Positions 1-64,000 of a stretch of 64,000 nt of DNA are shown in pieces. The DNA lies in assembly GCF_023055435.1 (NCBI RefSeq), contig NW_025963802.1, positions 17,546,001 through 17,610,000 of the forward strand, in the 5' to 3' direction. Source of the DNA: Haliotis rufescens. Taxonomy: Eukaryota. Within the stretch, counting starts at the first letter, position 1. Each line of letters begins with the position of its first letter. The translations under genes were made by a program, and so were the position numbers. The notes under the pieces are model-generated. The model saw only the letters and a program-made list of their open reading frames with translations, searched no databases and was not told the origin of the DNA.

Positions 1-162
1 CAGTGATTGACACCATGAGCATCGATCCACGTAATTGGGATATGATGACTTGCATCAATCAAGTCAGCGAGCCTGACCACCCGATCCCGTTAGTCTCATA
101 GTCGCCATTTACGGCAAGCATGGATTCCTGAAGACATATTCTATCCTGCATCTTCACGGGTC
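1..162 (-). mobile_element. Short retroposon family A (5' part)
   Basis: Matches other copies: GACCCGTGAAGA...CCATGCTTGCCGTAA..GGCGACT. Confidence 0.8.
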
Positions 163-240
163 GCATGGTTTGTATCCTGGTCAACCCCAACTTCTCGTTA
201 ACGAGCTCATTTCTACTCATGCAAACTCTATTACTATAAG

Positions 241-660
241 GATAACGCTATTTTCAGGGCATTATCATTTGCAGAAGCCCGAGGTTTTCCATTAACTGAA
301 AAAACCGAGGGCTTCTGCATATGATAATGCCCTGAAAAATAGCGTTATCGTTATTATAGCTAAAATGGATGGAATTTGTTATCAAATAAAAAGAAACAAC
401 ATCGGTTTTGAAACATTTACAGCAATCAACACGAATGTCACTGACCCCATTTTACAAACATGGAAACGTCATAGAACAAACCAGATGACGTCACTTAATA
501 CGTGACGTCACTTTCTCTACCCTATGTCGTCACCTCACAACGGGCTTGATAATGGCCCGTCGTCAAGCAATATAAGGGCATTATCAAGTTACAGTGGCCC
601 GCTCATTTCTGATAACGTGCGGGCGGTTTAATGATAATTCTATCCATTTTAGCTATAATA
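241..660. mobile_element. Non-autonomous element made of two adjacent inverted-repeat modules
   Basis: 241-350 is a palindrome (GATAACGCTATTTT...AAAATAGCGTTATC). 353-660 is bounded by TATTATAGCTAAAATGGAT / ATCCATTTTAGCTATAATA. Confidence 0.6.
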
Positions 661-1025
661 CTAGACAACACTGACCCGAACAACAAGTTATGGTTGGAGA
701 TGTCCTTAACTACAAACACTTTTTTTATGACACAACATAAACAGACGCAAAAAAGAAAGTATGGTGGCTAAAAATGAAACGAACAGGAAATGGTTATCAC
801 ATGGTGAAATTTGATATCGGTGTCATAGGCGATATCACATGCATAATATCATAATATTCATACCATGTCAGAAAAGAAGTGAGAGTTTACGCCGACTTTA
901 GCAACATGGCAGCAGTATCATGTTTAATGCCATAACAATGGGCTGCACAAACTTACCCTTTATAACCAGAGATCTTAGGTGACGAGCCTACCCTTGAAGA
1001 GTACAAAAAAAGCCATATTTCCTAC

Positions 1026-1237
1026 CGTCATCATATTGGGGTCCAAGGAACCTTCTGAAGGGGATGAACGACTTCCCCCAAGTGGGGTTGTGGATGTTGT
1101 TACAGCTGCCGTCAGAAGTGCGAAATTTGTGTCGTTCGTCACAGATAAAGCTTCTGTTTGCACACATCCCATTGGCTCCAAGCATCAGGGTATTCATCAT
1201 GATGGCAGGGTCCATGGCTCCAGAGTAACCACGGAAC
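1026..1237 (-). CDS. Peroxidase A coding exon 3
   Basis: ttcag|G...GACG|gtagg, 212 nt; encodes [16 protein letters not shown]. Confidence 0.9.
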
Positions 1238-3424
1238 CTGAAGCATTGTCACACACTCTTAGTAATGAGCATTTTGTATTTTCCTGGATTTCTTTGCTCA
1301 TGTTTTATTTGCTGTGCTCATTCAACAAAAGTTCATTGGCCCTATTTTTACCTGTGTACTCAAAGGCAATTTTTAATATTATTTTCCACAACACACATCC
1401 AGTCTGTCCAGCGAAATAAAGTTGGTTTCTGCAAAGCTTCAATGAGTATTTGACTTGTGGATTTCAACTTCTTGGTGTTTTCAAGGGAACGTTTTGGTAG
1501 GGATGCAAGTAATTTTATGAATCCTGTACCGAAACGTCGCTTGATATTTGGTCCATCTGCTACATTATGTGAAGGCCTACTGGATATGCTGGTCGTGGTA
1601 TGTTGACTTCTAAGACGACGTATCGTGTTGTTTATTGAGGTCATATTCTTAATTTGGTTGTCCCATTAAGACAATTTCTATAGAAACATAGTCTTAGATT
1701 GGACCCTTTTTAAATAGACTACTCATCTGCGAAAGAGACCGACTATTTGATAATCTGGAGATAGAGGATGAGGGGTGGTGGGCTGGGATCTTGTAGCGAG
1801 ATCAGATTTTTTCAGCTACAGAAACAAAACGAGATATGTTTTTATTTAAAAGTAGGAGCCAGAATTTTAAGAAAAACATCTTGCAACAATGTAGTTTCAC
1901 AAGTAGTTTCTTCTTTTTTCAAAAGTTAGTACTTTTTTAAGAATTTTCGGGGATAATTTTCGATAACAACATTTTTCTTTGTGGTGGCAGTTGAAGGTCT
2001 TCTTGATCTTTGAACATCGTCGAGGCTCTTTCTAACCTTGAAACTCCGCCGTCCAACTCTTAACAGTGGCAAACGAAGGAGTATCGTCCCCTAAGGTTGA
2101 CACTATGTCCGCAAAGATGGCGGTCGGAGTTAGCCCTTTCAGCTTGAAATATTTTATGACAGCGCGGTTACCAATTTTCTTCATTTTCATCAACAGAGAA
2201 TACCTAACCACTTTAATGCCTGCAGAAACTTGCTGTTGAGGGTGTATTATAGCCACCTCGCATGGTGATCTGTCTGGTTCTTCCTATCCTCTGTTTAAAC
2301 TTTGCGTTGTGACGTTCTTTCTAACCCCAATGCAATTGTGAAAAGGAACAATCTATTCCAGTCTATCTTAGCAAGCAGTGTGTTGCCAACACAGAAGATT
2401 AGTCCTGTCAGTGATCGATGCTTTAATAGAGCTATTATGTACCTTAGAGTGTATGTGTGATAACCCTACCTTTTGATACTCCTTAATGTGTTGGACATGC
2501 GCTCCTGGTAGTTGTAGCCCAGTGCTCGAGCCCTTGGGCTGCTGCCCACAAACGCCGTGTGCATGGCTCTAGCTGATCTCCCGCCGTTCTTGTCCACATC
2601 TGGTACAGGTAAAGGAGTGAGTGAGTGATTTGGCTTTAACGACGCTTTCAAAAGTATTTCAGTTATATCAAGGCGTGTCAGCTTGATGTGACAGCGAATA
2701 CCGCAGTGAGTAAGGTACTGACAAATCTAGAAACAATCATGGCGAAACAGGGTTCGAACCTGAAATCACAAGTTTCTGAAGCATCAAAGGAACGCAACTC
2801 CGCACACCCATGTCCCCAATAGAATCATGTCAAATATAATCCAATATACAAACATACACCAGTATACTGCATATAGCCCCAAAGGCATGTATAACAGCTA
2901 TAATATGAGAAAGTTCTGTTGGATTTAGAGCAACAAACATATCTATACAATTGACTTAAACCATCCGCATTAGAAAGGACTAGTATATATAGATAGAGTA
3001 ATTCGCATTAGTATAACCACAATGAATATAATTTTGTTCAAAGCGGTACTTCTTATTTACGATTTAACTCAACCATTCTTAAAAGAAGTGGCAATACATT
3101 GCAAACATGCAAATATACGATTGGGCATATGTAACTATATCTTTAAAATGTGTTTCAATCGTTTCCAAGTATTTACTTCTTTACACAATCAGTTGAGGAA
3201 GACAACAGAGTGATTATATAAACTGCAACCTTATCATCGGGTTGGGAAAAATGTTTAATAATTAAAGGGATTAAAAGGCTTCACTTACCTGCGAACCGAA
3301 CATCGAGAGCGTGTTGCAGGGAATAACTCTCTCTTATCTCCTTCGATGTCTGCGATGACACCCATCCAAACAGTCCAATTACAACACACATGAACAAGCA
3401 CACGTGGTGGTACAACGTGTCCAT
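1026..3424 (-). CDS. Animal heme peroxidase-family gene A, 5' part; coding exons 3424-3289, 2599-2470, 1237-1026; continues beyond the left edge of the window
   Basis: Manual splicing with GT/AG sites and phases 1,2,1 gives [25 protein letters not shown] (signal-peptide-like)...[17 protein letters not shown]...[40 protein letters not shown]. The last part is the classic RTxDGxCNN..P.WG...Y.DG start of the peroxidase-cyclooxygenase domain. Confidence 0.88.
1985..2200 (-). mobile_element. Mariner transposase N-terminal fragment
   Basis: [42 protein letters not shown], a mariner HTH region. Confidence 0.75.
2470..2599 (-). CDS. Peroxidase A coding exon 2
   Basis: cag|...AG|gtaggg, 130 nt. Homologous to gene B exon 29638-29764 (SARAxHTAFxGS..xARALG). 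Confidence 0.82.
3289..3424 (-). CDS. Peroxidase A coding exon 1 (signal peptide)
   Basis: ATG at 3424, hydrophobic N-terminus, donor G|gtaagt at 3289. An upstream acceptor (cag at 3504-3506) implies a 5' UTR intron. Confidence 0.8.
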
Positions 3425-3699
3425 AGTTACAACCGGTATTTACTTTTTCTTTGGCCCAGGTGTTTATCCGTGTAAATCACGCTGGACAAGGATTAACACC
3501 CACCTGTAAATAGATATTTCAGTTTAATGATAACTTTTGTTTGTTTTTTGGTTTTTTTAATGCCGCACTCAACAAAATATTTGAGTCTCAGTCAGATAAT
3601 CCTCATCACCCGATCCGGTCAATTGCCTCTCACGAAAAGCTTAGGTTTTTGGAGAAGAATTCTAACATGGATCTTCTAACATAGGATTAGCTTCTCAGG

Positions 3700-4890
3700 A
3701 AAGAACCAAGTTGAATTCTGTTAAAATATGTAACTTTGTAAACCACTATCCCACATGACAAAATTACGGGAAACGTCTTTCTTGATCAATCCTGCAGCAA
3801 CTCTCACAACTGTTATATCTCTGCTATATTTCTGTAACGCTGTGGTTTATGGCCTCACAGAACATTTCATCAACAAACTACGACGAGAACAAAACTCAGC
3901 AGCACGAGTACATATAGTAACTCACAAACGAACGTTTGAGCACGTCACGCCAGTCCTAAAGCCCAACACAGGCTGCCAGTCATAAGCGTACATCTTCCAG
4001 AAAGTTCAGTTTCCACCCTTGCCAAACTAGGCTGGAATTCCTGTGCTCGATCGTTCTATGCCTCTCCTATGGACAAATCAGATTCCACCTCTCGTATCAC
4101 TTGCATTTGCTCTAAACAAAATGGCGGCGCCCAGTCAAAACGATCCTGATCGATAATCAAGATCTAAATTGTGATAAAACGGATCTTACATCGCGAAGTG
4201 CATCAGATCACGGGAGCATCTTGATTAAAAACATGAAAAGATTTGGGAAATATCTGTTGACACCGAGTTGGCGGTGCACATGCTTTGTAAATCCTGCAAT
4301 CGATCGACGATCGTACAACGGTTTACAAACCGGATTTCGATTTCGTTGCGCGATTTTGATTGGACTATGCATAAACTCGTTAGTCCAGCCAAAATGTAAC
4401 TCATAATACCAGCCTAGTTCGGCAAGGGTGGAAACTGGACTTTTATTGTCAGTTAACTCTCTTGCCCCGGGAAGATGTCAGCGTATTGCTTTTAAACAAC
4501 TTGTGGTTCTGTTTAAGTCCTCCACGGTCTGGCACATATGTACCTCCCTGATCACTCTCAGATCACCGTGTGGGGACTCCTACCAGCCCCAACGATCACA
4601 GAGATCGTGTGATCAAAACATGGGCATCATGTGCAATCCAACACCAAATTTCGTGCGGGGGGGGGGGGGGGGGTGCCTTCCTGGCTGCAGGCGAATACCT
4701 GTGGGATAATCTGCCTCTGAACTTTCGCTCAATTCAGGAATTTACCACCTTTAAGACCAAACCGAAAACATGTATCTTTGAGCAGGCCTATGAAGTCTAG
4801 AGACCTGATCGATGTGTCTGTCTTGACATAACCAGACTCAAAGCGCCCTGGGGCTGAAGTTTACTTGACATTAGGGCTATACAAATTATA
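3700..4890 (+). mobile_element. Decayed 3' end of a CR1/L2-group LINE, split by a MITE
   Basis: FCNAVVYGL..FINKLRREQNSAAR...EHVTPVLK, then AF..AG..LWDNLP...FKTKPKT.IF. Confidence 0.75.
3991..4477. mobile_element. MITE with long TIRs (CATCTTCC...GGAAGATG) and 8-bp TSD
   Basis: Subterminal inverted repeat AGTTTCCACCCTTGCC; flanks TAAGCGTA/TCAGCGTA. Confidence 0.8.
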
Positions 4891-5450
4891 GTTATGATTT
4901 GTTAGTTTTGCAAATATCATATACAACATCCGTTTCTGTATCTCACACATCTGCTAGAGAAGCCAGTACGATTTTGATTTTCTCAATTGTTGGGACTCAT
5001 TTCTGTAAACTACCAATATTTTAAGAGCATTAATATCAAAATGTTGCCAACAAATTCAAATAATTCTTCCCTACATGACACTTAGCACTAAATGATGGAT
5101 ATATTTGATGAGGGACTGATTGATTGATTTGTTATATTTCTGATTAAGGTAAAAGTTCAAACAAAATTGTATCCGATGTAAGAGGGAAAATTGATATAAA
5201 AGGAACATTTCAAATTGTTTTTTACAAGTTATTTCTTCTCACTTCTCGGTAATCGACGGAAATTTACCGGGACAATATATCGAATGTAAATCTATCTCTG
5301 ACTTCATTACACTGAACATGTTGAAGTCCATGGTAGTTGGAGAATTCTGTTTGATTTGAATGCAATAATTATGGAATAGGGGAATGACACAAATAATGAT
5401 AAACAAAGTGAATTTGCATTATTTCATTGAAGCAATGTTACCCCAGGCTG

Positions 5451-5712
5451 GACCCGCGAAGATCCGGGGTAGAAAAGGTCTTCGAAAACCCATGCTTGCC
5501 GTAAAAGGCGACTATGCATGTCGTAAGAGGCTACGAACGGGATCGGGTGGTCAGGCTCGCTGACTTGGTTGATGCATGTCATCGTATCCCAAATGTTTGG
5601 ATCGATGCTCACGATTTCCATCACTGAAATATCTGCTCCAGACACGATTATTTACAGATCCCCGTCAAATAGCTAGATTATTGCTGAGCGCTGCGTTAAA
5701 CAACAAACAAAA
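5451..5712 (+). mobile_element. Short retroposon family A, full length
   Basis: TSD TACCCCAGGCTG on both sides; AAAC-type tail. Confidence 0.88.
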
Positions 5713-5937
5713 TACCCCAGGCTGACAGAATACCTCGACCCTCGTTGTTTTCTGACGTAGTTAGGACGTTTTCAGTTCGTGATTTTTTGCTGACTGAACA
5801 GACGTTGCCACTCTAAACTTACAATCGCTTCAAAACATGTGCTTGATACTGAGTAGTAAACACCGGGTTTGAATGAAGGTGTATCAGGGATCCGTTTTAC
5901 CACGTCTTTCTCTCTTTGTGTCGCAGGGGGCTGTGCA

Positions 5938-5986
<49 letters not shown>
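5938..5986. repeat. (AGT)n microsatellite
   Basis: Perfect trinucleotide run. Confidence 0.95.
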
Positions 5987-5987
<1 letters not shown>

Positions 5988-7321
5988 TATGGAGAGTTAT
6001 CGCCATTTGGGACAAAAACATTTGCACGTTACAATGTTCTTTCATGACTGAAACAAGTTGCGGCATTACAAATTATTTGACACGTAGTTTGCTTGCCGTC
6101 ATATATACAATTGTGAACGTCTTGTAGCATAAGGGCTTCCCTCACCACATCACATCATGTTTGCTTTCCGTCATTAGTACAATTGGGAACATCTAGCATA
6201 AGGGCTTCCCCTCCCTGAGTCTTAAGGCTCAGGATAAGATCCGATTCAGTTCGATATATTGAGGCTGGTATGAAAGGGAGGTATCACGTCCAAAATCGAG
6301 GGGGTAAAGCTCGCTCTGGTGAGACTGGAAAATACGTCGTTTTGACGGATGTTTTCTGAGGAGTGAACAATTGGGAGATACGGGTAGCGTCTCAAAACTA
6401 AAGTGGGGGCACGCTTTGTGCTAATGGTATATGTGAAGGCATATATAAAGTTTATTTCAAATGAATAGCACACAGGCAGTCTCATCAGCAAACTCAACGA
6501 GTGTTGGTTGGCCTATCTGTAGTTGGTCTTTCAGGAATTGGAATCTGGCCTCTCCGTTGCGGTTTCTTTTTCTAAACATCTTGTCCCCTGTCTCAGACTG
6601 TACTTGTAGTGTTGCGTTGGTCTTCGTTCTATTTTCAGAAATGTAACAAACTCGTCCAGACCCCGGTAGGCCATAGATACGGTTTTCTTCAGATAAAATA
6701 TTGCCATATTGGAACCTATTAATATTCATGTTGTCGAAGGTCGTGCAGATATCCTACGTGAGACATCCATGTGGAAAAGGCGACCAACCTCAAATCAGGA
6801 GCTGCACAGTTCCAATTCCCGCTACTTTTGTGCTCATCATGGGGTACCGCACACCGAACCTCAGTGCGCTGCCATGTGGCCCAGGATGTCGGAGAGGGAT
6901 GTAAGGTCCTTAAACATTCATGCCTAATTCTGAGCGTTTATCAACATTTTAACCTTCTCTGATCAATGCAGTACGTATCAATCTTTAGAGGAGGCATTTA
7001 AGAACACAGTTACATTCTTACCTTCCTCATGGCACACGTCATATTACCTTTCGTACGGTACAAATGCCTAAGCAGCAAGCGTACCTCTGACTTCTGTCTT
7101 CACACAAAGTACTGTAAAGCTTGTAACGAACGATTCTGCTCATTCAAACACAATACATCATTTGTTTAAAACAATGGTTGGAAAATATGTCCATCCACAC
7201 TTTGATATGCACCTCGCTTGGTTTTTAATGTCGAAAATGGTTTAAGCCTCCCCTTATGACTAATGTTGTCTGATTGACTGACAATACAATAGGCGGAGCT
7301 TATGTTGCGTTATTGGACTGG

Positions 7322-7589
7322 GTCGTTGGTTGGTTGGTTGTTTAACGCCGCAGTCTGCAATATTCAAGCTATTTGACGTCGATCTGTAAATAATCGAGTC
7401 TGGACCAGACAATCCAGTTATTGATATCATGAGCATCGATCCACGCAATTGGGATCGATGACAAGCATCAACCAAGTCAGCGAGCCTGAACACCCGATCC
7501 CGTTAGTCGCCTCTTACGAAAAGCATAGTCGCCTTTTACGGCAAGCATGGGTTGCTGAAGACCTATTCTACCCCGGATCTTCACGGGTC
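7322..7589 (-). mobile_element. Short retroposon family A, full length
   Basis: Near-consensus copy with (AACC)n tail. Confidence 0.88.
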
Positions 7590-8419
7590 CGTAATGGCAC
7601 TGAGCGATGCCACTGATTTCGTTCTTTTTCTACAGTTTTTTTATCTGTTAATTGAATAAGCTGTCTGTGAAGTTTTTATTGTGAACGTATTAATTTATGG
7701 TAATTGTCTTCAATATATATTTGCGTTTATAAAGTCACAAACGTTACAACCAATGTGCACAGTTTCCGCTACGCAGACCTACAGTTGGCACACCGGTGTT
7801 TTACGTATATACCTCCATAAACGCAACACTATTGAAGTCAATTCTTAAATATTCAGGAACTGTCTTAGATAATGTTGAAGACGGGATCTTACGGATTTCA
7901 CCTTCTGTTTTCTATTCTTTCAATACGACGATTCAAAACAGACGCTGGTGTCGTTGTCTAGCGTGTGTTCTTACCGTGACGTAAACGTTTACCAGTAGAT
8001 CCTCGTACAGGGTGATGATGATGTGTGCCCCCTGCTGGACCGAGATAGGGAGGTGTTTTCCCCACAGAACCCTTCCAAGATTATCTTGAAAAACAATACA
8101 TATAAAAACCACACTGCGTGAGTGTGCTGATATAAAAGGCTGGCCAAACAATCCACGTATCAAAGGCAAACAGTTCATTAACTAAGCAGCATTGAGACTT
8201 TGCCATGACCCTGGAATGTCTTCTGATGGCCCCATTGTGATGCCAAAGACTTAATTTGCAGGTTATTCCCTTTGATATTGTGATGCTAATCATGTTGAGC
8301 AGTGGTCAATACCCGGCAACTGCAACCTTGAGGAACCAGGGTTGAAGAGGACAGCACCAGTATGCACCAATATTCTTGACCATGCATATACGTCATTACC
8401 TCTGATTCATTGAAGAGAG

Positions 8420-8980
8420 TTATTACAAAGTCTAAACCTGACACTGCACTTGGGCATGATGGCATTCAAAATCGGTAATGGAAACTGTTTCCCTCTGTCC
8501 ACAACCATTTAATGAATCGTGTTAACCTGATTTTGGACACGCGGAAGTTCCTCAATTGTTATGCAAAGGACGTACAGTACTCATTTCCAAAAAAAAAGTT
8601 ATCAGACTGACCCCCAAACATACCCATTACGTGTATCAACACAATTTACAAACTTTTACAAAGTGTCTTACAGAAAAGGTGTCAAGGTATTGCTCTTCCA
8701 ATGACATAATCTACTTGGAGTAGGAGGGAGCAAGGAATTGTTTTGGGGATGCAACGAAATGCATATGACTCCATCCATCATGGATTGATCTTGAGGTCAC
8801 TGCGGTGAATTGACCATCATGAACGTTGATTATTTTACTCAAATCTTTAATAAGTTGCTGGTCCAAGACAAATATTTTCCATGCATTCCAAGAAAAGGAC
8901 CACTGTACAGCAACTCTGTTAAAGGATGGAAATATACCCCGTTTCAGTGCGACATCAATCACAAAAAACAAGTTGCTAAC
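8420..8980 (+). mobile_element. Decayed non-LTR reverse transcriptase fragment (possibly R4/Dong-like)
   Basis: Across frameshifts: GHDGIQN.WKLF, PITCINTIYKLLQSVL, WIDL. Confidence 0.5.
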
Positions 8981-9499
8981 AATGTACAAGACGTATTGTG
9001 ACGAGACGAGCATTGACACGACTGACAGTATCTAATCACTCGGGCGGTGAGATCTTGTACGAAATTTCATAACAGTGAGTGAGTATTGGTTTACGCCACT
9101 CTTAGCAATATTCCAGCAATATCACCTCACACATTGCACACACAAAATTAGTACCGCTTCAATCATCCGCGTAATAATTGCCTGTGTTCTTTGGACTATT
9201 TGTAATCAATTTGATCTTGAAAATAATAGACAACCGCTCATTCTAGCGAGAGGTTCAATGCAATAACATTTTATTGCCTTGGCGGAGTAGATTGTATTGC
9301 CTCTAGAATATAGCCTTCGGCCTTTATGGAACTTTGGTGTTCTTTCAGTTGTCATATTGCTCCATGCTTCAGTGATCAAGAGCAAGCATACATTTTATTG
9401 TCAATAGGTCATGATGAACAGCACAACAATTCTGTATTAAAGTAACATTAATGATACTCAGCAGACTTAAGACACTCACATAACACCTCATTGAAGCAT

Positions 9500-9800
9500 T
9501 GCGTTGGATTCATTTTTAAGGCCATGTCAGCGGTCATTTTATTCTGTCAGTGCTTTACAAGACATTCGGGGAGGTTCCTCCTCAGCGAGGCAGGACTTGA
9601 TCAACATTATTCTCGACCTTTATAATGAATTAAGTAAAGATGTTGAATTTTCATGGATGCCTGCTCATGTTGGACTACTTGGAAATGCCAAATTGCCAAC
9701 AGCTCCTTTAGACTAGTGAATGAGAACGGGATGAGACAATATCCCCTCCTCCTGCAGAAGTTCAAAATATAATTCTTGCTTGTATTTATGCCTGTGGCAG
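9500..9800 (+). mobile_element. RNase H fragment of an I-group LINE
   Basis: SALQDI...VEFSWMPAHVGLLGN matches W.P.H.G..GN. Confidence 0.7.
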
Positions 9801-11132
9801 TTTCTCTAGTTTAGAACATTTTTAGAAATTTAGCAAATCTTAATCATGGTCGACGTGTAAATCGGCGTCGTTGCCCGAACACCTGTAAAACTTTCAATGA
9901 TCAATCATTTATAAAACAAACGTGTGCTGTCTACTTTTTATATAATATTTACGCTAAATTTTCTGACGACTGTGACGACCTGCGTGATTTACAGCGCATC
10001 TCAAAACATCGACCGTGACATGTACAGTGGTCGTATAGTACAAGTTGCCTTTTCACATTTCAAGCAAATGCAACATTAAACATTTGGGAACCAATATTTT
10101 GGCAACTATCAATGAAACGTGATAGTTTTCTATATTCTGTCAATGGATCATAGATTATTTAAGAATAATTAATGGAGGTATTTACAAACAAAAATGGAGT
10201 GCACACTTTGCGTACATAGAAGTCAGTTCTTATAAATAAATCAGTCAACAATAATAACTTCAAAGTGTTTTAACCATTTATAGGGCATGGTCTTATTGTT
10301 TTAGGTTTATGGGATAACAAACCCAAACAAAATCATTGCTGGGTTAGCCAATCAAAAGCCAAGGCATATAATCTCTTGCAATTTATTTGACTATATCATG
10401 TGGTGTATGGTGTTAATATTATATTGTAAGCAGCACACGGAGTTTTTAATCAGCTTCATGCAGATAGTTTTTTTGGGTGTATCATAGCGTTCACCATTTT
10501 CAATATTGCAGTAATTTATTTGCGCATTTTCCGGTATGTTTCATGAATCTCCATGCAAATGTTGATACAAGGATAAAATCACAAAAACTATTTAACAACA
10601 TTCAATGATATAATTCATTGCGAAACCAGTGGTGTACGTTCTGACGTCTATAAAAAAAATATGTAATCTTTCAGAAATATTTACAGTGGTCTCGGGATAC
10701 TAGTATGCTCACGGTGAGTTAATTGTGGTACACAAGTGATCACGTAATATATGATTTTTTTAATTTGAAAGGTATTTGAGTTTTAACTTGTTTTGTTCAC
10801 ACTGACCATCGGTGACCATGTGCACATAGCAATTGCACATGGCAACATAGTCATGGTTTCCATTGTTCACTGTGAACGTTATGACAAAGTCATAATAGGT
10901 AAGGCGTTCTGCAAGTTTTATCGCCGTTACACTACGGCCCCACTGATGTCTGTATCACAGACATAATTTAGTCCGTGACTGAATTGTAAATGAAAACACA
11001 AATTATTAATGATATTTCTGCTTGGTCGATTGTCAAGCGTGAAGAGGTTCACATTGACACGACTGAAAAAACAGTATCTAATCACTCGACCGGTGACATG
11101 TTACGCTAGGCTACCCCACCGCACCCGTATAA

Positions 11133-11584
11133 GGCCTCAGACCACAATGAATTTCCTTCTTTGCTATCTATAGTGACATGGCAGCCCACCATAATTATTA
11201 TCAGTCGTAGGCTGTTCTCCTGTTGCATGCTGACCAACCTGCCACTTGTCACTTAAAACGCAAAGTATTGGCCAACATCCACCAGCTTGCTTTCGCAGTA
11301 ACCACTGTCAACAATGCTCACCGGAAGTTTCGAGCCGAAACACACACAGCGGCCTTCAAATTGGGGTCAAATCATGGGAAGCTTGAATCAATACCTTCAC
11401 ATATTGTGGCTAACAAAACATTGACAGGAAACTACAATGTCTAATCTTTCATTTATGCTATCACAAGTCACTCCCAAAAAATTGCCACATGCTGAACAGC
11501 ACATTTAAATAGGGCACTATATTCTCCTATTTTCCTTCCGGTTCATGGTAACACTTAGGTTTGGGGTAACTGTGGTCTGAGGCC
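11133..11584. mobile_element. MITE with 14-bp TIR
   Basis: GGCCTCAGACCACA / TGTGGTCTGAGGCC. Confidence 0.6.
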
Positions 11585-12919
11585 ATAACAGTGGATTTCC
11601 CGTCAAGGCAATGACTAGCTCCAGTAAACATGGAAGCAACGCTGTGCGAATGGCACTAACGTGAACAGAGTCATGATATTAGCAAACAGCTCGGACCCCC
11701 ATGTCCTTACGCTAACAAAGAGAAGACGTGTTTCCCAAGTTTGCAACAAACTGCAAAACGTGGAATCTTTCGATACAATGCGCACCAAGGAAAATAGTGC
11801 ATTGTCACTGTTGACTGTGTGAAGAATGTCTTGCTTGTCAAAGGAGACATGAAAATAACACAACAGACATGTAAAGTGTGCCTGAGTCGCTCAAAATTAT
11901 TGCGAACAATATTTATCATGTCATTTGTTTTATGCGGATGTAAACCAAACAAAGCCTCATTTAAAGACCGTCTCAGGGTCGTTTCTCAAGGGATGTCCTT
12001 TCGGGGATACGCCACTGCATCGTGATTACATGCAGTGTTGAACAGAATAGTAACCAAACTGTCTCCTTTGCTTGGACGAAGTCTGCTGGCTTTAAAAATG
12101 AAACGGAAGGATTTGTTTTTGCTGCTAAAGACAAGTCTTTTCCAAACCGCAACTGTCAGGCTGTGATTTTTAAATAAGTTGTAAATAGTAGGTTACATAA
12201 ATAATTCAGAGAGACTGCACCTTGTCAGTGGATGCCCTGCTTTGGCACTAACAGAAAATTGGTGCCACTTTGAACAGCAGTCCATTTCTATCAGGGCATT
12301 TCAGCTTGTTGTGGGAGGTTAGCCCGAAGTGATGCAGATCTCAGACGTTTACCACTTCGGTGAAACCCACAAGTACGGACAAACCTACAAACATAATCCA
12401 GGCAAATCTGGATTCGAACCCACAGTCATAGTTTTCTGGTGTGTACAAGGGACGCAACTCTGTTGGTTTAGAGTTAGGATCGGTATGTGTTAGTCAAGAG
12501 TTCAACCTCGGATATTGGCTAGGTATGTTGTCCTGATAGGTTTCGCCTGGACATTGCAGTCCCACCACTGATAATATACTTCTTTAACATCAGGAAAGAA
12601 ATTATTATGTGGACTAACAGATGAACGAGTGCATTTGAAGACAACAGATATTCCAAATCATAGCCCGGAATGCCAATCATCCGCGTACTATTTGGACTAT
12701 TTTTTAATCTGTTTGATCTTGAAATAATAGCCCAACCGCTCATTCTTGCGAGAGGAATGCAATTACATTTTATTGCCTTGGCGGAGTAAATTTTCTTGCC
12801 TCTAAAATATAGCCTTCGGTTTTTGTGGAACTTTGGTGTTCTTTCAGCTGTTTATTTCAGTTGCCATATTGCTCCATTCTTCAGTGATCAAAAGCAAGCA
12901 TACATTTATACAGATCCGA

Positions 12920-15067
12920 CAGGCGAACTGATACCTTGGTCACATTCCCTGTAGACGAACTGATACCTTGGTCACATTCCCTGTAGAAGAACTGATACCT
13001 TGGTCACATTCCCTGTAGAAGAACTGATATACCATAGTCACATACCCTGTAGACGAACTGATACCACAGTCACATTTCCTGTAGACGAACTGATATACCA
13101 TAGTCACATACCCTGTAGACGAAGTGATACCCTGGTCACATTCCCTGTAGAAGAACTGATACCCTGGTCAATTCCCTGGAGACGAACTGATACCCTGGTC
13201 AAATTCCCTGTAGACGAACTGATACCCTGGTCACATTCCTGTAGACGAACTGATACCCTGGTCACATTCCCTGGAGACGAACTGATACCCTGGTCACATT
13301 CCTGTAGACGAACTGATACCCTGGTCACATTCCCTGTAGAAGAACTGATACCGTGGTCACATTCCCTGTAGAAGAACTGATACCCTTGTCACATTCCCTG
13401 TAGAAGAACGGATATACCATAGTCACATACCCTGTAGACGAACTGATACCACAGTCACATTTCCTGAAGACGAACTGATATACCATAGTCACATACCCTG
13501 TAGACGAACTGATACCCTGGTCACATTCCCTGTAGACAGACTGATACCCTGGTCACATTCCCTGTAGAAGAACGGATATACCATAGTCACATACCCTGTA
13601 GACGAACTGATACCCTGGTCACATTCCCTGTAGAAGAACTGATATACCATAGTCACATAGCCTGTAGACGAACTGATACCACAGTCACATTTCCTGAAGA
13701 CGAACTGATATACCATAGTCACATACCCTGTAGACGAACTGATACCACAGTCACATTTCCTGAAGACGAACTGATATACCATAGTCACATACCCTGTAGA
13801 CGAACTGATACCCTGGTCACATTCCCTGTAGACAGACTGATACCCTGGTCACATTCCCTGTAGAAGAACGGATATACCATAGTCACATACCCTGTAGACG
13901 AACTGATACCACAGTCACATTTCCTGAAGACGAACTGATATACCATAGTCACATACCCTGTAGACGAACTGATACCCTGGTCACATTCCCTGTAGAAGAA
14001 CGGATATACCATAGTCACATACCCTGTAGACGAACTGATACCACAGTCACATTTCCTGAAGACGAACTGATATACCATAGTCACATACCCTGTAGACGAA
14101 CTGATACCCTGGTCACATTCCCTGTAGACGAACTGATACCCTGGTCACATTCCCTGTAGAAGAACTGATATACCATAGTCACATACCCTGTAGACGAACT
14201 GATACCACAGTCACATTTCCTGAAGACGAACTGATATACCATAGTCACATACCCTGTAGACGAACTGATACCACAGTCACATTTCCTGAAGACGAACTGA
14301 TATACCATAGTCACATACCCTGTAGACGAAGTGATACCCTAGTCACATTCCCTGTAGACAGACTGATACCCTGGTCACATTCCCTGTAGAAGAACGGATA
14401 TACCATAGTCACATACCCTGTAGACGAACTGATACCACAGTCACATTTCCTGAAGACGAACTGATATACCATAGTCACATACCCTGTAGACGAACTGATA
14501 CCCTGGTCACATTCCCTGTAGAAGAACTGATATACCATAGTCACATAGCCTGTAGACGAACTGATACCACAGTCACATTTCCTGAAGACGAACTGATATA
14601 CCATAGTCACATACCCTGTAGACGAAGTGATACCCTGGTCACATTCCCTGTAGACAGACTGATACCCTGGTCACATTCCCTGTAGAAGAACGGATATACC
14701 ATAGTCACATACCCTGTAGACGAACTGATACCACAGTCACATTTCCTGAAGACGAACTGATATACCATAGTCACATACCCTGTAGACGAACTGATACCCT
14801 GGTCACATTCCCTGTAGACGAACTGATACCCTGGTCACATTCCCTGTAGTAGAACTGATACCCTGGTCACATTCCCTGTAGAAGAACTGATACCCTGGTC
14901 AAATTCCCTGTAGAAGAACTGATACCCTGGTCACATTCCCTGGAGAAGAACTGATACCCTGGTCAAATTCCTGAAGACGTAGTGATATACCATAGTCACA
15001 TACCCTGTTGACGATCTGATACCACAGTCACATTTCCTGTCGGCGAACTGATACACCTGTCACATTC
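12920..15067. repeat. 32/34-bp minisatellite with higher-order structure
   Basis: Unit TCACATTCCCTGTAGAAGAACTGATACCCTGG plus 32- and 34-bp variants; about 65 units. Confidence 0.95.
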
Positions 15068-15446
15068 AGATTATATGGTACAGTATATGGGGCCACATGG
15101 CCTACAGTATATCAAATGTATAATTATACATATTTGGCATGTGTTATGGTGTATAACAACAATCATAACCATAATGGAACGTAAAAGATAAAGTTAATCT
15201 TAGGAAAATTCCCTTGAGACATATTGCAATATTCTGGTATACCTGAAGATTATTTTCTTAGAATGACGTATATAATTTCTCTCTTGATGTGTGAAGATGA
15301 TGTTTTAGGAGAAACATTTGGTACGGCAGTCTGAATAAGCAGCAATGATTTAAAACTTGCATATCTCTGTAAGCGCGTGGTTGCTCAAAACTATTATGCC
15401 AATTTTGAAATTCAATATCCTCACATCTTTCTATCTACCTGGAGAA

Positions 15447-15821
15447 ACCGCCTCCGTGGTCTAGTGGGTAGAGCGTCTGTCTACTCAGAGTGACCGCCTC
15501 CGTGGTCTAGTGGATAGAACGTCTGTCTACCTGGAGAGACCGCCTCCGTGGTCTAGTGGGTAGAGCGTCTGTCTACCCGGAGAGACCGCCTCCGTGGTCT
15601 AGTGGGTAGAGTGTCTGTCTACTCGGAGAGACCGCCTCCGTGGTCTGGTGGGTAGAGCGTCTGTCTACTCGGAGAGACCGCCTCCGTGGTCTAGTTGGTA
15701 GAGCGTCTGTCTACTCGGAGAGACCGCCTCCCCGGTCTGGTGGGTAGAGCGTCTGTTTACCCGGAGAGACCGCCTCCGTGGTCTAGCGGGTAGAGCGTCT
15801 GTCCACCCGGAGAGACCGCCT
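15447..15821 (+). repeat. 46-bp tandem array of the SINE D 5' head (8 units plus a partial)
   Basis: ACCGCCTCCGTGGTCTAGTGGGTAGAGCGTCTGTCTACYCGGAGAG, period 46. Confidence 0.95.
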
Positions 15822-16806
15822 TCTCACTTTTCTCTGTAGACTTAATGACACCCTACTCATATTCCCTGGAGGTGAACTGGTATCCGAGTCACATTCCCCT
15901 GTAGACAAATTGATACCCTATAGTCCTCAAAACACAATGATATGTTGTTTATCGATAGAAGAATTATTCCCACAGACACAAGACATGCAAAACAAACTAC
16001 TTCTGGGGGAAGCCGGGCCGTTTCGCTACAACAGACGAATCTGACCTCTACTCCTTGATGGACGACCCAAATAAACATTTGATAAATCTCTTGTTTCGAA
16101 AACACAATTATATGAATTTTTACTCCACATTTATCCGAAAATCCCATATTATCTTCTAGCATAGCGTTCGGTTTCAAATGAAGGTTAGATACTCTCAATT
16201 CGGTCAGGCAATCTAATTTCCAAACACAGTACGTTTATCTTCTATAACAGACCGCTGTCATATCCGGAGTAACACAACAGACACACACTCACTCATTCCA
16301 CGCTACAGTATTACACTGTCAGCTGTAAACGTCAGTCATCGTGACTCTATAAAAAACATTGTTGTCGACAGATTGATGAATCTGTATGTCAGTTGGATCG
16401 ACTGAAGGGACACGTCAGAATATCGCCACCTTATACACTAGTAGCATATGCTACCACCTCAGCTGCTTAGAAGACTATAGCAAGATTCCAGGTAGGAAAG
16501 TTTTGTAATGAGAGACGATACTGTATACCCTAAATGGTACCAATGATTGATTATGTCTCGGGTCATAAGACCATGAGTTTGGTGAGGGAAACGATTGCAT
16601 CATGTGTCAGGAAAAGTAATAAAAAACACATTGTTACTAATATTCAAATTAGGGTTGTGTTTTTTATATTTTAAGACATGCCCTCATTCCATCAGAATGT
16701 GTATATGCAAAAAGAAGGTTTGTCCATGGGTTTTGTTGGACAAACCGTACACCTTTATGACGGGTGGTTTTACAAAAAATGTAAACAATTCATGTAGATC
16801 AAAGAG

Positions 16807-17012
16807 GTGGGGTGAAATGGGATTTAACGTCGCGTCCATGATTATTGCACTTATATAGCGACGTGCATGTACGTGTGTGTGTGTGGCTGCTTGTACTAGT
16901 CCGGACTGATGCCGATTTATAGTGCTAGCTCACTGAGATACCATGCCGCAGTTTAACATGAATATCCCACTCAGGCACAGTATACTCAAGGCCGTAGTTA
17001 ACTTCTTTTGAC

Positions 17013-17043
<31 letters not shown>

Positions 17044-17107
17044 AATATTTGTACAAGTAGCACTTGTGCCCAACTTGATTCAAATAAAACTGTTTTCTGT
17101 AAAAAAA

Positions 17108-17143
<36 letters not shown>

Positions 17144-17333
17144 ACTCCCCTCCCTGCTGGCTACGGCACTGATACAGTCTCCGAGCCGACCAGTCCTTGT
17201 TTTAACCCCTTAATGCCGAGCGCCAGACAGGATAACATCTTTTAACGTCTTTTGGTATGACGCGGCTGGGCATCGAACCCCGGACCTTCCGCTCTCTGGG
17301 CGAACGCTCTACCACTAGACCACGGAGGCGGTC
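16807..17333 (-). mobile_element. tRNA-derived SINE family D (MetaSINE-like core), interrupted by a poly-G MITE
   Basis: Head ACCGCCTCCGTGGTCTAGTGG, B box, core GCGTCATACCAAAAGACGTTAAAAGATG; 14-bp TSD TGTAGATCAAAGAG. Confidence 0.85.
16988..17171. mobile_element. Small MITE with poly-G tracts nested in SINE D
   Basis: Termini GCCGTAG / CTACGGC; absent from the 57652 copy of the same SINE. Confidence 0.65.
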
Positions 17334-17856
17334 TGTAGATCAAAGAGTAATTCATTGAGACTACACATTGTCAGTAGATGCCTGCTATGTCACTAGCAGA
17401 TAATTGATGCCTCTGTGAACAGTATTCCAGTTATATCTCGACGTGTTTGCTTAAAATGGGAGGAAAACCCGAAGTGGTGCGGGTCTCAGAAGTTTACCAC
17501 TTTGGTGAAACCCACGAGTACGGACAAACCTAGATACATAATCCGGGCGACCCGGCTTTCGAACCCACGATCACAGGTTTCTGGCGTGTCCAAGGGAGGC
17601 AACTGCACAGCACATTGCGAGGTCTGAGGCGTCTGTGTTGTGTGAATTATTATCATGATATCCGTTTAAAGGAGTCATAGAGTTAAGTTTTGATGTATTA
17701 AGTCCTAATTTTTGCTATTAGTAGAATGTTTTAAGGGATGGCAAAGACATAATCGAGGTCTCGTCTCTGATGACAGGTTATATATGACTTAACTGTCAAA
17801 AATATGTGACCTTAGATCCAAGAAACAAGAATGTCGGTTAAAGGGTAAACAATGCA

Positions 17857-18549
17857 CCATTCTACCATGAATTTTGAATTAACTCGATTCTGGTTGGTCA
17901 ATCAGAGGCTATTAAATAACAATAAACCCCCTCTGATTGAAACAGCTGGTTTGACGGCCGCATCACCGCGGAAACTAATATTCATAGAATAGTACTATTT
18001 TCAGTCATTGTCGGTAGGCATATTTAAATAATTATATCTACAATTACAGGTTACAAAATGCACAGATGCGGTTACTACAATATTCAAAGGATGTGTGGCA
18101 ATACATTTCGTGCAAAAAAACACGATAGCAATCTACAAAGGGAATGTATTTACGTTTTGGAGACAACAGAGAGCTTGGAATTTTGGCGCTTTTCTATGTA
18201 CGACTGTGACGTCATATATTTTGCGTCACAATGAGCGATATGACGTCATAATGGTGTCGTGCGATGTTAGAGCGAAAGCCTTGCAAAGCTTGCTTTGTTT
18301 TCTTTAGGGATTCCAACCTCATGTTAGCTTACCAAGTTACATACACGCTTTAAATGTCTGTCATGTGTTCGAGTGAAGTATTACGGTGTAAACAAACTGC
18401 TTGAGTATATACAGCGCCATGTTTTGTTCGCTGATTCCGAAATTCAGATCGACAACCCACTCAAAACACTGGACTCAACCCATGCCGCTTCACTCAGTAT
18501 ATTAGCTAACACCAAAGAGTTCGCGTTTTATTTAGTCATGGTAGAATGG
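17857..18549. mobile_element. Non-autonomous TIR element
   Basis: CCATTCTACCATGA / TCATGGTAGAATGG termini; internal inverted repeat TCAATCAGAGG / CCTCTGATTGA. Confidence 0.55.
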
Positions 18550-18599
18550 AGATAAACATACTGTGTTTTTTTTAATGTAGAGCTAGGTTACCTGTAGAT

Positions 18600-21500
18600 T
18601 TAACCGCGCTAAATTCCAAATTCAATTTAGCGGAAGATAATATTCTTGGGCGTGATGGATGAATTATCTATCATGGTGCAGCTAAAGAAGAAGACAAAGA
18701 ACGTTCTTCATCATTGGAAAATCTGATTGTCTTGACACGGCTGCGACTTTTACACCCAGACGTGCAGAGAGTAGTCAAGCAACTGTATGGCACCGGTCTC
18801 CGCGCCAGAACCATTGCGTCAATAAACCCGGCTCTAGACTCCCCATTGGACGAAATCCGGTCAAGTGAGGATGCCAACATCATGGGGACAACTACACTCG
18901 CACTATTCGAAGTAGTAAACGTCAGCCTCGGTACAGGTTTGATCATCACCATACATGGATCCATTCTTCAGACACAAGGCGGCACGCATTACATTTGACA
19001 GCTGCGCCACCTTGAATATGATTAGACTTTCTGCTGCTATGGCACTTGGCGTCAACGTAAGTTCTCAGTCAACTCACCAGGCGAATGGATTACCTCCTTT
19101 GAATGTTGTAGGTGACGTTTCATTCTCCCTGTCCAGAAATGATATTACTCGGAGACGGTTTATCATTCACGTTTGGATCCACTAGTACATGTGACTTAAA
19201 CCACAGTGTGAGACGTGCATACGTGATTAGAGCCCAAAACACATCAACAACAGTATGGCCAGGTGAATTTGTTGAAGTTGCTGTGCCAACTGATTACTCT
19301 GAAACAGATGATACGTTTGCCATAGAACCTTGAATTGACACTCGTCCGACTCAGTCTGCCTTATGCCCTACCAGGCCAGCTATCGGAGTCCTCTCAAGTT
19401 AGTCAGGAAGAATAAGAATCCCTAATCTCACGCACCAACCGAAGGTAATTAGAATTCGTTTTGCCAGATACGTCCAGCTATCGTCCAAGAGGACTAGACC
19501 ATCGGTGACAGCGTAACTCGGATACACAAGGTTCATGTTTCTGATGCCATAAAATGTCAGTAGTTTTTTTGCAGATGTCTATGTTGACTCTGAGAATGTC
19601 TTGTCCAAACAGAGCAAGCACAGTTTTCTTGCTCTTATGATGGAGTTTGATGAAGTCTTTAGACCCCATATTGATGGATATAATGGCGCGTCAGAACGAT
19701 GCCAAGCTCTTGTCAACACGGGTCTGGTCCAACCTCTGCAACGGAATTATAGAGTACCCCAGTATTCCCCTGGTCCTTCACTGATGCCTGACGTGAACTC
19801 AACCCTTCATAGGGCATAGTAGTGAAATCTACTGATGATTTGATAACCCAGATGATCTCCAGGAAAACTGGTGGTGAGTACTCGAAGCATTCAAAGACAA
19901 TGGGGTACGACTTTCCCCACATAAAACTGTCATTGCTCCTACATATTCAACAGTCCTAGGATGGCACTGGCAACAAGATACAATGCAATCGAGTAAACAC
20001 TGCGTGGTCACTCTCACAACATGTTAGCCACCTCAAACTGTGAAGGGACTACATCCATTTATTGGAGCTCACAAGGCCTTACCTGAGGACGTTCAAATCC
20101 CCTTGCACCCCTTAACGGTGCTACTGTAGGACTACATTCTGGTGACAAGATTATCCTGTCAGACAATTTGTTGGAGGCCTTTAAGGTTGCTCAGGATGTG
20201 TTATTGACCAACAAATTAATCACACTGACAAACCCAGAGGACCAACTGTGCTGTGAGGAAATCGGAGCTCTACGTGACCGGAGGGACTTCATTCCATGTA
20301 ACGGGATTTATCAGTTTGAAATTGAGACAACAATACATTTCTTGGCTACCATGTGAGATAGAGGTACTGTCTAATGCTGCTTCCATGAAATATTTAAGCC
20401 CATTCATTGTATGTTCTTAACTGAATGCTTGTATACTCAGACAGCAGACCATCTGTACTTGAATCAGCACTACATTTAGTTGATACCAACATACAGACGA
20501 ACACCTTGCAAGAGCATCTTACTTGCCTGCAAACTTTGCCAGCAGAAAAGCCCCAGTATGCGAAACCCCTTTCTGTCAATATGCTCCTTCATTGTGGCCC
20601 CAGAAGAATCCGGATATCCTTGACGGAACCTTCAGATGGCCCTTCATAGAACCGCCTGGCGCTCTCTCCAAGATGAGTGTCATGATCTCAGGCGGCCACA
20701 TGCCCACCTTCTCCAAGGCACAAGGCCATCGAAGAAATTGACATATATAAGGGATGTGAAACGCTACCTACAGTCCTTCACAATAACTCTGTATAGCTTA
20801 CTGGTGGTTAAACTTCAGACCCGCTCTGTGCTTGTTGTGAGAGCATCGTTGCTCTCTGACAGGTGTAAGATGGCCTTCTGACAGCTTTGGATATTTAATT
20901 GGACCATCCCTCAGCCAACCAGCTAAGACGAGTATGTTCTCTATATTTCTTTGCTTTGGACCTTGACAAGGCAATTGGCACTGTCCAAATCTTGTCACCG
21001 TTGTGGTTCTCTACGCAAGTCACCCCACATTGTAGTTGATCAGAGTACATGCAACACACCTGAAGCAGTAGGACGCACATTTGCTACAGAGGTCATGAGA
21101 AGAGAGCGAAAATTCATCCTCGTCACGCGTGAATGCACTACATCATACATTTGAGGACGGAAGGGGCCCAACTCTTGGTCAACCCCTCCTACGTTCCAGC
21201 TTGGAACTCTTTCCCTTTTATGGCCCTCCATCTGTTATCGAGATTGACACTGCTCCAGAATTCTTCCGCTTGGAACTAGACCTCCTGCTAAAGCAACATC
21301 AACTCATTCTGGAAATTGGGAGGACTAACAATGATCATATTGCAGAGAAGACCATTCAGTAGTTACATTAAGAATTGCTTTATCGGGACCCCAAAAGAGG
21401 CCTTGTCAGGCAAAATTCACTGGCAGTTGCGGTCGTCTGCCTCAATTTGCACATCAGGGCACGAGGCTTGTCATCAAGGTTTATGCTGAATCAAAGAGAT

Positions 21501-21750
21501 CAGTTTACAAACTGTCAAATACCAGTCTCTGACAATGAACCTATCGCAAAACAACACAGTAGTCACTTGACTAACCACCCCTATAGCGAGAGGCAGAAAG
21601 GACCACAAGGACGTAGACCAAAATGTTTAGATTGAATGACGCTGGTCACTTAGTGTACTTATATTCTGACCTCAACCAGACTTGTTCTGGGAGTCGGTAC
21701 TTTTTTAAGTTTGTTGAATAGCAACGAAAGTTACAAAAGCCACTAAGATG
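18600..21750 (+). mobile_element. Decayed Ty3/Gypsy LTR retrotransposon internal region (gag-protease-RT/RH-integrase relics)
   Basis: Fragments LENLIVLTRLRLLHPD..VKQLYG (gag-like), ITFDSCAT (protease-like), QTVKGLHPFIG (RT connection), CHRCGSL (integrase zinc finger), FILVTRECTTSY and AEKTIQ (integrase core); many stops and frameshifts. Confidence 0.78.
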
Positions 21751-21854
21751 TATCTTAATATTCATGTCAGTATTATGTCACTGGGTCCATTAATGGATCC
21801 TTGTCACAGTCTAGTGACAGCACCATTCCCCGGCTTTATTTCAGACACCGATCT

Positions 21855-22099
21855 TGGGGCACGGGTGGACCAGTCGTCTAGGGCGCCGCGATTCGCTGTG
21901 CAGAGTTGCATCCCTTGGGCACACCAGAAACCTATTATGTTTCTAGGTTTGTCAGCACCATATACGTGCTCGTGGGTTTCACCGAAGTGGTAAACGTCTG
22001 AGACCTGCATCACTTCGGGCTTTCCTCTAACATTAAGCTGACACGCCTCGATAAAACTGGAATACTGATAAAAGCGGTGTTAAACCCAACTCACTCACT
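21855..22099 (+). mobile_element. tRNA-derived SINE family B
   Basis: A-box-like TGGACCAGTCGTCTAGGG, (CACT)n tail, TSD TCAGACACCGATC. Confidence 0.88.
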
Positions 22100-22189
22100 C
22101 AGACACCGATCGGGAAAGTCCGGCGGACGTCATTGTACAGTGTCAAAGCATTCTAAGTTAGAGACTTAGAGACCCGACTTTTCATTCCC

Positions 22190-23293
22190 TTGTGATTTAA
22201 TGGCACACTCATACCCTGTATTGACTTGATGTTGGTTATCTCCTATACGTTTGCTACCTTCTTCATGTCTCGAAAATGTTTTTGTGACTATAATTTTCAA
22301 ACACTGGGGGAATGTATATGTACACTCAGATATGTATTTATGATACTGTTTTCTACCTCAATCAAGACATGGATTGTTGTATCATTTATGATGCCGTTGG
22401 ATAGCTTATGGTTTATTTTGATACTTACATCTTCAGTATGGATATAGTAGTTTGTTTGCTATTCTTGTTTTCTCCGTGTTTAAATACACACGTTGGCTGA
22501 ACCCCCAGACTATTGTATTCCCCGGCTGTCCAGGAGAGATTGTCCAGGAGAGATTGTCTCTGAGGTCCGCGTGCTGTATATATAAACATTTTCAAGATCT
22601 TGTGTCTTTACCCCCAAGGACTCGTTAGACCGATTTAAGGGTCGGTTTGCTACTGGGTGTTCGTACGAAACTCAGGTTTTGTTAGTAAGTGATTACGGGC
22701 ACGTTCGATCAAGTACTGACTGACTCTGGTTGTATTGTACTGAACTCTGACTTGGGTTTCCAATGCTCAGTTTTTCTTGTAATCCATGGATAACCTACAC
22801 GTGACTGTCTAGCTTTTTTGGAATTTTTCCTTGCTCAGTCAAAGTGGCTGAATCTTGAGTATATTAGACTAGTTTGATATTTAGACATTCTCGTCTATTT
22901 TATTGTTTAAGTGACTTAGTTTAGGGGTAGGCCCTCTGTGTTTATATCCCGTTATTTAACCCAGTCGAGGTTATTCACTCATTAGAGTTAATTGGCCACA
23001 GCCGCGGCTTAATTGGCTGTCAAAGCATCTGGTGGGTATCATGTCAAAGTGTTGTTTTAGCAACTCTCATTTTATTATTGTAATACTCTTGCGTAGCTAA
23101 AACCGCTTGTGTATTTGCTCTTATTTAATTAATCAGTGATCTTCGTCAGCTCAGATTGGGTAAATTTGATCCTTTTATTGTCATAGTACAAATAGCTGAT
23201 ATTAATAAACCTGTGAACATATCACCACGTTTTCATTATTACTTTATTCTTGTTTAATGACACCCCTAGTCATTGGAGCACAGCTCCGTAACA
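22190..23293 (+). mobile_element. Possible LTR-like segment
   Basis: Follows the Gypsy relic, has a TATA-like motif at ~22577 and AATAAA at ~23204, and ends in ...GTAACA. No partner LTR or TSD found; the 5' boundary is a guess. Confidence 0.25.
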
Positions 23294-23499
23294 ATAAAGA
23301 CAATTACATTGTAACAGGAATTATAGGATCAGCTTGTTTGTATCTTCCTGGGCACTAAGCGGCTGCACAGCCTGCGGTGAATGACTTCTGACACATACTC
23401 AATTGAACTCTGTACCGAGGCACTAGTTTATTTCTGAATGTTTTCTATTTTCCATAGAAAAATGTTTCATAAATGTTTAGTCATTGGGTAAACATGACG

Positions 23500-25940
23500 T
23501 TTCATCACTTCCTCGAAATAACCTTAAACTATATGAGTAAAAAATATTTGGTGAAATGTACAATATGAGTATAGTTTGACTAAATTTGAGCAAGGTGAAG
23601 CTCATGTAGATCTAAATAATTATCAATGTTCTAAGTTCAAAATCTAAATAGATATATTTTGAGAAGTCTGACAAACATTTACCATTTGTAAGAGACATGA
23701 CAGGTACGTACGTTTCTAGACTTGGATTGTTGTGAAATATCAGAGGTAAATGGTGGCGTTTAAGTTCTGAGTATGCGGTGCACACGTGAAGAAAGTAGTA
23801 TTAATTTTCAACAAAATTAAAACCATAACGTTCACAACAAGTACAGATTCTGTTTTCAACATCTATGTCAGTTTTTCTCCCTTTTTCTATTTCTATATTG
23901 TGGTTGCTGCAACGAAAAGTTTAATTTAAAAGTGCCATCCGATACGTACTATTTTCATCACAAGTAAGATAAGTTTATATTCGTAAAAAGATTTGTATGT
24001 ACAATACGCTTTTAGTTTCGAATTTTGTCAGTTTTGTTGGCCGCAATCGTTAATACGTTGCTTAATTTGTCTAATATATATTTCACAATCCCTGCAGCCT
24101 TGAATAATCGATACATAACCAAAACTAAATTTATGTTCAAATAAAAAAGTTTAAATAAATGTTACCCAAGAAGATCTACCCAATTCATCCAATCTATATA
24201 GCATTGAATATGTTTGTTTTTTCGATTTATAAGGATTCATAGAAATAAGTTTTATCCAATATTTTATTACTTGAGTGGCATGATATGTATAAATCTTTTG
24301 TCTTCCGCATTCTCCAAGGGCAGCACTGCTACTAACTGAGCGTGGTAAATTCAATATTCCCTTGAAATATTTCGTTTGAACCCATTCTAAGACATTATAG
24401 CTTTGATATCCTAAAATCTCGACACCCTTCCATTATAATGGCAAAACCACCTGGAAATAGGGAAGTGATCTGATACATCCATGTCAAGAACAGCGAAATT
24501 GTGAACATTTAGAAACAATTATGACGAAGCAAACATGTAATCTACTTTACTTGTACCATTATTTGCAAAACATGTAAAGTTTCCATTTTATGTCACCCTG
24601 AAATCTGCCATTCTATATATGTAAAGAAAGACATTTGCAAAATTGTAATAAAATTAAATATTTCTTTTTCTTTATTGTTTCTAGGTTTTGTATACTCATC
24701 ATTTTCATAGCAATCATCATCATTTAAAATATGTTTGACATTATCATCAATAATAAAGTCTTCTTCTTCGCCAGTTCTGCAATTAAAATCACCTGTTAGA
24801 ATTACTCCAGCATCATACATATAATTTATGTCATATAATACATTTTCCAGTTCATCCACACTATCTTTGTCATTGTTTAGATAATATGTTGATCTTTCTG
24901 GAGATCAGAAAACCTTAAACAAGATTTTTTCAGTATTGAAAAAGGTATGGTCTAAGAGACAAACAGCATCTTTACAGCCTTTAAATATACGTTTTCCACC
25001 TTTGATGACAGCTTTATGGACAAATAGCCCCACCCAAACATCTTTGCCCTTGTCTCTACAAAAAGAGAATCAAACAATGCGATGGTAAAATATCTGAGCA
25101 ATTCTGATACAAGTAAAACCATGTCTCCAACAGGCCAACAAAAGTGTAGGAGTATAGTATACGTTTCAAGTGTTCGTTGTTGAAATGTTTCTGTAATGAC
25201 TGACAGTTCCAGGAAAAAAGTGAGATTTACCTTGCTTCATATTTCTGTTTTTGCCGATTTGTCTATCGCTGATGGACCTGGTTGCGACGGACCGCTATTT
25301 GAGGGGCGATTTCTATGTGTCGTGTTTGATTTCGGTTGCTGATGAGGAGTGTAGTCATCGTCGATGTGTAGGGTACCGTTAGCATAATACCCTCTTTCCT
25401 TCTTGCCTAAGTGCTGCTAATTTTCCTCTCTGTGTTTTATTGAGATACGTACCGAATTTTACACGTTTGGCATAAAACTGTTCCCTTGCTCCTCCTTCGA
25501 GAATTTGGTCTTTGGTATTTATGGATTTGGCATATATAGGTCTGTTTTTATCACTTTTGGGTTTTCCCAATCGTTGTGCCCCCTGGATGTCTCTCTGAGA
25601 GCGATTCATTCGTGGTATGACTGTATTTATAGTTTCAAAAAATATGGCTTTGGATTTAGAGGAATCTTCATTTTCTACTTCTGCAATTCCATAAAATAAT
25701 AGGTTCTCTTGTCTGCTTTGTGATTCTAGTCTGTCTAGATTTTCTTCTTATCGATGTGTATTGGAATCAACTTTATTCTCACGATGATTGTGTTTATCTG
25801 CTAGCGCCGCGACATCGACTTTTATAATATGCTGTTCTTGAGTAAGTGTGGTGATAGCCTTCCGAATACTGCACACATCATCTTTGCGTTCACATATATC
25901 TCCAGCTACACCCCTGATTTCTCTCAAAATATCGCTAAGA
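23500..25940 (-). mobile_element. Decayed, internally deleted LINE (ORF1, endonuclease and post-RT fragments)
   Basis: RLGKPKSDKNRPI (ORF1-like), VILTGDFNCRTG (APE endonuclease), AALGECGR...IKYWIKL (post-RT). Confidence 0.78.
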
Positions 25941-25951
25941 GTGAGTGCTTG

Positions 25952-26165
25952 AGTGAGTTGGGTATAACGTCGGTTTTAACAATATAACAGTTATATCGCG
26001 GCGTGTCAGCTTAATGTGGTAGGAAAGCCCGAAGTGATGCAGATGTTTACCACTTCGGTGAAACCTACGAGCACGGGAATTCGAACCCACAATCATAGAT
26101 TACTGGCGCGCCCAAAGGACGCAACTCTGCACAGCACCTTAGACGACTGGGCCATCGTGCCCCCA
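25952..26165 (-). mobile_element. SINE family B
   Basis: A box, B box GGTTCGAATTCC and shared body/tail. Confidence 0.82.
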
Positions 26166-26857
26166 TATCGCGTAGAGTTGATTGGTCGGTTGGTCCAGGG
26201 TTGCTTCCTAATGTCGCCACTAAGAAGTAAACGCATAGAGTACAACACATGGTGAAAACATTGGTCGACAACACATCTGTCCCATGGCACGGACCCAAGG
26301 CGATCATAGCCAGCGTTAACGTTATAGCGGGGGTTTATGGAGCATTCTTATTGAATGTTGCTTGAATACATGTTTTGAACAATAGCATGTCTCTATATGA
26401 GTTGATAACACTGTTCGTATTTATACTGTTCATGAAATCTAATTCCAATTCGTGAAATAACAAACGGTTGTCGAACAAAAGTGTCCCTGTTATGCCGCTG
26501 GCAGATCTTGTGTTTACAATATCAAACGAGGCAAGCTTTTCAGGATAAAGATTCCCATTGCAAAGGTTTGTTAAAAAACACATTACAGACGTTTTCATGA
26601 AAAAACAATCCCTAGAACACACACAGAGCGGAGTAACCTGTAGTTCGTTTATCCCAATTTGACGCGGGTGAGTATGGCGCCATTTTCTGTATTTGGTGTG
26701 TACCTGCTGGTGCAACAAAAGTCCCTAAACGGACCCTCGTAGCACAAATATCGACCATTGTGGTGCATATGTAGGTCCTAGGTAACAGTAGCTCAATGCA
26801 TATTAAATTTTAGGTTGTTGGCATTTTTTTTTAATTGTTTAAACATGAAAACCACCT

Positions 26858-26958
26858 GTGTCAGTGTGTACGTCGGTGTGTGTGTATGTCCGTCTCTGTG
26901 TGTGTGTGTCAGTGGGTATGTATGTGTGTATGTCTGTGTGTGTGTGTGTGAGAGAGTG
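26858..26958. repeat. Imperfect (GT)n microsatellite
   Basis: GT-rich run. Confidence 0.85.
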
Positions 26959-27853
26959 TTGGTCAGTGTAGATCGCAACCTTGTTGAACTAGTTATCATA
27001 CTTTTGGGTGATAACACCTATTCAGATACGTCATCAGCCGAGTCACATGCTGGCTAAGGAAACCACCTGTAGAACAACAAATACTTCTTCATTAAAAAAA
27101 AACAACCTTCCAATACTCATCCCGTTTCATTGCTTTCAACTATTCCATCATGTTTCCAAGCAAATTTAACGCAGTACATATCTTAATTGCTACCCCGTCA
27201 ACGCATATCTCAATAAAATACAAATAACCCCCAACTCAGATGACATTTGCACCTGTGAAAATGTGAGGTCATCACCTCGGGACAGGAAAGGTCATCACTT
27301 CAGGTTATAGGCCATTTCATACATGCATGAAAACACATGAATATTGTTTAAGCATAATTATATCGATGTTACTTACAAATGCAGTCATAGGTCATAATGT
27401 ATGTCATGACATAATGCACTCTCTAGATCTGAAAATGTGCTTTTCCCCCTCAAGTATTGTAACCGTTGCATATTTGACCGTTCGATCTTTATTTTATATG
27501 TTTCATGAACATATTTAAATGGGGTTTAATTATAAATATGTTTAAACACTAAACATGTTTAAACGTCTGAATATGTTTAGTATGAAAACATGTTAAAATT
27601 CCTAACATGTTTAGATAATTAGGATGTTGTGTTTCGGTGTTTTTTAGACTGTGAGACGATATCTCATTTCATGTGTTTACACCCAAAGACACACCGAATG
27701 TGCATTCCGTTTACGATTGAAACACATTCCTAAACATGTTTAAATCTAAACATGTCTTGTTTGTGCTTACATTCTAAACACTTTTTTTACAGTGTACTAC
27801 ATTCACTGGACATCGGCGATCTTTTCAAGCAGTGGACCAGTAAACGGTCTGGC

Positions 27854-27998
27854 ATGATTCCAAAACAATGGCTTCCAGGGGCATGTTTTCTGATTGGCTG
27901 TTTTGGGTTGGTGATGCCACAGCCCGTTGTCGGAATACAGTCGGCTAAAAATGACTTCGCTTTCCAGCTTCAACTCGACCGCCAGTTTGCGATAACAG
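27854..27998 (+). CDS. Peroxidase-like B exon 1 (signal peptide MIPKQWLPGACFLIGCFGLVMPQ...)
   Basis: Acceptor ttttacag at 27792, ATG 27854, donor G|gtatg. QLQLDRQFA parallels gene [10 protein letters not shown]. Confidence 0.8.
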
Positions 27999-30900
27999 GT
28001 ATGTTTTCTTGCTTAAACATACCTCAGTATTTCTCGCAAGTCGAATGAATTTGGAAAAAAACGTTTAAAGCAGATTTGTGTATGAGTATGAGAAGGTCTT
28101 GAGAGACGATCCAAAATAATACCCTCGTGAGACGATCCAAAATAATACCCCTGTGAAACGAAGGTAAAGGCGGTACACGCATGCTGTAGTGCTCATGAAG
28201 GTAGTTCACAGTCATACGATCGGTGCGACCATGTCTAATACATTTCATAGAAATATTCCCAGTGGGTTAAACCCGTGAAGATCTGGGAGATCTTCAGCAA
28301 CCCATGCTTGTCGTAAAAGGCGACTGTGCTTGTCGTAAAAGGCGACAGACGGGATCGCTGGTCAGGCTCGCTGACTTCGTTGATGCTTGTCATTGATCCC
28401 AATTGCGTGGATCGATGCTCATGATATCAATCGCTAGATTGTCTGGTCCAAGTTCGATTATGTACAGACCGCCGTCATATAGCTAGAATATTGCTGAGTG
28501 CGGCTTAAAACAACAAACCAACCAACCAACCAACCCAGTGGGTTAAATAGATCTCAAAAAGATTCCCAGGGTGTATCCTCCACATGTTTATGTTCCCTAA
28601 CTTTTTTGTTCAGTATGTAAAGAATATTTCACTCGTTCTCGTAAGATCCACTTACCATGTTTCTGACCGAGAAAACGCGAAGTGACATACTATAGAAACT
28701 ACACGTGTTTCGTAAGGTGAGGTGTAATGGCGTTTAACGTCGTGCTCTGGTGATAGAGCGTCCTCCCGGAGAGCGGAAGGTTCCGGGTTCAATGCCAAGC
28801 CGCGTCATACCAAAAGACGTTAAAAGATGGTACTTGTTGGTACCCTGCCTGGCTCTCTGTATGTAGGGGCTAAAACAAGGAGTCGTCGGCACGGAGTCAG
28901 TATATTGTGTCTGAGTGGGGAATTCATGTTAAAATGCAGCATGGTATCTCAGTGGACTGGCACTATAAAATCGGCATTAATTCGGAATAGTACAAACAGC
29001 CACACACACACACACAGCCACACACACACACATGTGCATGCACGTCGTTTTATAAATCTTAACGCGTGGATAAAGCGCATTTCACCTCATTGTATCCAAT
29101 GAATCTGCTTAAATTTGATTGACATTCAAGAACCCAATACATTGCAATGTTGTATTGAGATTGATCGTCCTTGGAGAATACTTCTGTACATTTGATTGAT
29201 AGTCAAGAACCCAATACATTGCAATGATGTATTGAGATTAGTCGTCCTTGGAGAATACTTCTGTACATTTGATTGATAGTCAAGAACCCAATACATTGCA
29301 ATGATGTATTGAGATTAGTCGTCCTTGGAGAATACTTCTGTACATTTGATTGATAGTCAAGAACCCAATACATTGCAATGATGTATTGAGATTAGTCGTC
29401 CTTGGAGAATACTTCTGTACATTTGATTGCTAGTCAAGAACCCAATACATTGCAATGATGTATTGAGATTGATCGTAATGCAGGAATCTTCTGTACAATT
29501 GATTGATAGTCAAGAACCCAATACATTGCAATGATGTATTGAGATTGATCGTAATGCAGGAATCTTCTGTACATTTGATTGATAGTCAAGAACCAATACA
29601 CCACATTTTGTATTACGATTGGTCGTTTCTGTTGTAGATGTAGATTCTTCAAGGCCGTCTGCTCGAGCCTCGCACACCGCATTTTCAGGTAGCGGCGCTA
29701 TAGCTCGTGCACTTGGCGACCAGTTTTTGAACCGCATAACAGCAGCTAGGAACGCAGCACCCGGGTGAGTCTAGGCCAAGTCACTACATTTTGATGGACA
29801 AGTCTCTATAACATACAGCTATTTGAATACATCGATGATTGATACGTCGCCTGGAGACGTCCAAACGATTGAGTAAAATCGTGTGTTTTATCTCAAAGTG
29901 ACGCATATTCTATTGGTGTCATAATCTTATAAGAAATTCTCCAAATGACTTTAAGATATATGTGCCCAACGTCCTACAGTATGTTCATTGTAGAAATCCT
30001 TGAAGTCGTAGTGACCCAATGTGGATTCCAGGTCAGAAAAGGAGCCGGCTGGTGGGGCTTACAAAGAACTTGGTTCAAGATTAACACAAAAATGTACAAA
30101 TAGAAGAAGTTAAGTTTATAGTAACTAGGAAATTTAAAAAGTTGGCAGGTATTTAATCGTGTATTTAAAATTGTGTTCCCAAATGTGTTGTTGCTGTGTG
30201 ACTAATAGTACTCTCTCATACAGGAAACGGAAGCCGACAATGACAAGATATCTGATTACGAGGGCTGGTCAAAACGATCTAAGCCTGACTTACTATGGGT
30301 CATAACAAAGTGAACAAAGTGAACAAGTCAATGTAGTTCACCGATTGAGTAGTTCATTGCACTGTTTTTGGTCTGTTGTGGCCGTATGTATATTAGTGAC
30401 AGCCAGTTGAACGTGATAGGGCTTAAAATGGACACAGAAAAGAACGAATACCGCTTTTGACTTGAGAAAAGTACTCCGCATGTCACAAGTGTAGGGGGAT
30501 AAGTGCCCCAGCTATTCCACTGTTAAACGTTGGGCAGCTCTGCTTAAGGCTGGGAGAACAAGCCTTGATGGTGACCCTAGGTCTGGACGTCCCTCAATCA
30601 AGATTCAATCAAGGAGATAGAAACAATTATACTGTCAGATAGACGTATTACCATTGCTGAACTTGAGGAAGACGCAGGTCTAGGCCATGGATCCAGTGAA
30701 ACGATTATTCATGAACATTTACAGAATAATGAATAAGACATCTGCTCGTTGGGTGCCAAAGTTTCTTAATTCTGATCTTAAGAAACAAAGAACTGACATT
30801 GCCAGAGAAATTTTAAAGCTAATTGAAGAGGATTTCGTCAAGTTCAAAAAGAGATTAGTAACGGGTGATGAAACATGGGTCTACCACTATGATCTCGAGT

Positions 30901-33900
30901 CAAAACGTCAATCCATGGAATGGTACCATTCCACTTCTCCGGCACCAAAGAAATTCAAGTCTTCAAGATCAGTGAAGAAAGTTATGGCCACTTATTCTGG
31001 CATGCAAAGTGTGTGATCCGTGTTGATTACTGGTGTGGTCGGATAGCCTAGTGGTTAAAGCGTTCGCTCGTCACGCCGAAGACCCGGGTTCGATTCCCGA
31101 CATGGGTACAATGTGTGAAGCGCATTACTGGTGTCCCCCGCCGTGATATTGTTGGAATATTGCTAAAAGCGGCGTAAAACCATACACACTCACTCACTTG
31201 TTGATTACTTTGAAAGTCAAAAAGGATTTCCACCTGTTTCCTAAACTGAAAGAACGCCTTCGTGGATACCACTATGACGACAACGATGACCTCAAAGCTG
31301 CCGTGAATGGGTTTTTCAGTGTGGCTTCAGAAAACTTCTTCCTGACTGGAATTGAATAGCATAACGATCGATATGAGAAGTGTATTGAAAAGCAGGGAAA
31401 GTATGTTGAAAAAATAAATAAAAACACTTTCAAAATTGTCGGTTTTGTTTGTTAGGTTTAGAACTTTTTGACCAGCGCTCGTACTACGATATACCCTTAA
31501 CCCTTTTTTATTATTTATGTTTTAGTTTGAAATGTGCATTTTTCAATCAGACAGTCACGGTTATATTAACTTGTTTCATATGCTTAAAATAGAACGGAAC
31601 GTTTCAGAATCTGTCAATTGAATTACCTCAACCAATTGGTGTTAACATACCTTACTCATATGCAGTTTCATTTTGTGCCTTGTATACTTTAAAGATCCCT
31701 TTCATCGTTAGGTTTGATGTAGACGAACAGTTTTCATGATAATTGAAACCCTCACCAAAAGGGGGCGGTCGGGTAGCCTAGTGGTTAACGCGTTCGCTCG
31801 TCACGCCGAAGACCCGGGTTCGATTCCCGACATGGGTACAATGTGTGAAGCCCATTTCTGGTGTCCCCCGCCGTGATATTGCTAGAATAGTGCTAAAAGC
31901 GGAGTAAAACCGTACTCACTCACTCACTCTCACCGAACGGAACAACTATAATAGACCTGGCTATTGAAGACGACAGTGTATACCTTTATATATTTCAATG
32001 TTTCCAGTTAATCCATTTAATTCCAACAATATTAATATATTAGCCCATTTCATTTTCCTATTTCCGCCAAGACCCCGGCCTGGTGCGACCCTTCAGGAAT
32101 TCGAGGACACCATGAAGCAGGCGATGATGGCAATTCCAAAGGTTGGGGTGTGTTCAGCCTTCATGGGCGTCTGTGACAACTCAAGCATCTACCGCACAGC
32201 CGACGGCAGCTGCAACAACCTCAACAACCCAACATGGGGAATGTCCAATACACCACAGAGACGCTACTTGCTGCCCAAGTATAATGACGGTTAGTAGTGG
32301 TTCTTGAAGTCCGGTGATTGAAGGGTAATTGGTGGTACTATTGTCATTACTGAATATCTATGATCCACTCAAGCAGTTGTCCCCTTTTGCGTTAACTGTT
32401 ACGCCCAAATGAATCTGTTTCGGCATATACTTGAGACTGATTATTCCCTGGCGTTGAAGCTTTACAATTACGTACACCATAGACAACACGAAACTAAAAC
32501 AGTAAACTAGTGATTGATAGCATGAGCGTGTTATATTTGTCGATAAGGCATGGCGACACACAAGTCCGTGAGCCACTATATCACTGCTTAGAGCATGGGC
32601 CACATAGAAGAATGGCTCTTTGCATGAGACGATCTTCGAGATATTTTATGACACGGGTCACACATTTTAAGCACCTAGTCAACCGGTCTGTTTCTAGGAC
32701 AAGCTACTGATCATATGTTCTTAAACGGTAGTCCCACAAGAACAGGAGTGATCTATCAAGCTGGACATCAAGTACTGCTTGGTACCCATATGGCTGTAAT
32801 GCTATCATTTCGGTAGTCTCGACACCAGAAAGGAACGTCCTTTGTATCCATTGGCACAGGTCGTTTGAGACGCCGCTCTTCGCTGTGAAGAGTTGCCTCC
32901 CTTTGGCGTGCCAGAAACCTATGATCGTAGGTTTAAAGACCAGGTTGGTTCAGATTGTATTTCGAGGTTTGTCATGTTCGTGCTCGTGGGCCTCCAGAGA
33001 GGTAAATATTCGTCATTTCGGGCTTTCCTCTCACATTACGCAGTGATACAACCAACTCACGCACTTACCCACTCACCTTTACATTGCTGTTATGTAGATA
33101 AACGCGACGTTAAACCGCTCACTAAGATATAATAGAATGCTGTACATGTGTATATAAGTATTCATCTTTCCTCTGTGTGTATGATGGTCCAGTGGTCTAA
33201 GGCTACGTGGATTTGCGCCCCTTGTTGTGCCAGGAGCCCATGATCATGGGTTCGAGTCCCAGATTCACCCTGATGATTATTCATGTTTTGGCAGCACTCT
33301 ACCACGCATCATCTTCCCGATGCAAGAGAGTTAACTGACTATAAAAGTCCAGTTTCCACCCTTGCCGAATTAGGCTGGTATTATGGAGTCTCAATATGGC
33401 TGGACTAACGAGTCTGTGCATTGTCCAATCAAAATCGCGCAACGAAATCTGCATCCGTTTCGTAAACTGTCGTGCAGATTTCGGTCGATTGCAGGATTTG
33501 CGCATGCAAAGCATGTGCACCGCCAACTCCTTGTCAACAGATATTTTCCCAAACTTTTCATGTTTTTAATAAAGGTGCTCACGTGATTTGCTGCACTTCG
33601 CGATGTAAGACCCGATTTATCACAATATGGATCTTGATTATCGATCAGATCGTCTTGACTTGGCGCCGCCATTTTGTTTGAAACAAATGCAAGTGATACG
33701 AGAGGTGGAAACTGATTGGTCCATGGAAGAGGTTTAGAAGGGTCACAACTCGTAATCACCACTGGTGGAGCTGCGATCGAGCCCAGGAATTCCAGTCTAG
33801 TTCGGCAAGGGTGGAAACTGGACATTTAAAGTCAGTTAACTCTCTTGCCTCGGATACTGTTCAAAGTATAGTTAGACTCAACTCACTCACCTCATTGAAT

Positions 33901-36900
33901 GTTAAGGAATACGCAGTCCACGTACTCGTGGTGTGTTCAGCGATCCTCTGCCAAGTGCCCGACTGGTCAGCACCACCGTCCACGCCCCCGACGACAAGGC
34001 CCCTCAGATGAAATTCATCTCCCAAATACTGACGCAGTGGGGGCTGTTCCTGGCCCTCGACATCACAAGCACGCCAATAAGGACAGGTGCGTCCGACGTC
34101 CAACTGCGTGCGTGTGTGTGTGTGTGTCTATGTGTGTAAGTGTGTTTGCGTGAGTGTGTCTGTCTGTGAGTGTGTGTTTGTTTGTGTGCGTGTGTGTGTG
34201 ATTGTATCTGTGTGTGTGTTTGTTTGTATGCGTGTGTGAGTGTCTGTGTATGTGTTTGTTTGTATGCGTGTGATTGTGCCTGTGTGTGTGTTTGTCTGTA
34301 TGCGTGTGTGTGAGTGTCTGTGAGCGTGTATGTGTGTGCACGATTGTGCGTTAGTGCGTTTGGGTGTGCTTGTATGTGTCGGACTAGTACCCCAAATTAT
34401 ACGGTTTATGGCGAACTTGGACGATCTTCTGTAATAAATGTACCTAAGATCAGAATGGTCTCTTTTGGGGCAAAACTCCGACCCGGAAAATCATCAAAAT
34501 TATCTTTACTGATTTACAAGCTTTGATATAATGATAACCTATTTCAAAGACGCAAACATAAATGGATAACGTTTGTAAAACAAATCTTCGACGATCTTGG
34601 TCAAAGTTTCATTTGGCAATCACAAAGTTTTCATAGTCCAAATCATCTTAAAAATATGAATAAGAACAAATTAAATGATATCAATTTACAATGCTGGAAA
34701 GTCACCCGACATATATATTACAAAGGAGCCATGCATACCATGGTATGAATCCCTGAATTTCAAAAGTTATTTAAAAATGAAAGTAAGTATTTGGTAAGAC
34801 TTATTACAATTTAGAACCTCCAATCACAATCTCCCAATTGAAACTGGAAAATGGTAAAAGAAAATANNNNNNNNNNNNNNNNNNNNNNNNNNNNNNNNNN
34901 NNNNNNNNNNNNNNNNNNNNNNNNNNNNNNNNNNNNNNNNNNNNNNNNNNNNNNNNNNNNNNNNNNNNNNNNNNNNNNNNNNNNNNNNNNNNNNNNNNNN
35001 NNNNNNNNNNNNNNNNNNNNNNNNNNNNNNNNNNCGTTAATGTGTGTGATATATGTGTGTGTGTCTGTATATGATTGTGTGCGTGAATGTGTTTATGTGT
35101 GTCTGTAATTGTCTGGGANNNNNNNNNNNNNNNNNNNNNNNNNNNNNNNNNNNNNNNNNNNNNNNNNNNNNNNNNNNNNNNNNNNNNNNNNNNNNNNNNN
35201 NNNNNNNNNNNNNNNNNNNNNNNNNNNNNNNNNNNNNNNNNNNNNNNNNNNNNNNNNNNNNNNNNNNNNNNNNNNNNNNNNNNNNNNNNNNNNNNNNNNG
35301 TGTTTGTTCATCATATTCCACAGTTGTGTGTAACAATCGCGTTCAATTTGCTTATAATTTTGTTTTGTGTAATTTGTTGCATCTTTTGCTTCTTTTAAAT
35401 ATTCAACAGTTTTGTTTTGGGTTATTTATTTTTATTTTTATTTTTGTCAAACACAGTGGTAAATATAACAGCTCGTGTCTTTTATACAGGACTTGACGGT
35501 CGACCTCTGACGTGTTGTCCTGAAGACCTTCCGCCTCTGCTGAAGGGGATTCTTGACACGGCTCTTAGGTACTACATGTGTTTCTAAGATGCTTCGCTAA
35601 GAGATCAAAGGCGCCTGCTGTACTTTATCCTGCGTACACTTTCTGAGTTAAGTCATAATATATTCACGTCATGGCGCTGTTCAGATTACCTCCCCCGTGA
35701 TCTAGCGTATCCTTGGTAACATCGTTCTTTCATTACTATCAAGCAAGATGTCGCATTCACAACAAGATTCGACGAAAGAGCTTCTTTAAACTTGTCGAAT
35801 ATATGAGTATTATTACCTGGGAAGACATATGGCAAGATAATTATACTTACCATAATTCAATCCACTGGTCCGTGGTCATAAAATTGTCCGTTGCAGGCGT
35901 TAATGCCTTACGAATTATGGTTGTCTCTCAGGACAAAGGAATGAGCAGTCCATGAAAAGTACCATAACCACATGTCGACATCTTCCGAAGTCAAGGGAAT
36001 TGACAAGTACAAGTCCTATACAAGACTATACAAGTCCAGTTTTCATCCTTGCCAAAATAGGCTGGAATAATGGAGTTATGTTTTGGCTGGATTAACGAGT
36101 CATTGCATAATCCAATCAAAATCGCGTAACGAAATCGACATCTGGTTCTTAAACTGCAGTGAGGATTTCGGTCGATTGCAGGATTTGCAAGTCATGTGTA
36201 CCGCCAACATTCCTTCAACAGAAAATTTCCAAATCTTTTCACGTTTTTAATAAAGGTGCTCACGTGATTTGATGCACTCCGCAAAGTCAATATAGATCTC
36301 GATTATCGAACAAATTATCTTCACTAGCGCCGCCATTTTGTTTAAAGTTAATGCAAGGTATATGAGAGGTGGAAGCTGATTGGTCAACAGGACCAGTGAT
36401 GCAGGTCTCAGACGTTTACCACTTCGGTGAAATCCATGAGCACGGGTATGGTGCTGACCTAGAAACATAATCGGGGCGAGCCGGGATTCGAACCCACAAT
36501 TATAGGTGTCTGGCGTGCCCTAGGAACGCAACTCTGCACATCGAATCGCGGCACCTTAGACAACTGGGCCACCCGTGCCCCCATTAAAAAAGAACATCCA
36601 TTTTGCAAGCATGAATATTATCATTGATATTTTTCAAGTGGCGATGACAGTAATAGGGTCTACGTATGCCACTCATAATAGCATTTCAATTGTATGTGTG
36701 TCAGCTTAATGTGCTCGGCATCCTTGAATAATGTGGCAATGTGACGCCGCCCGTAAACATTTATCGCTGTTGTGAAACCCTAAAATACGCGTATGATGCA
36801 GATCATCTGTACGAAACTCATCTTCCCGAGGCAAGAGAGTTAACTGACTTCAAAAGTCAAGTTTCCACCCTTGCCGAACTAGGCTGGAATTACTGGACTC

Positions 36901-39900
36901 GATCGTAGCGCCACCAGTGGCTATTACCAGTTATGTCCCTTCTAAGCTTCTACTATGGACCAATCAGATTCCACCTCTCGTATCACTTGTGTTTGCTTGA
37001 CACAAAATGGTGGCGCCCAAACAGGACGATCTAATCGATAATCAAGATCGATAATCAAGATCTTACACCACGAAATGCATCAAATCACGTGAGGACCTTG
37101 ATTAAAAACATGAAAAGATTTGGGAAATATCTGCTGACAACATGATTGGGGTGCAACAGAAATATTTCTTTTTAGGATACACACCTACAATATTTGTGTT
37201 CACAGAGACGGGTGTTTCCCTATCGATATCCCCCAAGGGGACAGGTTCTTCCGTAGGAGATGCATGCACTTTCCCCGGTCTATACAGGTAGAGAATCCGC
37301 AGTGCACTGGAGGTATGTCCCCAACACGTCTCCGTAGGTTCTGGATATCGGTGAGTGAGTGAGGTGATTTAAACGCCGCTTTGAACAGCATCCAGTCCTA
37401 TCACGGCGTATCAACTTGATTTGGGAGAAACGCCCGATGTGCTGCAGGTCTTAGACGTTTACCCCTTTGGCGAAACCCCCGAGTTTGAACGCAGGATCAT
37501 TGGTTCCTCGTACGAACAAGGGATGCAACTCTGCACAGCGGCACCTCAGACGACTGGGCCACCCTAAAACCATGTCCTTGTATCCATGGTAGTTTAATAT
37601 ATAAACAAAATCAAAATCTTGGGCCAATAAGTTAAAGTCTCATGAGTCGTTCCTAGAAAGCATCATGTGGAGGTTTGCAGTATGTCTGTTTGTTTCTTGT
37701 TAAACGAACACTCAGCATATTCCAGCTATAAAACGGAGGCCTGTTTATAATAGTGTCTGGGACAGACAACACCAGGGTACGATGACACGCAATCAATCAG
37801 GTCATTGTGTTTGACCACATCTATTTTAATCGCCTTGCACGACACACTTAGGTTACAGGGAACCAATTCTCACCAGGATTGACCAGAAGCGATCGAGCTG
37901 ACTACTTATCCAGGGCGCCGCGATTCGCTTACAGAGTCGCGTCCCTTGGGCACTCAGGAAACCTATGATTGTGGGTTCGAATCCCGGTTCACCCCGATTA
38001 TGTTACCAGTTTTGTCAGCACCACAACCATGCTGGTGGGTTTCACCGAAGTGGTAAACGTCTAAGACCTGCATCACTTCGGGCTTTCCTCCCACATTAAG
38101 CTGACACGCCGTGATATAACTGGAATACTGTTACCACCCTACCAAAACCCGTTAAGCATACCTCACTCACTCACAGACATCACATAACGACATTAACTCG
38201 GGTAGTTTGCAACTTGATACTACGGCTTGTAGGGGATTAGGGTTGACTTTTTATAGAAACCAAATATGTGCATGACAGTAAGTTTTGTCACTTTCAATAT
38301 TTGAAATTTAAAAGGAATCATTAAATAACCAGCAGGCTTTCCTCATCATCTTAATATACATTCACGGGTCTATAAATACTCACCAAATACCATTCAGAGT
38401 AATGTGCCTTTGCCAAATCCTCAGTTCATCTAAACAATTCACCTCTCTGGTGTCTCTATGTGCTGTGTCTTGCAGTGCCAGCGGAGCAGCTCAACCAACG
38501 GACGGCGTACATCGACGCCTCCCCTCTGTATGGGACGACTGCTGAAGAGGCCGCAGGCCTCAGGGCCATGGTTGATGGTGAATATGTATATGTACCACCA
38601 TTGGGCAGGACTTGTTCGCGAGCACATGGCATAATGATTATTTGATAGTCGCGCTGATGATATAGTCGGAAACGTACAATGGATTTTGCTTTCAGCGGGG
38701 AGTTCTTATGACTAATGGTGTGCCGCTTTTCTTTACGACGTCGTCTTTTCATAAAACAAATAAGCCCTCTCGGTTGGATAAGATGTTTTGCTCCATCATT
38801 ATTGTTTGGGGCATAATAAGATTAAGTGACAAACAATGTTTGAACATTTCTTCAGACTGACTTTCTTCTTCCCTTTAGTGTAAATTTCAAATGTTCGAAT
38901 AGATATTAAGTCTGTATTGTCAACGGTAAATATTTGATTCATGCTTTATGATGATATTTTGTCAGGTTTATTGAAAACGTCGATGGGGGTGTCAAGTATA
39001 CAGACCATATTCATGAGAGAGCATAACAGAACAGCCCGGTCTCTCAAGAAGATCAACCCACATTGGAATGACGAAAGACTCTTTCAGGAGACCAGGAGAA
39101 TTATTGGCGCCATCGTCCAGAAGATTACTTATAACCATTTCCTTCCGCTCGTTCTGAACAAGTTCGCCCTCGCCAAGTATAAACTGGGGTCCCCCAGATA
39201 CGGATACTATAACGTTTATAGTAGATCCACTGACGCAAGCATCGTTAACGCGTTTTCGACAGCCGCATTTCGGTTCGGACACTCCATTCCTAGATCTGTG
39301 GTCAGCAGAGTGCGGCCGGACTTCTCCACAAGGAGGTTTGAGCGTTTGTTCCGGGTGTTCCTCAACACCGGGTCAAGTGATGGGGAAGCTGTTGGTGACT
39401 ATGTAAGGGGTGAGTTGAACGACAGAGCGAATCCGGTTGACCGCTTCATGTCGACGGATCTGACAGACAGGCTGTTTCTCGTCAATAACAACAGCCTCGA
39501 TCTGGCCGCTTTCAACATCCAGCGGGGTCGGGACCATGGTTTGCCGGGGTATTCGGCGTTCAGGCAGCTGTGTGGTCTACCCGGGGTGTACAACTTCCGA
39601 CCTTCCCATGGAGGACTCGTGGACCATGATCCCCACACTGCAAGACTTCTGGAATCTGTCTACAAGTTAGTCTCTGCACATGTTTCGCATTACACAGTGT
39701 GTTTCACAGCACTTTTCCTAAAACATCAATTTAAAAAAAATTCATTTCTTTTGCATACCGAGTAACCTCGTTAGTCTGGAAACCACTCCTGTCTGGCCAT
39801 CATTATGAAAGTGCTACCTAATCAAAGGGACATTACTCTAAACCATGATTCGTTAATCCAGACCTCGTTAGTCTGGAAACCACTCCTGTTGGGCCATCAT

Positions 39901-42900
39901 TATAAAAGTGCTACCTTATCAAAGGGACATTACTCTAAACCATGATTCTTTAATCCGGAAACGAGATATTTCACCGTTCGGATTAACGGGGATTGAGTGT
40001 ATATGTTCAATGGCATCACTCCGAAATTTGCAAACACGAAACAAATTAACGTTTGAGCTTGTCATTATGTTTACTTTGGAGAAGTAGTTTCCATGCCATG
40101 ATATACCATGTTGAATCCCAGCCGTTAAATGAATACTGAAAGATCAGCGAGGATTCCGGAACTCAGTGTCCCATGCTTGTCGTAAGACGGCTAATGAGGA
40201 TTGGGTGGGTACAATGAACGAACAGGAGGGGTGTGTCACCGTGCACCAGTTGCTTGGCTCGTCCCTACTGCTCACAGCCGACATCATTATTTTGTGGCTT
40301 TCATATCGCTGAATGCGGCGTAGAATAACATGCACTTATTCAGTCTATATTTGTTTGTTTCTTTCTTTCTTTCTTTGGTTGGTTGGTGGGTTGATTGTTC
40401 ATTGAGGCCGTACTCAGCAATATTCTAGTCATATGACGGCGATCTGTATATTATCGAGTCTGGACCAGGCTGTCCATTTGACATCAAGAGCATCGATCTA
40501 CGCAAATGGGATGCGATGACATGCATCAACTATGTCAGCGAGGTCTGACCACCCGATCCCGTAAGCATGGGTTGCTGAGAACCCATTCTAACCCGGTTCT
40601 TCGCGAAAGCCTTCGTCTATAACTCATTAAACTTTTTACAGGGATCCTGAGGATATTGACCTGTTTACTGGAGGGGTCTCGGAGAAACCAATCGAAAAGA
40701 GTTTAGTTGGACCCCTGTTTACCTGTCTACTGGGACGTCAGTTTTCAGCCTTGAAGAGAGGGGATCGGTTCTGGTATGAGCTCAGTGACCCTGTCACGCG
40801 GTTTACACCGGGTGAGTGAAAAGTATTTCACAGAGCGTGAGTTGGGGTTAACGCCGCTTTTAACATTATTCCAGTTATATCACGGCGTGTCAGCTTAATG
40901 TGGGAGAAAAGCCCGACGTGATCCAGGTCTGAGACGTTTACCACTTCGGTGAAACCCACGAGCACGGGTATGGTGCTGACAAACCTAGAAACATAATCGA
41001 GATTCGAACCCAGAAGTACCTGATGGCATGGATAACACGACAATCGAACATTTCTCAGCAGGCATGTCTACTGCTGGTCAGTGCTTTTGCAAAAGGTGAT
41101 CTTAGCGTTAAGGTGATCTTTAATACAGACTTACGACAGTCGGAGCGCTCAGATCGCTTTGCCGGACGGGGCACAGTGAACCGTTCTACACATGGTCTTG
41201 GCGCTAAGGCGACTGTAACTCACATTCTTCAAATACACTTACGACAGTCGAACGTCTCAGATCGCTTTGTAGAACGGAGGCAAGTGAACCGTTCTACACA
41301 TGGTCTTAGTGCTAAGGCGATCGTAACTTAATTTCTTCAAAATACACTTACGACAGTCATGGGGCTCAGATCGCTTTGGAGAACGGTGCCCAGTGAACCG
41401 TTCTACACATGGTCTTAGTGCTAAGGCGATCGTAACTTAATTTCTTCAAAATACACTTACGACAGTCGTGGGGCTCAGATCGCTTTGGAGAACGGTGCCC
41501 AGTGAACCGTTCTACACATGGTCTTAGTGCTAAGGCGATCGTAACTTAATTTCTTCAAAATACACTTACGACAGTCGTGGGGCTCAGATCGCTTTGGAGA
41601 ACGGGGACCAGTGAACCGTTCTACACATGGTCTTAGGGCTAAGGCGATCGTAACTTAATTTCTTCAAAATACACTTACGACAGTCGTGGGGCTCAGATCG
41701 CTTTGGAGAACGGTGCCCAGTGAACCGTTCTACACATGGTCTTAGTGCTAAGGCGATCGTAACTTAATTTCTTCAAAATACACTTACGACAGTCGTGGGG
41801 CTCAGATCGCTTTGGAGAACGGTGCCCAGTGAACCGTTCTACACATGGTCTTAGTGCTAAGGCGATCGTAACTTAATTTCTTCAAAATACACTTACGACA
41901 GTCGTGGGGCTCAGATCGCTTTGGAGAACGGTGCCCAGTGAACCGTTCTACACATGGTCTTAGTGCTAAGGCGATCGTAACTTAATTTCTTCAAAATACA
42001 CTTACGACAGTCGTGGGGCTCAGATCGCTTTGGAGAACGGTGCCCAGTGAACCGTTCTACACATGGTCTTAGTGCTAAGGCGATCGTAACTTAATTTCTT
42101 CAAAATACACTTACGACAGTCGTGGGGCTCAGATCGCTTTGGAGAACGGTGCCCAGTGAACCGTTCTACACATGGTCTTAGTGCTAAGGCGATCGTAACT
42201 TAATTTCTTCAAAATACACTTACGACAGTCGTGGGGCTCAGATCGCTTTGGAGAACGGTGCCCAGTGAACCGTTCTACACATGGTCTTAGTGCTAAGGCG
42301 ATCGTAACTTAATTTCTTCAAAATACACTTACGACAGTCGTGGGGCTCAGATCGCTTTGGAGAACGGTGCCCAGTGAACCGTTCTACACATGGTCTTAGT
42401 GCTAAGGCGATCGTAACTTAATTTCTTCAAAATACACTTACGACAGTCGTGGGGCTCAGATTGCTTTGGAGAACGGGGACTAGGACGCTAAGGTACCCTG
42501 TATGTATACACTTCAGTTGTAGGTGAGTTGATACATTTACGTGAATGTCACAGCTGGCACTTTTTCATCTCTATTATTGTTCCTTTCTCTAGATGCTACT
42601 TAACTGTAAACTCTACGAGGTGGAAGTCGGTTTGGTAACGGTAAACCTCCAATCAAAGCACTAATTAATAGCTTTTTATGCAATATAATGATCGAACTGA
42701 GTCTTCGAATCCGGAACATGACATCATGGCTGATAACAAAGCGACGTATTGTAAAACCTGCAAACAATGACAGTCGCTGTTGTTATTCATTATAAGTTAA
42801 AGTCGTATACATGTCCACGATTCTCATTAAACTGAACTATTCTTCCAGATCAGCTGTTGGAGATTCGAAAGACCACCCTGTCCCGCATCGTGTGTGACAA

Positions 42901-43913
42901 CACCAATACCTTCCACGTCCAGAGAGATGCCTTCAGACTCAAGTCCGCATCGTACGTACGCATTTACGGGTTCATTCGGCTGATTTCGATACCCTAATAA
43001 CAACTTCGGGCAGCGATGCAGTAGGGATATTGCATGAATTCTCTTTCGTCTATGGGGCCGCAATTCGCTGTGCAGAGTTGCGTCCTTTAAGTGCGCCAGG
43101 AACCTATTATCATGAGACAGAATCCCGGTTCGCCCAGAATATATTTCTAGGTTTGTCAGCGCCATGCCCATGCTCGTGGGTTTCACCAAAGTGACCGTCT
43201 AAAACATTAACTCCGTCTGGCTTCCCCCCACAAGAATACAGCTAACAAACAGGCATTTCTTTGCAACGCAGCGCAAAACCAAATCAATCAGTCACGTGAC
43301 AGGACATTCATCCAATAACATGTACATGTACTTTCAGTCATCTTGAGTGTGGTTACAACATACTACTAACTTAGATAAAATGAAGTTTTGAAAAAGTTGT
43401 CAACATGTGAAAAATAAAATTAATTTAAGTTAATTTAACAAATTCTGTATACAGAGAGCTTAAACATTTTAACTTGCATTTTCTTGGCATCAAATTTCAT
43501 CACACTCACAAATACTTGCAATAAGACAAATGCATACTCTGGAAATGTGTGTTGAATATTTTTACAATGAAACAAGTCACATGGTACAGACATATATAGA
43601 GAATCCGTTATATGTTCCGCTACTCCAGAAACAACCGATTCTCTTGCTACAGACCTATATTGCAAACATGCGCATGTTAAATGTATTTCATGTATTTCTT
43701 GTCTCCAGGAATCACCGTGTCCCGTGTTACAGCTTGCCTCGTCTGGACCTGACCAAGTGGAGAGAACAACAGCCTCAGTGGTCAAGCTGGTCCGCCGCGT
43801 CAGACTGTTCAACCAGAGTTACCTTCCAGTTCCGGAGGAGGACGTGCATACCGGAAGAAGGTGGATGTCGCGGGCCGCGGGAAATGAGGCGCATGTGCCC
43901 GTCACGGGGGTAG
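27854..43913 (+). CDS. Secreted peroxidase-like protein B (peroxidase-cyclooxygenase superfamily; distal catalytic residues lost; C-terminal TSP1-like repeat), 11 coding exons, ~711 aa
   Basis: Exons 27854-27998, 29638-29764, 32072-32289, 33907-34086, 35490-35568, 37206-37312, 38476-38577, 38966-39665, 40642-40811, 42849-42951, 43709-43913 join in frame (2136 nt including TAG), all GT-AG. Motifs: YRTADGSCNN, LPSARLVS, EQLNQRTAYIDAS, FMREHN, AFRFGHS, LAAFNIQRGRDHG, DIDLFTGG, GDRFWYE, LSRIVCDN. Confidence 0.92.
28272..28533 (+). mobile_element. Short retroposon family A
   Basis: 14-bp TSD CCCAGTGGGTTAAA; (AACC)n tail. Confidence 0.9.
28745..29090 (+). mobile_element. SINE family D
   Basis: Same core and (CA)n-containing 3' part. 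Confidence 0.8.
29127..29600. repeat. 76/77-bp tandem repeat (~6 units)
   Basis: CAAGAACC starts at 29127, 29204, 29281, 29358, 29435, 29511 and 29587. Confidence 0.95.
29638..29764 (+). CDS. Peroxidase-like B exon 2
   Basis: tgtag|...GG|gtgagt; DVDSSRPSARASHTAFSGSGAIARALG is homologous to gene A exon 2. Confidence 0.85.
30259..31481 (+). mobile_element. Decayed mariner (Tc1/mariner) transposon
   Basis: TA-flanked TIRs CGAGGGCTGGTCAAAA / TTTTGACCAGCGCTCG; ARWVPKFL and TGDETWVYHYD motifs; frameshifts, internal deletion and a SINE insertion. Confidence 0.92.
31033..31198 (+). mobile_element. Short tRNA-derived SINE family C inserted in mariner
   Basis: A box TAGCCTAGTGG, B box GGTTCGATTCCC, TSD TGTTGATTACT. 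Confidence 0.9.
31761..31928 (+). mobile_element. SINE family C
   Basis: Nearly identical to the 31033 copy; TSD CTCACCRAA. Confidence 0.9.
32072..32289 (+). CDS. Peroxidase-like B exon 3
   Basis: YRTADGSCNNLNNPTWGMSNTPQRRYLLPKYNDG; donor gttagt. Confidence 0.92.
33310..33853. mobile_element. Same MITE family, intron 3 of gene B
   Basis: Long TIR GCAAGAGAGTTAACTGACT...CTTGCCGAA. Further pieces at 36030-36390 and 36819-37150. Confidence 0.82.
33907..34086 (+). CDS. Peroxidase-like B exon 4 (distal helix, QWGLFLALD)
   Basis: PRTRG..DPLPSARLVS...TQWGLFLALDITSTP; aag| acceptor, gtgcgt donor. Confidence 0.9.
34105..34380. repeat. Imperfect (GT)n microsatellite
   Basis: GT-rich run following exon 4. 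Confidence 0.9.
34385..34866 (+). mobile_element. LINE 3' fragment
   Basis: TPNYTVYGELGR, and FRTSNHNLPIETGKW near 34810. Confidence 0.7.
34867..35299. other. Two assembly gaps (34867-35034 and 35119-35299)
   Basis: Runs of N. Confidence 0.99.
35490..35568 (+). CDS. Peroxidase-like B exon 5
   Basis: ttttatacag|GLDGRPLTCCPEDLPP...|gtact; phases 1/2 fit both neighbours. Confidence 0.8.
37206..37312 (+). CDS. Peroxidase-like B exon 6
   Basis: CFPIDIPQGDRFFRRRCMHFPRS, the typical CFPI.IP..D.F....CM.F.RS motif. Confidence 0.9.
37911..38172 (+). mobile_element. SINE family B
   Basis: B box GGTTCGAATCCC, body and (CACT)n tail. Further copies near 2615-2817, 12320-12460, 17410-17630, 32790-33070, 36395-36582, 37350-37563, 40836-41020, 43055-43190, 49975-50105, 53601-53832, 58110-58330, 60000-60135 and 63330-63430. 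Confidence 0.85.
38476..38577 (+). CDS. Peroxidase-like B exon 7 (Ca2+-binding loop)
   Basis: EQLNQRTAYIDASPLYG. Confidence 0.92.
38966..39665 (+). CDS. Peroxidase-like B exon 8 (proximal His/Asn; lacks GDxRxNE segment)
   Basis: GLLKTS runs directly into MGVSSIQTIFMREHN; AFRFGHS; NIQRGRDHG; donor AA|gttagt. Confidence 0.93.
39757..40002. mobile_element. Pogo/Tigger-like MITE with an internal ~97-bp tandem duplication
   Basis: ACCTCGTTAGTCTGGAAACC repeated at 39765 and 39862; right end GGATTAACGGGGATTGAGTGTA. Confidence 0.5.
40378..40605 (-). mobile_element. Short retroposon family A (intronic)
   Basis: Similarity to other copies. Confidence 0.78.
40642..40811 (+). CDS. Peroxidase-like B exon 9
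   Basis: DIDLFTGGVSE...VGPLFTCLLGRQFSALKRGDRFWYE; donor gtgagt. Confidence 0.92.
41075..42480. repeat. 109-bp tandem array of a MITE-derived monomer (~13 units)
   Basis: About 10 near-identical units from 41391, preceded by 2-3 diverged ones; homologous to the MITE at 57329. Confidence 0.95.
42849..42951 (+). CDS. Peroxidase-like B exon 10
   Basis: QLLEIRKTTLSRIVCDN...QRDAF. Confidence 0.92.
43709..43913 (+). CDS. Peroxidase-like B exon 11 (end of peroxidase domain plus TSP1-like tail)
   Basis: NHRVPCYSLPRLDLTKW, then WSSWS..SDCS...QFRRRTC...GCRG...RMC, stop TAG. Confidence 0.88.
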
Positions 43914-44003
43914 TGGAATCGGATGTGCATGAAACATTATTGTGTTCGAAGTGTTTGTGTAGAGAATTGTGCACAATTTGAAACATGATTTTGAAATATT
44001 ACA

Positions 44004-44009
44004 AATAAA
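44004..44009 (+). terminator. Candidate polyadenylation signal of peroxidase-like B
   Basis: AATAAA about 90 nt after the stop codon. Confidence 0.45.
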
Positions 44010-44234
44010 CATATTGGTCAAACGACACGTTTGGTATAAGCTGTGCTGCGGTTTTCTATCATCAGGTGTGTTGTATAAGTATCCTAAACTAAAGAAACTA
44101 GTGAGCACGTCTATTAATCTCTGAGAGATGTGTGATTTGACCTTGAGAGTGATCCGTGATTAATGAATTTATTTATCTGAGCCACATCATAACGACAACA
44201 TTGAATCGCCTGAATCAGGCACATCATTGTGTGG

Positions 44235-44542
44235 TTGAGAGAGGTATGTCAATACACGAAATTAACTTTCACTAATGAGTATACAAAACATTGGTTGATA
44301 TTGATAGTGCTAGGTTAAAGTAACTTAATCTGGATTATCCAAAACACTGGTTAATCGTTTGTTTTAAAGAGATGTATTAACACACTTAATTAAACTGGAC
44401 TACACAAAACATTGTTTGACAGTGGGGTTGAAAGAGGTATGTTAACCCACTTAATTAATCTGGTTAATAAAAATGACGCTGGTGGATATTGATAGACATA
44501 TGTTAATACCGTTAATTTAACTGGATTATACAAAACATGGGT
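44235..44542. repeat. Old degenerate ~60-65-bp tandem repeat (~5 units)
   Basis: Recurring TAATCTGGATTAT.CAAAACA.TGG and GTATGTTAA motifs. Confidence 0.55.
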
Positions 44543-44546
44543 ATAC

Positions 44547-47500
44547 TCACACTCACGAATCACCGTGACACTACAATCAGAATCCCTTCAACACCACACT
44601 CACGAATCACCGTGACACTTTAATTGGAATCTCTTTAACACCACACTCACGAATCACCGTGACACTATAATCAGAATCCCTTTAACACCACACTCACGAA
44701 TCACCGTGACACTTTAATTGGAATCTCTTTAACACCACACTCACGAATCACCGTGACACGACAATCAGAAGCCCTTTAACACCACACCCACGAATCACCG
44801 TGACACGACAATCAGAATCCCTTCAACACCACACTCACGAATCACCGTGACGCTACAATCAGAATCCCTTTAACACCGCACTCACGAATCACCGTGACAC
44901 TACAACCAGAATCCCTTTAACACCACACTCACGAATCACCGTGACACTTTAATCAGAATCCCTTTAACACCACACTCAAGAATCACCGTGACACTACAAT
45001 CAGAATCGCTTCAACACCACCCACGAATCACCGTGACACGACAATCAGAATCCCTTCAACACCACACTCACGAATCACCGTGACGCTACAATCAGAATCA
45101 GTTCAACACCACTTACGAATCACCGTGACACGACAATCAGAAGCCCTTTAACACCACACCCACGAATCACCGTGACACGACAATCAGAATCCCTTCAACA
45201 CCACACTCACGAATCACCGTGACGCTACAATCAGAATCCCTTTAACACCGCACTCACGAATCACCGTGACACTACAACCAGAATCCCTTTAACACCACAC
45301 TCACGAATCACCGTGACACTTTAATCAGAATCCCTTTAACACCACACTCAAGAATCACCGTGACACTACAATCAGAATCGCTTCAACACCACACCCACGA
45401 ATCACCGTGACACGACAATCAGAATCCCTTCAACACCAAACTCACGAATCACCGTGACACTTCAATCAGAATCAGTTCAACACCACTTACGAATCACCGT
45501 GACACGACAATCAGAATCCCTTTAACACCACACCCACGAATCACCGTGACGCTACAATCAGAATCCCTTTAACACCACACTCGCGAATCACCTTGACACT
45601 ACAATCAGAATCCCTTTAACACCACACTCACGAATCACCGTGACACTACATTCAGAATCCCTTCAACACCACACTCACGAATCACCGTGACACTACAATC
45701 AGAATCCCTTCAACACCACACTCACGAATCACCGTGACACTACAATCAGAATCCTTTAACACCACACTCACGAATCACCGTGACACGACAATCAGAATCC
45801 CTTTAACACCACACTCACGAATCACCGTGATACTGCAATCAGAATCCCTTCAACACCACACTCACGAATCACCGTGACACTACAATCAGAATCCCTTTTA
45901 ACACCACACTCACGAATCACCGTGACACTTTAATCACAATCCCTTTAGCACCACACTCACGAATCGCCAGACACGACAATCAGAATCCTTTAACACCACA
46001 CTCACGATCCACCATGACACTACAATCAGAATCCCTTTAACACCACACTCACGAATCACCGTGACACTTTAATCACAATCCCTTTAACACCACACTCACG
46101 AATCACCGTGACACTTTAATCACAATCCCTTAAACACCACACTCACGAATCACCGTAACACTACAATCAGAATCATTTTAACACCACACTCACGAATCAC
46201 CGTGACACTACAATCAGAATCCCTTTAACACCAAACTCACGAATCACCGTGACACTACAATCAGAATCCCTTTAACACCACACTCACGAATCACCGTGAC
46301 ACTACATTCAGAATCCCTTCAACACCACACTCACGAATCACCATGACACTACGATCAGAATCCCTTCAACACCACACTCACGAATCACCGTGACACTACA
46401 ATCAGAATCCTTTAACACCACTCACGAATCACCGTGACACGACTATCAGAATCCTTTAACACCACATTCACGATCCACCTTGACACGACAATCAGAATCC
46501 TTTACCACCTCTCACGAATCTCCGTGACACGACAATCAGAATCCCTTTAACAACACACTCACGAATCACCGTGACACTACTATCAGAATCCCTTCAACAC
46601 CACACTCACGAATCACCGTGACACTACAATCAGAATCCCTTTAACACCACACTCACGAATCACCATGACACTACATTCAGAATTTCTTCAACACCACACT
46701 CACGAATCACCGTGACACTACAATCAGAATCCCTTTAACACCACACTCACGAATCACCTTGACACTACAATCAGAATCCCTTCAACACCACTCACGAATC
46801 ACCGTGACGTTACAATCAGAATCCCTTTAACACCACACTCACGAATCACCGTGACACGACAATCGGAATCCCTTTAATACCACACTCACGAATCACCGTG
46901 ACACTACAATCAGAATCCCTTTAACACCACTCACGAATCACCGTGACACTACAATCAGAATCCCTTTAACACCACTTACGAATCACCGTGACACTTTAAT
47001 CAGAATCATTTAACACCACTCACGAATATCCGTGACACGACAATCAGAATCCCTTCAACACCACACTCACGAATCACCGTGACACTACAATCAGAATCCC
47101 TTTAACACCACACTCACGAATTACCGTGACACGACAATCAGAATCCCTTTAACACCACACTAACGAATCACCGTGACACTTTAATCAGAATCCCTTAAAC
47201 ACCACACTCACGAATCACCGTGACACTACAATCAGAATCCCTTTAACACCACACTCACGAATCACCGTGACACTACAATCAGAATCCCTTTAACACCACA
47301 CTCACGAATCACCGTGACACTACAATCAGAATCCCTTTAACACCACACTCACGAATCACCGTGACACTACATTTAGAATCCCTTCAACACCACACTCACG
47401 AATCACCGTGACACTACAATCAGAATCCCTTTAACACCACACTCACGAATCACCGTGACACTACATTTAGAATCCCTTCAACACCACACTCACGAATCAC

Positions 47501-48242
47501 CGTGACACTACAATCAGAATCCCTTTAACACCACACTCACGAATCACCGTGACACTACATTCATAATCCCTTTAACACCACTCACGAATCACCGTGACAC
47601 TACAATCAGAATCCCTTTAACACCACACTCACGAATCACCGTGACACTACATTCAGAATCCCTTCAACACCACACTCACGAATCTCCGTGACACTACAAT
47701 AGGAATCCCTTCAACGCCACTCACGAATCACCGTGACGCTACAATCAGAATCCCTTTAACACCACACTCACGAATCACCTTGACACTTTAATCAGAATAC
47801 CTTTAACACCACAATCACGAATCACCGTGACACTACAATCGGAATCCCTTTAATACCACACTCACGAATCACCGTGACACTACAATCAGAATCCCTTCAA
47901 CACCACTCATGAATCATCGTGACACTACAATCAGAATCCCTTTAACACCACTCACGAATCACCGTGACACTACATCAGAATCCCTTTAACACCACACTCA
48001 CGAATCACCGTGACACTACAATCAGAATCCCTTCAACACCACTCACGAATCACCGTGACACTACAATCAGAATCCCTTTAACACCACTCACGAATCACCG
48101 TGACGCTACAATCAGAATCCCTTTCACGCCACACTCACGAATCACCGTGACACTACAATCAGAATCGCTTTAACACCACACTCACGAATCACCGTGACAC
48201 TACAATCAGAATCCCTTTAACACCACACTCACGAACCACCGT
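44547..48242. repeat. 47-bp minisatellite (~79 units)
   Basis: CTCACGAATCACCGTGACACTACAATCAGAATCCCTTTAACACCACA with 45/46-bp variants. Confidence 0.97.
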
Positions 48243-48259
48243 CAATTTACAAATATCTA

Positions 48260-48822
48260 AAGGGGCTCTCACACTTTTCCTAGTTGTGTCCCGAGTATGG
48301 ACCCGAGTTGACTCCGGGATACTCATATGGAGCTTGTAGCGAGGTCGTACTAAACTCGGGGTAAATCGGGATACCTCGTACTGATCTACGAGAGTTTTGG
48401 AACTGCTCAAAACAGTTGGGCCGCCAGCCAACTCCTAGTAAACACGTAACAAACTCGTAACACACTCGTCCTACTCGTAGTACCCTCGTGGCGACCTCGT
48501 GGTGCTCGTACAGAACTCTGCAAAATTTATTGCCGAGTTGACCGAGTCTAATACGAGCTGTGCGAGAGTAATTACCGCCGAATTATTTCGCAGCTCGTAG
48601 CCACCTCGTACTAAAGTCGTACCAAACTCGTATCGAGATCGTTGTGCTCGTATGCAACTCTTAATAGGCTCCTATTGAACTCCTATTGGACTCCTGTGGG
48701 GCTCGTAACACACTCGTAGCGTACTCGTATGATACTCGTATATATGTAGTCTCTTCCCGAGGCCTAACCGAGTTAGGTTCTGGAGAGCTCGGCAACCACC
48801 TCAGCAAAGTGAGAGAGCTGCT
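48260..48822. mobile_element. MITE-like element rich in CTCGTA/TACGAG motifs
   Basis: Imperfect TIR GGGGCTCTCACACT / AGTGAGAGAGCTGC; dense short internal repeats. Confidence 0.4.
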
Positions 48823-49157
48823 CTAGTCACAATCCACGTCCACACCACACTGATTCAGGTGCTGATGTGACAAGCAACACAAATTATTGCAAATTTTTAA
48901 ATGTTTTGTAAACGATCGCAAAAAAACCTCAAATTTTAAGGATGTATGTATTTCGGTGAAAATCCTCGTTAAACTCAAATATTTAAAAAGTAACGAAGCC
49001 GAAGTTCAAATCAGGCGTTTTATTCAGACTCTTCTATAAACAATGGAACGATGGCATTCAGACCAGAGAACCAACTATATGGCATCAAGTTCATGTCTGG
49101 AATATAGTCTATACACTCGCTCATCCTATACTGATCTAACAACTCAGTAATTAGAGT

Positions 49158-49312
49158 GGGGGAGTGAGTATGGTTTTACGCCGCATTAAGCAATATTCCA
49201 GCGGCGGGGGACACCAGAAATGGGCTTAACACATTGTACCCATGTCGGGAATCGAACCCGGGTCTTCGGCGTGACGCGCGAACGCGTTAACCACTAGGCT
49301 ACCCGACCGCCC
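49158..49312 (-). mobile_element. SINE family C
   Basis: TSD CTCAGTAATT. A diverged copy lies at 61412-61555. Confidence 0.88.
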
Positions 49313-50447
49313 CTCAGTAATTGTAATACATGTACATGGTCTTACGGTAGTCTCAGCGCTAAGATCTCTTTCTTTAAAGAATCCCTGTGAGCTAAACATT
49401 GTTGAAGTACGTCGATTATTAGCATTAACGCCGCACTCGGCACTATTCCAGTCATATGACGGTGACATGGAAATAAGCGAGTCTGGACAAGACAATCCAG
49501 TGATTGATATTATAAGCATCGATCCACGCCGTCGGCTCCGATTGCACGGAATCGATCAAGGCACCGATCCTGACCAACCGATCAATTAAGTCGCCTCTTC
49601 CGACCAGAATTGGTCAAACCCGGAATCCCCTGGGATTTCTGTTTCAAGCAAAACAAAACTGTTGATGTAACACACTCGAATAAACAAATAATTGGTTATA
49701 ACTTAGTTGTCTTCACCTCTGAGGCTTACAGTGAAATCCCGTTTGTTCTCCACCCGTCTGTCAGGAAGCCTCGGTTTATGTTAAGAACTTTATATAAAGG
49801 ACAATACTCCGAAACCACGATTCTTTTATCCAGACATGGGTTTCGCCGGGTTTTACTGTAGATTTATTGATGCCGAGGGAAAGGCTGTGTTATCGAGTTG
49901 CTATCAAACGGATAATAGTGCGTGATTGAGTTGGATAAAATGCATATTTTAACTGTATCCCATTTATATCGGCGAGGAAAGCCCGAAGTGCTGACAAATC
50001 GGGGCGAACCGGGATTCGAAATGATCATAGGTTTCTGGTGTGCCCAAGGGACGCAACTCTGCATAGCGAATACAGGTGCCTTTGGCGACTAGGACAAACG
50101 TGACCCAGGATTATAGTCACGTCTAACATGGCATACGGCGTGACTCATGCAACACACTCTCGTATAATCTGTCAAAAGGGTAACAACCTTTTATTTCTAT
50201 TCTCAAGTAGTTAATGTCTGTATGACAAGTGTGAAGTACACGAAGATTAATGTCCCAGTGTGGCTATGTGACATTGCCGCCTGGACTACCGGCTGCGGTA
50301 CCTTTTAAAGTGCCTGGTGACATTGGCAAGATTACCCTACGTTGTGCAACAAATGGACATTCTGAGATCAGATGTCTGATTTACAAAATCGGAATATATC
50401 GCTAAAAGAGTGACTGACTGGGTGCACATGTCAATATTAGTTCAATT

Positions 50448-50670
50448 ATACCACGACATCTAAGCTTCAGCTATACCACGGCTTATCAGCTTCAGATATA
50501 CCACGGCTTGTCAGCTTCAGATATACCACGGCTTGTCAGCTTCAGATATACCACGACTTATCAGCCTCAGATATACCACCGTGGCGGCTTATCAGCTTCA
50601 GATATACCACGACATGTCAGCTTCAGATATACAACGGCTTGTCAGCTTCAGTTATACCACGACTTGACAA
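50448..50670. repeat. 25-bp minisatellite
   Basis: ATACCACGGCTTGTCAGCTTCAGAT, about 8 units. Confidence 0.9.
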
Positions 50671-51901
50671 CTTCAATTTTATACAACGATTATACACGAG
50701 TCGTGTAGCTTTAATTGTACGACAGACTAAGATGTATGTGGAGTGATCCTGTAGGCCGCCACAATTAACCGGTGATGACACGAGTAGAGATTGCGTGGCA
50801 ACATGGGTGACACGTCACTTGTGTCTTCTGTACAAACAGATATAATACATGAGCATTTCTTTTCACTCTTCTTTGTCATTTAATACACGAGAATCATGTC
50901 CTTACGGCGTTTAAATATTTTTTTTGATTTACCAAATATGTTGAATGTCGCATATGGAGTGAACCGGGTTTTGTTTTTCTAATTCTTTCGGGGGGGGGGG
51001 CTCCAGACAAGGACACGCGTGAGGGATAACAATATTTTCAAAACATTGTGGATAGAACGTATTCGATTTTGCACTTCAAAGTGAAAATAAACTCAGCATA
51101 TTCTGTTTCACTGATAAAGTGTTTGAAAACGGTATTGTCTATTTTAGATTATCGATTAACTTTCTTTGGATACTGAAATTCTGCTTGCGCGTGAAACTGG
51201 TGGACGCTATCACGGGTTTCTTGGGGAACTTTATGACACGTACAATTCTCAGAAGTCATTCAATTAACGAAATGAGTTTTCAACATCGCCATGCAAAGAC
51301 TCAATAATAACGCGAGAAATCCTAATACTGGCAGACTTGAACCTGGCGAATCACATGCTTAAAAAACGTGGCATTTCTACATTACCCAGAGCAAAATGTT
51401 TCATCTTTGGATACGATATCAGCAAGATGACACCACAAGAGATAATCCAACATCTGAGAGTCCCCGCATCACCACGGCATCCCAGGTTAGCACCATCCGG
51501 GTCCTTCAACTTGGAAACAGAAACCCTTTTCTTCATTTACGCTTGATGAACTCTGATTCGCTTTGTAATATTCCAAACATAGACTCCCACTTATCGATTT
51601 AACGCCTTGTAGAAATCACAGAATGAATCTGAAAACGATATATTCTTCTTTGGGGGGTGAGATATGTAACCAGACGTGTTGAAGTAAAGTCATCATGTCA
51701 GAACGGGCGACAATTGCATGAAGCGGCCTATAAATCTCTTGCCTTCACCACTGACAAACCTGCCTACCGAACAAAGCGAAATGTTTGAAGATCCGGACTT
51801 CACAAAATCTTGTAGGGATCCGAACCCTGAAGTCAGGATGATTGAAAACACATCTTCCAAGGCTCGAGAATATGAGTGTGCCTCTTTCGCGTACCTCCAG
51901 A

Positions 51902-52152
51902 GACCCGTGAAGATCCGGGATAGAATCGATCTTCAGCAACCCATGCTTGCCGTAACAGACGACTATGCTTGTCGTAAGAGGCGACTAACGGGATCGCTGA
52001 CTTGGTTGATGCATGTCATCGATCCCAATTGTGGATCGATGCTCATGATATTAATCACTGGAATGTCTGGTCCAGACTCGATTATTTACAGACCGCCGTC
52101 ATATAGCTGGAATATTGCTGAGTGTGGCGTTAAACAGCAAACCAACCAACCA
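51902..52152 (+). mobile_element. Short retroposon family A
   Basis: TSD GCGTACCTYCAG; consensus body and tail. Confidence 0.88.
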
Positions 52153-53884
52153 AGCGTACCTTCAGTTAGATAGGGTGTATATATTTTTATTTGCTGACCA
52201 ATAACCTGTTCCTGTGTGTAGATTTTATCGTAATTATAACTTTGGTCCAGAGGCTAAAATTTTGTAGCATACCCACTTGGTGATGCAAGTAACTATACTG
52301 TAATAAAGCGCACACTGTAACTCAAAAGATAAGGGGTATTAAGTTTAGTTGTGAGTGTATTTGTTATTTTAACCACGAACCATACTTCTCTATCAGAGTT
52401 ACCTCCCTAATGGTAAAATGTTTACTCCTATAGCCTGACACGTCAATTATTCACACTGTCCAAAAGTGCTAATATCTCGCAAAACGGAAACTGGGTCAAC
52501 GTTTCCCGCATATTGATTATGCTGTAGGCCTATTCCCGACCCTCTCGACGGGCATAACTCGCTAAACGAAAATGGGTCAACGCTTCCTGCATACCGAAAT
52601 GCTGTATGGGGAATAGGGTCGGATAGAGCTAGACTGGAACCATGCCCTCTGCCTCCTAGCGTCTAAGGCGAAGAAGCGCAAACGCTCTTGGGCAGGTAAA
52701 TTAGTCCAGGACAAAGTGGGTTTCCCTTTTATGATTGCTGCCGAATAACATGTTAAGTGTAACAATTTATATCGTAGTTAGTACAAGTCCAACTTTATCA
52801 CGGCGACCTGTACATGATCGCGCCTAGACCAGTGGTTGATAGAGTGAGCACCTATCAGCGCCGTCGGGCGTTATGACACACCTGGACATTACCTGACGCT
52901 CACAGATCGACAAGCGTGGGGTACTGGCGACCTATTAAGCCCCGTATCCTCACAGCGGTAGTTGGTTATGTACATTAGGCGCGGAAGGACCTTTTATTTT
53001 TAAAAAAAGGATTGTACTTAATACCGGCATGTCAATGAAGAAAGGAGGTGGTGCAGTTACTGGAGATTCATTCAAGTCGCTATAAACTATAGTCGCTATA
53101 GTTTTGCACCGTTTTTAGCATTATTATTCCCGAAAAATAACGGTTGATTCCAAGAACACGGTACACAAAGTGTACACACACGAACACCACAACTTAGGCG
53201 TGCCGAGCGAACGCTTTATCGACTTTATCAATAATATAGATGTTTGAGATAGTTAAAATTTCATGCGAGGCCTTACATTTCACCCATCACCCTCAACCTT
53301 GTTGTCCTGCCTTCCTGGGGATAAGACAAAGACTCGCCCGCTCGGAATCAGTACAATGTGTCTGAGGGATAGCCATGTTAAACTGCGGTATGGTATCGCA
53401 GTGGGCTAGCACTATACAACTGCATGCATAAATCGGAACGCGTGCATGCATGAGGAGACACGGGTGACCTAGTCATCTGTTTTGTTTGTTTTGTTGGTTT
53501 GTTGTTTAACGCCGCACTCAGCAATATTCCAGCTGAATTATAATCGAGTCTGGACCAGACAATCCAGTGATTGACATCATGAGCATCGTTCCACGCTATC
53601 TGAGGCGCCGCAATTCGCGTCACAATGGCACGCCAGACACCTATGATCGTGAGTTCGAATCCCGGTTCGCCCCGATTATGTTTCTAGGTCTGTCAGCACC
53701 ACACCCGTGCTCGTGAGTTTCACCAAAGTGGTAAACGTTTCAGACCTGCATCACTTCGGGCTCTCCGCCCACATTAATCTAACACGCCGTGATATAAAAA
53801 AGTGGCATTACCCAGCTCACTCACTCACTCACTGTACCCCATTTCACCTCACCTCCCCTTGATAATCATGAAGGATACAGTGTT

Positions 53885-54149
53885 TGTTTGGTTGTTTATT
53901 TATTGTTTAACGCAGCACTCAGCAATATTCCAGCTATATGACGGCGGTCTGTAAATAATCGAGTCTGGACTAGACAATCCAGTGACTGGCATCATGAGCA
54001 TCGATCCACGCTATTGGAATACCATGACATGCATCAACAATGTCAGCGAACCTGACCACCCGATCCCGTTAATCGCCTCTTACGACAGGCAGCGTCTTTT
54101 ACAGCCAGCATGGGTTGCTGAAGACCTATTCTACCCCGGATCGTCACGG
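53885..54149 (-). mobile_element. Short retroposon family A
   Basis: Near-full copy. Degraded copies also occur near 3560-3680, 37690-37880, 40140-40330, 49425-49620, 52780-52950 and 53480-53600. Confidence 0.82.
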
Positions 54150-54274
54150 GGGAGGGTACAGTGTAAAAACAACATGAACTATCTAAGTAACTGATTGAAA
54201 CATATTCATGGTAAATAGCAAGTGAGTTACATACATGCATTAAATGATTTCATCGTCTTTACATAACACAATTC

Positions 54275-55825
54275 TTATACTATATACTGTGTTTTCAATC
54301 TTTCAAATAAAGGTTTCACTTTAGGCTCATCAACCGCTCGTACGTGAATCATGTCTCCACTTCCGTCTTCCGGTGGCCTATCATCAATATCAGGGTCAAG
54401 GTCATTGTCAAACTCCTCCTCCCGCAGACTATGGAGCCAATTGAACACCTTCAAGTTCCGATGTGTCCTGTCCAGATTCTGGCCTCGGTTCCACATTGCG
54501 AGATCTTGCACCGAGATCTCGTGATACCGTGGCCTGCCCATGCGCACTTTAATATCCTGCTGAATGACATGGCTCAGCTGAGGCGAAATGCGAATCTTTT
54601 GCACAATTTTGGGTAGATAACTGTAATCCTCCTCAACAAGAGATGGGAACTCGGATAAAGGTCCTGTTGTAGTCCTGAGGCCATTGTCATCCCCATAGCC
54701 TGTAACCCGAGTCAGAGCACGGGTTGTGGTTGCAATCTTCATTTTCACCTTTGAGGTCATCTCTCTGTTCATATCAATCGCCAATATCTTAGTATCACCT
54801 GCCCACATCGTTGTCTTCAGTTCCGGTTCCCCCTGTGACGTCACGGGAACAACAGACTCCGATGGTGTTTTAAACACGTCGATGCTGGCTGTTGATGCGG
54901 TCGACAACCGCCTTGTACTGCTACGAGTGCTTCGACTCTTCCGACTAAGTAGGGATCCTTTGGAGCTCTGTCTGGCCAAGATCTTCTGATGGCGTGCCTG
55001 TTGGGCTAACTTCTGTTTTACCATCTGATGCTTCAACTCTTGGAAGTTTATAGGTTTGCCCCGGAACCTTGTTCTTCCTGCCGAAGCAAGAGGTCTCTCT
55101 GGTGCCTTGATATCGTTCCTGATGTCCGTCATGCTCCCGCTTTTCTTCAACCCTGGTGGGAGATGGAGACCGTTACTCTTTCCACAATGGAAAACCATCC
55201 TCTGTTCATCTGGTTCCAACATATCAAAAATGGTATCGTGTGCAGCTGGCATCCCCGTACCCACTGACTGAGCAACCTGTCTCTTCATCATCTTGTCTAA
55301 AGCGCCGACCTTCCTGCTCGCAAGTGCGATCCATTTACTCACCGTGGCAGGTTTCTCTGAGGTGGTTTCAGATTTGGGCTTTCTCTTCCTCCTGCGTCTC
55401 ACCACTTGTTTTCGTTTTCCGTTTGAGGAACACGAGAGCAATGACAGCTGTGTCGTGATGGATTCCTCGCTGCCTGCTCTCTTTATCCGGGGTTCTCTTC
55501 CAAGTCGGGCGCTGTAAACAGGTTCCCGAACCGTCTGCTCTCGGGGTTCGATGCGGCAAACGGAATACTCCGGCATCCAATCTTGCAGGGCACGTGATAT
55601 CCGCCCTTCATCTGTCTCAAAGTCACTGAAACTTGATCCGGATGCGAATAAATCTGAATCGCTGTCATAGTTGTGGATGAAGTAAACATCCGGTTCTTGT
55701 TGGTCCTGAATCAGTTCATCTCGACTGTCAACCAGTCTCACTGACTTAGTGGACACTGGTCGCACACTTGACTTGCTACATGTACTCATTTTCATCACAC
55801 CTACCTCGTTAACACATCCAATCAT
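54275..55825 (-). CDS. Uncharacterised protein, single coding exon (~516 aa from first ATG)
   Basis: Uninterrupted 1.6-kb ORF with no transposon motifs. It has Ser/acidic and Arg/Lys-rich low-complexity tracts and an ordered-looking C-terminus (IRISPQLSH...RMGRPRYHEI...NLKVFNWLHSL). The ORF track start at 55897 is TTG; the first ATG is 55825, with an alternative at 55795. Confidence 0.82.
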   Translation of the reverse strand: MIGCVNEVGVMKMSTCSKSSVRPVSTKSVRLVDSRDELIQDQQEPDVYFIHNYDSDSDLFASGSSFSDFETDEGRISRALQDWMPEYSVCRIEPREQTVREPVYSARLGREPRIKRAGSEESITTQLSLLSCSSNGKRKQVVRRRRKRKPKSETTSEKPATVSKWIALASRKVGALDKMMKRQVAQSVGTGMPAAHDTIFDMLEPDEQRMVFHCGKSNGLHLPPGLKKSGSMTDIRNDIKAPERPLASAGRTRFRGKPINFQELKHQMVKQKLAQQARHQKILARQSSKGSLLSRKSRSTRSSTRRLSTASTASIDVFKTPSESVVPVTSQGEPELKTTMWAGDTKILAIDMNREMTSKVKMKIATTTRALTRVTGYGDDNGLRTTTGPLSEFPSLVEEDYSYLPKIVQKIRISPQLSHVIQQDIKVRMGRPRYHEISVQDLAMWNRGQNLDRTHRNLKVFNWLHSLREEEFDNDLDPDIDDRPPEDGSGDMIHVRAVDEPKVKPLFERLKTQYIV

Positions 55826-56408
55826 TGATGTCCCTCGGTGTGTCAACGCCGAAGAGTACGGGTATATTGTATTCCACGCCGATGGATTCAGTGACAAAAC
55901 GACAGGTCATCTTACGGTAACACAATCATCACATTTTCCTGGCAACACGTTACAAGTAGTCCATTTCACAATTCCCACAAATGTATCTTCATGAAAACAG
56001 TCGTAGGAAGGTCGTATACAGTTTATAATCACAGCTATGTTGGTGGGATCATGCCCTCTGTCAACGAGGCATAAGGCCTGACGCGGTAACTGAAAGAACT
56101 CACGCTTCTATTGACAGTGGGTTCATTAAAGCCACACAATCGTCCACCACATTCACACAACCTCTGTCAGTAGGTCCAAACGGTCACCTCTGTTTCCAGT
56201 CAAGTAAAGCCGTGGATCTTCTGTCGGCCTGTACAGGTTGTCGACATACTGCCATTGTAGCCTCGATATTGTTTCTATTTTGCTCGCTGCGTTTTGTCGC
56301 CAGGCTGGTGATCAATGGGCAGGGCTACCCCTTTCCTCTGAATGATTGCCACTGTTTGAACAGGTCCGTTCTACCGGATTAATAACTCTGATTCGATCTC
56401 ACTGGTCA

Positions 56409-56426
56409 GTCACGTGTGTGACGTCA
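56409..56426. promoter_or_regulatory. Adjacent E-box (GTCACGTG) and CRE (TGACGTCA) upstream of the 516-aa gene
   Basis: Perfect motifs in non-repetitive DNA about 600 bp upstream of the ATG. A possible 5' UTR intron lies at 56090-56188. Confidence 0.35.
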
Positions 56427-56979
56427 CTTCTCCGCTCGCTAGGTTATTGTCGTCTGCTCGCACGCTCTGTCAAGTGGAAAAAAAGAAATGATTAAATGGA
56501 GATATTACCCAGCTGAGAGTCTGTCGTACAACTCTCCAACCTGGCGTGAAAGTCCCTTTCATCATGAAGTGATTTGTAAGAACAATCATTAGGTTCTTTG
56601 AACTTTCGGATAAATTGGCTTCCCAAGAAAGCTGACTATGTTCGTGTGCGGAGCGTGATTTAGGCCTTATCGAAACGTAAAGCGCCAAGTTTTCTAAAGA
56701 GTTGGTAAAAATGTACAGCAATCTAATCTTATTGCGACCTGTTATCGCCTAATGCCGTACACTATAGGACTAAGCTGGCTTGACATTTTAAGCACGCGGA
56801 GAAGTATATGTGGGCTAAATCCCCGCAAGTCTATTAAGGATTGTGTAAGCTAAAAAGGATCATACCGTATATAACTGTACATAACAAATCTGTCATACAC
56901 GTTACATTGAATACAGCCAAGATGAGTTGCAATTGCCTGGCCAATGCATATGAGTAAGTGAGTGAGTGGGTGGGTAGGT

Positions 56980-57137
56980 NNNNNNNNNNNNNNNNNNNNN
57001 NNNNNNNNNNNNNNNNNNNNNNNNNNNNNNNNNNNNNNNNNNNNNNNNNNNNNNNNNNNNNNNNNNNNNNNNNNNNNNNNNNNNNNNNNNNNNNNNNNNN
57101 NNNNNNNNNNNNNNNNNNNNNNNNNNNNNNNNNNNNN
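56980..57137. other. Assembly gap
   Basis: Run of N. Confidence 0.99.
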
Positions 57138-57328
57138 CTGACAGTAGTGAGTCAGTTTGGGTTTAACGCTTCTTTTAGAGGAATCCTAAATGTTACCTAT
57201 TGAAATCCGCGAGCACAGTGCCGACAGACAAAGGGCCTTTATAGGGGCGGAGTTCAATCGGATCCTTGTGCGGCTCGACATCTTCGATTATCCATTGCAT
57301 TACATGTCCATTTTAACACAATTAATAC

Positions 57329-57443
57329 CCTGGGACCCGTTCCACAAAGCGATCTTAGCGCTACGACTGTCTTAAGTCAGTGTTAAAGAATGGGAGTTAC
57401 GAGCGACTTAACGCTAAGATCGCTTTGTAGAACGGGGCCCTGG
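57329..57443. mobile_element. Palindromic ~115-bp MITE
   Basis: CCGTTCCACAAAGCGATCTTAGCG / CGCTAAGATCGCTTTGTAGAACGG. Confidence 0.75.
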
Positions 57444-57651
57444 ACCGATTCGCCACCATAACGTCGAAAGTAACAACCTCCCTCCTATCACTAACACAGA
57501 AGTCATAAAAAAAAGTTATTTAACCAGATGGGTCTTTTTTGTGTCATGTCATTCAAATCAGGCTCAAAATGAAGCTACTGTGGTGAACATTCCCAGATTA
57601 TTTATCATAACTGAGATATAATATCCTGGATAATCGAGGGTTCGGCTATGG

Positions 57652-58002
57652 TGAGGTGGGGTGGGGTTTCACGTCGCGTCCAAGATTATTGCACTTATAT
57701 AGCGACGTGCATGCACGTGTGTGTGTGTGTGTGGCTGCTTGTACTAGTCCGGACTGATGCCGATTTATAGTGCTAGCTCACTGAGATACCATACCGCAGT
57801 TTAACATGAATACCCCACTCAGACACAGTATACTGACTCCGAGCCGACCAGTCCTTGTTTTAGCCCCTTAATGCCGAGCGCCAGACAGGGTAACAACAAG
57901 TACCATCTGTTAACGTCTTTTGGTATGACGCGGCCGGGGATCAAACCCCGGACCTTCCGCTCTCCGGGCGGACGCTCGAACCACTAGACCACGGAGGCGG
58001 TC
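57652..58002 (-). mobile_element. SINE family D, full length
   Basis: 13-bp TSD GGTTCGGCTATGG. Confidence 0.9.
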
Positions 58003-60245
58003 CTGGTTCGGCTATGGAGGCACATACCCAGATCACTGGGTGACAGTTACTTAGGGGGAAGAGTATACCCTGTGTGGTTCGTCGATGTGTTCTCACTTTA
58101 ACTTAATGAGTGGGTGAGTTGGTTTAACGCCGCTGAGCAGTATTTTGTGTTATATTATGGCATGGCATGGAGGAATACCCATGATGCAAGTCCTATATAG
58201 CTTTTCTTAAAACCCACGATCACGGTATGGTGCTGACAAACCCAGAACATAATCGGGATGAACCGAGATTGGAACCACGTAACCAGGTTTCTGTGCGCCT
58301 AAGGGACGTAACTCTGCATCCGTGCCCCCTAATATTAACGTCTCGCGATATAATCGCAATATTGAAACGTAATGATAATGAAAAGTAAACGTGTATGGCA
58401 AGTCATGTTTTGATTACAGAATGAATTTAAAAAGTAAAAATGACTAAGGCTAAAACTCAAATAAATTAGTTCAAATGTTTGTATTCCTTACCATATTTGG
58501 TCACGACTAATATACATAACAAAGTTAACACAATACAGTCACATGCCTCACTGTAAATACATAATATATGGATTAGAAGGCTGTGCAAGAGCCCATTGTC
58601 ATGGGAATGTGTGCAACTTGTCATGCACAATATTTCATAATTGATTAATCCTCTTACCTATGAACGTAGTACCTAACTGGGAAGATTGGGGCCTTAACGC
58701 TCGCAATGTTCCCGTGACGGTGTTTGTTACGTCAACAAATACCTGCCTTGTGATCGGTTCTATTTTGACACTTCAAGCTCTCATGTGACATTTAAGAGAC
58801 ATATTCCCCAGAATGATACGCCATATTGGAGACTTAAATACTCGTATAATGCAATGTGTCGTCTTTTAAATTATTCACCCCCTAAAAAGACATACACAGC
58901 TAAAACTATCGTTGATATGGTTGTAGAATTGACTAAAAACAAGCTTCAATGGCAGTTTTCTTCCACGCTATTCAATACATGTTGATTGTCGTTGCGTTGG
59001 TGGTGGTTGTGAGTATACATTCGTGAATATATTTTTCCGAAAAAAACTTTACAGGTAACTGAAAAAACATTTTATTAATTATAAGTCGTGATATATAAGT
59101 CTTAGTTATAATTTAAATATATACGTCTCCATATTTAATCCAAAATAAGCTTTATGTGGAATAAAAATTCAAATGACCTACCTTCCTAGAATGTCATACT
59201 GTCAACACCCAGGACAAGTAGCCTCTCAACATGCTCCCAGCACCAGTCAGTACACAGGTATATACGGGAATACCAGGTGTGCACAGGTAAGTATAAGTAC
59301 AGGTAGACAGGCAAATGTACCTGTTGAGTAGATGGGAGCTCAACGCTTCTCCTCCAATGTCCACAAGCACTTAGTGCAGTCAAGAGACATGAGTGTGTAT
59401 TAATATGTGATCTGTGTATTGTTGTGTTATCTATTGTCTGTTATACCCCCACCCTAACTGATCTAATCACAACCAGATATCGGGTGACGTCGGGGCTGAG
59501 GGGTGACAGGATCGGGAGAGGGGTTGGGGTGGGGATAGTGGAAGGTAGAAGGGTTATGCCGTCGTTCTGTTGCCTAACGTTGATTACTGTACGGTTCAAT
59601 TCGTTTGTACTGATTTGTGACGTCAGTGACAGATCGTGCGGACTGAGGGAGCTGATGGATATCCATGCACGAAACAGTCAGCAGTGTTACTGCTAAAGCA
59701 TGACCTGTGTATTGTAGTGAGTGAGTTGGGGTTAACGCCGCTTTGAACAGTAAACGCCGCTTTAAACAGTATTTCATGGTGTTTATTCAAGTAAAAAAGG
59801 CCACTGGCCCACAGGACATGCATTGTCAATATTAAAACAAAATAGATAGTTACAATATACACGAGAGGATTAAAACAATATATATACATAACAACAAGCA
59901 ATTATTGATGAAGTGTAGGATACAGTTTAAAAGCGAAAAATATGTATTTACTTAAATTGAACAGTGTTCTGGGGCATTTGGAATTAATTAGCTTTACAAA
60001 TGCAGTTACACCACGGCGTGTCAGGTTGATGTGGGATGAAAGCCCTGAAGAGACGCAAATCTCAGACTTTTCCCTCTCAGGAGGAACCTACATGCACGCT
60101 TGGGTGCTGACAAACCAAGAAACATAATCGGGCCGAATATGTTAGCCTGTATACTCCTATATTCGATTCCATTGAATAACAAGAGCAACTTTTCACAATC
60201 TACCAAATATTGACCTGCGGGCTACTTACGGCATATTTTGGGTTA

Positions 60246-60420
60246 CAGTAAATTACTTTTATAACGAACACGCTTATAACGAACTGACGGATATAACGAA
60301 CTTACTTTTTTGTCCCGACTATTTGCTGTAGTTATGTTGTATATATGCTTATAACGAACTACGGTTATAACGAACTAAAATTAGAGGTCCCTTTGAGTTC
60401 GTTATAACCGTAGTTTACTG
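60246..60420. mobile_element. TA-flanked Tc1/pogo-type MITE
   Basis: TA|CAGTAAA...TTTACTG|TA, with repeated ATAACGAAC motifs and an inverted GTTCGTTAT. Confidence 0.75.
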
Positions 60421-62867
60421 TATATAATTGGGATGATCGATGTCTGCTATTTCACTCGTTCTTTCGGGAACCAAATTACCGCACATATTTCATATTATCA
60501 AATGTCAGTGGCTAATGGCTACATTGAAAATTATCAAGTTCACAGTGAGAATGTGACGCACGTGTGCTATACATGTTGTGACGCCATATTTCAATTTTCT
60601 TACTTGGTTCAGCATGGACGTCAGCGGCGTCGGTATACGACATTCGTGACATATACATGGCGTATTACGTCACTGACACATTCCATGGCCGGGAGCAGTT
60701 CTCTTTGATGTATGTAATCCTACACCGCCAGGTCACCAACAACAAACATCCGATCTGCGACCGGGGGATCTGTCAGTCTTGTCCATATACTCGTCAGTCA
60801 GGTAGAGAGACATGCGATCTGAATATCACCAGTATCTACAATAAAACACACGATTTATATATTCATTTACAACTGACGTTCGTGTGTATTGCATTCCACC
60901 ACAGGCGGCGATAGCTCCCGGAGTGTGTACATGTTTCATATACTCATTGACAGAAATAAGGGAACGGTTATAAAGAGAAGGATGCGTCCATGCGAATATC
61001 CCAGGCAACAAAAAAGTGAACACACAAGACACTACCATTACACGGAATAATGCATTAATATGTACACAGAAATACACATCAATCCTAAGCATTTCTATGT
61101 GTCCCTTACTTTATACCATCAGTATATATGTGCATTTTCTCATCGTTTATTACTACTAATGTCATTTAGGCCGTCATTACTTATACTATCCGTTTTACCC
61201 AAATATTTTCAAACCTCAACAGCGCATTTACACCACTTCTATCTCAAATGTCCGTATTTTTTTTTCTTTTTAAATATAGCATAGAGGTTACACGTACATG
61301 GATTATAAGTTTGCTTTTAGTTCAGTTATTGTTTGATCAAAGTCTGGCGTTTGGTCCTAGGCATTCGTCCACAAACAAGTCATTATTGTTGTCTCGTGTC
61401 ACTGAATAGAAGGTGGGGTAGCCAAGTGGTTAAAGTGTTAGCTCGTCACGCGGCAGACCGGGTTCAATTCCCGAATAGATACAGTGTGTCAGTCCCATTA
61501 GTTTATTAGGTTGCTATAGGATTGTTAAAAGTGATGTTAAAACCATGCTCAGTCAATGAAATCTTAGTTCAGTAACAGTTTGAGTTGAAATACCACCTGC
61601 ACACCATAAAACGCTTCAGCATAAGTGTATAATGTCCTTGACTTTACGTGGCTCTTCAAATATTACTTCACAGGAAGCATATTGAAGGGTCTTAAGGGTC
61701 TTAACAGTACATAAACCAGTCACACACTGTCTTGTTAAACGGGTTACTTTATGGAGGAAGGGGGCACGCGTGGTCCAGTCAGCCAAAACGTCACAGTTCG
61801 TCGTACAGAGTTGTGTCCCTTATAGGCGTGCTTTCATCAAGCTCCTTTCCAGCGCGTGACACCTTCGTTACACTCTCGGTAGTATTGTGCTGGAATGCCC
61901 GCATTAATTCGGGACCATGAGTGGATGTTGTGAATAAAATCATGAAATTGTAAGTTTGTTTTTTTTAGTACCATACGCAATATGTATAAATAAATACCCA
62001 AGGGTGAAATGTCATCGCAGATTTTCAGTGATCTAGTCATCTAATTCTCAACATAATTTTGCCTTTTACGCCAAAATGAATCTGTTTCGGTTAATAATCG
62101 CAACAGGTTATTATCTGACGTTGACGTATCGCATCGTAAACGCTTCAGTTCAAACAGGTGTTGCAATAACCGAAACATACACTAGACAATGGAATTATAT
62201 ATATGTCTCTTACATATACCCTGAAGTACAAAACTCACCTACGTTTAACCGAATAGCACAAACGCCTGGAACGTGTTCTTCTACCAAACTCGTCAGGAAC
62301 TGATTGCTAGCTGCGATAAAGCACTCTTCTAAATGAAACGGACTGCTCCGCATTGTCTGGGGCCTATCCTCGGGTGCCTGCTGGTAGGCCAGTAGATCAT
62401 TGTATTCACGATGTTCAGCTGGGTGTTAACGACGCAACTGTTATAGACCGATAAGCTTGATTAGATTTCATTGTCCTGGGGTTAAATCTCAACTTATTGT
62501 TAAACAGTTGGTGTGGGGTGTCGTGTTCATACACGAGTATGTAAATAAGGACTTGGTTCAAAAGACACTGCCTAGGCCTGTATATGTTGTTATTCTTGGT
62601 GTTGACACGGAATACATTTTACGCTGTATGTGCTACGTGGAACATATGTTATAAAATACATAGTTGTGTATATTAAAGCGTACGTCTACTGTTGTTTATG
62701 ATAGATGTTTCAATGTTCACAGTTTGTTTTAGAGGAAGAAGATTAAACATCATATTAAACATCTGGTATGTTTGTGTGTCCCTCATTTCATAAAACGAAG
62801 AATCTGCATTCATTCATTCATTCATTCATATTGTACATTTTTTCTGGATGATTTCTGCATTTGTGCA

Positions 62868-63232
62868 CACTACTATCCACTACTACTACTATTTCTGCTA
62901 CTACCACTACCACTACTATAACCACTACTACAACCACCACCACTACTTCTACTACCCCCACTACTATCACTATCACTATTACTACTTCTTCTTCACTACC
63001 ACTGCATCTTCTTCTTCTTCTGCTACTACCACTACCACTACCACTACTATTACCACTACCACTACTATTACCACTACCACTACTACAACAACCACCACTA
63101 CTTCTAATACCCCCACTACTATCACTATTACTATTACTACTTCTGCTACTACCACTGCATCTTCTTCTTCTGCTACTACCACTACTGCTATTATTATTTC
63201 TACCTCTACGACGTCTGCTACTACTACTGCTG
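62868..63232. repeat. Compound (TAC/CAC/TTC)n trinucleotide repeat
   Basis: Explains the Thr/Tyr/Leu/Val homopolymer ORFs in several frames; contains an internal duplication. Confidence 0.92.
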
Positions 63233-64000
63233 CATGTGAGCATCCTGGCTTGCCCAAGGGTTTCACCAAAGTAACAAATGTTATATTTGGGATAACACTT
63301 TCTGAGTGTTGACAAACTGTTTAACTCAACGGCCTGCGTCGCGTTAAGGCTTTCTTCCCACGTTATGGTGGAACGCCGTCACGTGGCTAAAACACGATTC
63401 CAAACGGCATTTACCCAACTCACTCACTCAATACAGAGTGCAAACTAAATAGCTATAACATATCCGCAAGTTTGATCACTCCAGTTGTTGAGTGACATGG
63501 GGAACCTGTGAGGAAAGGGGTATTTACAGGCCGCTTCCTTCACTTACAATCGCAGTGGCTGCTCAAGGACGCTTTATGCAGTCGTGGTATTTTTTAATAG
63601 ATTCCAAAAATTATGGAAGCGTTACCACGGTAACAATTGAAATGCTTTCTACTTAGTTTATATCAATACGTATCAGTATGAAAGATAAAGAGAATTACCA
63701 ACTATCAATATTCAAATGGCAAAACATAATGGCGCGCAAACTTAATACATGTATGTCATAAATTATTGCATTTTGCAGACATGACATCATCTTTAGAAAT
63801 GATCATGACCCTCAGGCCATGGCTAGTATTCACACGAGTGACAAATGTTCTTTTTAATAATGTCTAACCATGAGCGGTTAAGTCAATATCGATGCTATAT
63901 AATTTGTATTTTCATCTCAAACCTCAACTGGAATATTGTAAATGATTCACCTATACCTTCTTAGTTTCACCGATATTTGCACAATCAATAAATACTGACA

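What the first reader, a model, noticed from the sequence alone, without database searches (positions are those of the whole stretch)
34035..34061. QWGQFxDHD converted to QWGLFLALD by three second-position changes
Seen: codons CTG (34044), GCC (34053) and CTC (34056) are each one base from CAG (Gln), GAC (Asp) and CAC (His). Three changes within five codons all hit functional positions and all make them hydrophobic, while neighbouring W, G, F and the Ca2+-binding D are untouched. Inference: directed remodelling to an apolar distal pocket.
Basis: partly seen in the sequence, partly recalled or inferred. Interest (0 to 1): 0.75.

Follow-up and report, generated by a model that had tools for sequence, protein, structure and literature searches.

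The report
Conserved dead peroxidase paralog in abalone
This is exon 4 of an intact, transcribed abalone gene for a secreted peroxidase-shaped protein that has lost every residue needed for peroxidase chemistry, a lineage-specific "pseudo-enzyme" of a kind already known in this protein family.

Summary
Window 34035-34061 reads CAG TGG GGG CTG TTC CTG GCC CTC GAC = QWGLFLALD. Spliced RNA contigs of two coded species labels carry the same bases.

It is exon 4 of an 11-exon gene (27854-43913, + strand). The product is the 711-aa RefSeq model 'peroxidase-like [Haliotis rufescens]'.

- This is the only one of 74 motif exons in the genome without the distal His.
- The loop carrying the catalytic Arg and the haem-linking Glu is also gone. 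A genomic deletion fused a small exon to exon 8.
- The Ca2+ site, the proximal His/Asn/Arg and 106 of 125 family-conserved positions are kept.
- The predicted fold is confident and MPO/LPO-like.

The three changes were not one event. Orthologs in H. cracherodii (LFLTLD), H. asinina (QYVVFD) and H. rubra (AFLVFD, QFLVFD) already lack Asp and His. Loss of Asp/His is therefore old and Gln->Leu is later.

The gene now evolves at the protein rate of its catalytic paralogs.

Verdict: a conserved non-catalytic paralog, comparable to human PXDNL. 'Directed' remodelling is untested. First-stage notes on this same window had already flagged the pseudo-peroxidase and the loop deletion.

The parts
27854..27998 (+). 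Coding exon 1: start codon and a hydrophobic N-terminus that looks like a signal peptide (MIPKQWLPGACFLIGCFGLVMPQPVVG...)
   Evidence: maps residues 1-48 of P0151 here. The signal-peptide reading is my inference from the sequence; no predictor was run.
29638..29764 (+). Coding exon 2
   Evidence: residues 49-91 of P0151; GT/AG sites read from the flanks printed there.
32072..32291 (+). Coding exon 3: start of the peroxidase domain (YRTADGSCNN ... KYNDG)
33907..34086 (+). Coding exon 4: distal-helix exon carrying QWGLFLALD at 34035-34061. Gln->Leu at 34044, Asp->Ala at 34053, His->Leu at 34056; the Ca2+-ligand Asp is kept at 34059.
   Evidence: Spliced RNA contigs cover 33906-34082/87 in runs X11, X12 and X19.
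35490..35568 (+). Coding exon 5 (LDGRPLTCCPEDLPPLLKGILDTAL)
   Evidence: The 81 unlisted letters of X11 record 1 between its exon 4 and exon 6 pieces fit this exon.
37206..37312 (+). Coding exon 6 (CFPIDIP ... RSIQVENPQCTG)
   Evidence: (contig pieces 37204-37310).
38476..38577 (+). Coding exon 7: Ca2+-site segment (NQRTAYIDASPLYG)
   Evidence: (pieces 38474-38576). T295, D299 and S301 are invariant in alignment A1.
38966..39665 (+). Coding exon 8, a fusion exon. Its acceptor and first five codons (LLKTS) are homologous to a separate small exon of the neighbouring paralog. They join directly to MGVSSIQTIFMREHNR, so the loop with the distal Arg and the ester Glu is missing. The exon also carries the proximal His (AAFRFGHS) and its Asn (FNIQRGRDHG).
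   Evidence: RNA contig pieces 38965-39666; LPO alignment.
40642..40811 (+). Coding exon 9 (DIDLFTGGVSEK ... KRGDRFWYE)
42849..42951 (+). Coding exon 10
43709..43913 (+). Coding exon 11: C-terminal Cys-rich WSSWS segment that looks like a thrombospondin type 1 repeat, and the stop codon TAG
   Evidence: Pfam TSP_1 was not reported at E <= 0.01, so the domain name is a resemblance only.

Best explanation
The finding sits in exon 4 of an intact, spliced, transcribed 11-exon gene of the red abalone genome. The gene encodes a 711-aa secreted protein with the animal haem-peroxidase fold that can no longer act as a peroxidase.

All five distal-site residues that the family uses are gone. These are the residues that cleave H2O2 (His, Arg), organise the site and bind halide (Gln), and tie the haem covalently (Asp, Glu). 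Three were lost by point substitutions in exon 4. Two were lost through a genomic deletion that fused a small upstream exon to exon 8.

The gene arose by an inverted duplication of the canonical gene next to it, before the Haliotis species compared here diverged. Asp and His were lost on the stem of that lineage. Gln->Leu and the loop deletion followed on the branch leading to H. rufescens and H. cracherodii. Since then the protein has been kept by purifying selection on the fold, the Ca2+ site and the proximal-haem side.

Inferred, not shown: it works as a non-catalytic extracellular binding or scaffold protein, a pseudo-enzyme, possibly in partnership with active paralogs. The apolar residues at the former catalytic positions simply pack a cavity that no longer has to handle peroxide.
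For: Sequence and reads
- The codons are as described.
- Spliced contigs from runs of three coded species labels join exons 4, 6, 7 and 8 at GT/AG sites. In X11 and X12 one contig spans all four; in X19 exon 4 lies on a separate contig.
- An open frame runs from ATG to TAG over 11 exons and matches protein P0151 residue for residue.

Loss of the catalytic set
- In the LPO alignment Q105/D108/H109 align to L210/A213/L214. LPO residues 208-261, which hold Arg255 and Glu258, have only 9 residues opposite them.
- The neighbour has a separate exon (GLLKMSRFTLLPRDRSTLEVCTDQCFKAG) followed by DERVNEQMGL. The window joins LLKTS directly to MGV.
- PXDN carrying only the Gln and Asp substitutions is inactive (passages of PMC8533639).

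Age
- The clade of 5 proteins from 4 species has SH-aLRT 100 and is sister to the canonical neighbour at 99.
- All 5 lack Asp and His.

Constraint
- 106 of 125 family-conserved columns are kept.
- Between the H. rufescens and H. asinina orthologs, family-conserved columns are 106 same / 9 different. Other columns are 369 same / 224 different (Fisher p 1e-11).
- H. rufescens versus H. cracherodii protein divergence is 3.95%, inside the 2.92-7.47% range of 11 canonical pair comparisons.
- 5 of 5 listed exon differences among runs are synonymous.
- Against the neighbour, pN is 0.24 and pS 0.68, the latter saturated.

Fold
- AlphaFold2 mean pLDDT is 90.7 and pTM 0.88. The motif lies in helix 204-216.
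- The best structural matches are MPO and LPO, with target-normalised TM 0.80-0.84.
Against: - No activity, haem content, tissue or partner was measured, so the non-catalytic role is an inference from missing residues.
- The path between the H. rufescens and H. asinina orthologs on the tree (0.49 changes per column) is longer than in the other orthogroups I read off the same tree (about 0.15-0.30). Part of the lineage's history was therefore fast, which fits relaxed constraint or adaptation.
- The strict retention of the proximal His, its Asn and two Arg is not needed by a pure scaffold. It leaves room for a haem-dependent role.
- The synonymous-only signal rests on 5 listed differences out of at least 20 in one run; the others were not shown.
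- The RNA label of runs X11, X12 and X19 is the tool's guess. Only the intron-skipping contigs show that they hold transcripts.
Confidence: 0.8

Rival explanations
1. Haem is still bound non-covalently through the conserved proximal His. On this reading the apolar distal side (Leu/Ala/Leu here, Val/Phe in other species) is a selected feature that turns the protein into a binder or carrier of haem, of a diatomic gas or of a hydrophobic ligand.
For: - H425, R422, N503 and R506 (LPO His351, Arg348, Asn437, Arg440 by the alignment) are invariant in all 5 clade members.
- The replacements at the former Asp and His sites are apolar in 5 of 5 proteins.
- The distal helix is predicted with high confidence.
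Against: - The same proximal residues are invariant in the whole family, so they may be kept for packing alone.
- The former Asp site varies among Ala, Thr and Val. The former Gln site varies among Gln, Ala and Leu.
- Deletion of the Arg/Glu loop removes one wall of the pocket.
- No model coordinates were available to measure a cavity, and no selection test could be run.
Confidence: 0.13
2. A young or decaying pseudogene that is still transcribed; the three changes are ordinary neutral damage.
For: - Overall divergence from the nearest canonical paralog is high: 53-81% identity per exon. Three differences in nine motif residues is no denser than the gene's average.
- The lineage has long internal branches.
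Against: - There is no stop or frameshift in 11 exons.
- Splicing is correct.
- Intact orthologous models exist in 4 species, although all share the loss of Asp and His.
- The family-conserved core is kept.
- The protein rate equals that of the active paralogs.
Confidence: 0.04
3. Assembly or sequencing error at 34044-34058, or a still-active peroxidase that uses other residues.
For: - Only contigs were laid, not raw reads.
- Five paralogs on another contig do without the Asp (QWGQFMAHD) while keeping His, so single losses are tolerated in this family.
Against: - Identical bases stand in RNA contigs of two coded species labels.
- The same kind of motif is present in RefSeq proteins of a second species.
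- The His-Arg pair is described as present in all haem peroxidases of both superfamilies (passage of PMC3533774). Here both are absent.
Confidence: 0.03

Closest known systems
Human peroxidasin-like protein (PXDNL, hsPxd02)
   Same: A conserved, expressed paralog of an active animal haem peroxidase, substituted at exactly the Gln and Asp of the QWGQxxDHD motif and without peroxidase activity. It is thought to act through something other than catalysis (passages of PMC8533639, and of PMC3533774).
   Different: - By those passages PXDNL has Trp and Glu at these two sites; the passages name no loss of His, Arg or Glu.
- Here His, Arg and Glu are gone as well, and the Arg/Glu loop is deleted.
- PXDNL is a multidomain peroxidasin. 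This protein shows only the peroxidase domain in Pfam plus a short TSP1-like tail.
- The two are independent losses in different branches of the family.
Head-to-head neighbouring paralog, 'peroxidasin-like [Haliotis rufescens]' (P0155; G000:C24 about 17.53-17.55 Mb, minus strand)
   Same: - It has the same exon layout.
- Identity is 54-56%.
- It is sister to the pseudo-peroxidase clade on the tree.
- It shares the unusual SIQTIF in place of the usual MHT segment.
   Different: It keeps QWGQFLDHD and GDERVNE, and it has a separate small exon for the loop. Its C-terminal WSxWS segment reads in another frame.
Peroxidase-homology domain of mammalian dual oxidases (DUOX1)
   Same: A peroxidase fold used without peroxidase chemistry. 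DUOX1 chains are structural matches of the model, with query-normalised TM 0.58-0.60.
   Different: - That mammalian DUOX domains lack haem and key residues is recalled from memory; it was not checked here.
- DUOX is a membrane fusion protein. This one is a free secreted protein.
- Sequence similarity is low: E 8.7e-21 over about 130 residues.
Peroxinectins and mollusc shell-matrix 'peroxidase-like' proteins
   Same: - They are secreted invertebrate members of the same family with proposed adhesive or matrix roles.
- An abundant 'peroxidase-like' protein is reported in Haliotis laevigata shell (passages of PMC6003135).
- An RGD triplet stands in KRGDRFWYE.
   Different: - That peroxinectins keep the catalytic residues is recalled, not tested.
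- RGD or KGD at that place is common in the active paralogs too.
- Whether the shell protein is the ortholog could not be checked, because its sequence is in supplements that were closed.

Membership tests
Animal haem peroxidase family (Pfam PF03098; peroxidase-cyclooxygenase superfamily), membership by descent | Significant match to the family profile | tested here: met
   518.9 bits against a cut-off of 25. The match comes in two stretches because the middle loop is missing.
Animal haem peroxidase family, membership by descent | MPO/LPO-type helical fold | tested here: met
   (pLDDT 90.7, pTM 0.88). (proMPO 5mfa_A E 1.3e-41, target-normalised TM 0.82; LPO 0.80-0.82).
Active haem peroxidase (enzyme) | Distal His-Arg pair for heterolytic H2O2 cleavage | tested here: not met
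   His -> Leu214. The Arg lies in the deleted loop. The role of the pair is from a passage of PMC3533774.
Active haem peroxidase (enzyme) | Distal Gln of the W/F-G-Q-F motif | tested here: not met
   Gln -> Leu210.
Active haem peroxidase (enzyme) | Asp and Glu that form ester links to the haem | tested here: not met
   Asp -> Ala213. The Glu is deleted.
Active haem peroxidase (enzyme) | Proximal His with its Asn hydrogen-bond partner | tested here: met
   H425 and N503 align to LPO His351 and Asn437 and are invariant in alignments A1 and A2.
Active haem peroxidase (enzyme) | Distal Ca2+ site (the Asp after the His, plus the T-x-x-x-D-x-S segment) | tested here: met
   D215, T295, D299 and S301 are invariant in A1. 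The role of the Asp is from a passage of PMC3533774. The other ligands are recalled.
Active haem peroxidase (enzyme) | Measurable peroxidase activity and bound haem | not testable with these tools
   Needs recombinant protein.
Pseudo-peroxidase (non-catalytic conserved paralog, as PXDNL) | Catalytic residues replaced while the gene stays intact, expressed and conserved between species | tested here: met
Pseudo-peroxidase (as PXDNL) | Peroxidasin domain set (LRR, Ig, vWC) | tested here: not met
   One search finds only An_peroxidase. This is an analogue of PXDNL, not its ortholog.
Unprocessed pseudogene | Stops, frameshifts or broken splice sites; neutral rate | tested here: not met
   (open over 11 exons, GT/AG flanks). 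(spliced contigs). (constraint).

The most novel reading that the evidence does not exclude
An abalone-specific clade of secreted peroxidase-fold proteins may have kept the proximal haem ligand set while replacing the whole polar distal side by apolar residues. That would make an extracellular haem protein that binds a small ligand (a gas, haem itself or a lipid) instead of activating peroxide. It would be a new functional class within the peroxidase-cyclooxygenase superfamily.
Probability: 0.12. Interest if true: 0.7.

Novelty: new member of a known kind. Interest (0 to 1): 0.36.

Why it matters
Abalone genomes carry a very large, tandemly amplified set of haem peroxidase genes: 106 profile matches in this genome. 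This gene is the one copy among 74 motif exons that has given up the catalytic His and yet has been kept in at least four species.

- It is a clean natural case of how an enzyme family sheds chemistry step by step: point substitutions first, then deletion of a whole catalytic loop by exon fusion.
- It marks a protein whose annotation ('peroxidase-like') should not be read as an enzyme in studies of shell formation, immunity or oxidative stress in abalone.
- It also offers a simple test of whether the conserved proximal side of the fold can hold haem without the covalent links.

Tried and rejected
- Acceptor of exon 4. I first placed it at 33940/33941. The reading phase did not fit the donor at 32291. 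The acceptor at 33905/33906 does fit, and it is the one used by the RNA contigs.
- Substitution versus deletion. I first read the start of exon 8 as a string of substitutions in GDxRxNE. Alignment with more distant relatives and with the neighbour's extra exon showed a deletion with exon fusion instead.
- dN/dS against the neighbour. It is not informative because synonymous sites are saturated (pS 0.68).
- dN/dS against a congener.
- Pocket analysis. The prediction tool returns no coordinates, so no cavity analysis was possible.
- Literature. Three searches listed no paper on catalytically dead peroxidases of abalone. This covers the open-access library only. A link to shell matrix therefore stays open.
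- Spliced model. Exons were searched apart. Full-length work used the public protein P0151 that a tool returned.
- Tree. It was built with the quick method (LG+G4, SH-aLRT only), and several long branches were flagged among outgroups.
Full report
**What is at the coordinates**

Window 34035-34061 reads CAG TGG GGG CTG TTC CTG GCC CTC GAC, which translates to QWGLFLALD. The window is G000:C24:17546001-17610000 of a 1.33-Gb genome. That genome holds 106 matches to the animal haem peroxidase profile PF03098 (81 of 484 first-look candidates were scored).

The motif lies in exon 4 (33907-34086) of a plus-strand gene with 11 coding exons, from the ATG at 27854 to the TAG at 43911-43913. The product is identical to P0151, a 711-aa protein named 'peroxidase-like [Haliotis rufescens]'. 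It sits on a contig of 43,813,872 bases, the length of C24. Exons were searched apart, and full-length work used this public protein.

**Is the sequence real**

One read-laying run was available, and it returned Logan contigs, not raw reads.

- Run X11 (organism A) has a 2393-letter contig lying on 33906-34082, 37204-37310, 38474-38576 and 38965-39666. Its 81 unlisted letters fit exon 5. This is a spliced transcript.
- Run X12 (organism B) shows the same joints and has 0 other letters in exon 4.
- X11 and DNA run X6 differ at 34046 G>T only, which is CTG->CTT, still Leu.
- Run X19 (organism C) has the same joints, except that its exon 4 piece is a separate contig. It has 3 other letters in exon 4 whose places were not shown.
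- The five exon differences that were listed (34046, 37263, 38562, 39036, 39189) are all synonymous. At least 15 further differences of X19 were not listed.
- The 'RNA' label of these runs is the tool's guess. The intron-skipping contigs are what shows transcription.

**How unusual it is in this genome**

The exon 4 peptide finds 74 places in the genome, one of them itself. I read all 73 others: 29 loci and 44.

| Residue kept | Count out of 73 | Exceptions |
|---|---|---|
| Distal His | 73 | none |
| Ester Asp | 67 | 5 read QWGQFMAHD on contig C112, 1 reads NHD |
| Distal Gln | 69 | 4 have His |

This gene is therefore the only copy without the distal His.

The nearest paralog lies head to head just upstream of the window. 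It reads CAA TGG GGA CAG TTC CTG GAT CAT GAC.

**The rest of the active site**

Against lactoperoxidase, Q105/D108/H109/D110 align with L210/A213/L214/D215, and His351 aligns with H425. LPO residues 208-261, which hold Arg255 and Glu258, face only nine residues of the query. The LPO residue roles are from my knowledge. The corresponding roles in MPO numbering are given in passages of PMC3533774.

The neighbour encodes GLLKMSRFTLLPRDRSTLEVCTDQCFKAG on a separate small exon, followed by DERVNEQMGLTSIQ on the large exon. In the window, the acceptor and the first five codons of exon 8 (GT TTA TTG AAA ACG TCG) align with the start of that small exon. They run straight into ATG GGG (MGV...). A genomic deletion therefore removed the rest of the small exon, the intron and the first codons of the large exon, in frame. 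The catalytic Arg and the ester Glu went with it.

The following are kept:
- the Ca2+ ligand Asp215 and the T295/D299/S301 segment;
- Arg422, His425, Asn503 and Arg506;
- the REHNR, NIQRGRDHG and GDRFWYE blocks.

**Substitution density**

Overall identity to the neighbour is only 53-81% per exon. Three changes in nine residues is therefore not dense by itself. The picture changes at conserved positions.

- Among 125 alignment columns that are at least 94% conserved in 53 canonical mollusc peroxidases, this protein deviates at 19.
- Ten of the 19 are in the deleted loop. Four are in the distal helix (M206T, Q210L, D213A, H214L). Five are elsewhere (S306T, L328V, W518F, G573S, T578L).
- The canonical proteins deviate at a median of 1, with a range of 0-24. 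The high values belong to short or partial models.

**Orthologs and timing**

A search of 1.84 billion representatives with exon 8 gave one close hit, P0001 of Haliotis cracherodii (97% identity). A search with P0151 added proteins of H. asinina (P0152, 65%) and H. rubra (P0153 65%, P0154 59%), and the neighbour P0155 (54%). On a tree of 58 proteins these five form a clade with SH-aLRT 100, sister to P0155 at 99 (quick method).

| Protein | Species | Motif |
|---|---|---|
| P0151 | H. rufescens | QWGLFLALD |
| P0001 | H. cracherodii | QWGLFLTLD |
| P0152 | H. asinina | QWGQYVVFD |
| P0153 | H. rubra | QWGAFLVFD |
| P0154 | H. rubra | QWGQFLVFD |

- In H. asinina and H. rubra the loop is shortened and reads AGQEPVNAL or similar, with Asp, Arg and Glu replaced. 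In H. rufescens and H. cracherodii the loop is gone.
- By parsimony on these states, His->Leu and loss of Asp happened on the stem of the clade. Leu->Phe followed in the H. asinina/H. rubra branch. Gln->Leu and the large deletion happened on the H. rufescens/H. cracherodii branch.
- The three changes of the finding are thus a stepwise series, not one event.

**Constraint**

- There are no stops or frameshifts.
- Between the H. rufescens and H. asinina orthologs, family-conserved columns are 106 same / 9 different. Other columns are 369 same / 224 different (p 1e-11).
- Between H. rufescens and H. cracherodii the protein differs at 28 of 708 aligned residues (3.95%). Eleven comparisons of canonical paralog pairs give 2.92-7.47%.
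- The single family-conserved column that differs between those two species is the former Asp site, A213T.
- Against the neighbour, pN is 0.24 and pS 0.68. Synonymous sites are saturated, so the ratio of about 0.16 is only indicative.

On the other side, the H. rufescens-H. asinina path in this clade (0.49) is longer than in the other orthogroups of the same tree (about 0.15-0.30). The lineage therefore went through a faster phase.

**Fold**

- AlphaFold2 with a 75-sequence alignment gives mean pLDDT 90.7 and pTM 0.88.
- The motif lies inside helix 204-216. Confidence is somewhat lower at the fusion point, with a block mean of 81 for residues 321-330.
- Foldseek ranks proMPO, MPO and LPO first, with target-normalised TM 0.80-0.84.
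- Pfam reports only An_peroxidase.

**Reading**

The protein cannot carry out the His/Arg-assisted cleavage of H2O2 that defines the family (passage of PMC3533774). Replacing only the Gln and Asp in human peroxidasin already abolishes activity, and the natural paralog PXDNL carries such changes and is inactive (passages of PMC8533639).

I therefore read this gene as a conserved non-catalytic paralog. Its actual job is inferred: binding, scaffolding or regulation outside the cell.

The retained proximal haem ligands leave a minority reading open, in which haem is still held under an apolar distal side. A decaying pseudogene and an assembly error are unlikely on the evidence above.

**Comparison and novelty**

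The kind of thing, a dead paralog in the animal haem peroxidase family, is known (PXDNL). That mammalian DUOX domains are a further example is recalled from memory.

This case is an independent, abalone-specific instance. It is more thoroughly stripped than PXDNL, since all five distal residues are gone, and it shows a clear order of events.

Three literature searches of the open-access library listed no paper describing it. An abundant 'peroxidase-like' shell protein of H. laevigata is reported (passages of PMC6003135). Its sequence is in closed supplements, so a link could not be tested.

First-stage notes on this same window had already flagged the pseudo-peroxidase and the loop deletion. 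My checks agree with them and refine the deletion to an exon fusion.

Noticed in passing
G000:C112 about 5.49-5.60 Mb (loci L089, L093-L096): Five tandem peroxidase paralogs read QWGQFMAHD. The haem-ester Asp is replaced by Ala while the distal His is kept. One further copy on C24 (L092) reads QWGQFINHD.
   Followed up: partly
G000:C24 6.89-7.16 Mb (loci L069-L087 and others): A long tandem array of peroxidase genes. In it, 18 motif exons read identically as QWGQFVDHDL.
   Followed up: partly
neighbouring gene, G000:C24 about 17534470-17534680 (locus L061): In the canonical neighbour, the segment that corresponds to the C-terminal WSSWS/Cys-rich tail reads in a different frame (GGLPGHGVWPRCFVGHH...). 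It seems to have lost that tail by a frameshift.
   Followed up: no
window 44548-48242: A 47-base minisatellite of about 79 copies, 90% matches, with a strong strand bias in composition. It lies just downstream of the gene.
   Followed up: partly
window 38562: The assembly has A where all four laid runs have C (AGG vs CGG, both Arg). This is a private allele or an assembly choice.
   Followed up: yes
window 34089-34360 and the introns in general: A long imperfect (TG)n-rich microsatellite starts directly after the exon 4 donor. Introns 5 to 7 hold very high-copy repeats, with depths of 10^4-10^6 in all runs.
   Followed up: no
window 30687-31016: An open frame inside intron 2 resembles a mariner/Tc1-type transposase fragment (...ETWVYHYDLESKRQSMEWYH...). 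The name is my recollection; no search was run.
   Followed up: no
window 34867-35034, 35119-35299, 56980-57137: Three runs of N, two of them in intron 4. They were left untouched.
   Followed up: no

What the first reader, a model, noticed from the sequence alone, without database searches (positions are those of the whole stretch)
38966..39030. In-frame deletion of the catalytic-Arg loop inside exon 8
Seen: GLLKTS is joined directly to MGVSSIQTIFMREHN with no intron between them. Known: in this family these blocks are separated by several tens of residues including LP...C...CF.AGD.R.NE, which carries the distal Arg, the heme-linked Glu and a Cys pair. I found no such exon in 38578-38965, and it could not be spliced into this position anyway. 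Inference: a frame-preserving deletion that also removes both cysteines of the loop.
Basis: partly seen in the sequence, partly recalled or inferred. Interest (0 to 1): 0.7.

Follow-up and report, generated by a model that had tools for sequence, protein, structure and literature searches.

The report
Abalone peroxidase stripped of catalytic side
An abalone gene for a peroxidase-type protein has lost its peroxide-splitting residues, partly through a deletion that fused two exons, yet it is still spliced, conserved across species and predicted to fold, so it likely serves as a non-enzymatic binding protein.

Summary
The junction is real and apparently fixed. It is neither a mis-assembly nor a rare null allele. 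Contigs from 3 of 3 DNA-type runs cross it unchanged. All 5 RNA-type runs splice exon 7 to exon 8 and read through it. The H. cracherodii ortholog has the same junction.

Compared with the neighbouring sister gene A, 30 codons and a whole intron are missing. So this is an exon fusion, not a deletion inside one ancestral exon.

The loop is only half of the damage. The distal Gln, Asp and His in exon 4 are Leu, Ala and Leu. This is the only His-less copy among 75 such exons found in the genome. H. rubra and H. asinina relatives also lack the His but damaged the loop differently (Arg to Pro, no Cys pair).

Everything else is conserved: proximal His/Asn, the calcium site, 126 of 142 family-conserved positions, pN/pS of 0.12-0.19, and a confident myeloperoxidase-fold model. 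Gene B keeps a TSP1-like tail that catalytically intact gene A has let decay.

Verdict: a conserved, expressed pseudo-peroxidase, likely a non-catalytic binding or matrix protein. It is a new variant of a known kind (PXDNL, DUOX peroxidase domain). Function is untested.

The parts
38966..38982 (+). Remnant of the ancestral small exon (GLLKTS), first 17 nt of exon 8
   Evidence: 5 of 6 residues match the start of gene A's 84-nt exon
38982..38983 (+). Fusion junction Ser325/Met326; 30 codons and one intron missing relative to gene A (distal Arg, Glu, Cys pair, LP motif)
   Evidence: crossed by DNA and spliced contigs
38983..39665 (+). Remnant of the ancestral large exon: REHN helix, proximal side, QRGRDHG motif; carries a second, 3-codon deletion near 39370
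38578..38965 (+). Intron 7 (388 nt, GT..AG); holds no hidden loop exon
   Evidence: joint seen in 5 of 5 RNA-type runs
34044..34061 (+). Degenerate distal helix in exon 4: Gln to Leu210, Asp to Ala213, His to Leu214; calcium-binding Asp215 kept
   Evidence: 1 of 75 such exons lacks the His
39271..39282 (+). Proximal side kept: Arg422 and heme-ligand His425 (FRFGH)
39514..39525 (+). Asn503 (partner of the proximal His) and Arg506 kept
38476..38577 (+). Exon 7 with the calcium-binding loop (TAYIDAS) kept
40757..40765 (+). RGD tripeptide (592-594) in exon 9, where the family most often has KGD
   Evidence: RGD in 4 of 4 B rows and in 10 of 143 others; KGD in 27 of 143
43767..43910 (+). C-terminal TSP1-like tail in exon 11, kept in B and decayed in A
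   Evidence: 33 against 6.5 bits with an own profile; below the Pfam cut-off
27854..43913 (+). Whole gene B, 11 exons, 711 aa, open frame, canonical splice sites: 27854-27998, 29638-29764, 32072-32289, 33907-34086, 35490-35568, 37206-37312, 38476-38577, 38966-39665, 40642-40811, 42849-42951, 43709-43913
   Evidence: translates exactly to P0121
1026..3424 (-). First three exons of sister gene A (catalytic residues intact), head-to-head with gene B; the rest lies left of the window

Best explanation
Gene B is a spliced, conserved duplicate of a heme-peroxidase gene that lacks the distal His, Arg, Gln, Asp and Glu, is therefore predicted to be unable to use hydrogen peroxide, and likely works as a secreted non-catalytic binding or matrix protein. 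Likely history: a tandem duplication gave genes A and B. B lost the distal His and Asp by point changes before the abalone lineages split (inferred). The Arg loop, no longer needed, then decayed: by an exon-fusing deletion in the lineage of this genome and H. cracherodii, and by shortening plus Arg-to-Pro in the H. rubra / H. asinina lineage. Selection kept the fold, the calcium site, the proximal side, an RGD motif and a TSP1-like tail, while A kept catalysis and let the tail decay. That is a likely division of the ancestor's enzyme and binding roles. Shown: lesions, splicing, sharing between species, purifying selection, contrast of the tails. Predicted: fold. Inferred: loss of activity, secretion, order of events, binding role.
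For: The junction is shared and spliced. Distal His-Arg are described as the pair needed for heterolytic H2O2 cleavage, Asp94 and Glu242 as the heme ester links (PMC3533774 passages). All are absent here. Changing only the Gln and Asp abolished peroxidasin activity (PMC8533639 passages). The damage is targeted: P0121 keeps 126 of 142 family-conserved positions, and 14 of the 16 losses lie in the distal helix or the loop. Purifying selection: against organism C, 8 synonymous and 3 non-synonymous changes in exon 8, pN/pS 0.12, P=0.001; second run of the same organism 9 and 5 in exons 7-8, 0.19, P=0.002; divergent organism A haplotype 4 and 2, 0.17, P=0.04. Identity to the H. cracherodii ortholog is 95.6% for B and 96.1% for intact A. 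Five B sequences from four named species form one clade, sister to A (SH-aLRT 99, quick tree). AlphaFold model pLDDT 93.4, junction block 84; myeloperoxidase fold Z 37.8, rmsd 2.0 over 508 residues. TSP1-like tail 26-36 bits in three complete B proteins against about 6 in two A proteins. Peroxinectins bind integrins through RGD/KGD (PMC4420034 and PMC12675793 passages).
Against: No activity, heme content, tissue or partner was measured. The tail scores only 7 bits on Pfam TSP_1 (cut-off 21.6), and the H. asinina tail has no Pfam hit. My profile came from 16 tails picked by a W-rich pattern. RGD lies in a structural x-G-D motif (Asp594 invariant in 147 rows), occurs in 10 of 143 other rows, and may be incidental. 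The signal peptide was judged by eye. The northern and southern B groups are far apart on the tree (about 0.5 changes per site against 0.15-0.46 for other pairs), so they may be old paralogs rather than orthologs; no southern ortholog of A was recovered. The substitution counts are small. The retained proximal set fits a heme-binding role equally well.
Confidence: 0.6

Rival explanations
1. B is a re-purposed heme or tetrapyrrole-binding protein. It would hold heme through His425, non-covalently, in an opened, water-repelling distal pocket, as a carrier, scavenger or gas binder. This can coexist with the best explanation.
For: Arg422, His425, Asn503 and Arg506 are kept in the four B rows of the alignment. 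Of 50 domains without the distal His among 451 scored, 42 also lack the proximal His, so keeping it is unusual; only 2 lack both distal His and Arg but keep it, and both are B-clade (P0121, P0001 and P0004 were split by the profile and not counted). The replacements are hydrophobic in both groups (Leu/Ala/Leu; Val/Phe).
Against: B keeps almost every conserved position outside the distal side, so keeping four more is only suggestive. The 451 domains are search hits, not a census. Both ester-link residues are gone. No ligand was modelled.
Confidence: 0.22
2. B is a decoy or regulator of its active neighbours (A and the shell-matrix peroxidases next to A), competing for their substrates or pairing with them.
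For: B lies head-to-head with A. A contig matching the intact paralog occurs beside the B contig in 3 of 4 runs. Peptides of the abundant H. laevigata shell peroxidase idb_25746 match the next gene of the cluster, P0112/P0494. An antagonist role of PXDNL is recalled, not read here.
Against: One of the 4 runs shows B with no A contig listed. Neighbourhood does not show interaction. The southern species keep B although no A ortholog was recovered.
Confidence: 0.1
3. B is still an enzyme with different chemistry, for example a lipid-hydroperoxide or dioxygenase-like reaction in an open hydrophobic pocket.
For: The superfamily includes cyclooxygenases and alpha-dioxygenases (structural neighbours, Z 21-26). 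The proximal side is intact.
Against: Three residues before the proximal His, B has Arg422, not the radical Tyr of those enzymes (position recalled). No polar distal residue replaces the His or the Arg. The two B groups have different loops.
Confidence: 0.06
4. B is a transcribed pseudogene, a rare null allele or an assembly error.
For: Large family (113 exon matches) with some broken copies; catalytic residues lost.
Against: Open 711-codon frame, canonical splicing, the same junction in independent DNA and RNA contigs and in another species, pN/pS well below 1.
Confidence: 0.02

Closest known systems
Peroxinectin-type invertebrate heme peroxidases (peroxidase-cyclooxygenase superfamily, Pfam PF03098)
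   Same: Fold, calcium site, proximal His/Asn, exon phases shared with gene A, an integrin-type tripeptide.
   Different: Q-x-x-D-H-D and R-x-x-E signatures destroyed; loop of 30 residues with its Cys pair deleted.
Human PXDNL (peroxidasin-like protein)
   Same: An expressed paralog of an active peroxidase with no measurable activity and an unknown function (PMC8533639 passages).
   Different: PXDNL changes Gln, Asp and the proximal Asn but keeps His-Arg. B removes the distal His and Arg and keeps the proximal Asn; it has no LRR or Ig domains.
Peroxidase homology domain of dual oxidases
   Same: Catalytically degenerate domain kept in the same fold.
   Different: DUOX lacks the proximal His and is part of a membrane oxidase; B keeps the proximal His and stands alone.
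First domains of two-domain invertebrate peroxidases and other degenerate domains among the hits
   Same: Non-catalytic domains kept by selection are common in the family (116 of 451 scored domains lack the proximal His).
   Different: They usually lose the proximal His and keep a loop of normal length (median 54 residues in the scored span, against 31 in the southern B). A scallop protein (P0382) has His to Leu with the proximal set intact but keeps the Arg and a full loop.
Abalone shell-matrix peroxidase idb_25746 (H. laevigata)
   Same: Its peptides match a gene of the same cluster and sister clade.
   Different: That gene keeps the distal His, Arg and Glu. It is not gene B.

Membership tests
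Peroxidase-cyclooxygenase superfamily (homology and fold) | PF03098 match above the cut-off | tested here: met
   518.9 bits, cut-off 25, split into two stretches at the deletion
Peroxidase-cyclooxygenase superfamily (homology and fold) | Myeloperoxidase-type helical fold | tested here: met
   Predicted model pLDDT 93.4; Z 37.8, rmsd 2.0, 508 residues against 7oih
Active heme peroxidase | Distal His in the D-H-D motif | tested here: not met
   Ala213-Leu214-Asp215
Active heme peroxidase | Distal Arg (R-x-x-E motif) | tested here: not met
   Deleted
Active heme peroxidase | Heme ester-link Asp and Glu; halide-binding Gln | tested here: not met
   Asp to Ala, Glu deleted, Gln to Leu. The Glu also varies in many intact paralogs.
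Active heme peroxidase | Proximal His with its Asn partner | tested here: met
   His425 and Asn503
Active heme peroxidase | Calcium site (Asp after the distal His plus the T-x-Y/F-x-D-x-S loop) | tested here: met
   Asp215 and TAYIDAS
Active heme peroxidase | Heme binding and peroxide-dependent oxidation | not testable with these tools
   Needs purified protein
Peroxinectin | KGD/RGD integrin-type motif | tested here: met
   RGD 592-594; may be incidental
Peroxinectin | Cell-adhesion activity | not testable with these tools
Peroxinectin | Catalytic distal residues for hypohalous acid production | tested here: not met
   See above; B may work like the adhesive half only
Pseudoenzyme (conserved dead paralog) | Catalytic residues lost, frame open, transcript spliced, purifying selection | tested here: met
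Pseudoenzyme (conserved dead paralog) | Protein made and shown to be inactive | not testable with these tools
   No proteomic or enzymatic data for B
Thrombospondin type 1 repeat (tail) | Pfam TSP_1 gathering score | tested here: inconclusive
   7 bits against a cut-off of 21.6; 33 bits with a profile of 16 peroxidase tails
Cyclooxygenase / alpha-dioxygenase | Catalytic Tyr three residues before the proximal His (recalled) | tested here: not met
   Arg422 at that place

The most novel reading that the evidence does not exclude
Abalones have turned a heme peroxidase into a dedicated heme or tetrapyrrole carrier. The proximal His holds the ligand, the distal pocket was made hydrophobic, and its lid was removed twice by different mutations, opening a cavity that could deliver pigments or heme to the shell or other secreted matrix beside the shell-peroxidase cluster.
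Probability: 0.15. Interest if true: 0.75.

Novelty: new variant of a known kind. Interest (0 to 1): 0.48.

Why it matters
Dead peroxidase paralogs are known, but their jobs mostly are not (PXDNL is called practically unknown in PMC8533639). This one offers a clean natural pair. A keeps catalysis and has a decayed tail; B keeps the tail, the RGD and the proximal side and has lost the distal side, in two different ways. The pair makes a standing question testable: are the adhesive and enzymatic roles of peroxinectin-type proteins separable? It also shows, as a predicted structure, that the fold tolerates removal of the whole Arg loop. In practice, this gene is annotated as peroxidase-like and would be misread as an antioxidant or cross-linking enzyme in abalone expression studies.

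Tried and rejected
Hidden loop exon in intron 7 or elsewhere in the window: none.

Loss of the small exon plus decay of the next exon's start: rejected, because GLLKTS matches the small exon at 5 of 6 residues and the large exon's start only at Gly.

Gene conversion from A into B just after the junction: nucleotide identity is high there (87-91%) and 8 of 9 fourfold sites match, but the scan-corrected permutation P is 0.37. Not supported.

Microhomology at the junction: none evident against gene A; the ancestral B sequence is unknown.

First structure prediction with 15 sequences failed (pLDDT 47) and was not used. A hard-coded count (9 and 2) was wrong and is corrected to 8 and 3. The tree is the quick one; the careful search did not finish.

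Presence of A or B in the H. laevigata shell proteome: six peptide strings gave no match attributable to A or B in 24 of 27 supplementary files of PMC6003135 (the only hits belong to idb_19812). This is weak, since the strings came from other species and three files were not searched.

Further B orthologs: the search of shorter proteins listed none among its best 120, nor did the representative library among its best 150 beyond P0001.

No holder was on record as RNA, and tissue is unknown. No complex prediction was run: two domains exceed the size limit and binding is not claimed.

Literature: nine searches listed no paper whose title or abstract start describes this gene. The library lacks most subscription journals. 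Earlier scan notes: none.

Full report
Setting. The window is G000:C24:17546001-17610000 of a 1.33-Gb genome. The gene holding the finding (gene B) translates exactly to P0121, which its source names peroxidase-like of Haliotis rufescens. It has 11 exons from 27854 to 43913, canonical splice sites and 711 codons. Gene A (P0011) lies head-to-head on the minus strand, starting at 3424. Three more paralogs follow to the left of A.

The observation. Exon 8 starts at 38966 and reads GLLKTS, then MGVSSIQTIFMREHN, with no break. No loop-like segment exists in intron 7 or elsewhere in the window. In 29 of 29 other loci fetched, the matching exon opens with G-D-x-R (30 of 113 matches were fetched).

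It is not an artefact. DNA contigs from 3 of 3 runs span 38200-39070 with no insertion at the junction. One is a divergent haplotype (20 substitutions, 3 intronic insertions) that still has the same junction. One run shares its study with a possible source of the assembly, so two studies are independent. Five of five RNA-type runs from four studies, labelled organisms A, B and C, join exon 7 to exon 8 across a 388-nt GT..AG intron and cross the junction. One 2393-nt contig carries exons 6, 7 and 8 with no difference in exon 8. Organism B is identical to the window in exon 8 and adds little independence; organism C differs at 11-12 of 700 letters. P0001 (H. cracherodii) has the same junction. 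Contigs drop rare alleles, so strict fixation is not proven.

What the lesion is. Gene A has 12 exons and B has 11. All other introns match in phase, and seven exons match exactly in length. A's exon 8 (84 nt), intron 8 (578 nt) and exon 9 (715 nt) correspond to B's single 700-nt exon. B's first six residues match A's small exon (5 of 6), and B resumes at the M-G of A's large exon. So 30 codons and the intron are missing, plus 3 codons further on. The last deletion event may have been shorter if the loop had already shrunk, as in the southern species. The removed stretch aligns with the myeloperoxidase segment holding two cysteines, Arg239 and Glu242 (numbering from PMC3533774; that the two cysteines form a disulfide is recalled).

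The larger picture. Exon 4 carries Leu210, Ala213 and Leu214 at the places of the distal Gln, Asp and His, each one base change from the family codon. Of 75 such exons found in the genome with gene A's exon as query, 74 keep the His and only B lacks it (strongly decayed copies could be missed). Relatives named H. rubra (two) and H. asinina (one) also lack D-H (Val-Phe). In the two whose models are sound here, the loop is shortened by 16 residues, without cysteines, with Arg to Pro and Glu to Gly or Ala. The five B proteins form one clade, sister to A (SH-aLRT 99 each, quick tree of 42 rows). The simplest reading is that the His loss came first and the loop decayed afterwards by different routes. 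Caveat: the two B groups are unusually distant (65% identity against 67-86% for most other pairs checked; one pair at 44% was probably not orthologous), so they may be old paralogs, and no southern A was recovered.

The rest of the protein is under constraint. Of 142 positions conserved in at least 75% of 143 other family members and in A, P0121 keeps 126, and 14 of the 16 losses are in the distal helix or the loop. Kept are Arg422, His425, Asn503, Arg506 and the calcium site. Synonymous changes dominate: 8 to 3 against organism C in exon 8 (pN/pS 0.12, P=0.001), 9 to 5 in a second run of that organism (0.19, P=0.002) and 4 to 2 in the divergent haplotype (0.17, P=0.04). B and intact A are equally conserved against H. 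cracherodii (95.6 and 96.1%). With 147 aligned sequences AlphaFold gives pLDDT 93.4, and 84 across the junction. The model matches myeloperoxidase (TM 0.84 by target length; Z 37.8, rmsd 2.0). Such a model leans on intact relatives and shows plausibility only.

How unusual. Among 451 complete domains in my hit sets, 50 lack the distal His and 42 of those also lack the proximal His. Only two lack both distal His and Arg while keeping the proximal His, and both are B-clade (P0121, P0001 and P0004 were split by the profile and left out). Degenerate domains are common in the family, but this pattern was seen only here. The hit sets are biased by the queries.

How it likely works. Without His-Arg, heterolytic peroxide cleavage is not expected (PMC3533774, passages), and loss of only the Gln and Asp abolished peroxidasin activity (PMC8533639, passages). 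What B keeps and A has lost is the C-terminal tail. A profile from 16 TSP1-like tails of other peroxidases scores B at 33, 36 and 26 bits (15 for a truncated H. rubra model) and A at about 6, although Pfam's own threshold is not met. B also has RGD where A has KGD, the motif type linked to peroxinectin adhesion (PMC4420034 and PMC12675793, passages). That TSP1 repeats bind matrix glycans and proteins is recalled. I therefore commit to a split of roles, A the enzyme and B a secreted non-catalytic binder (0.6), with the dead-but-selected part alone at about 0.9. Rivals: heme or tetrapyrrole carrier 0.22, decoy of neighbours 0.10, altered catalysis 0.06, pseudogene or artefact 0.02.

Context. Peptides of the very abundant H. 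laevigata shell peroxidase idb_25746 (PMC6003135: passages, and rows of supplementary file 9) match, by eye, the gene next to A (P0112/P0494), which keeps its catalytic residues. B therefore sits in a cluster with a shell-matrix enzyme. B itself was not found in the supplementary files searched, and its tissue is unknown.

Novelty. Inactive members are known: PXDNL, DUOX domains, short peroxidasins. B differs in stripping the whole distal side, deleting the Arg loop by exon fusion and keeping the proximal side. Nine literature searches showed no description of this gene in titles or abstract starts. Papers read, passages only: PMC6003135 (plus supplement searches; files 25-27 unseen), PMC8533639, PMC9138014 (nothing relevant), PMC9952403, PMC5379566, PMC3533774, PMC4654585, PMC4420034, PMC12675793. 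Verdict: real, a new variant of a known kind, interest 0.48.

Noticed in passing
window 39364-39375: Second in-frame deletion of 3 codons in exon 8, shared with H. cracherodii and absent from gene A and the southern B proteins.
   Followed up: partly
window 39025-39033 (Asn340-Arg-Thr): An Ile-to-Thr change creates an N-glycosylation sequon on the helix just after the deleted loop in this genome and H. cracherodii; probably buried, since Asn340 is invariant.
   Followed up: no
L004 / L033-L034 (G000:C24, about 17.51-17.525 Mb): The paralog next to gene A matches peptides of the major abalone shell-matrix peroxidase idb_25746. It and its two neighbours have His in place of the distal Gln.
   Followed up: partly
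L011 (G000:C24:17478802-17479419): A paralog of the same cluster has a frameshift just after REHN: broken copy or assembly error.
   Followed up: no
L032:8461-8604 (gene A last exon): Gene A's tail keeps four cysteines but has lost the W-S-x-W and R-x-R pattern of TSP1-like tails.
   Followed up: partly
G000:C24 6.89-7.16 Mb; C112; C68; C577: Large tandem arrays of near-identical peroxidase genes (about 20 copies on C24). Five copies on C112 have Ala in place of the ester-link Asp.
   Followed up: no
P0382 (Mizuhopecten yessoensis by its source name): Independent scallop peroxidase with Gln to Thr, Asp to Val and His to Leu, and an intact proximal set; a possible convergent pseudo-peroxidase.
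   Followed up: partly
window 41129-42476, 29113-29600, 39765-39956, about 12960-14830 and 44700-48300: Tandem repeats: 109 bp x 12.4, 77 bp x 6.4 and 97 bp x 2 in introns of gene B; further arrays of repeated units outside the gene.
   Followed up: no
window 37930-38135 and 38653-38696: High-copy interspersed repeats inside introns 6 and 7, with very high contig depth.
   Followed up: no
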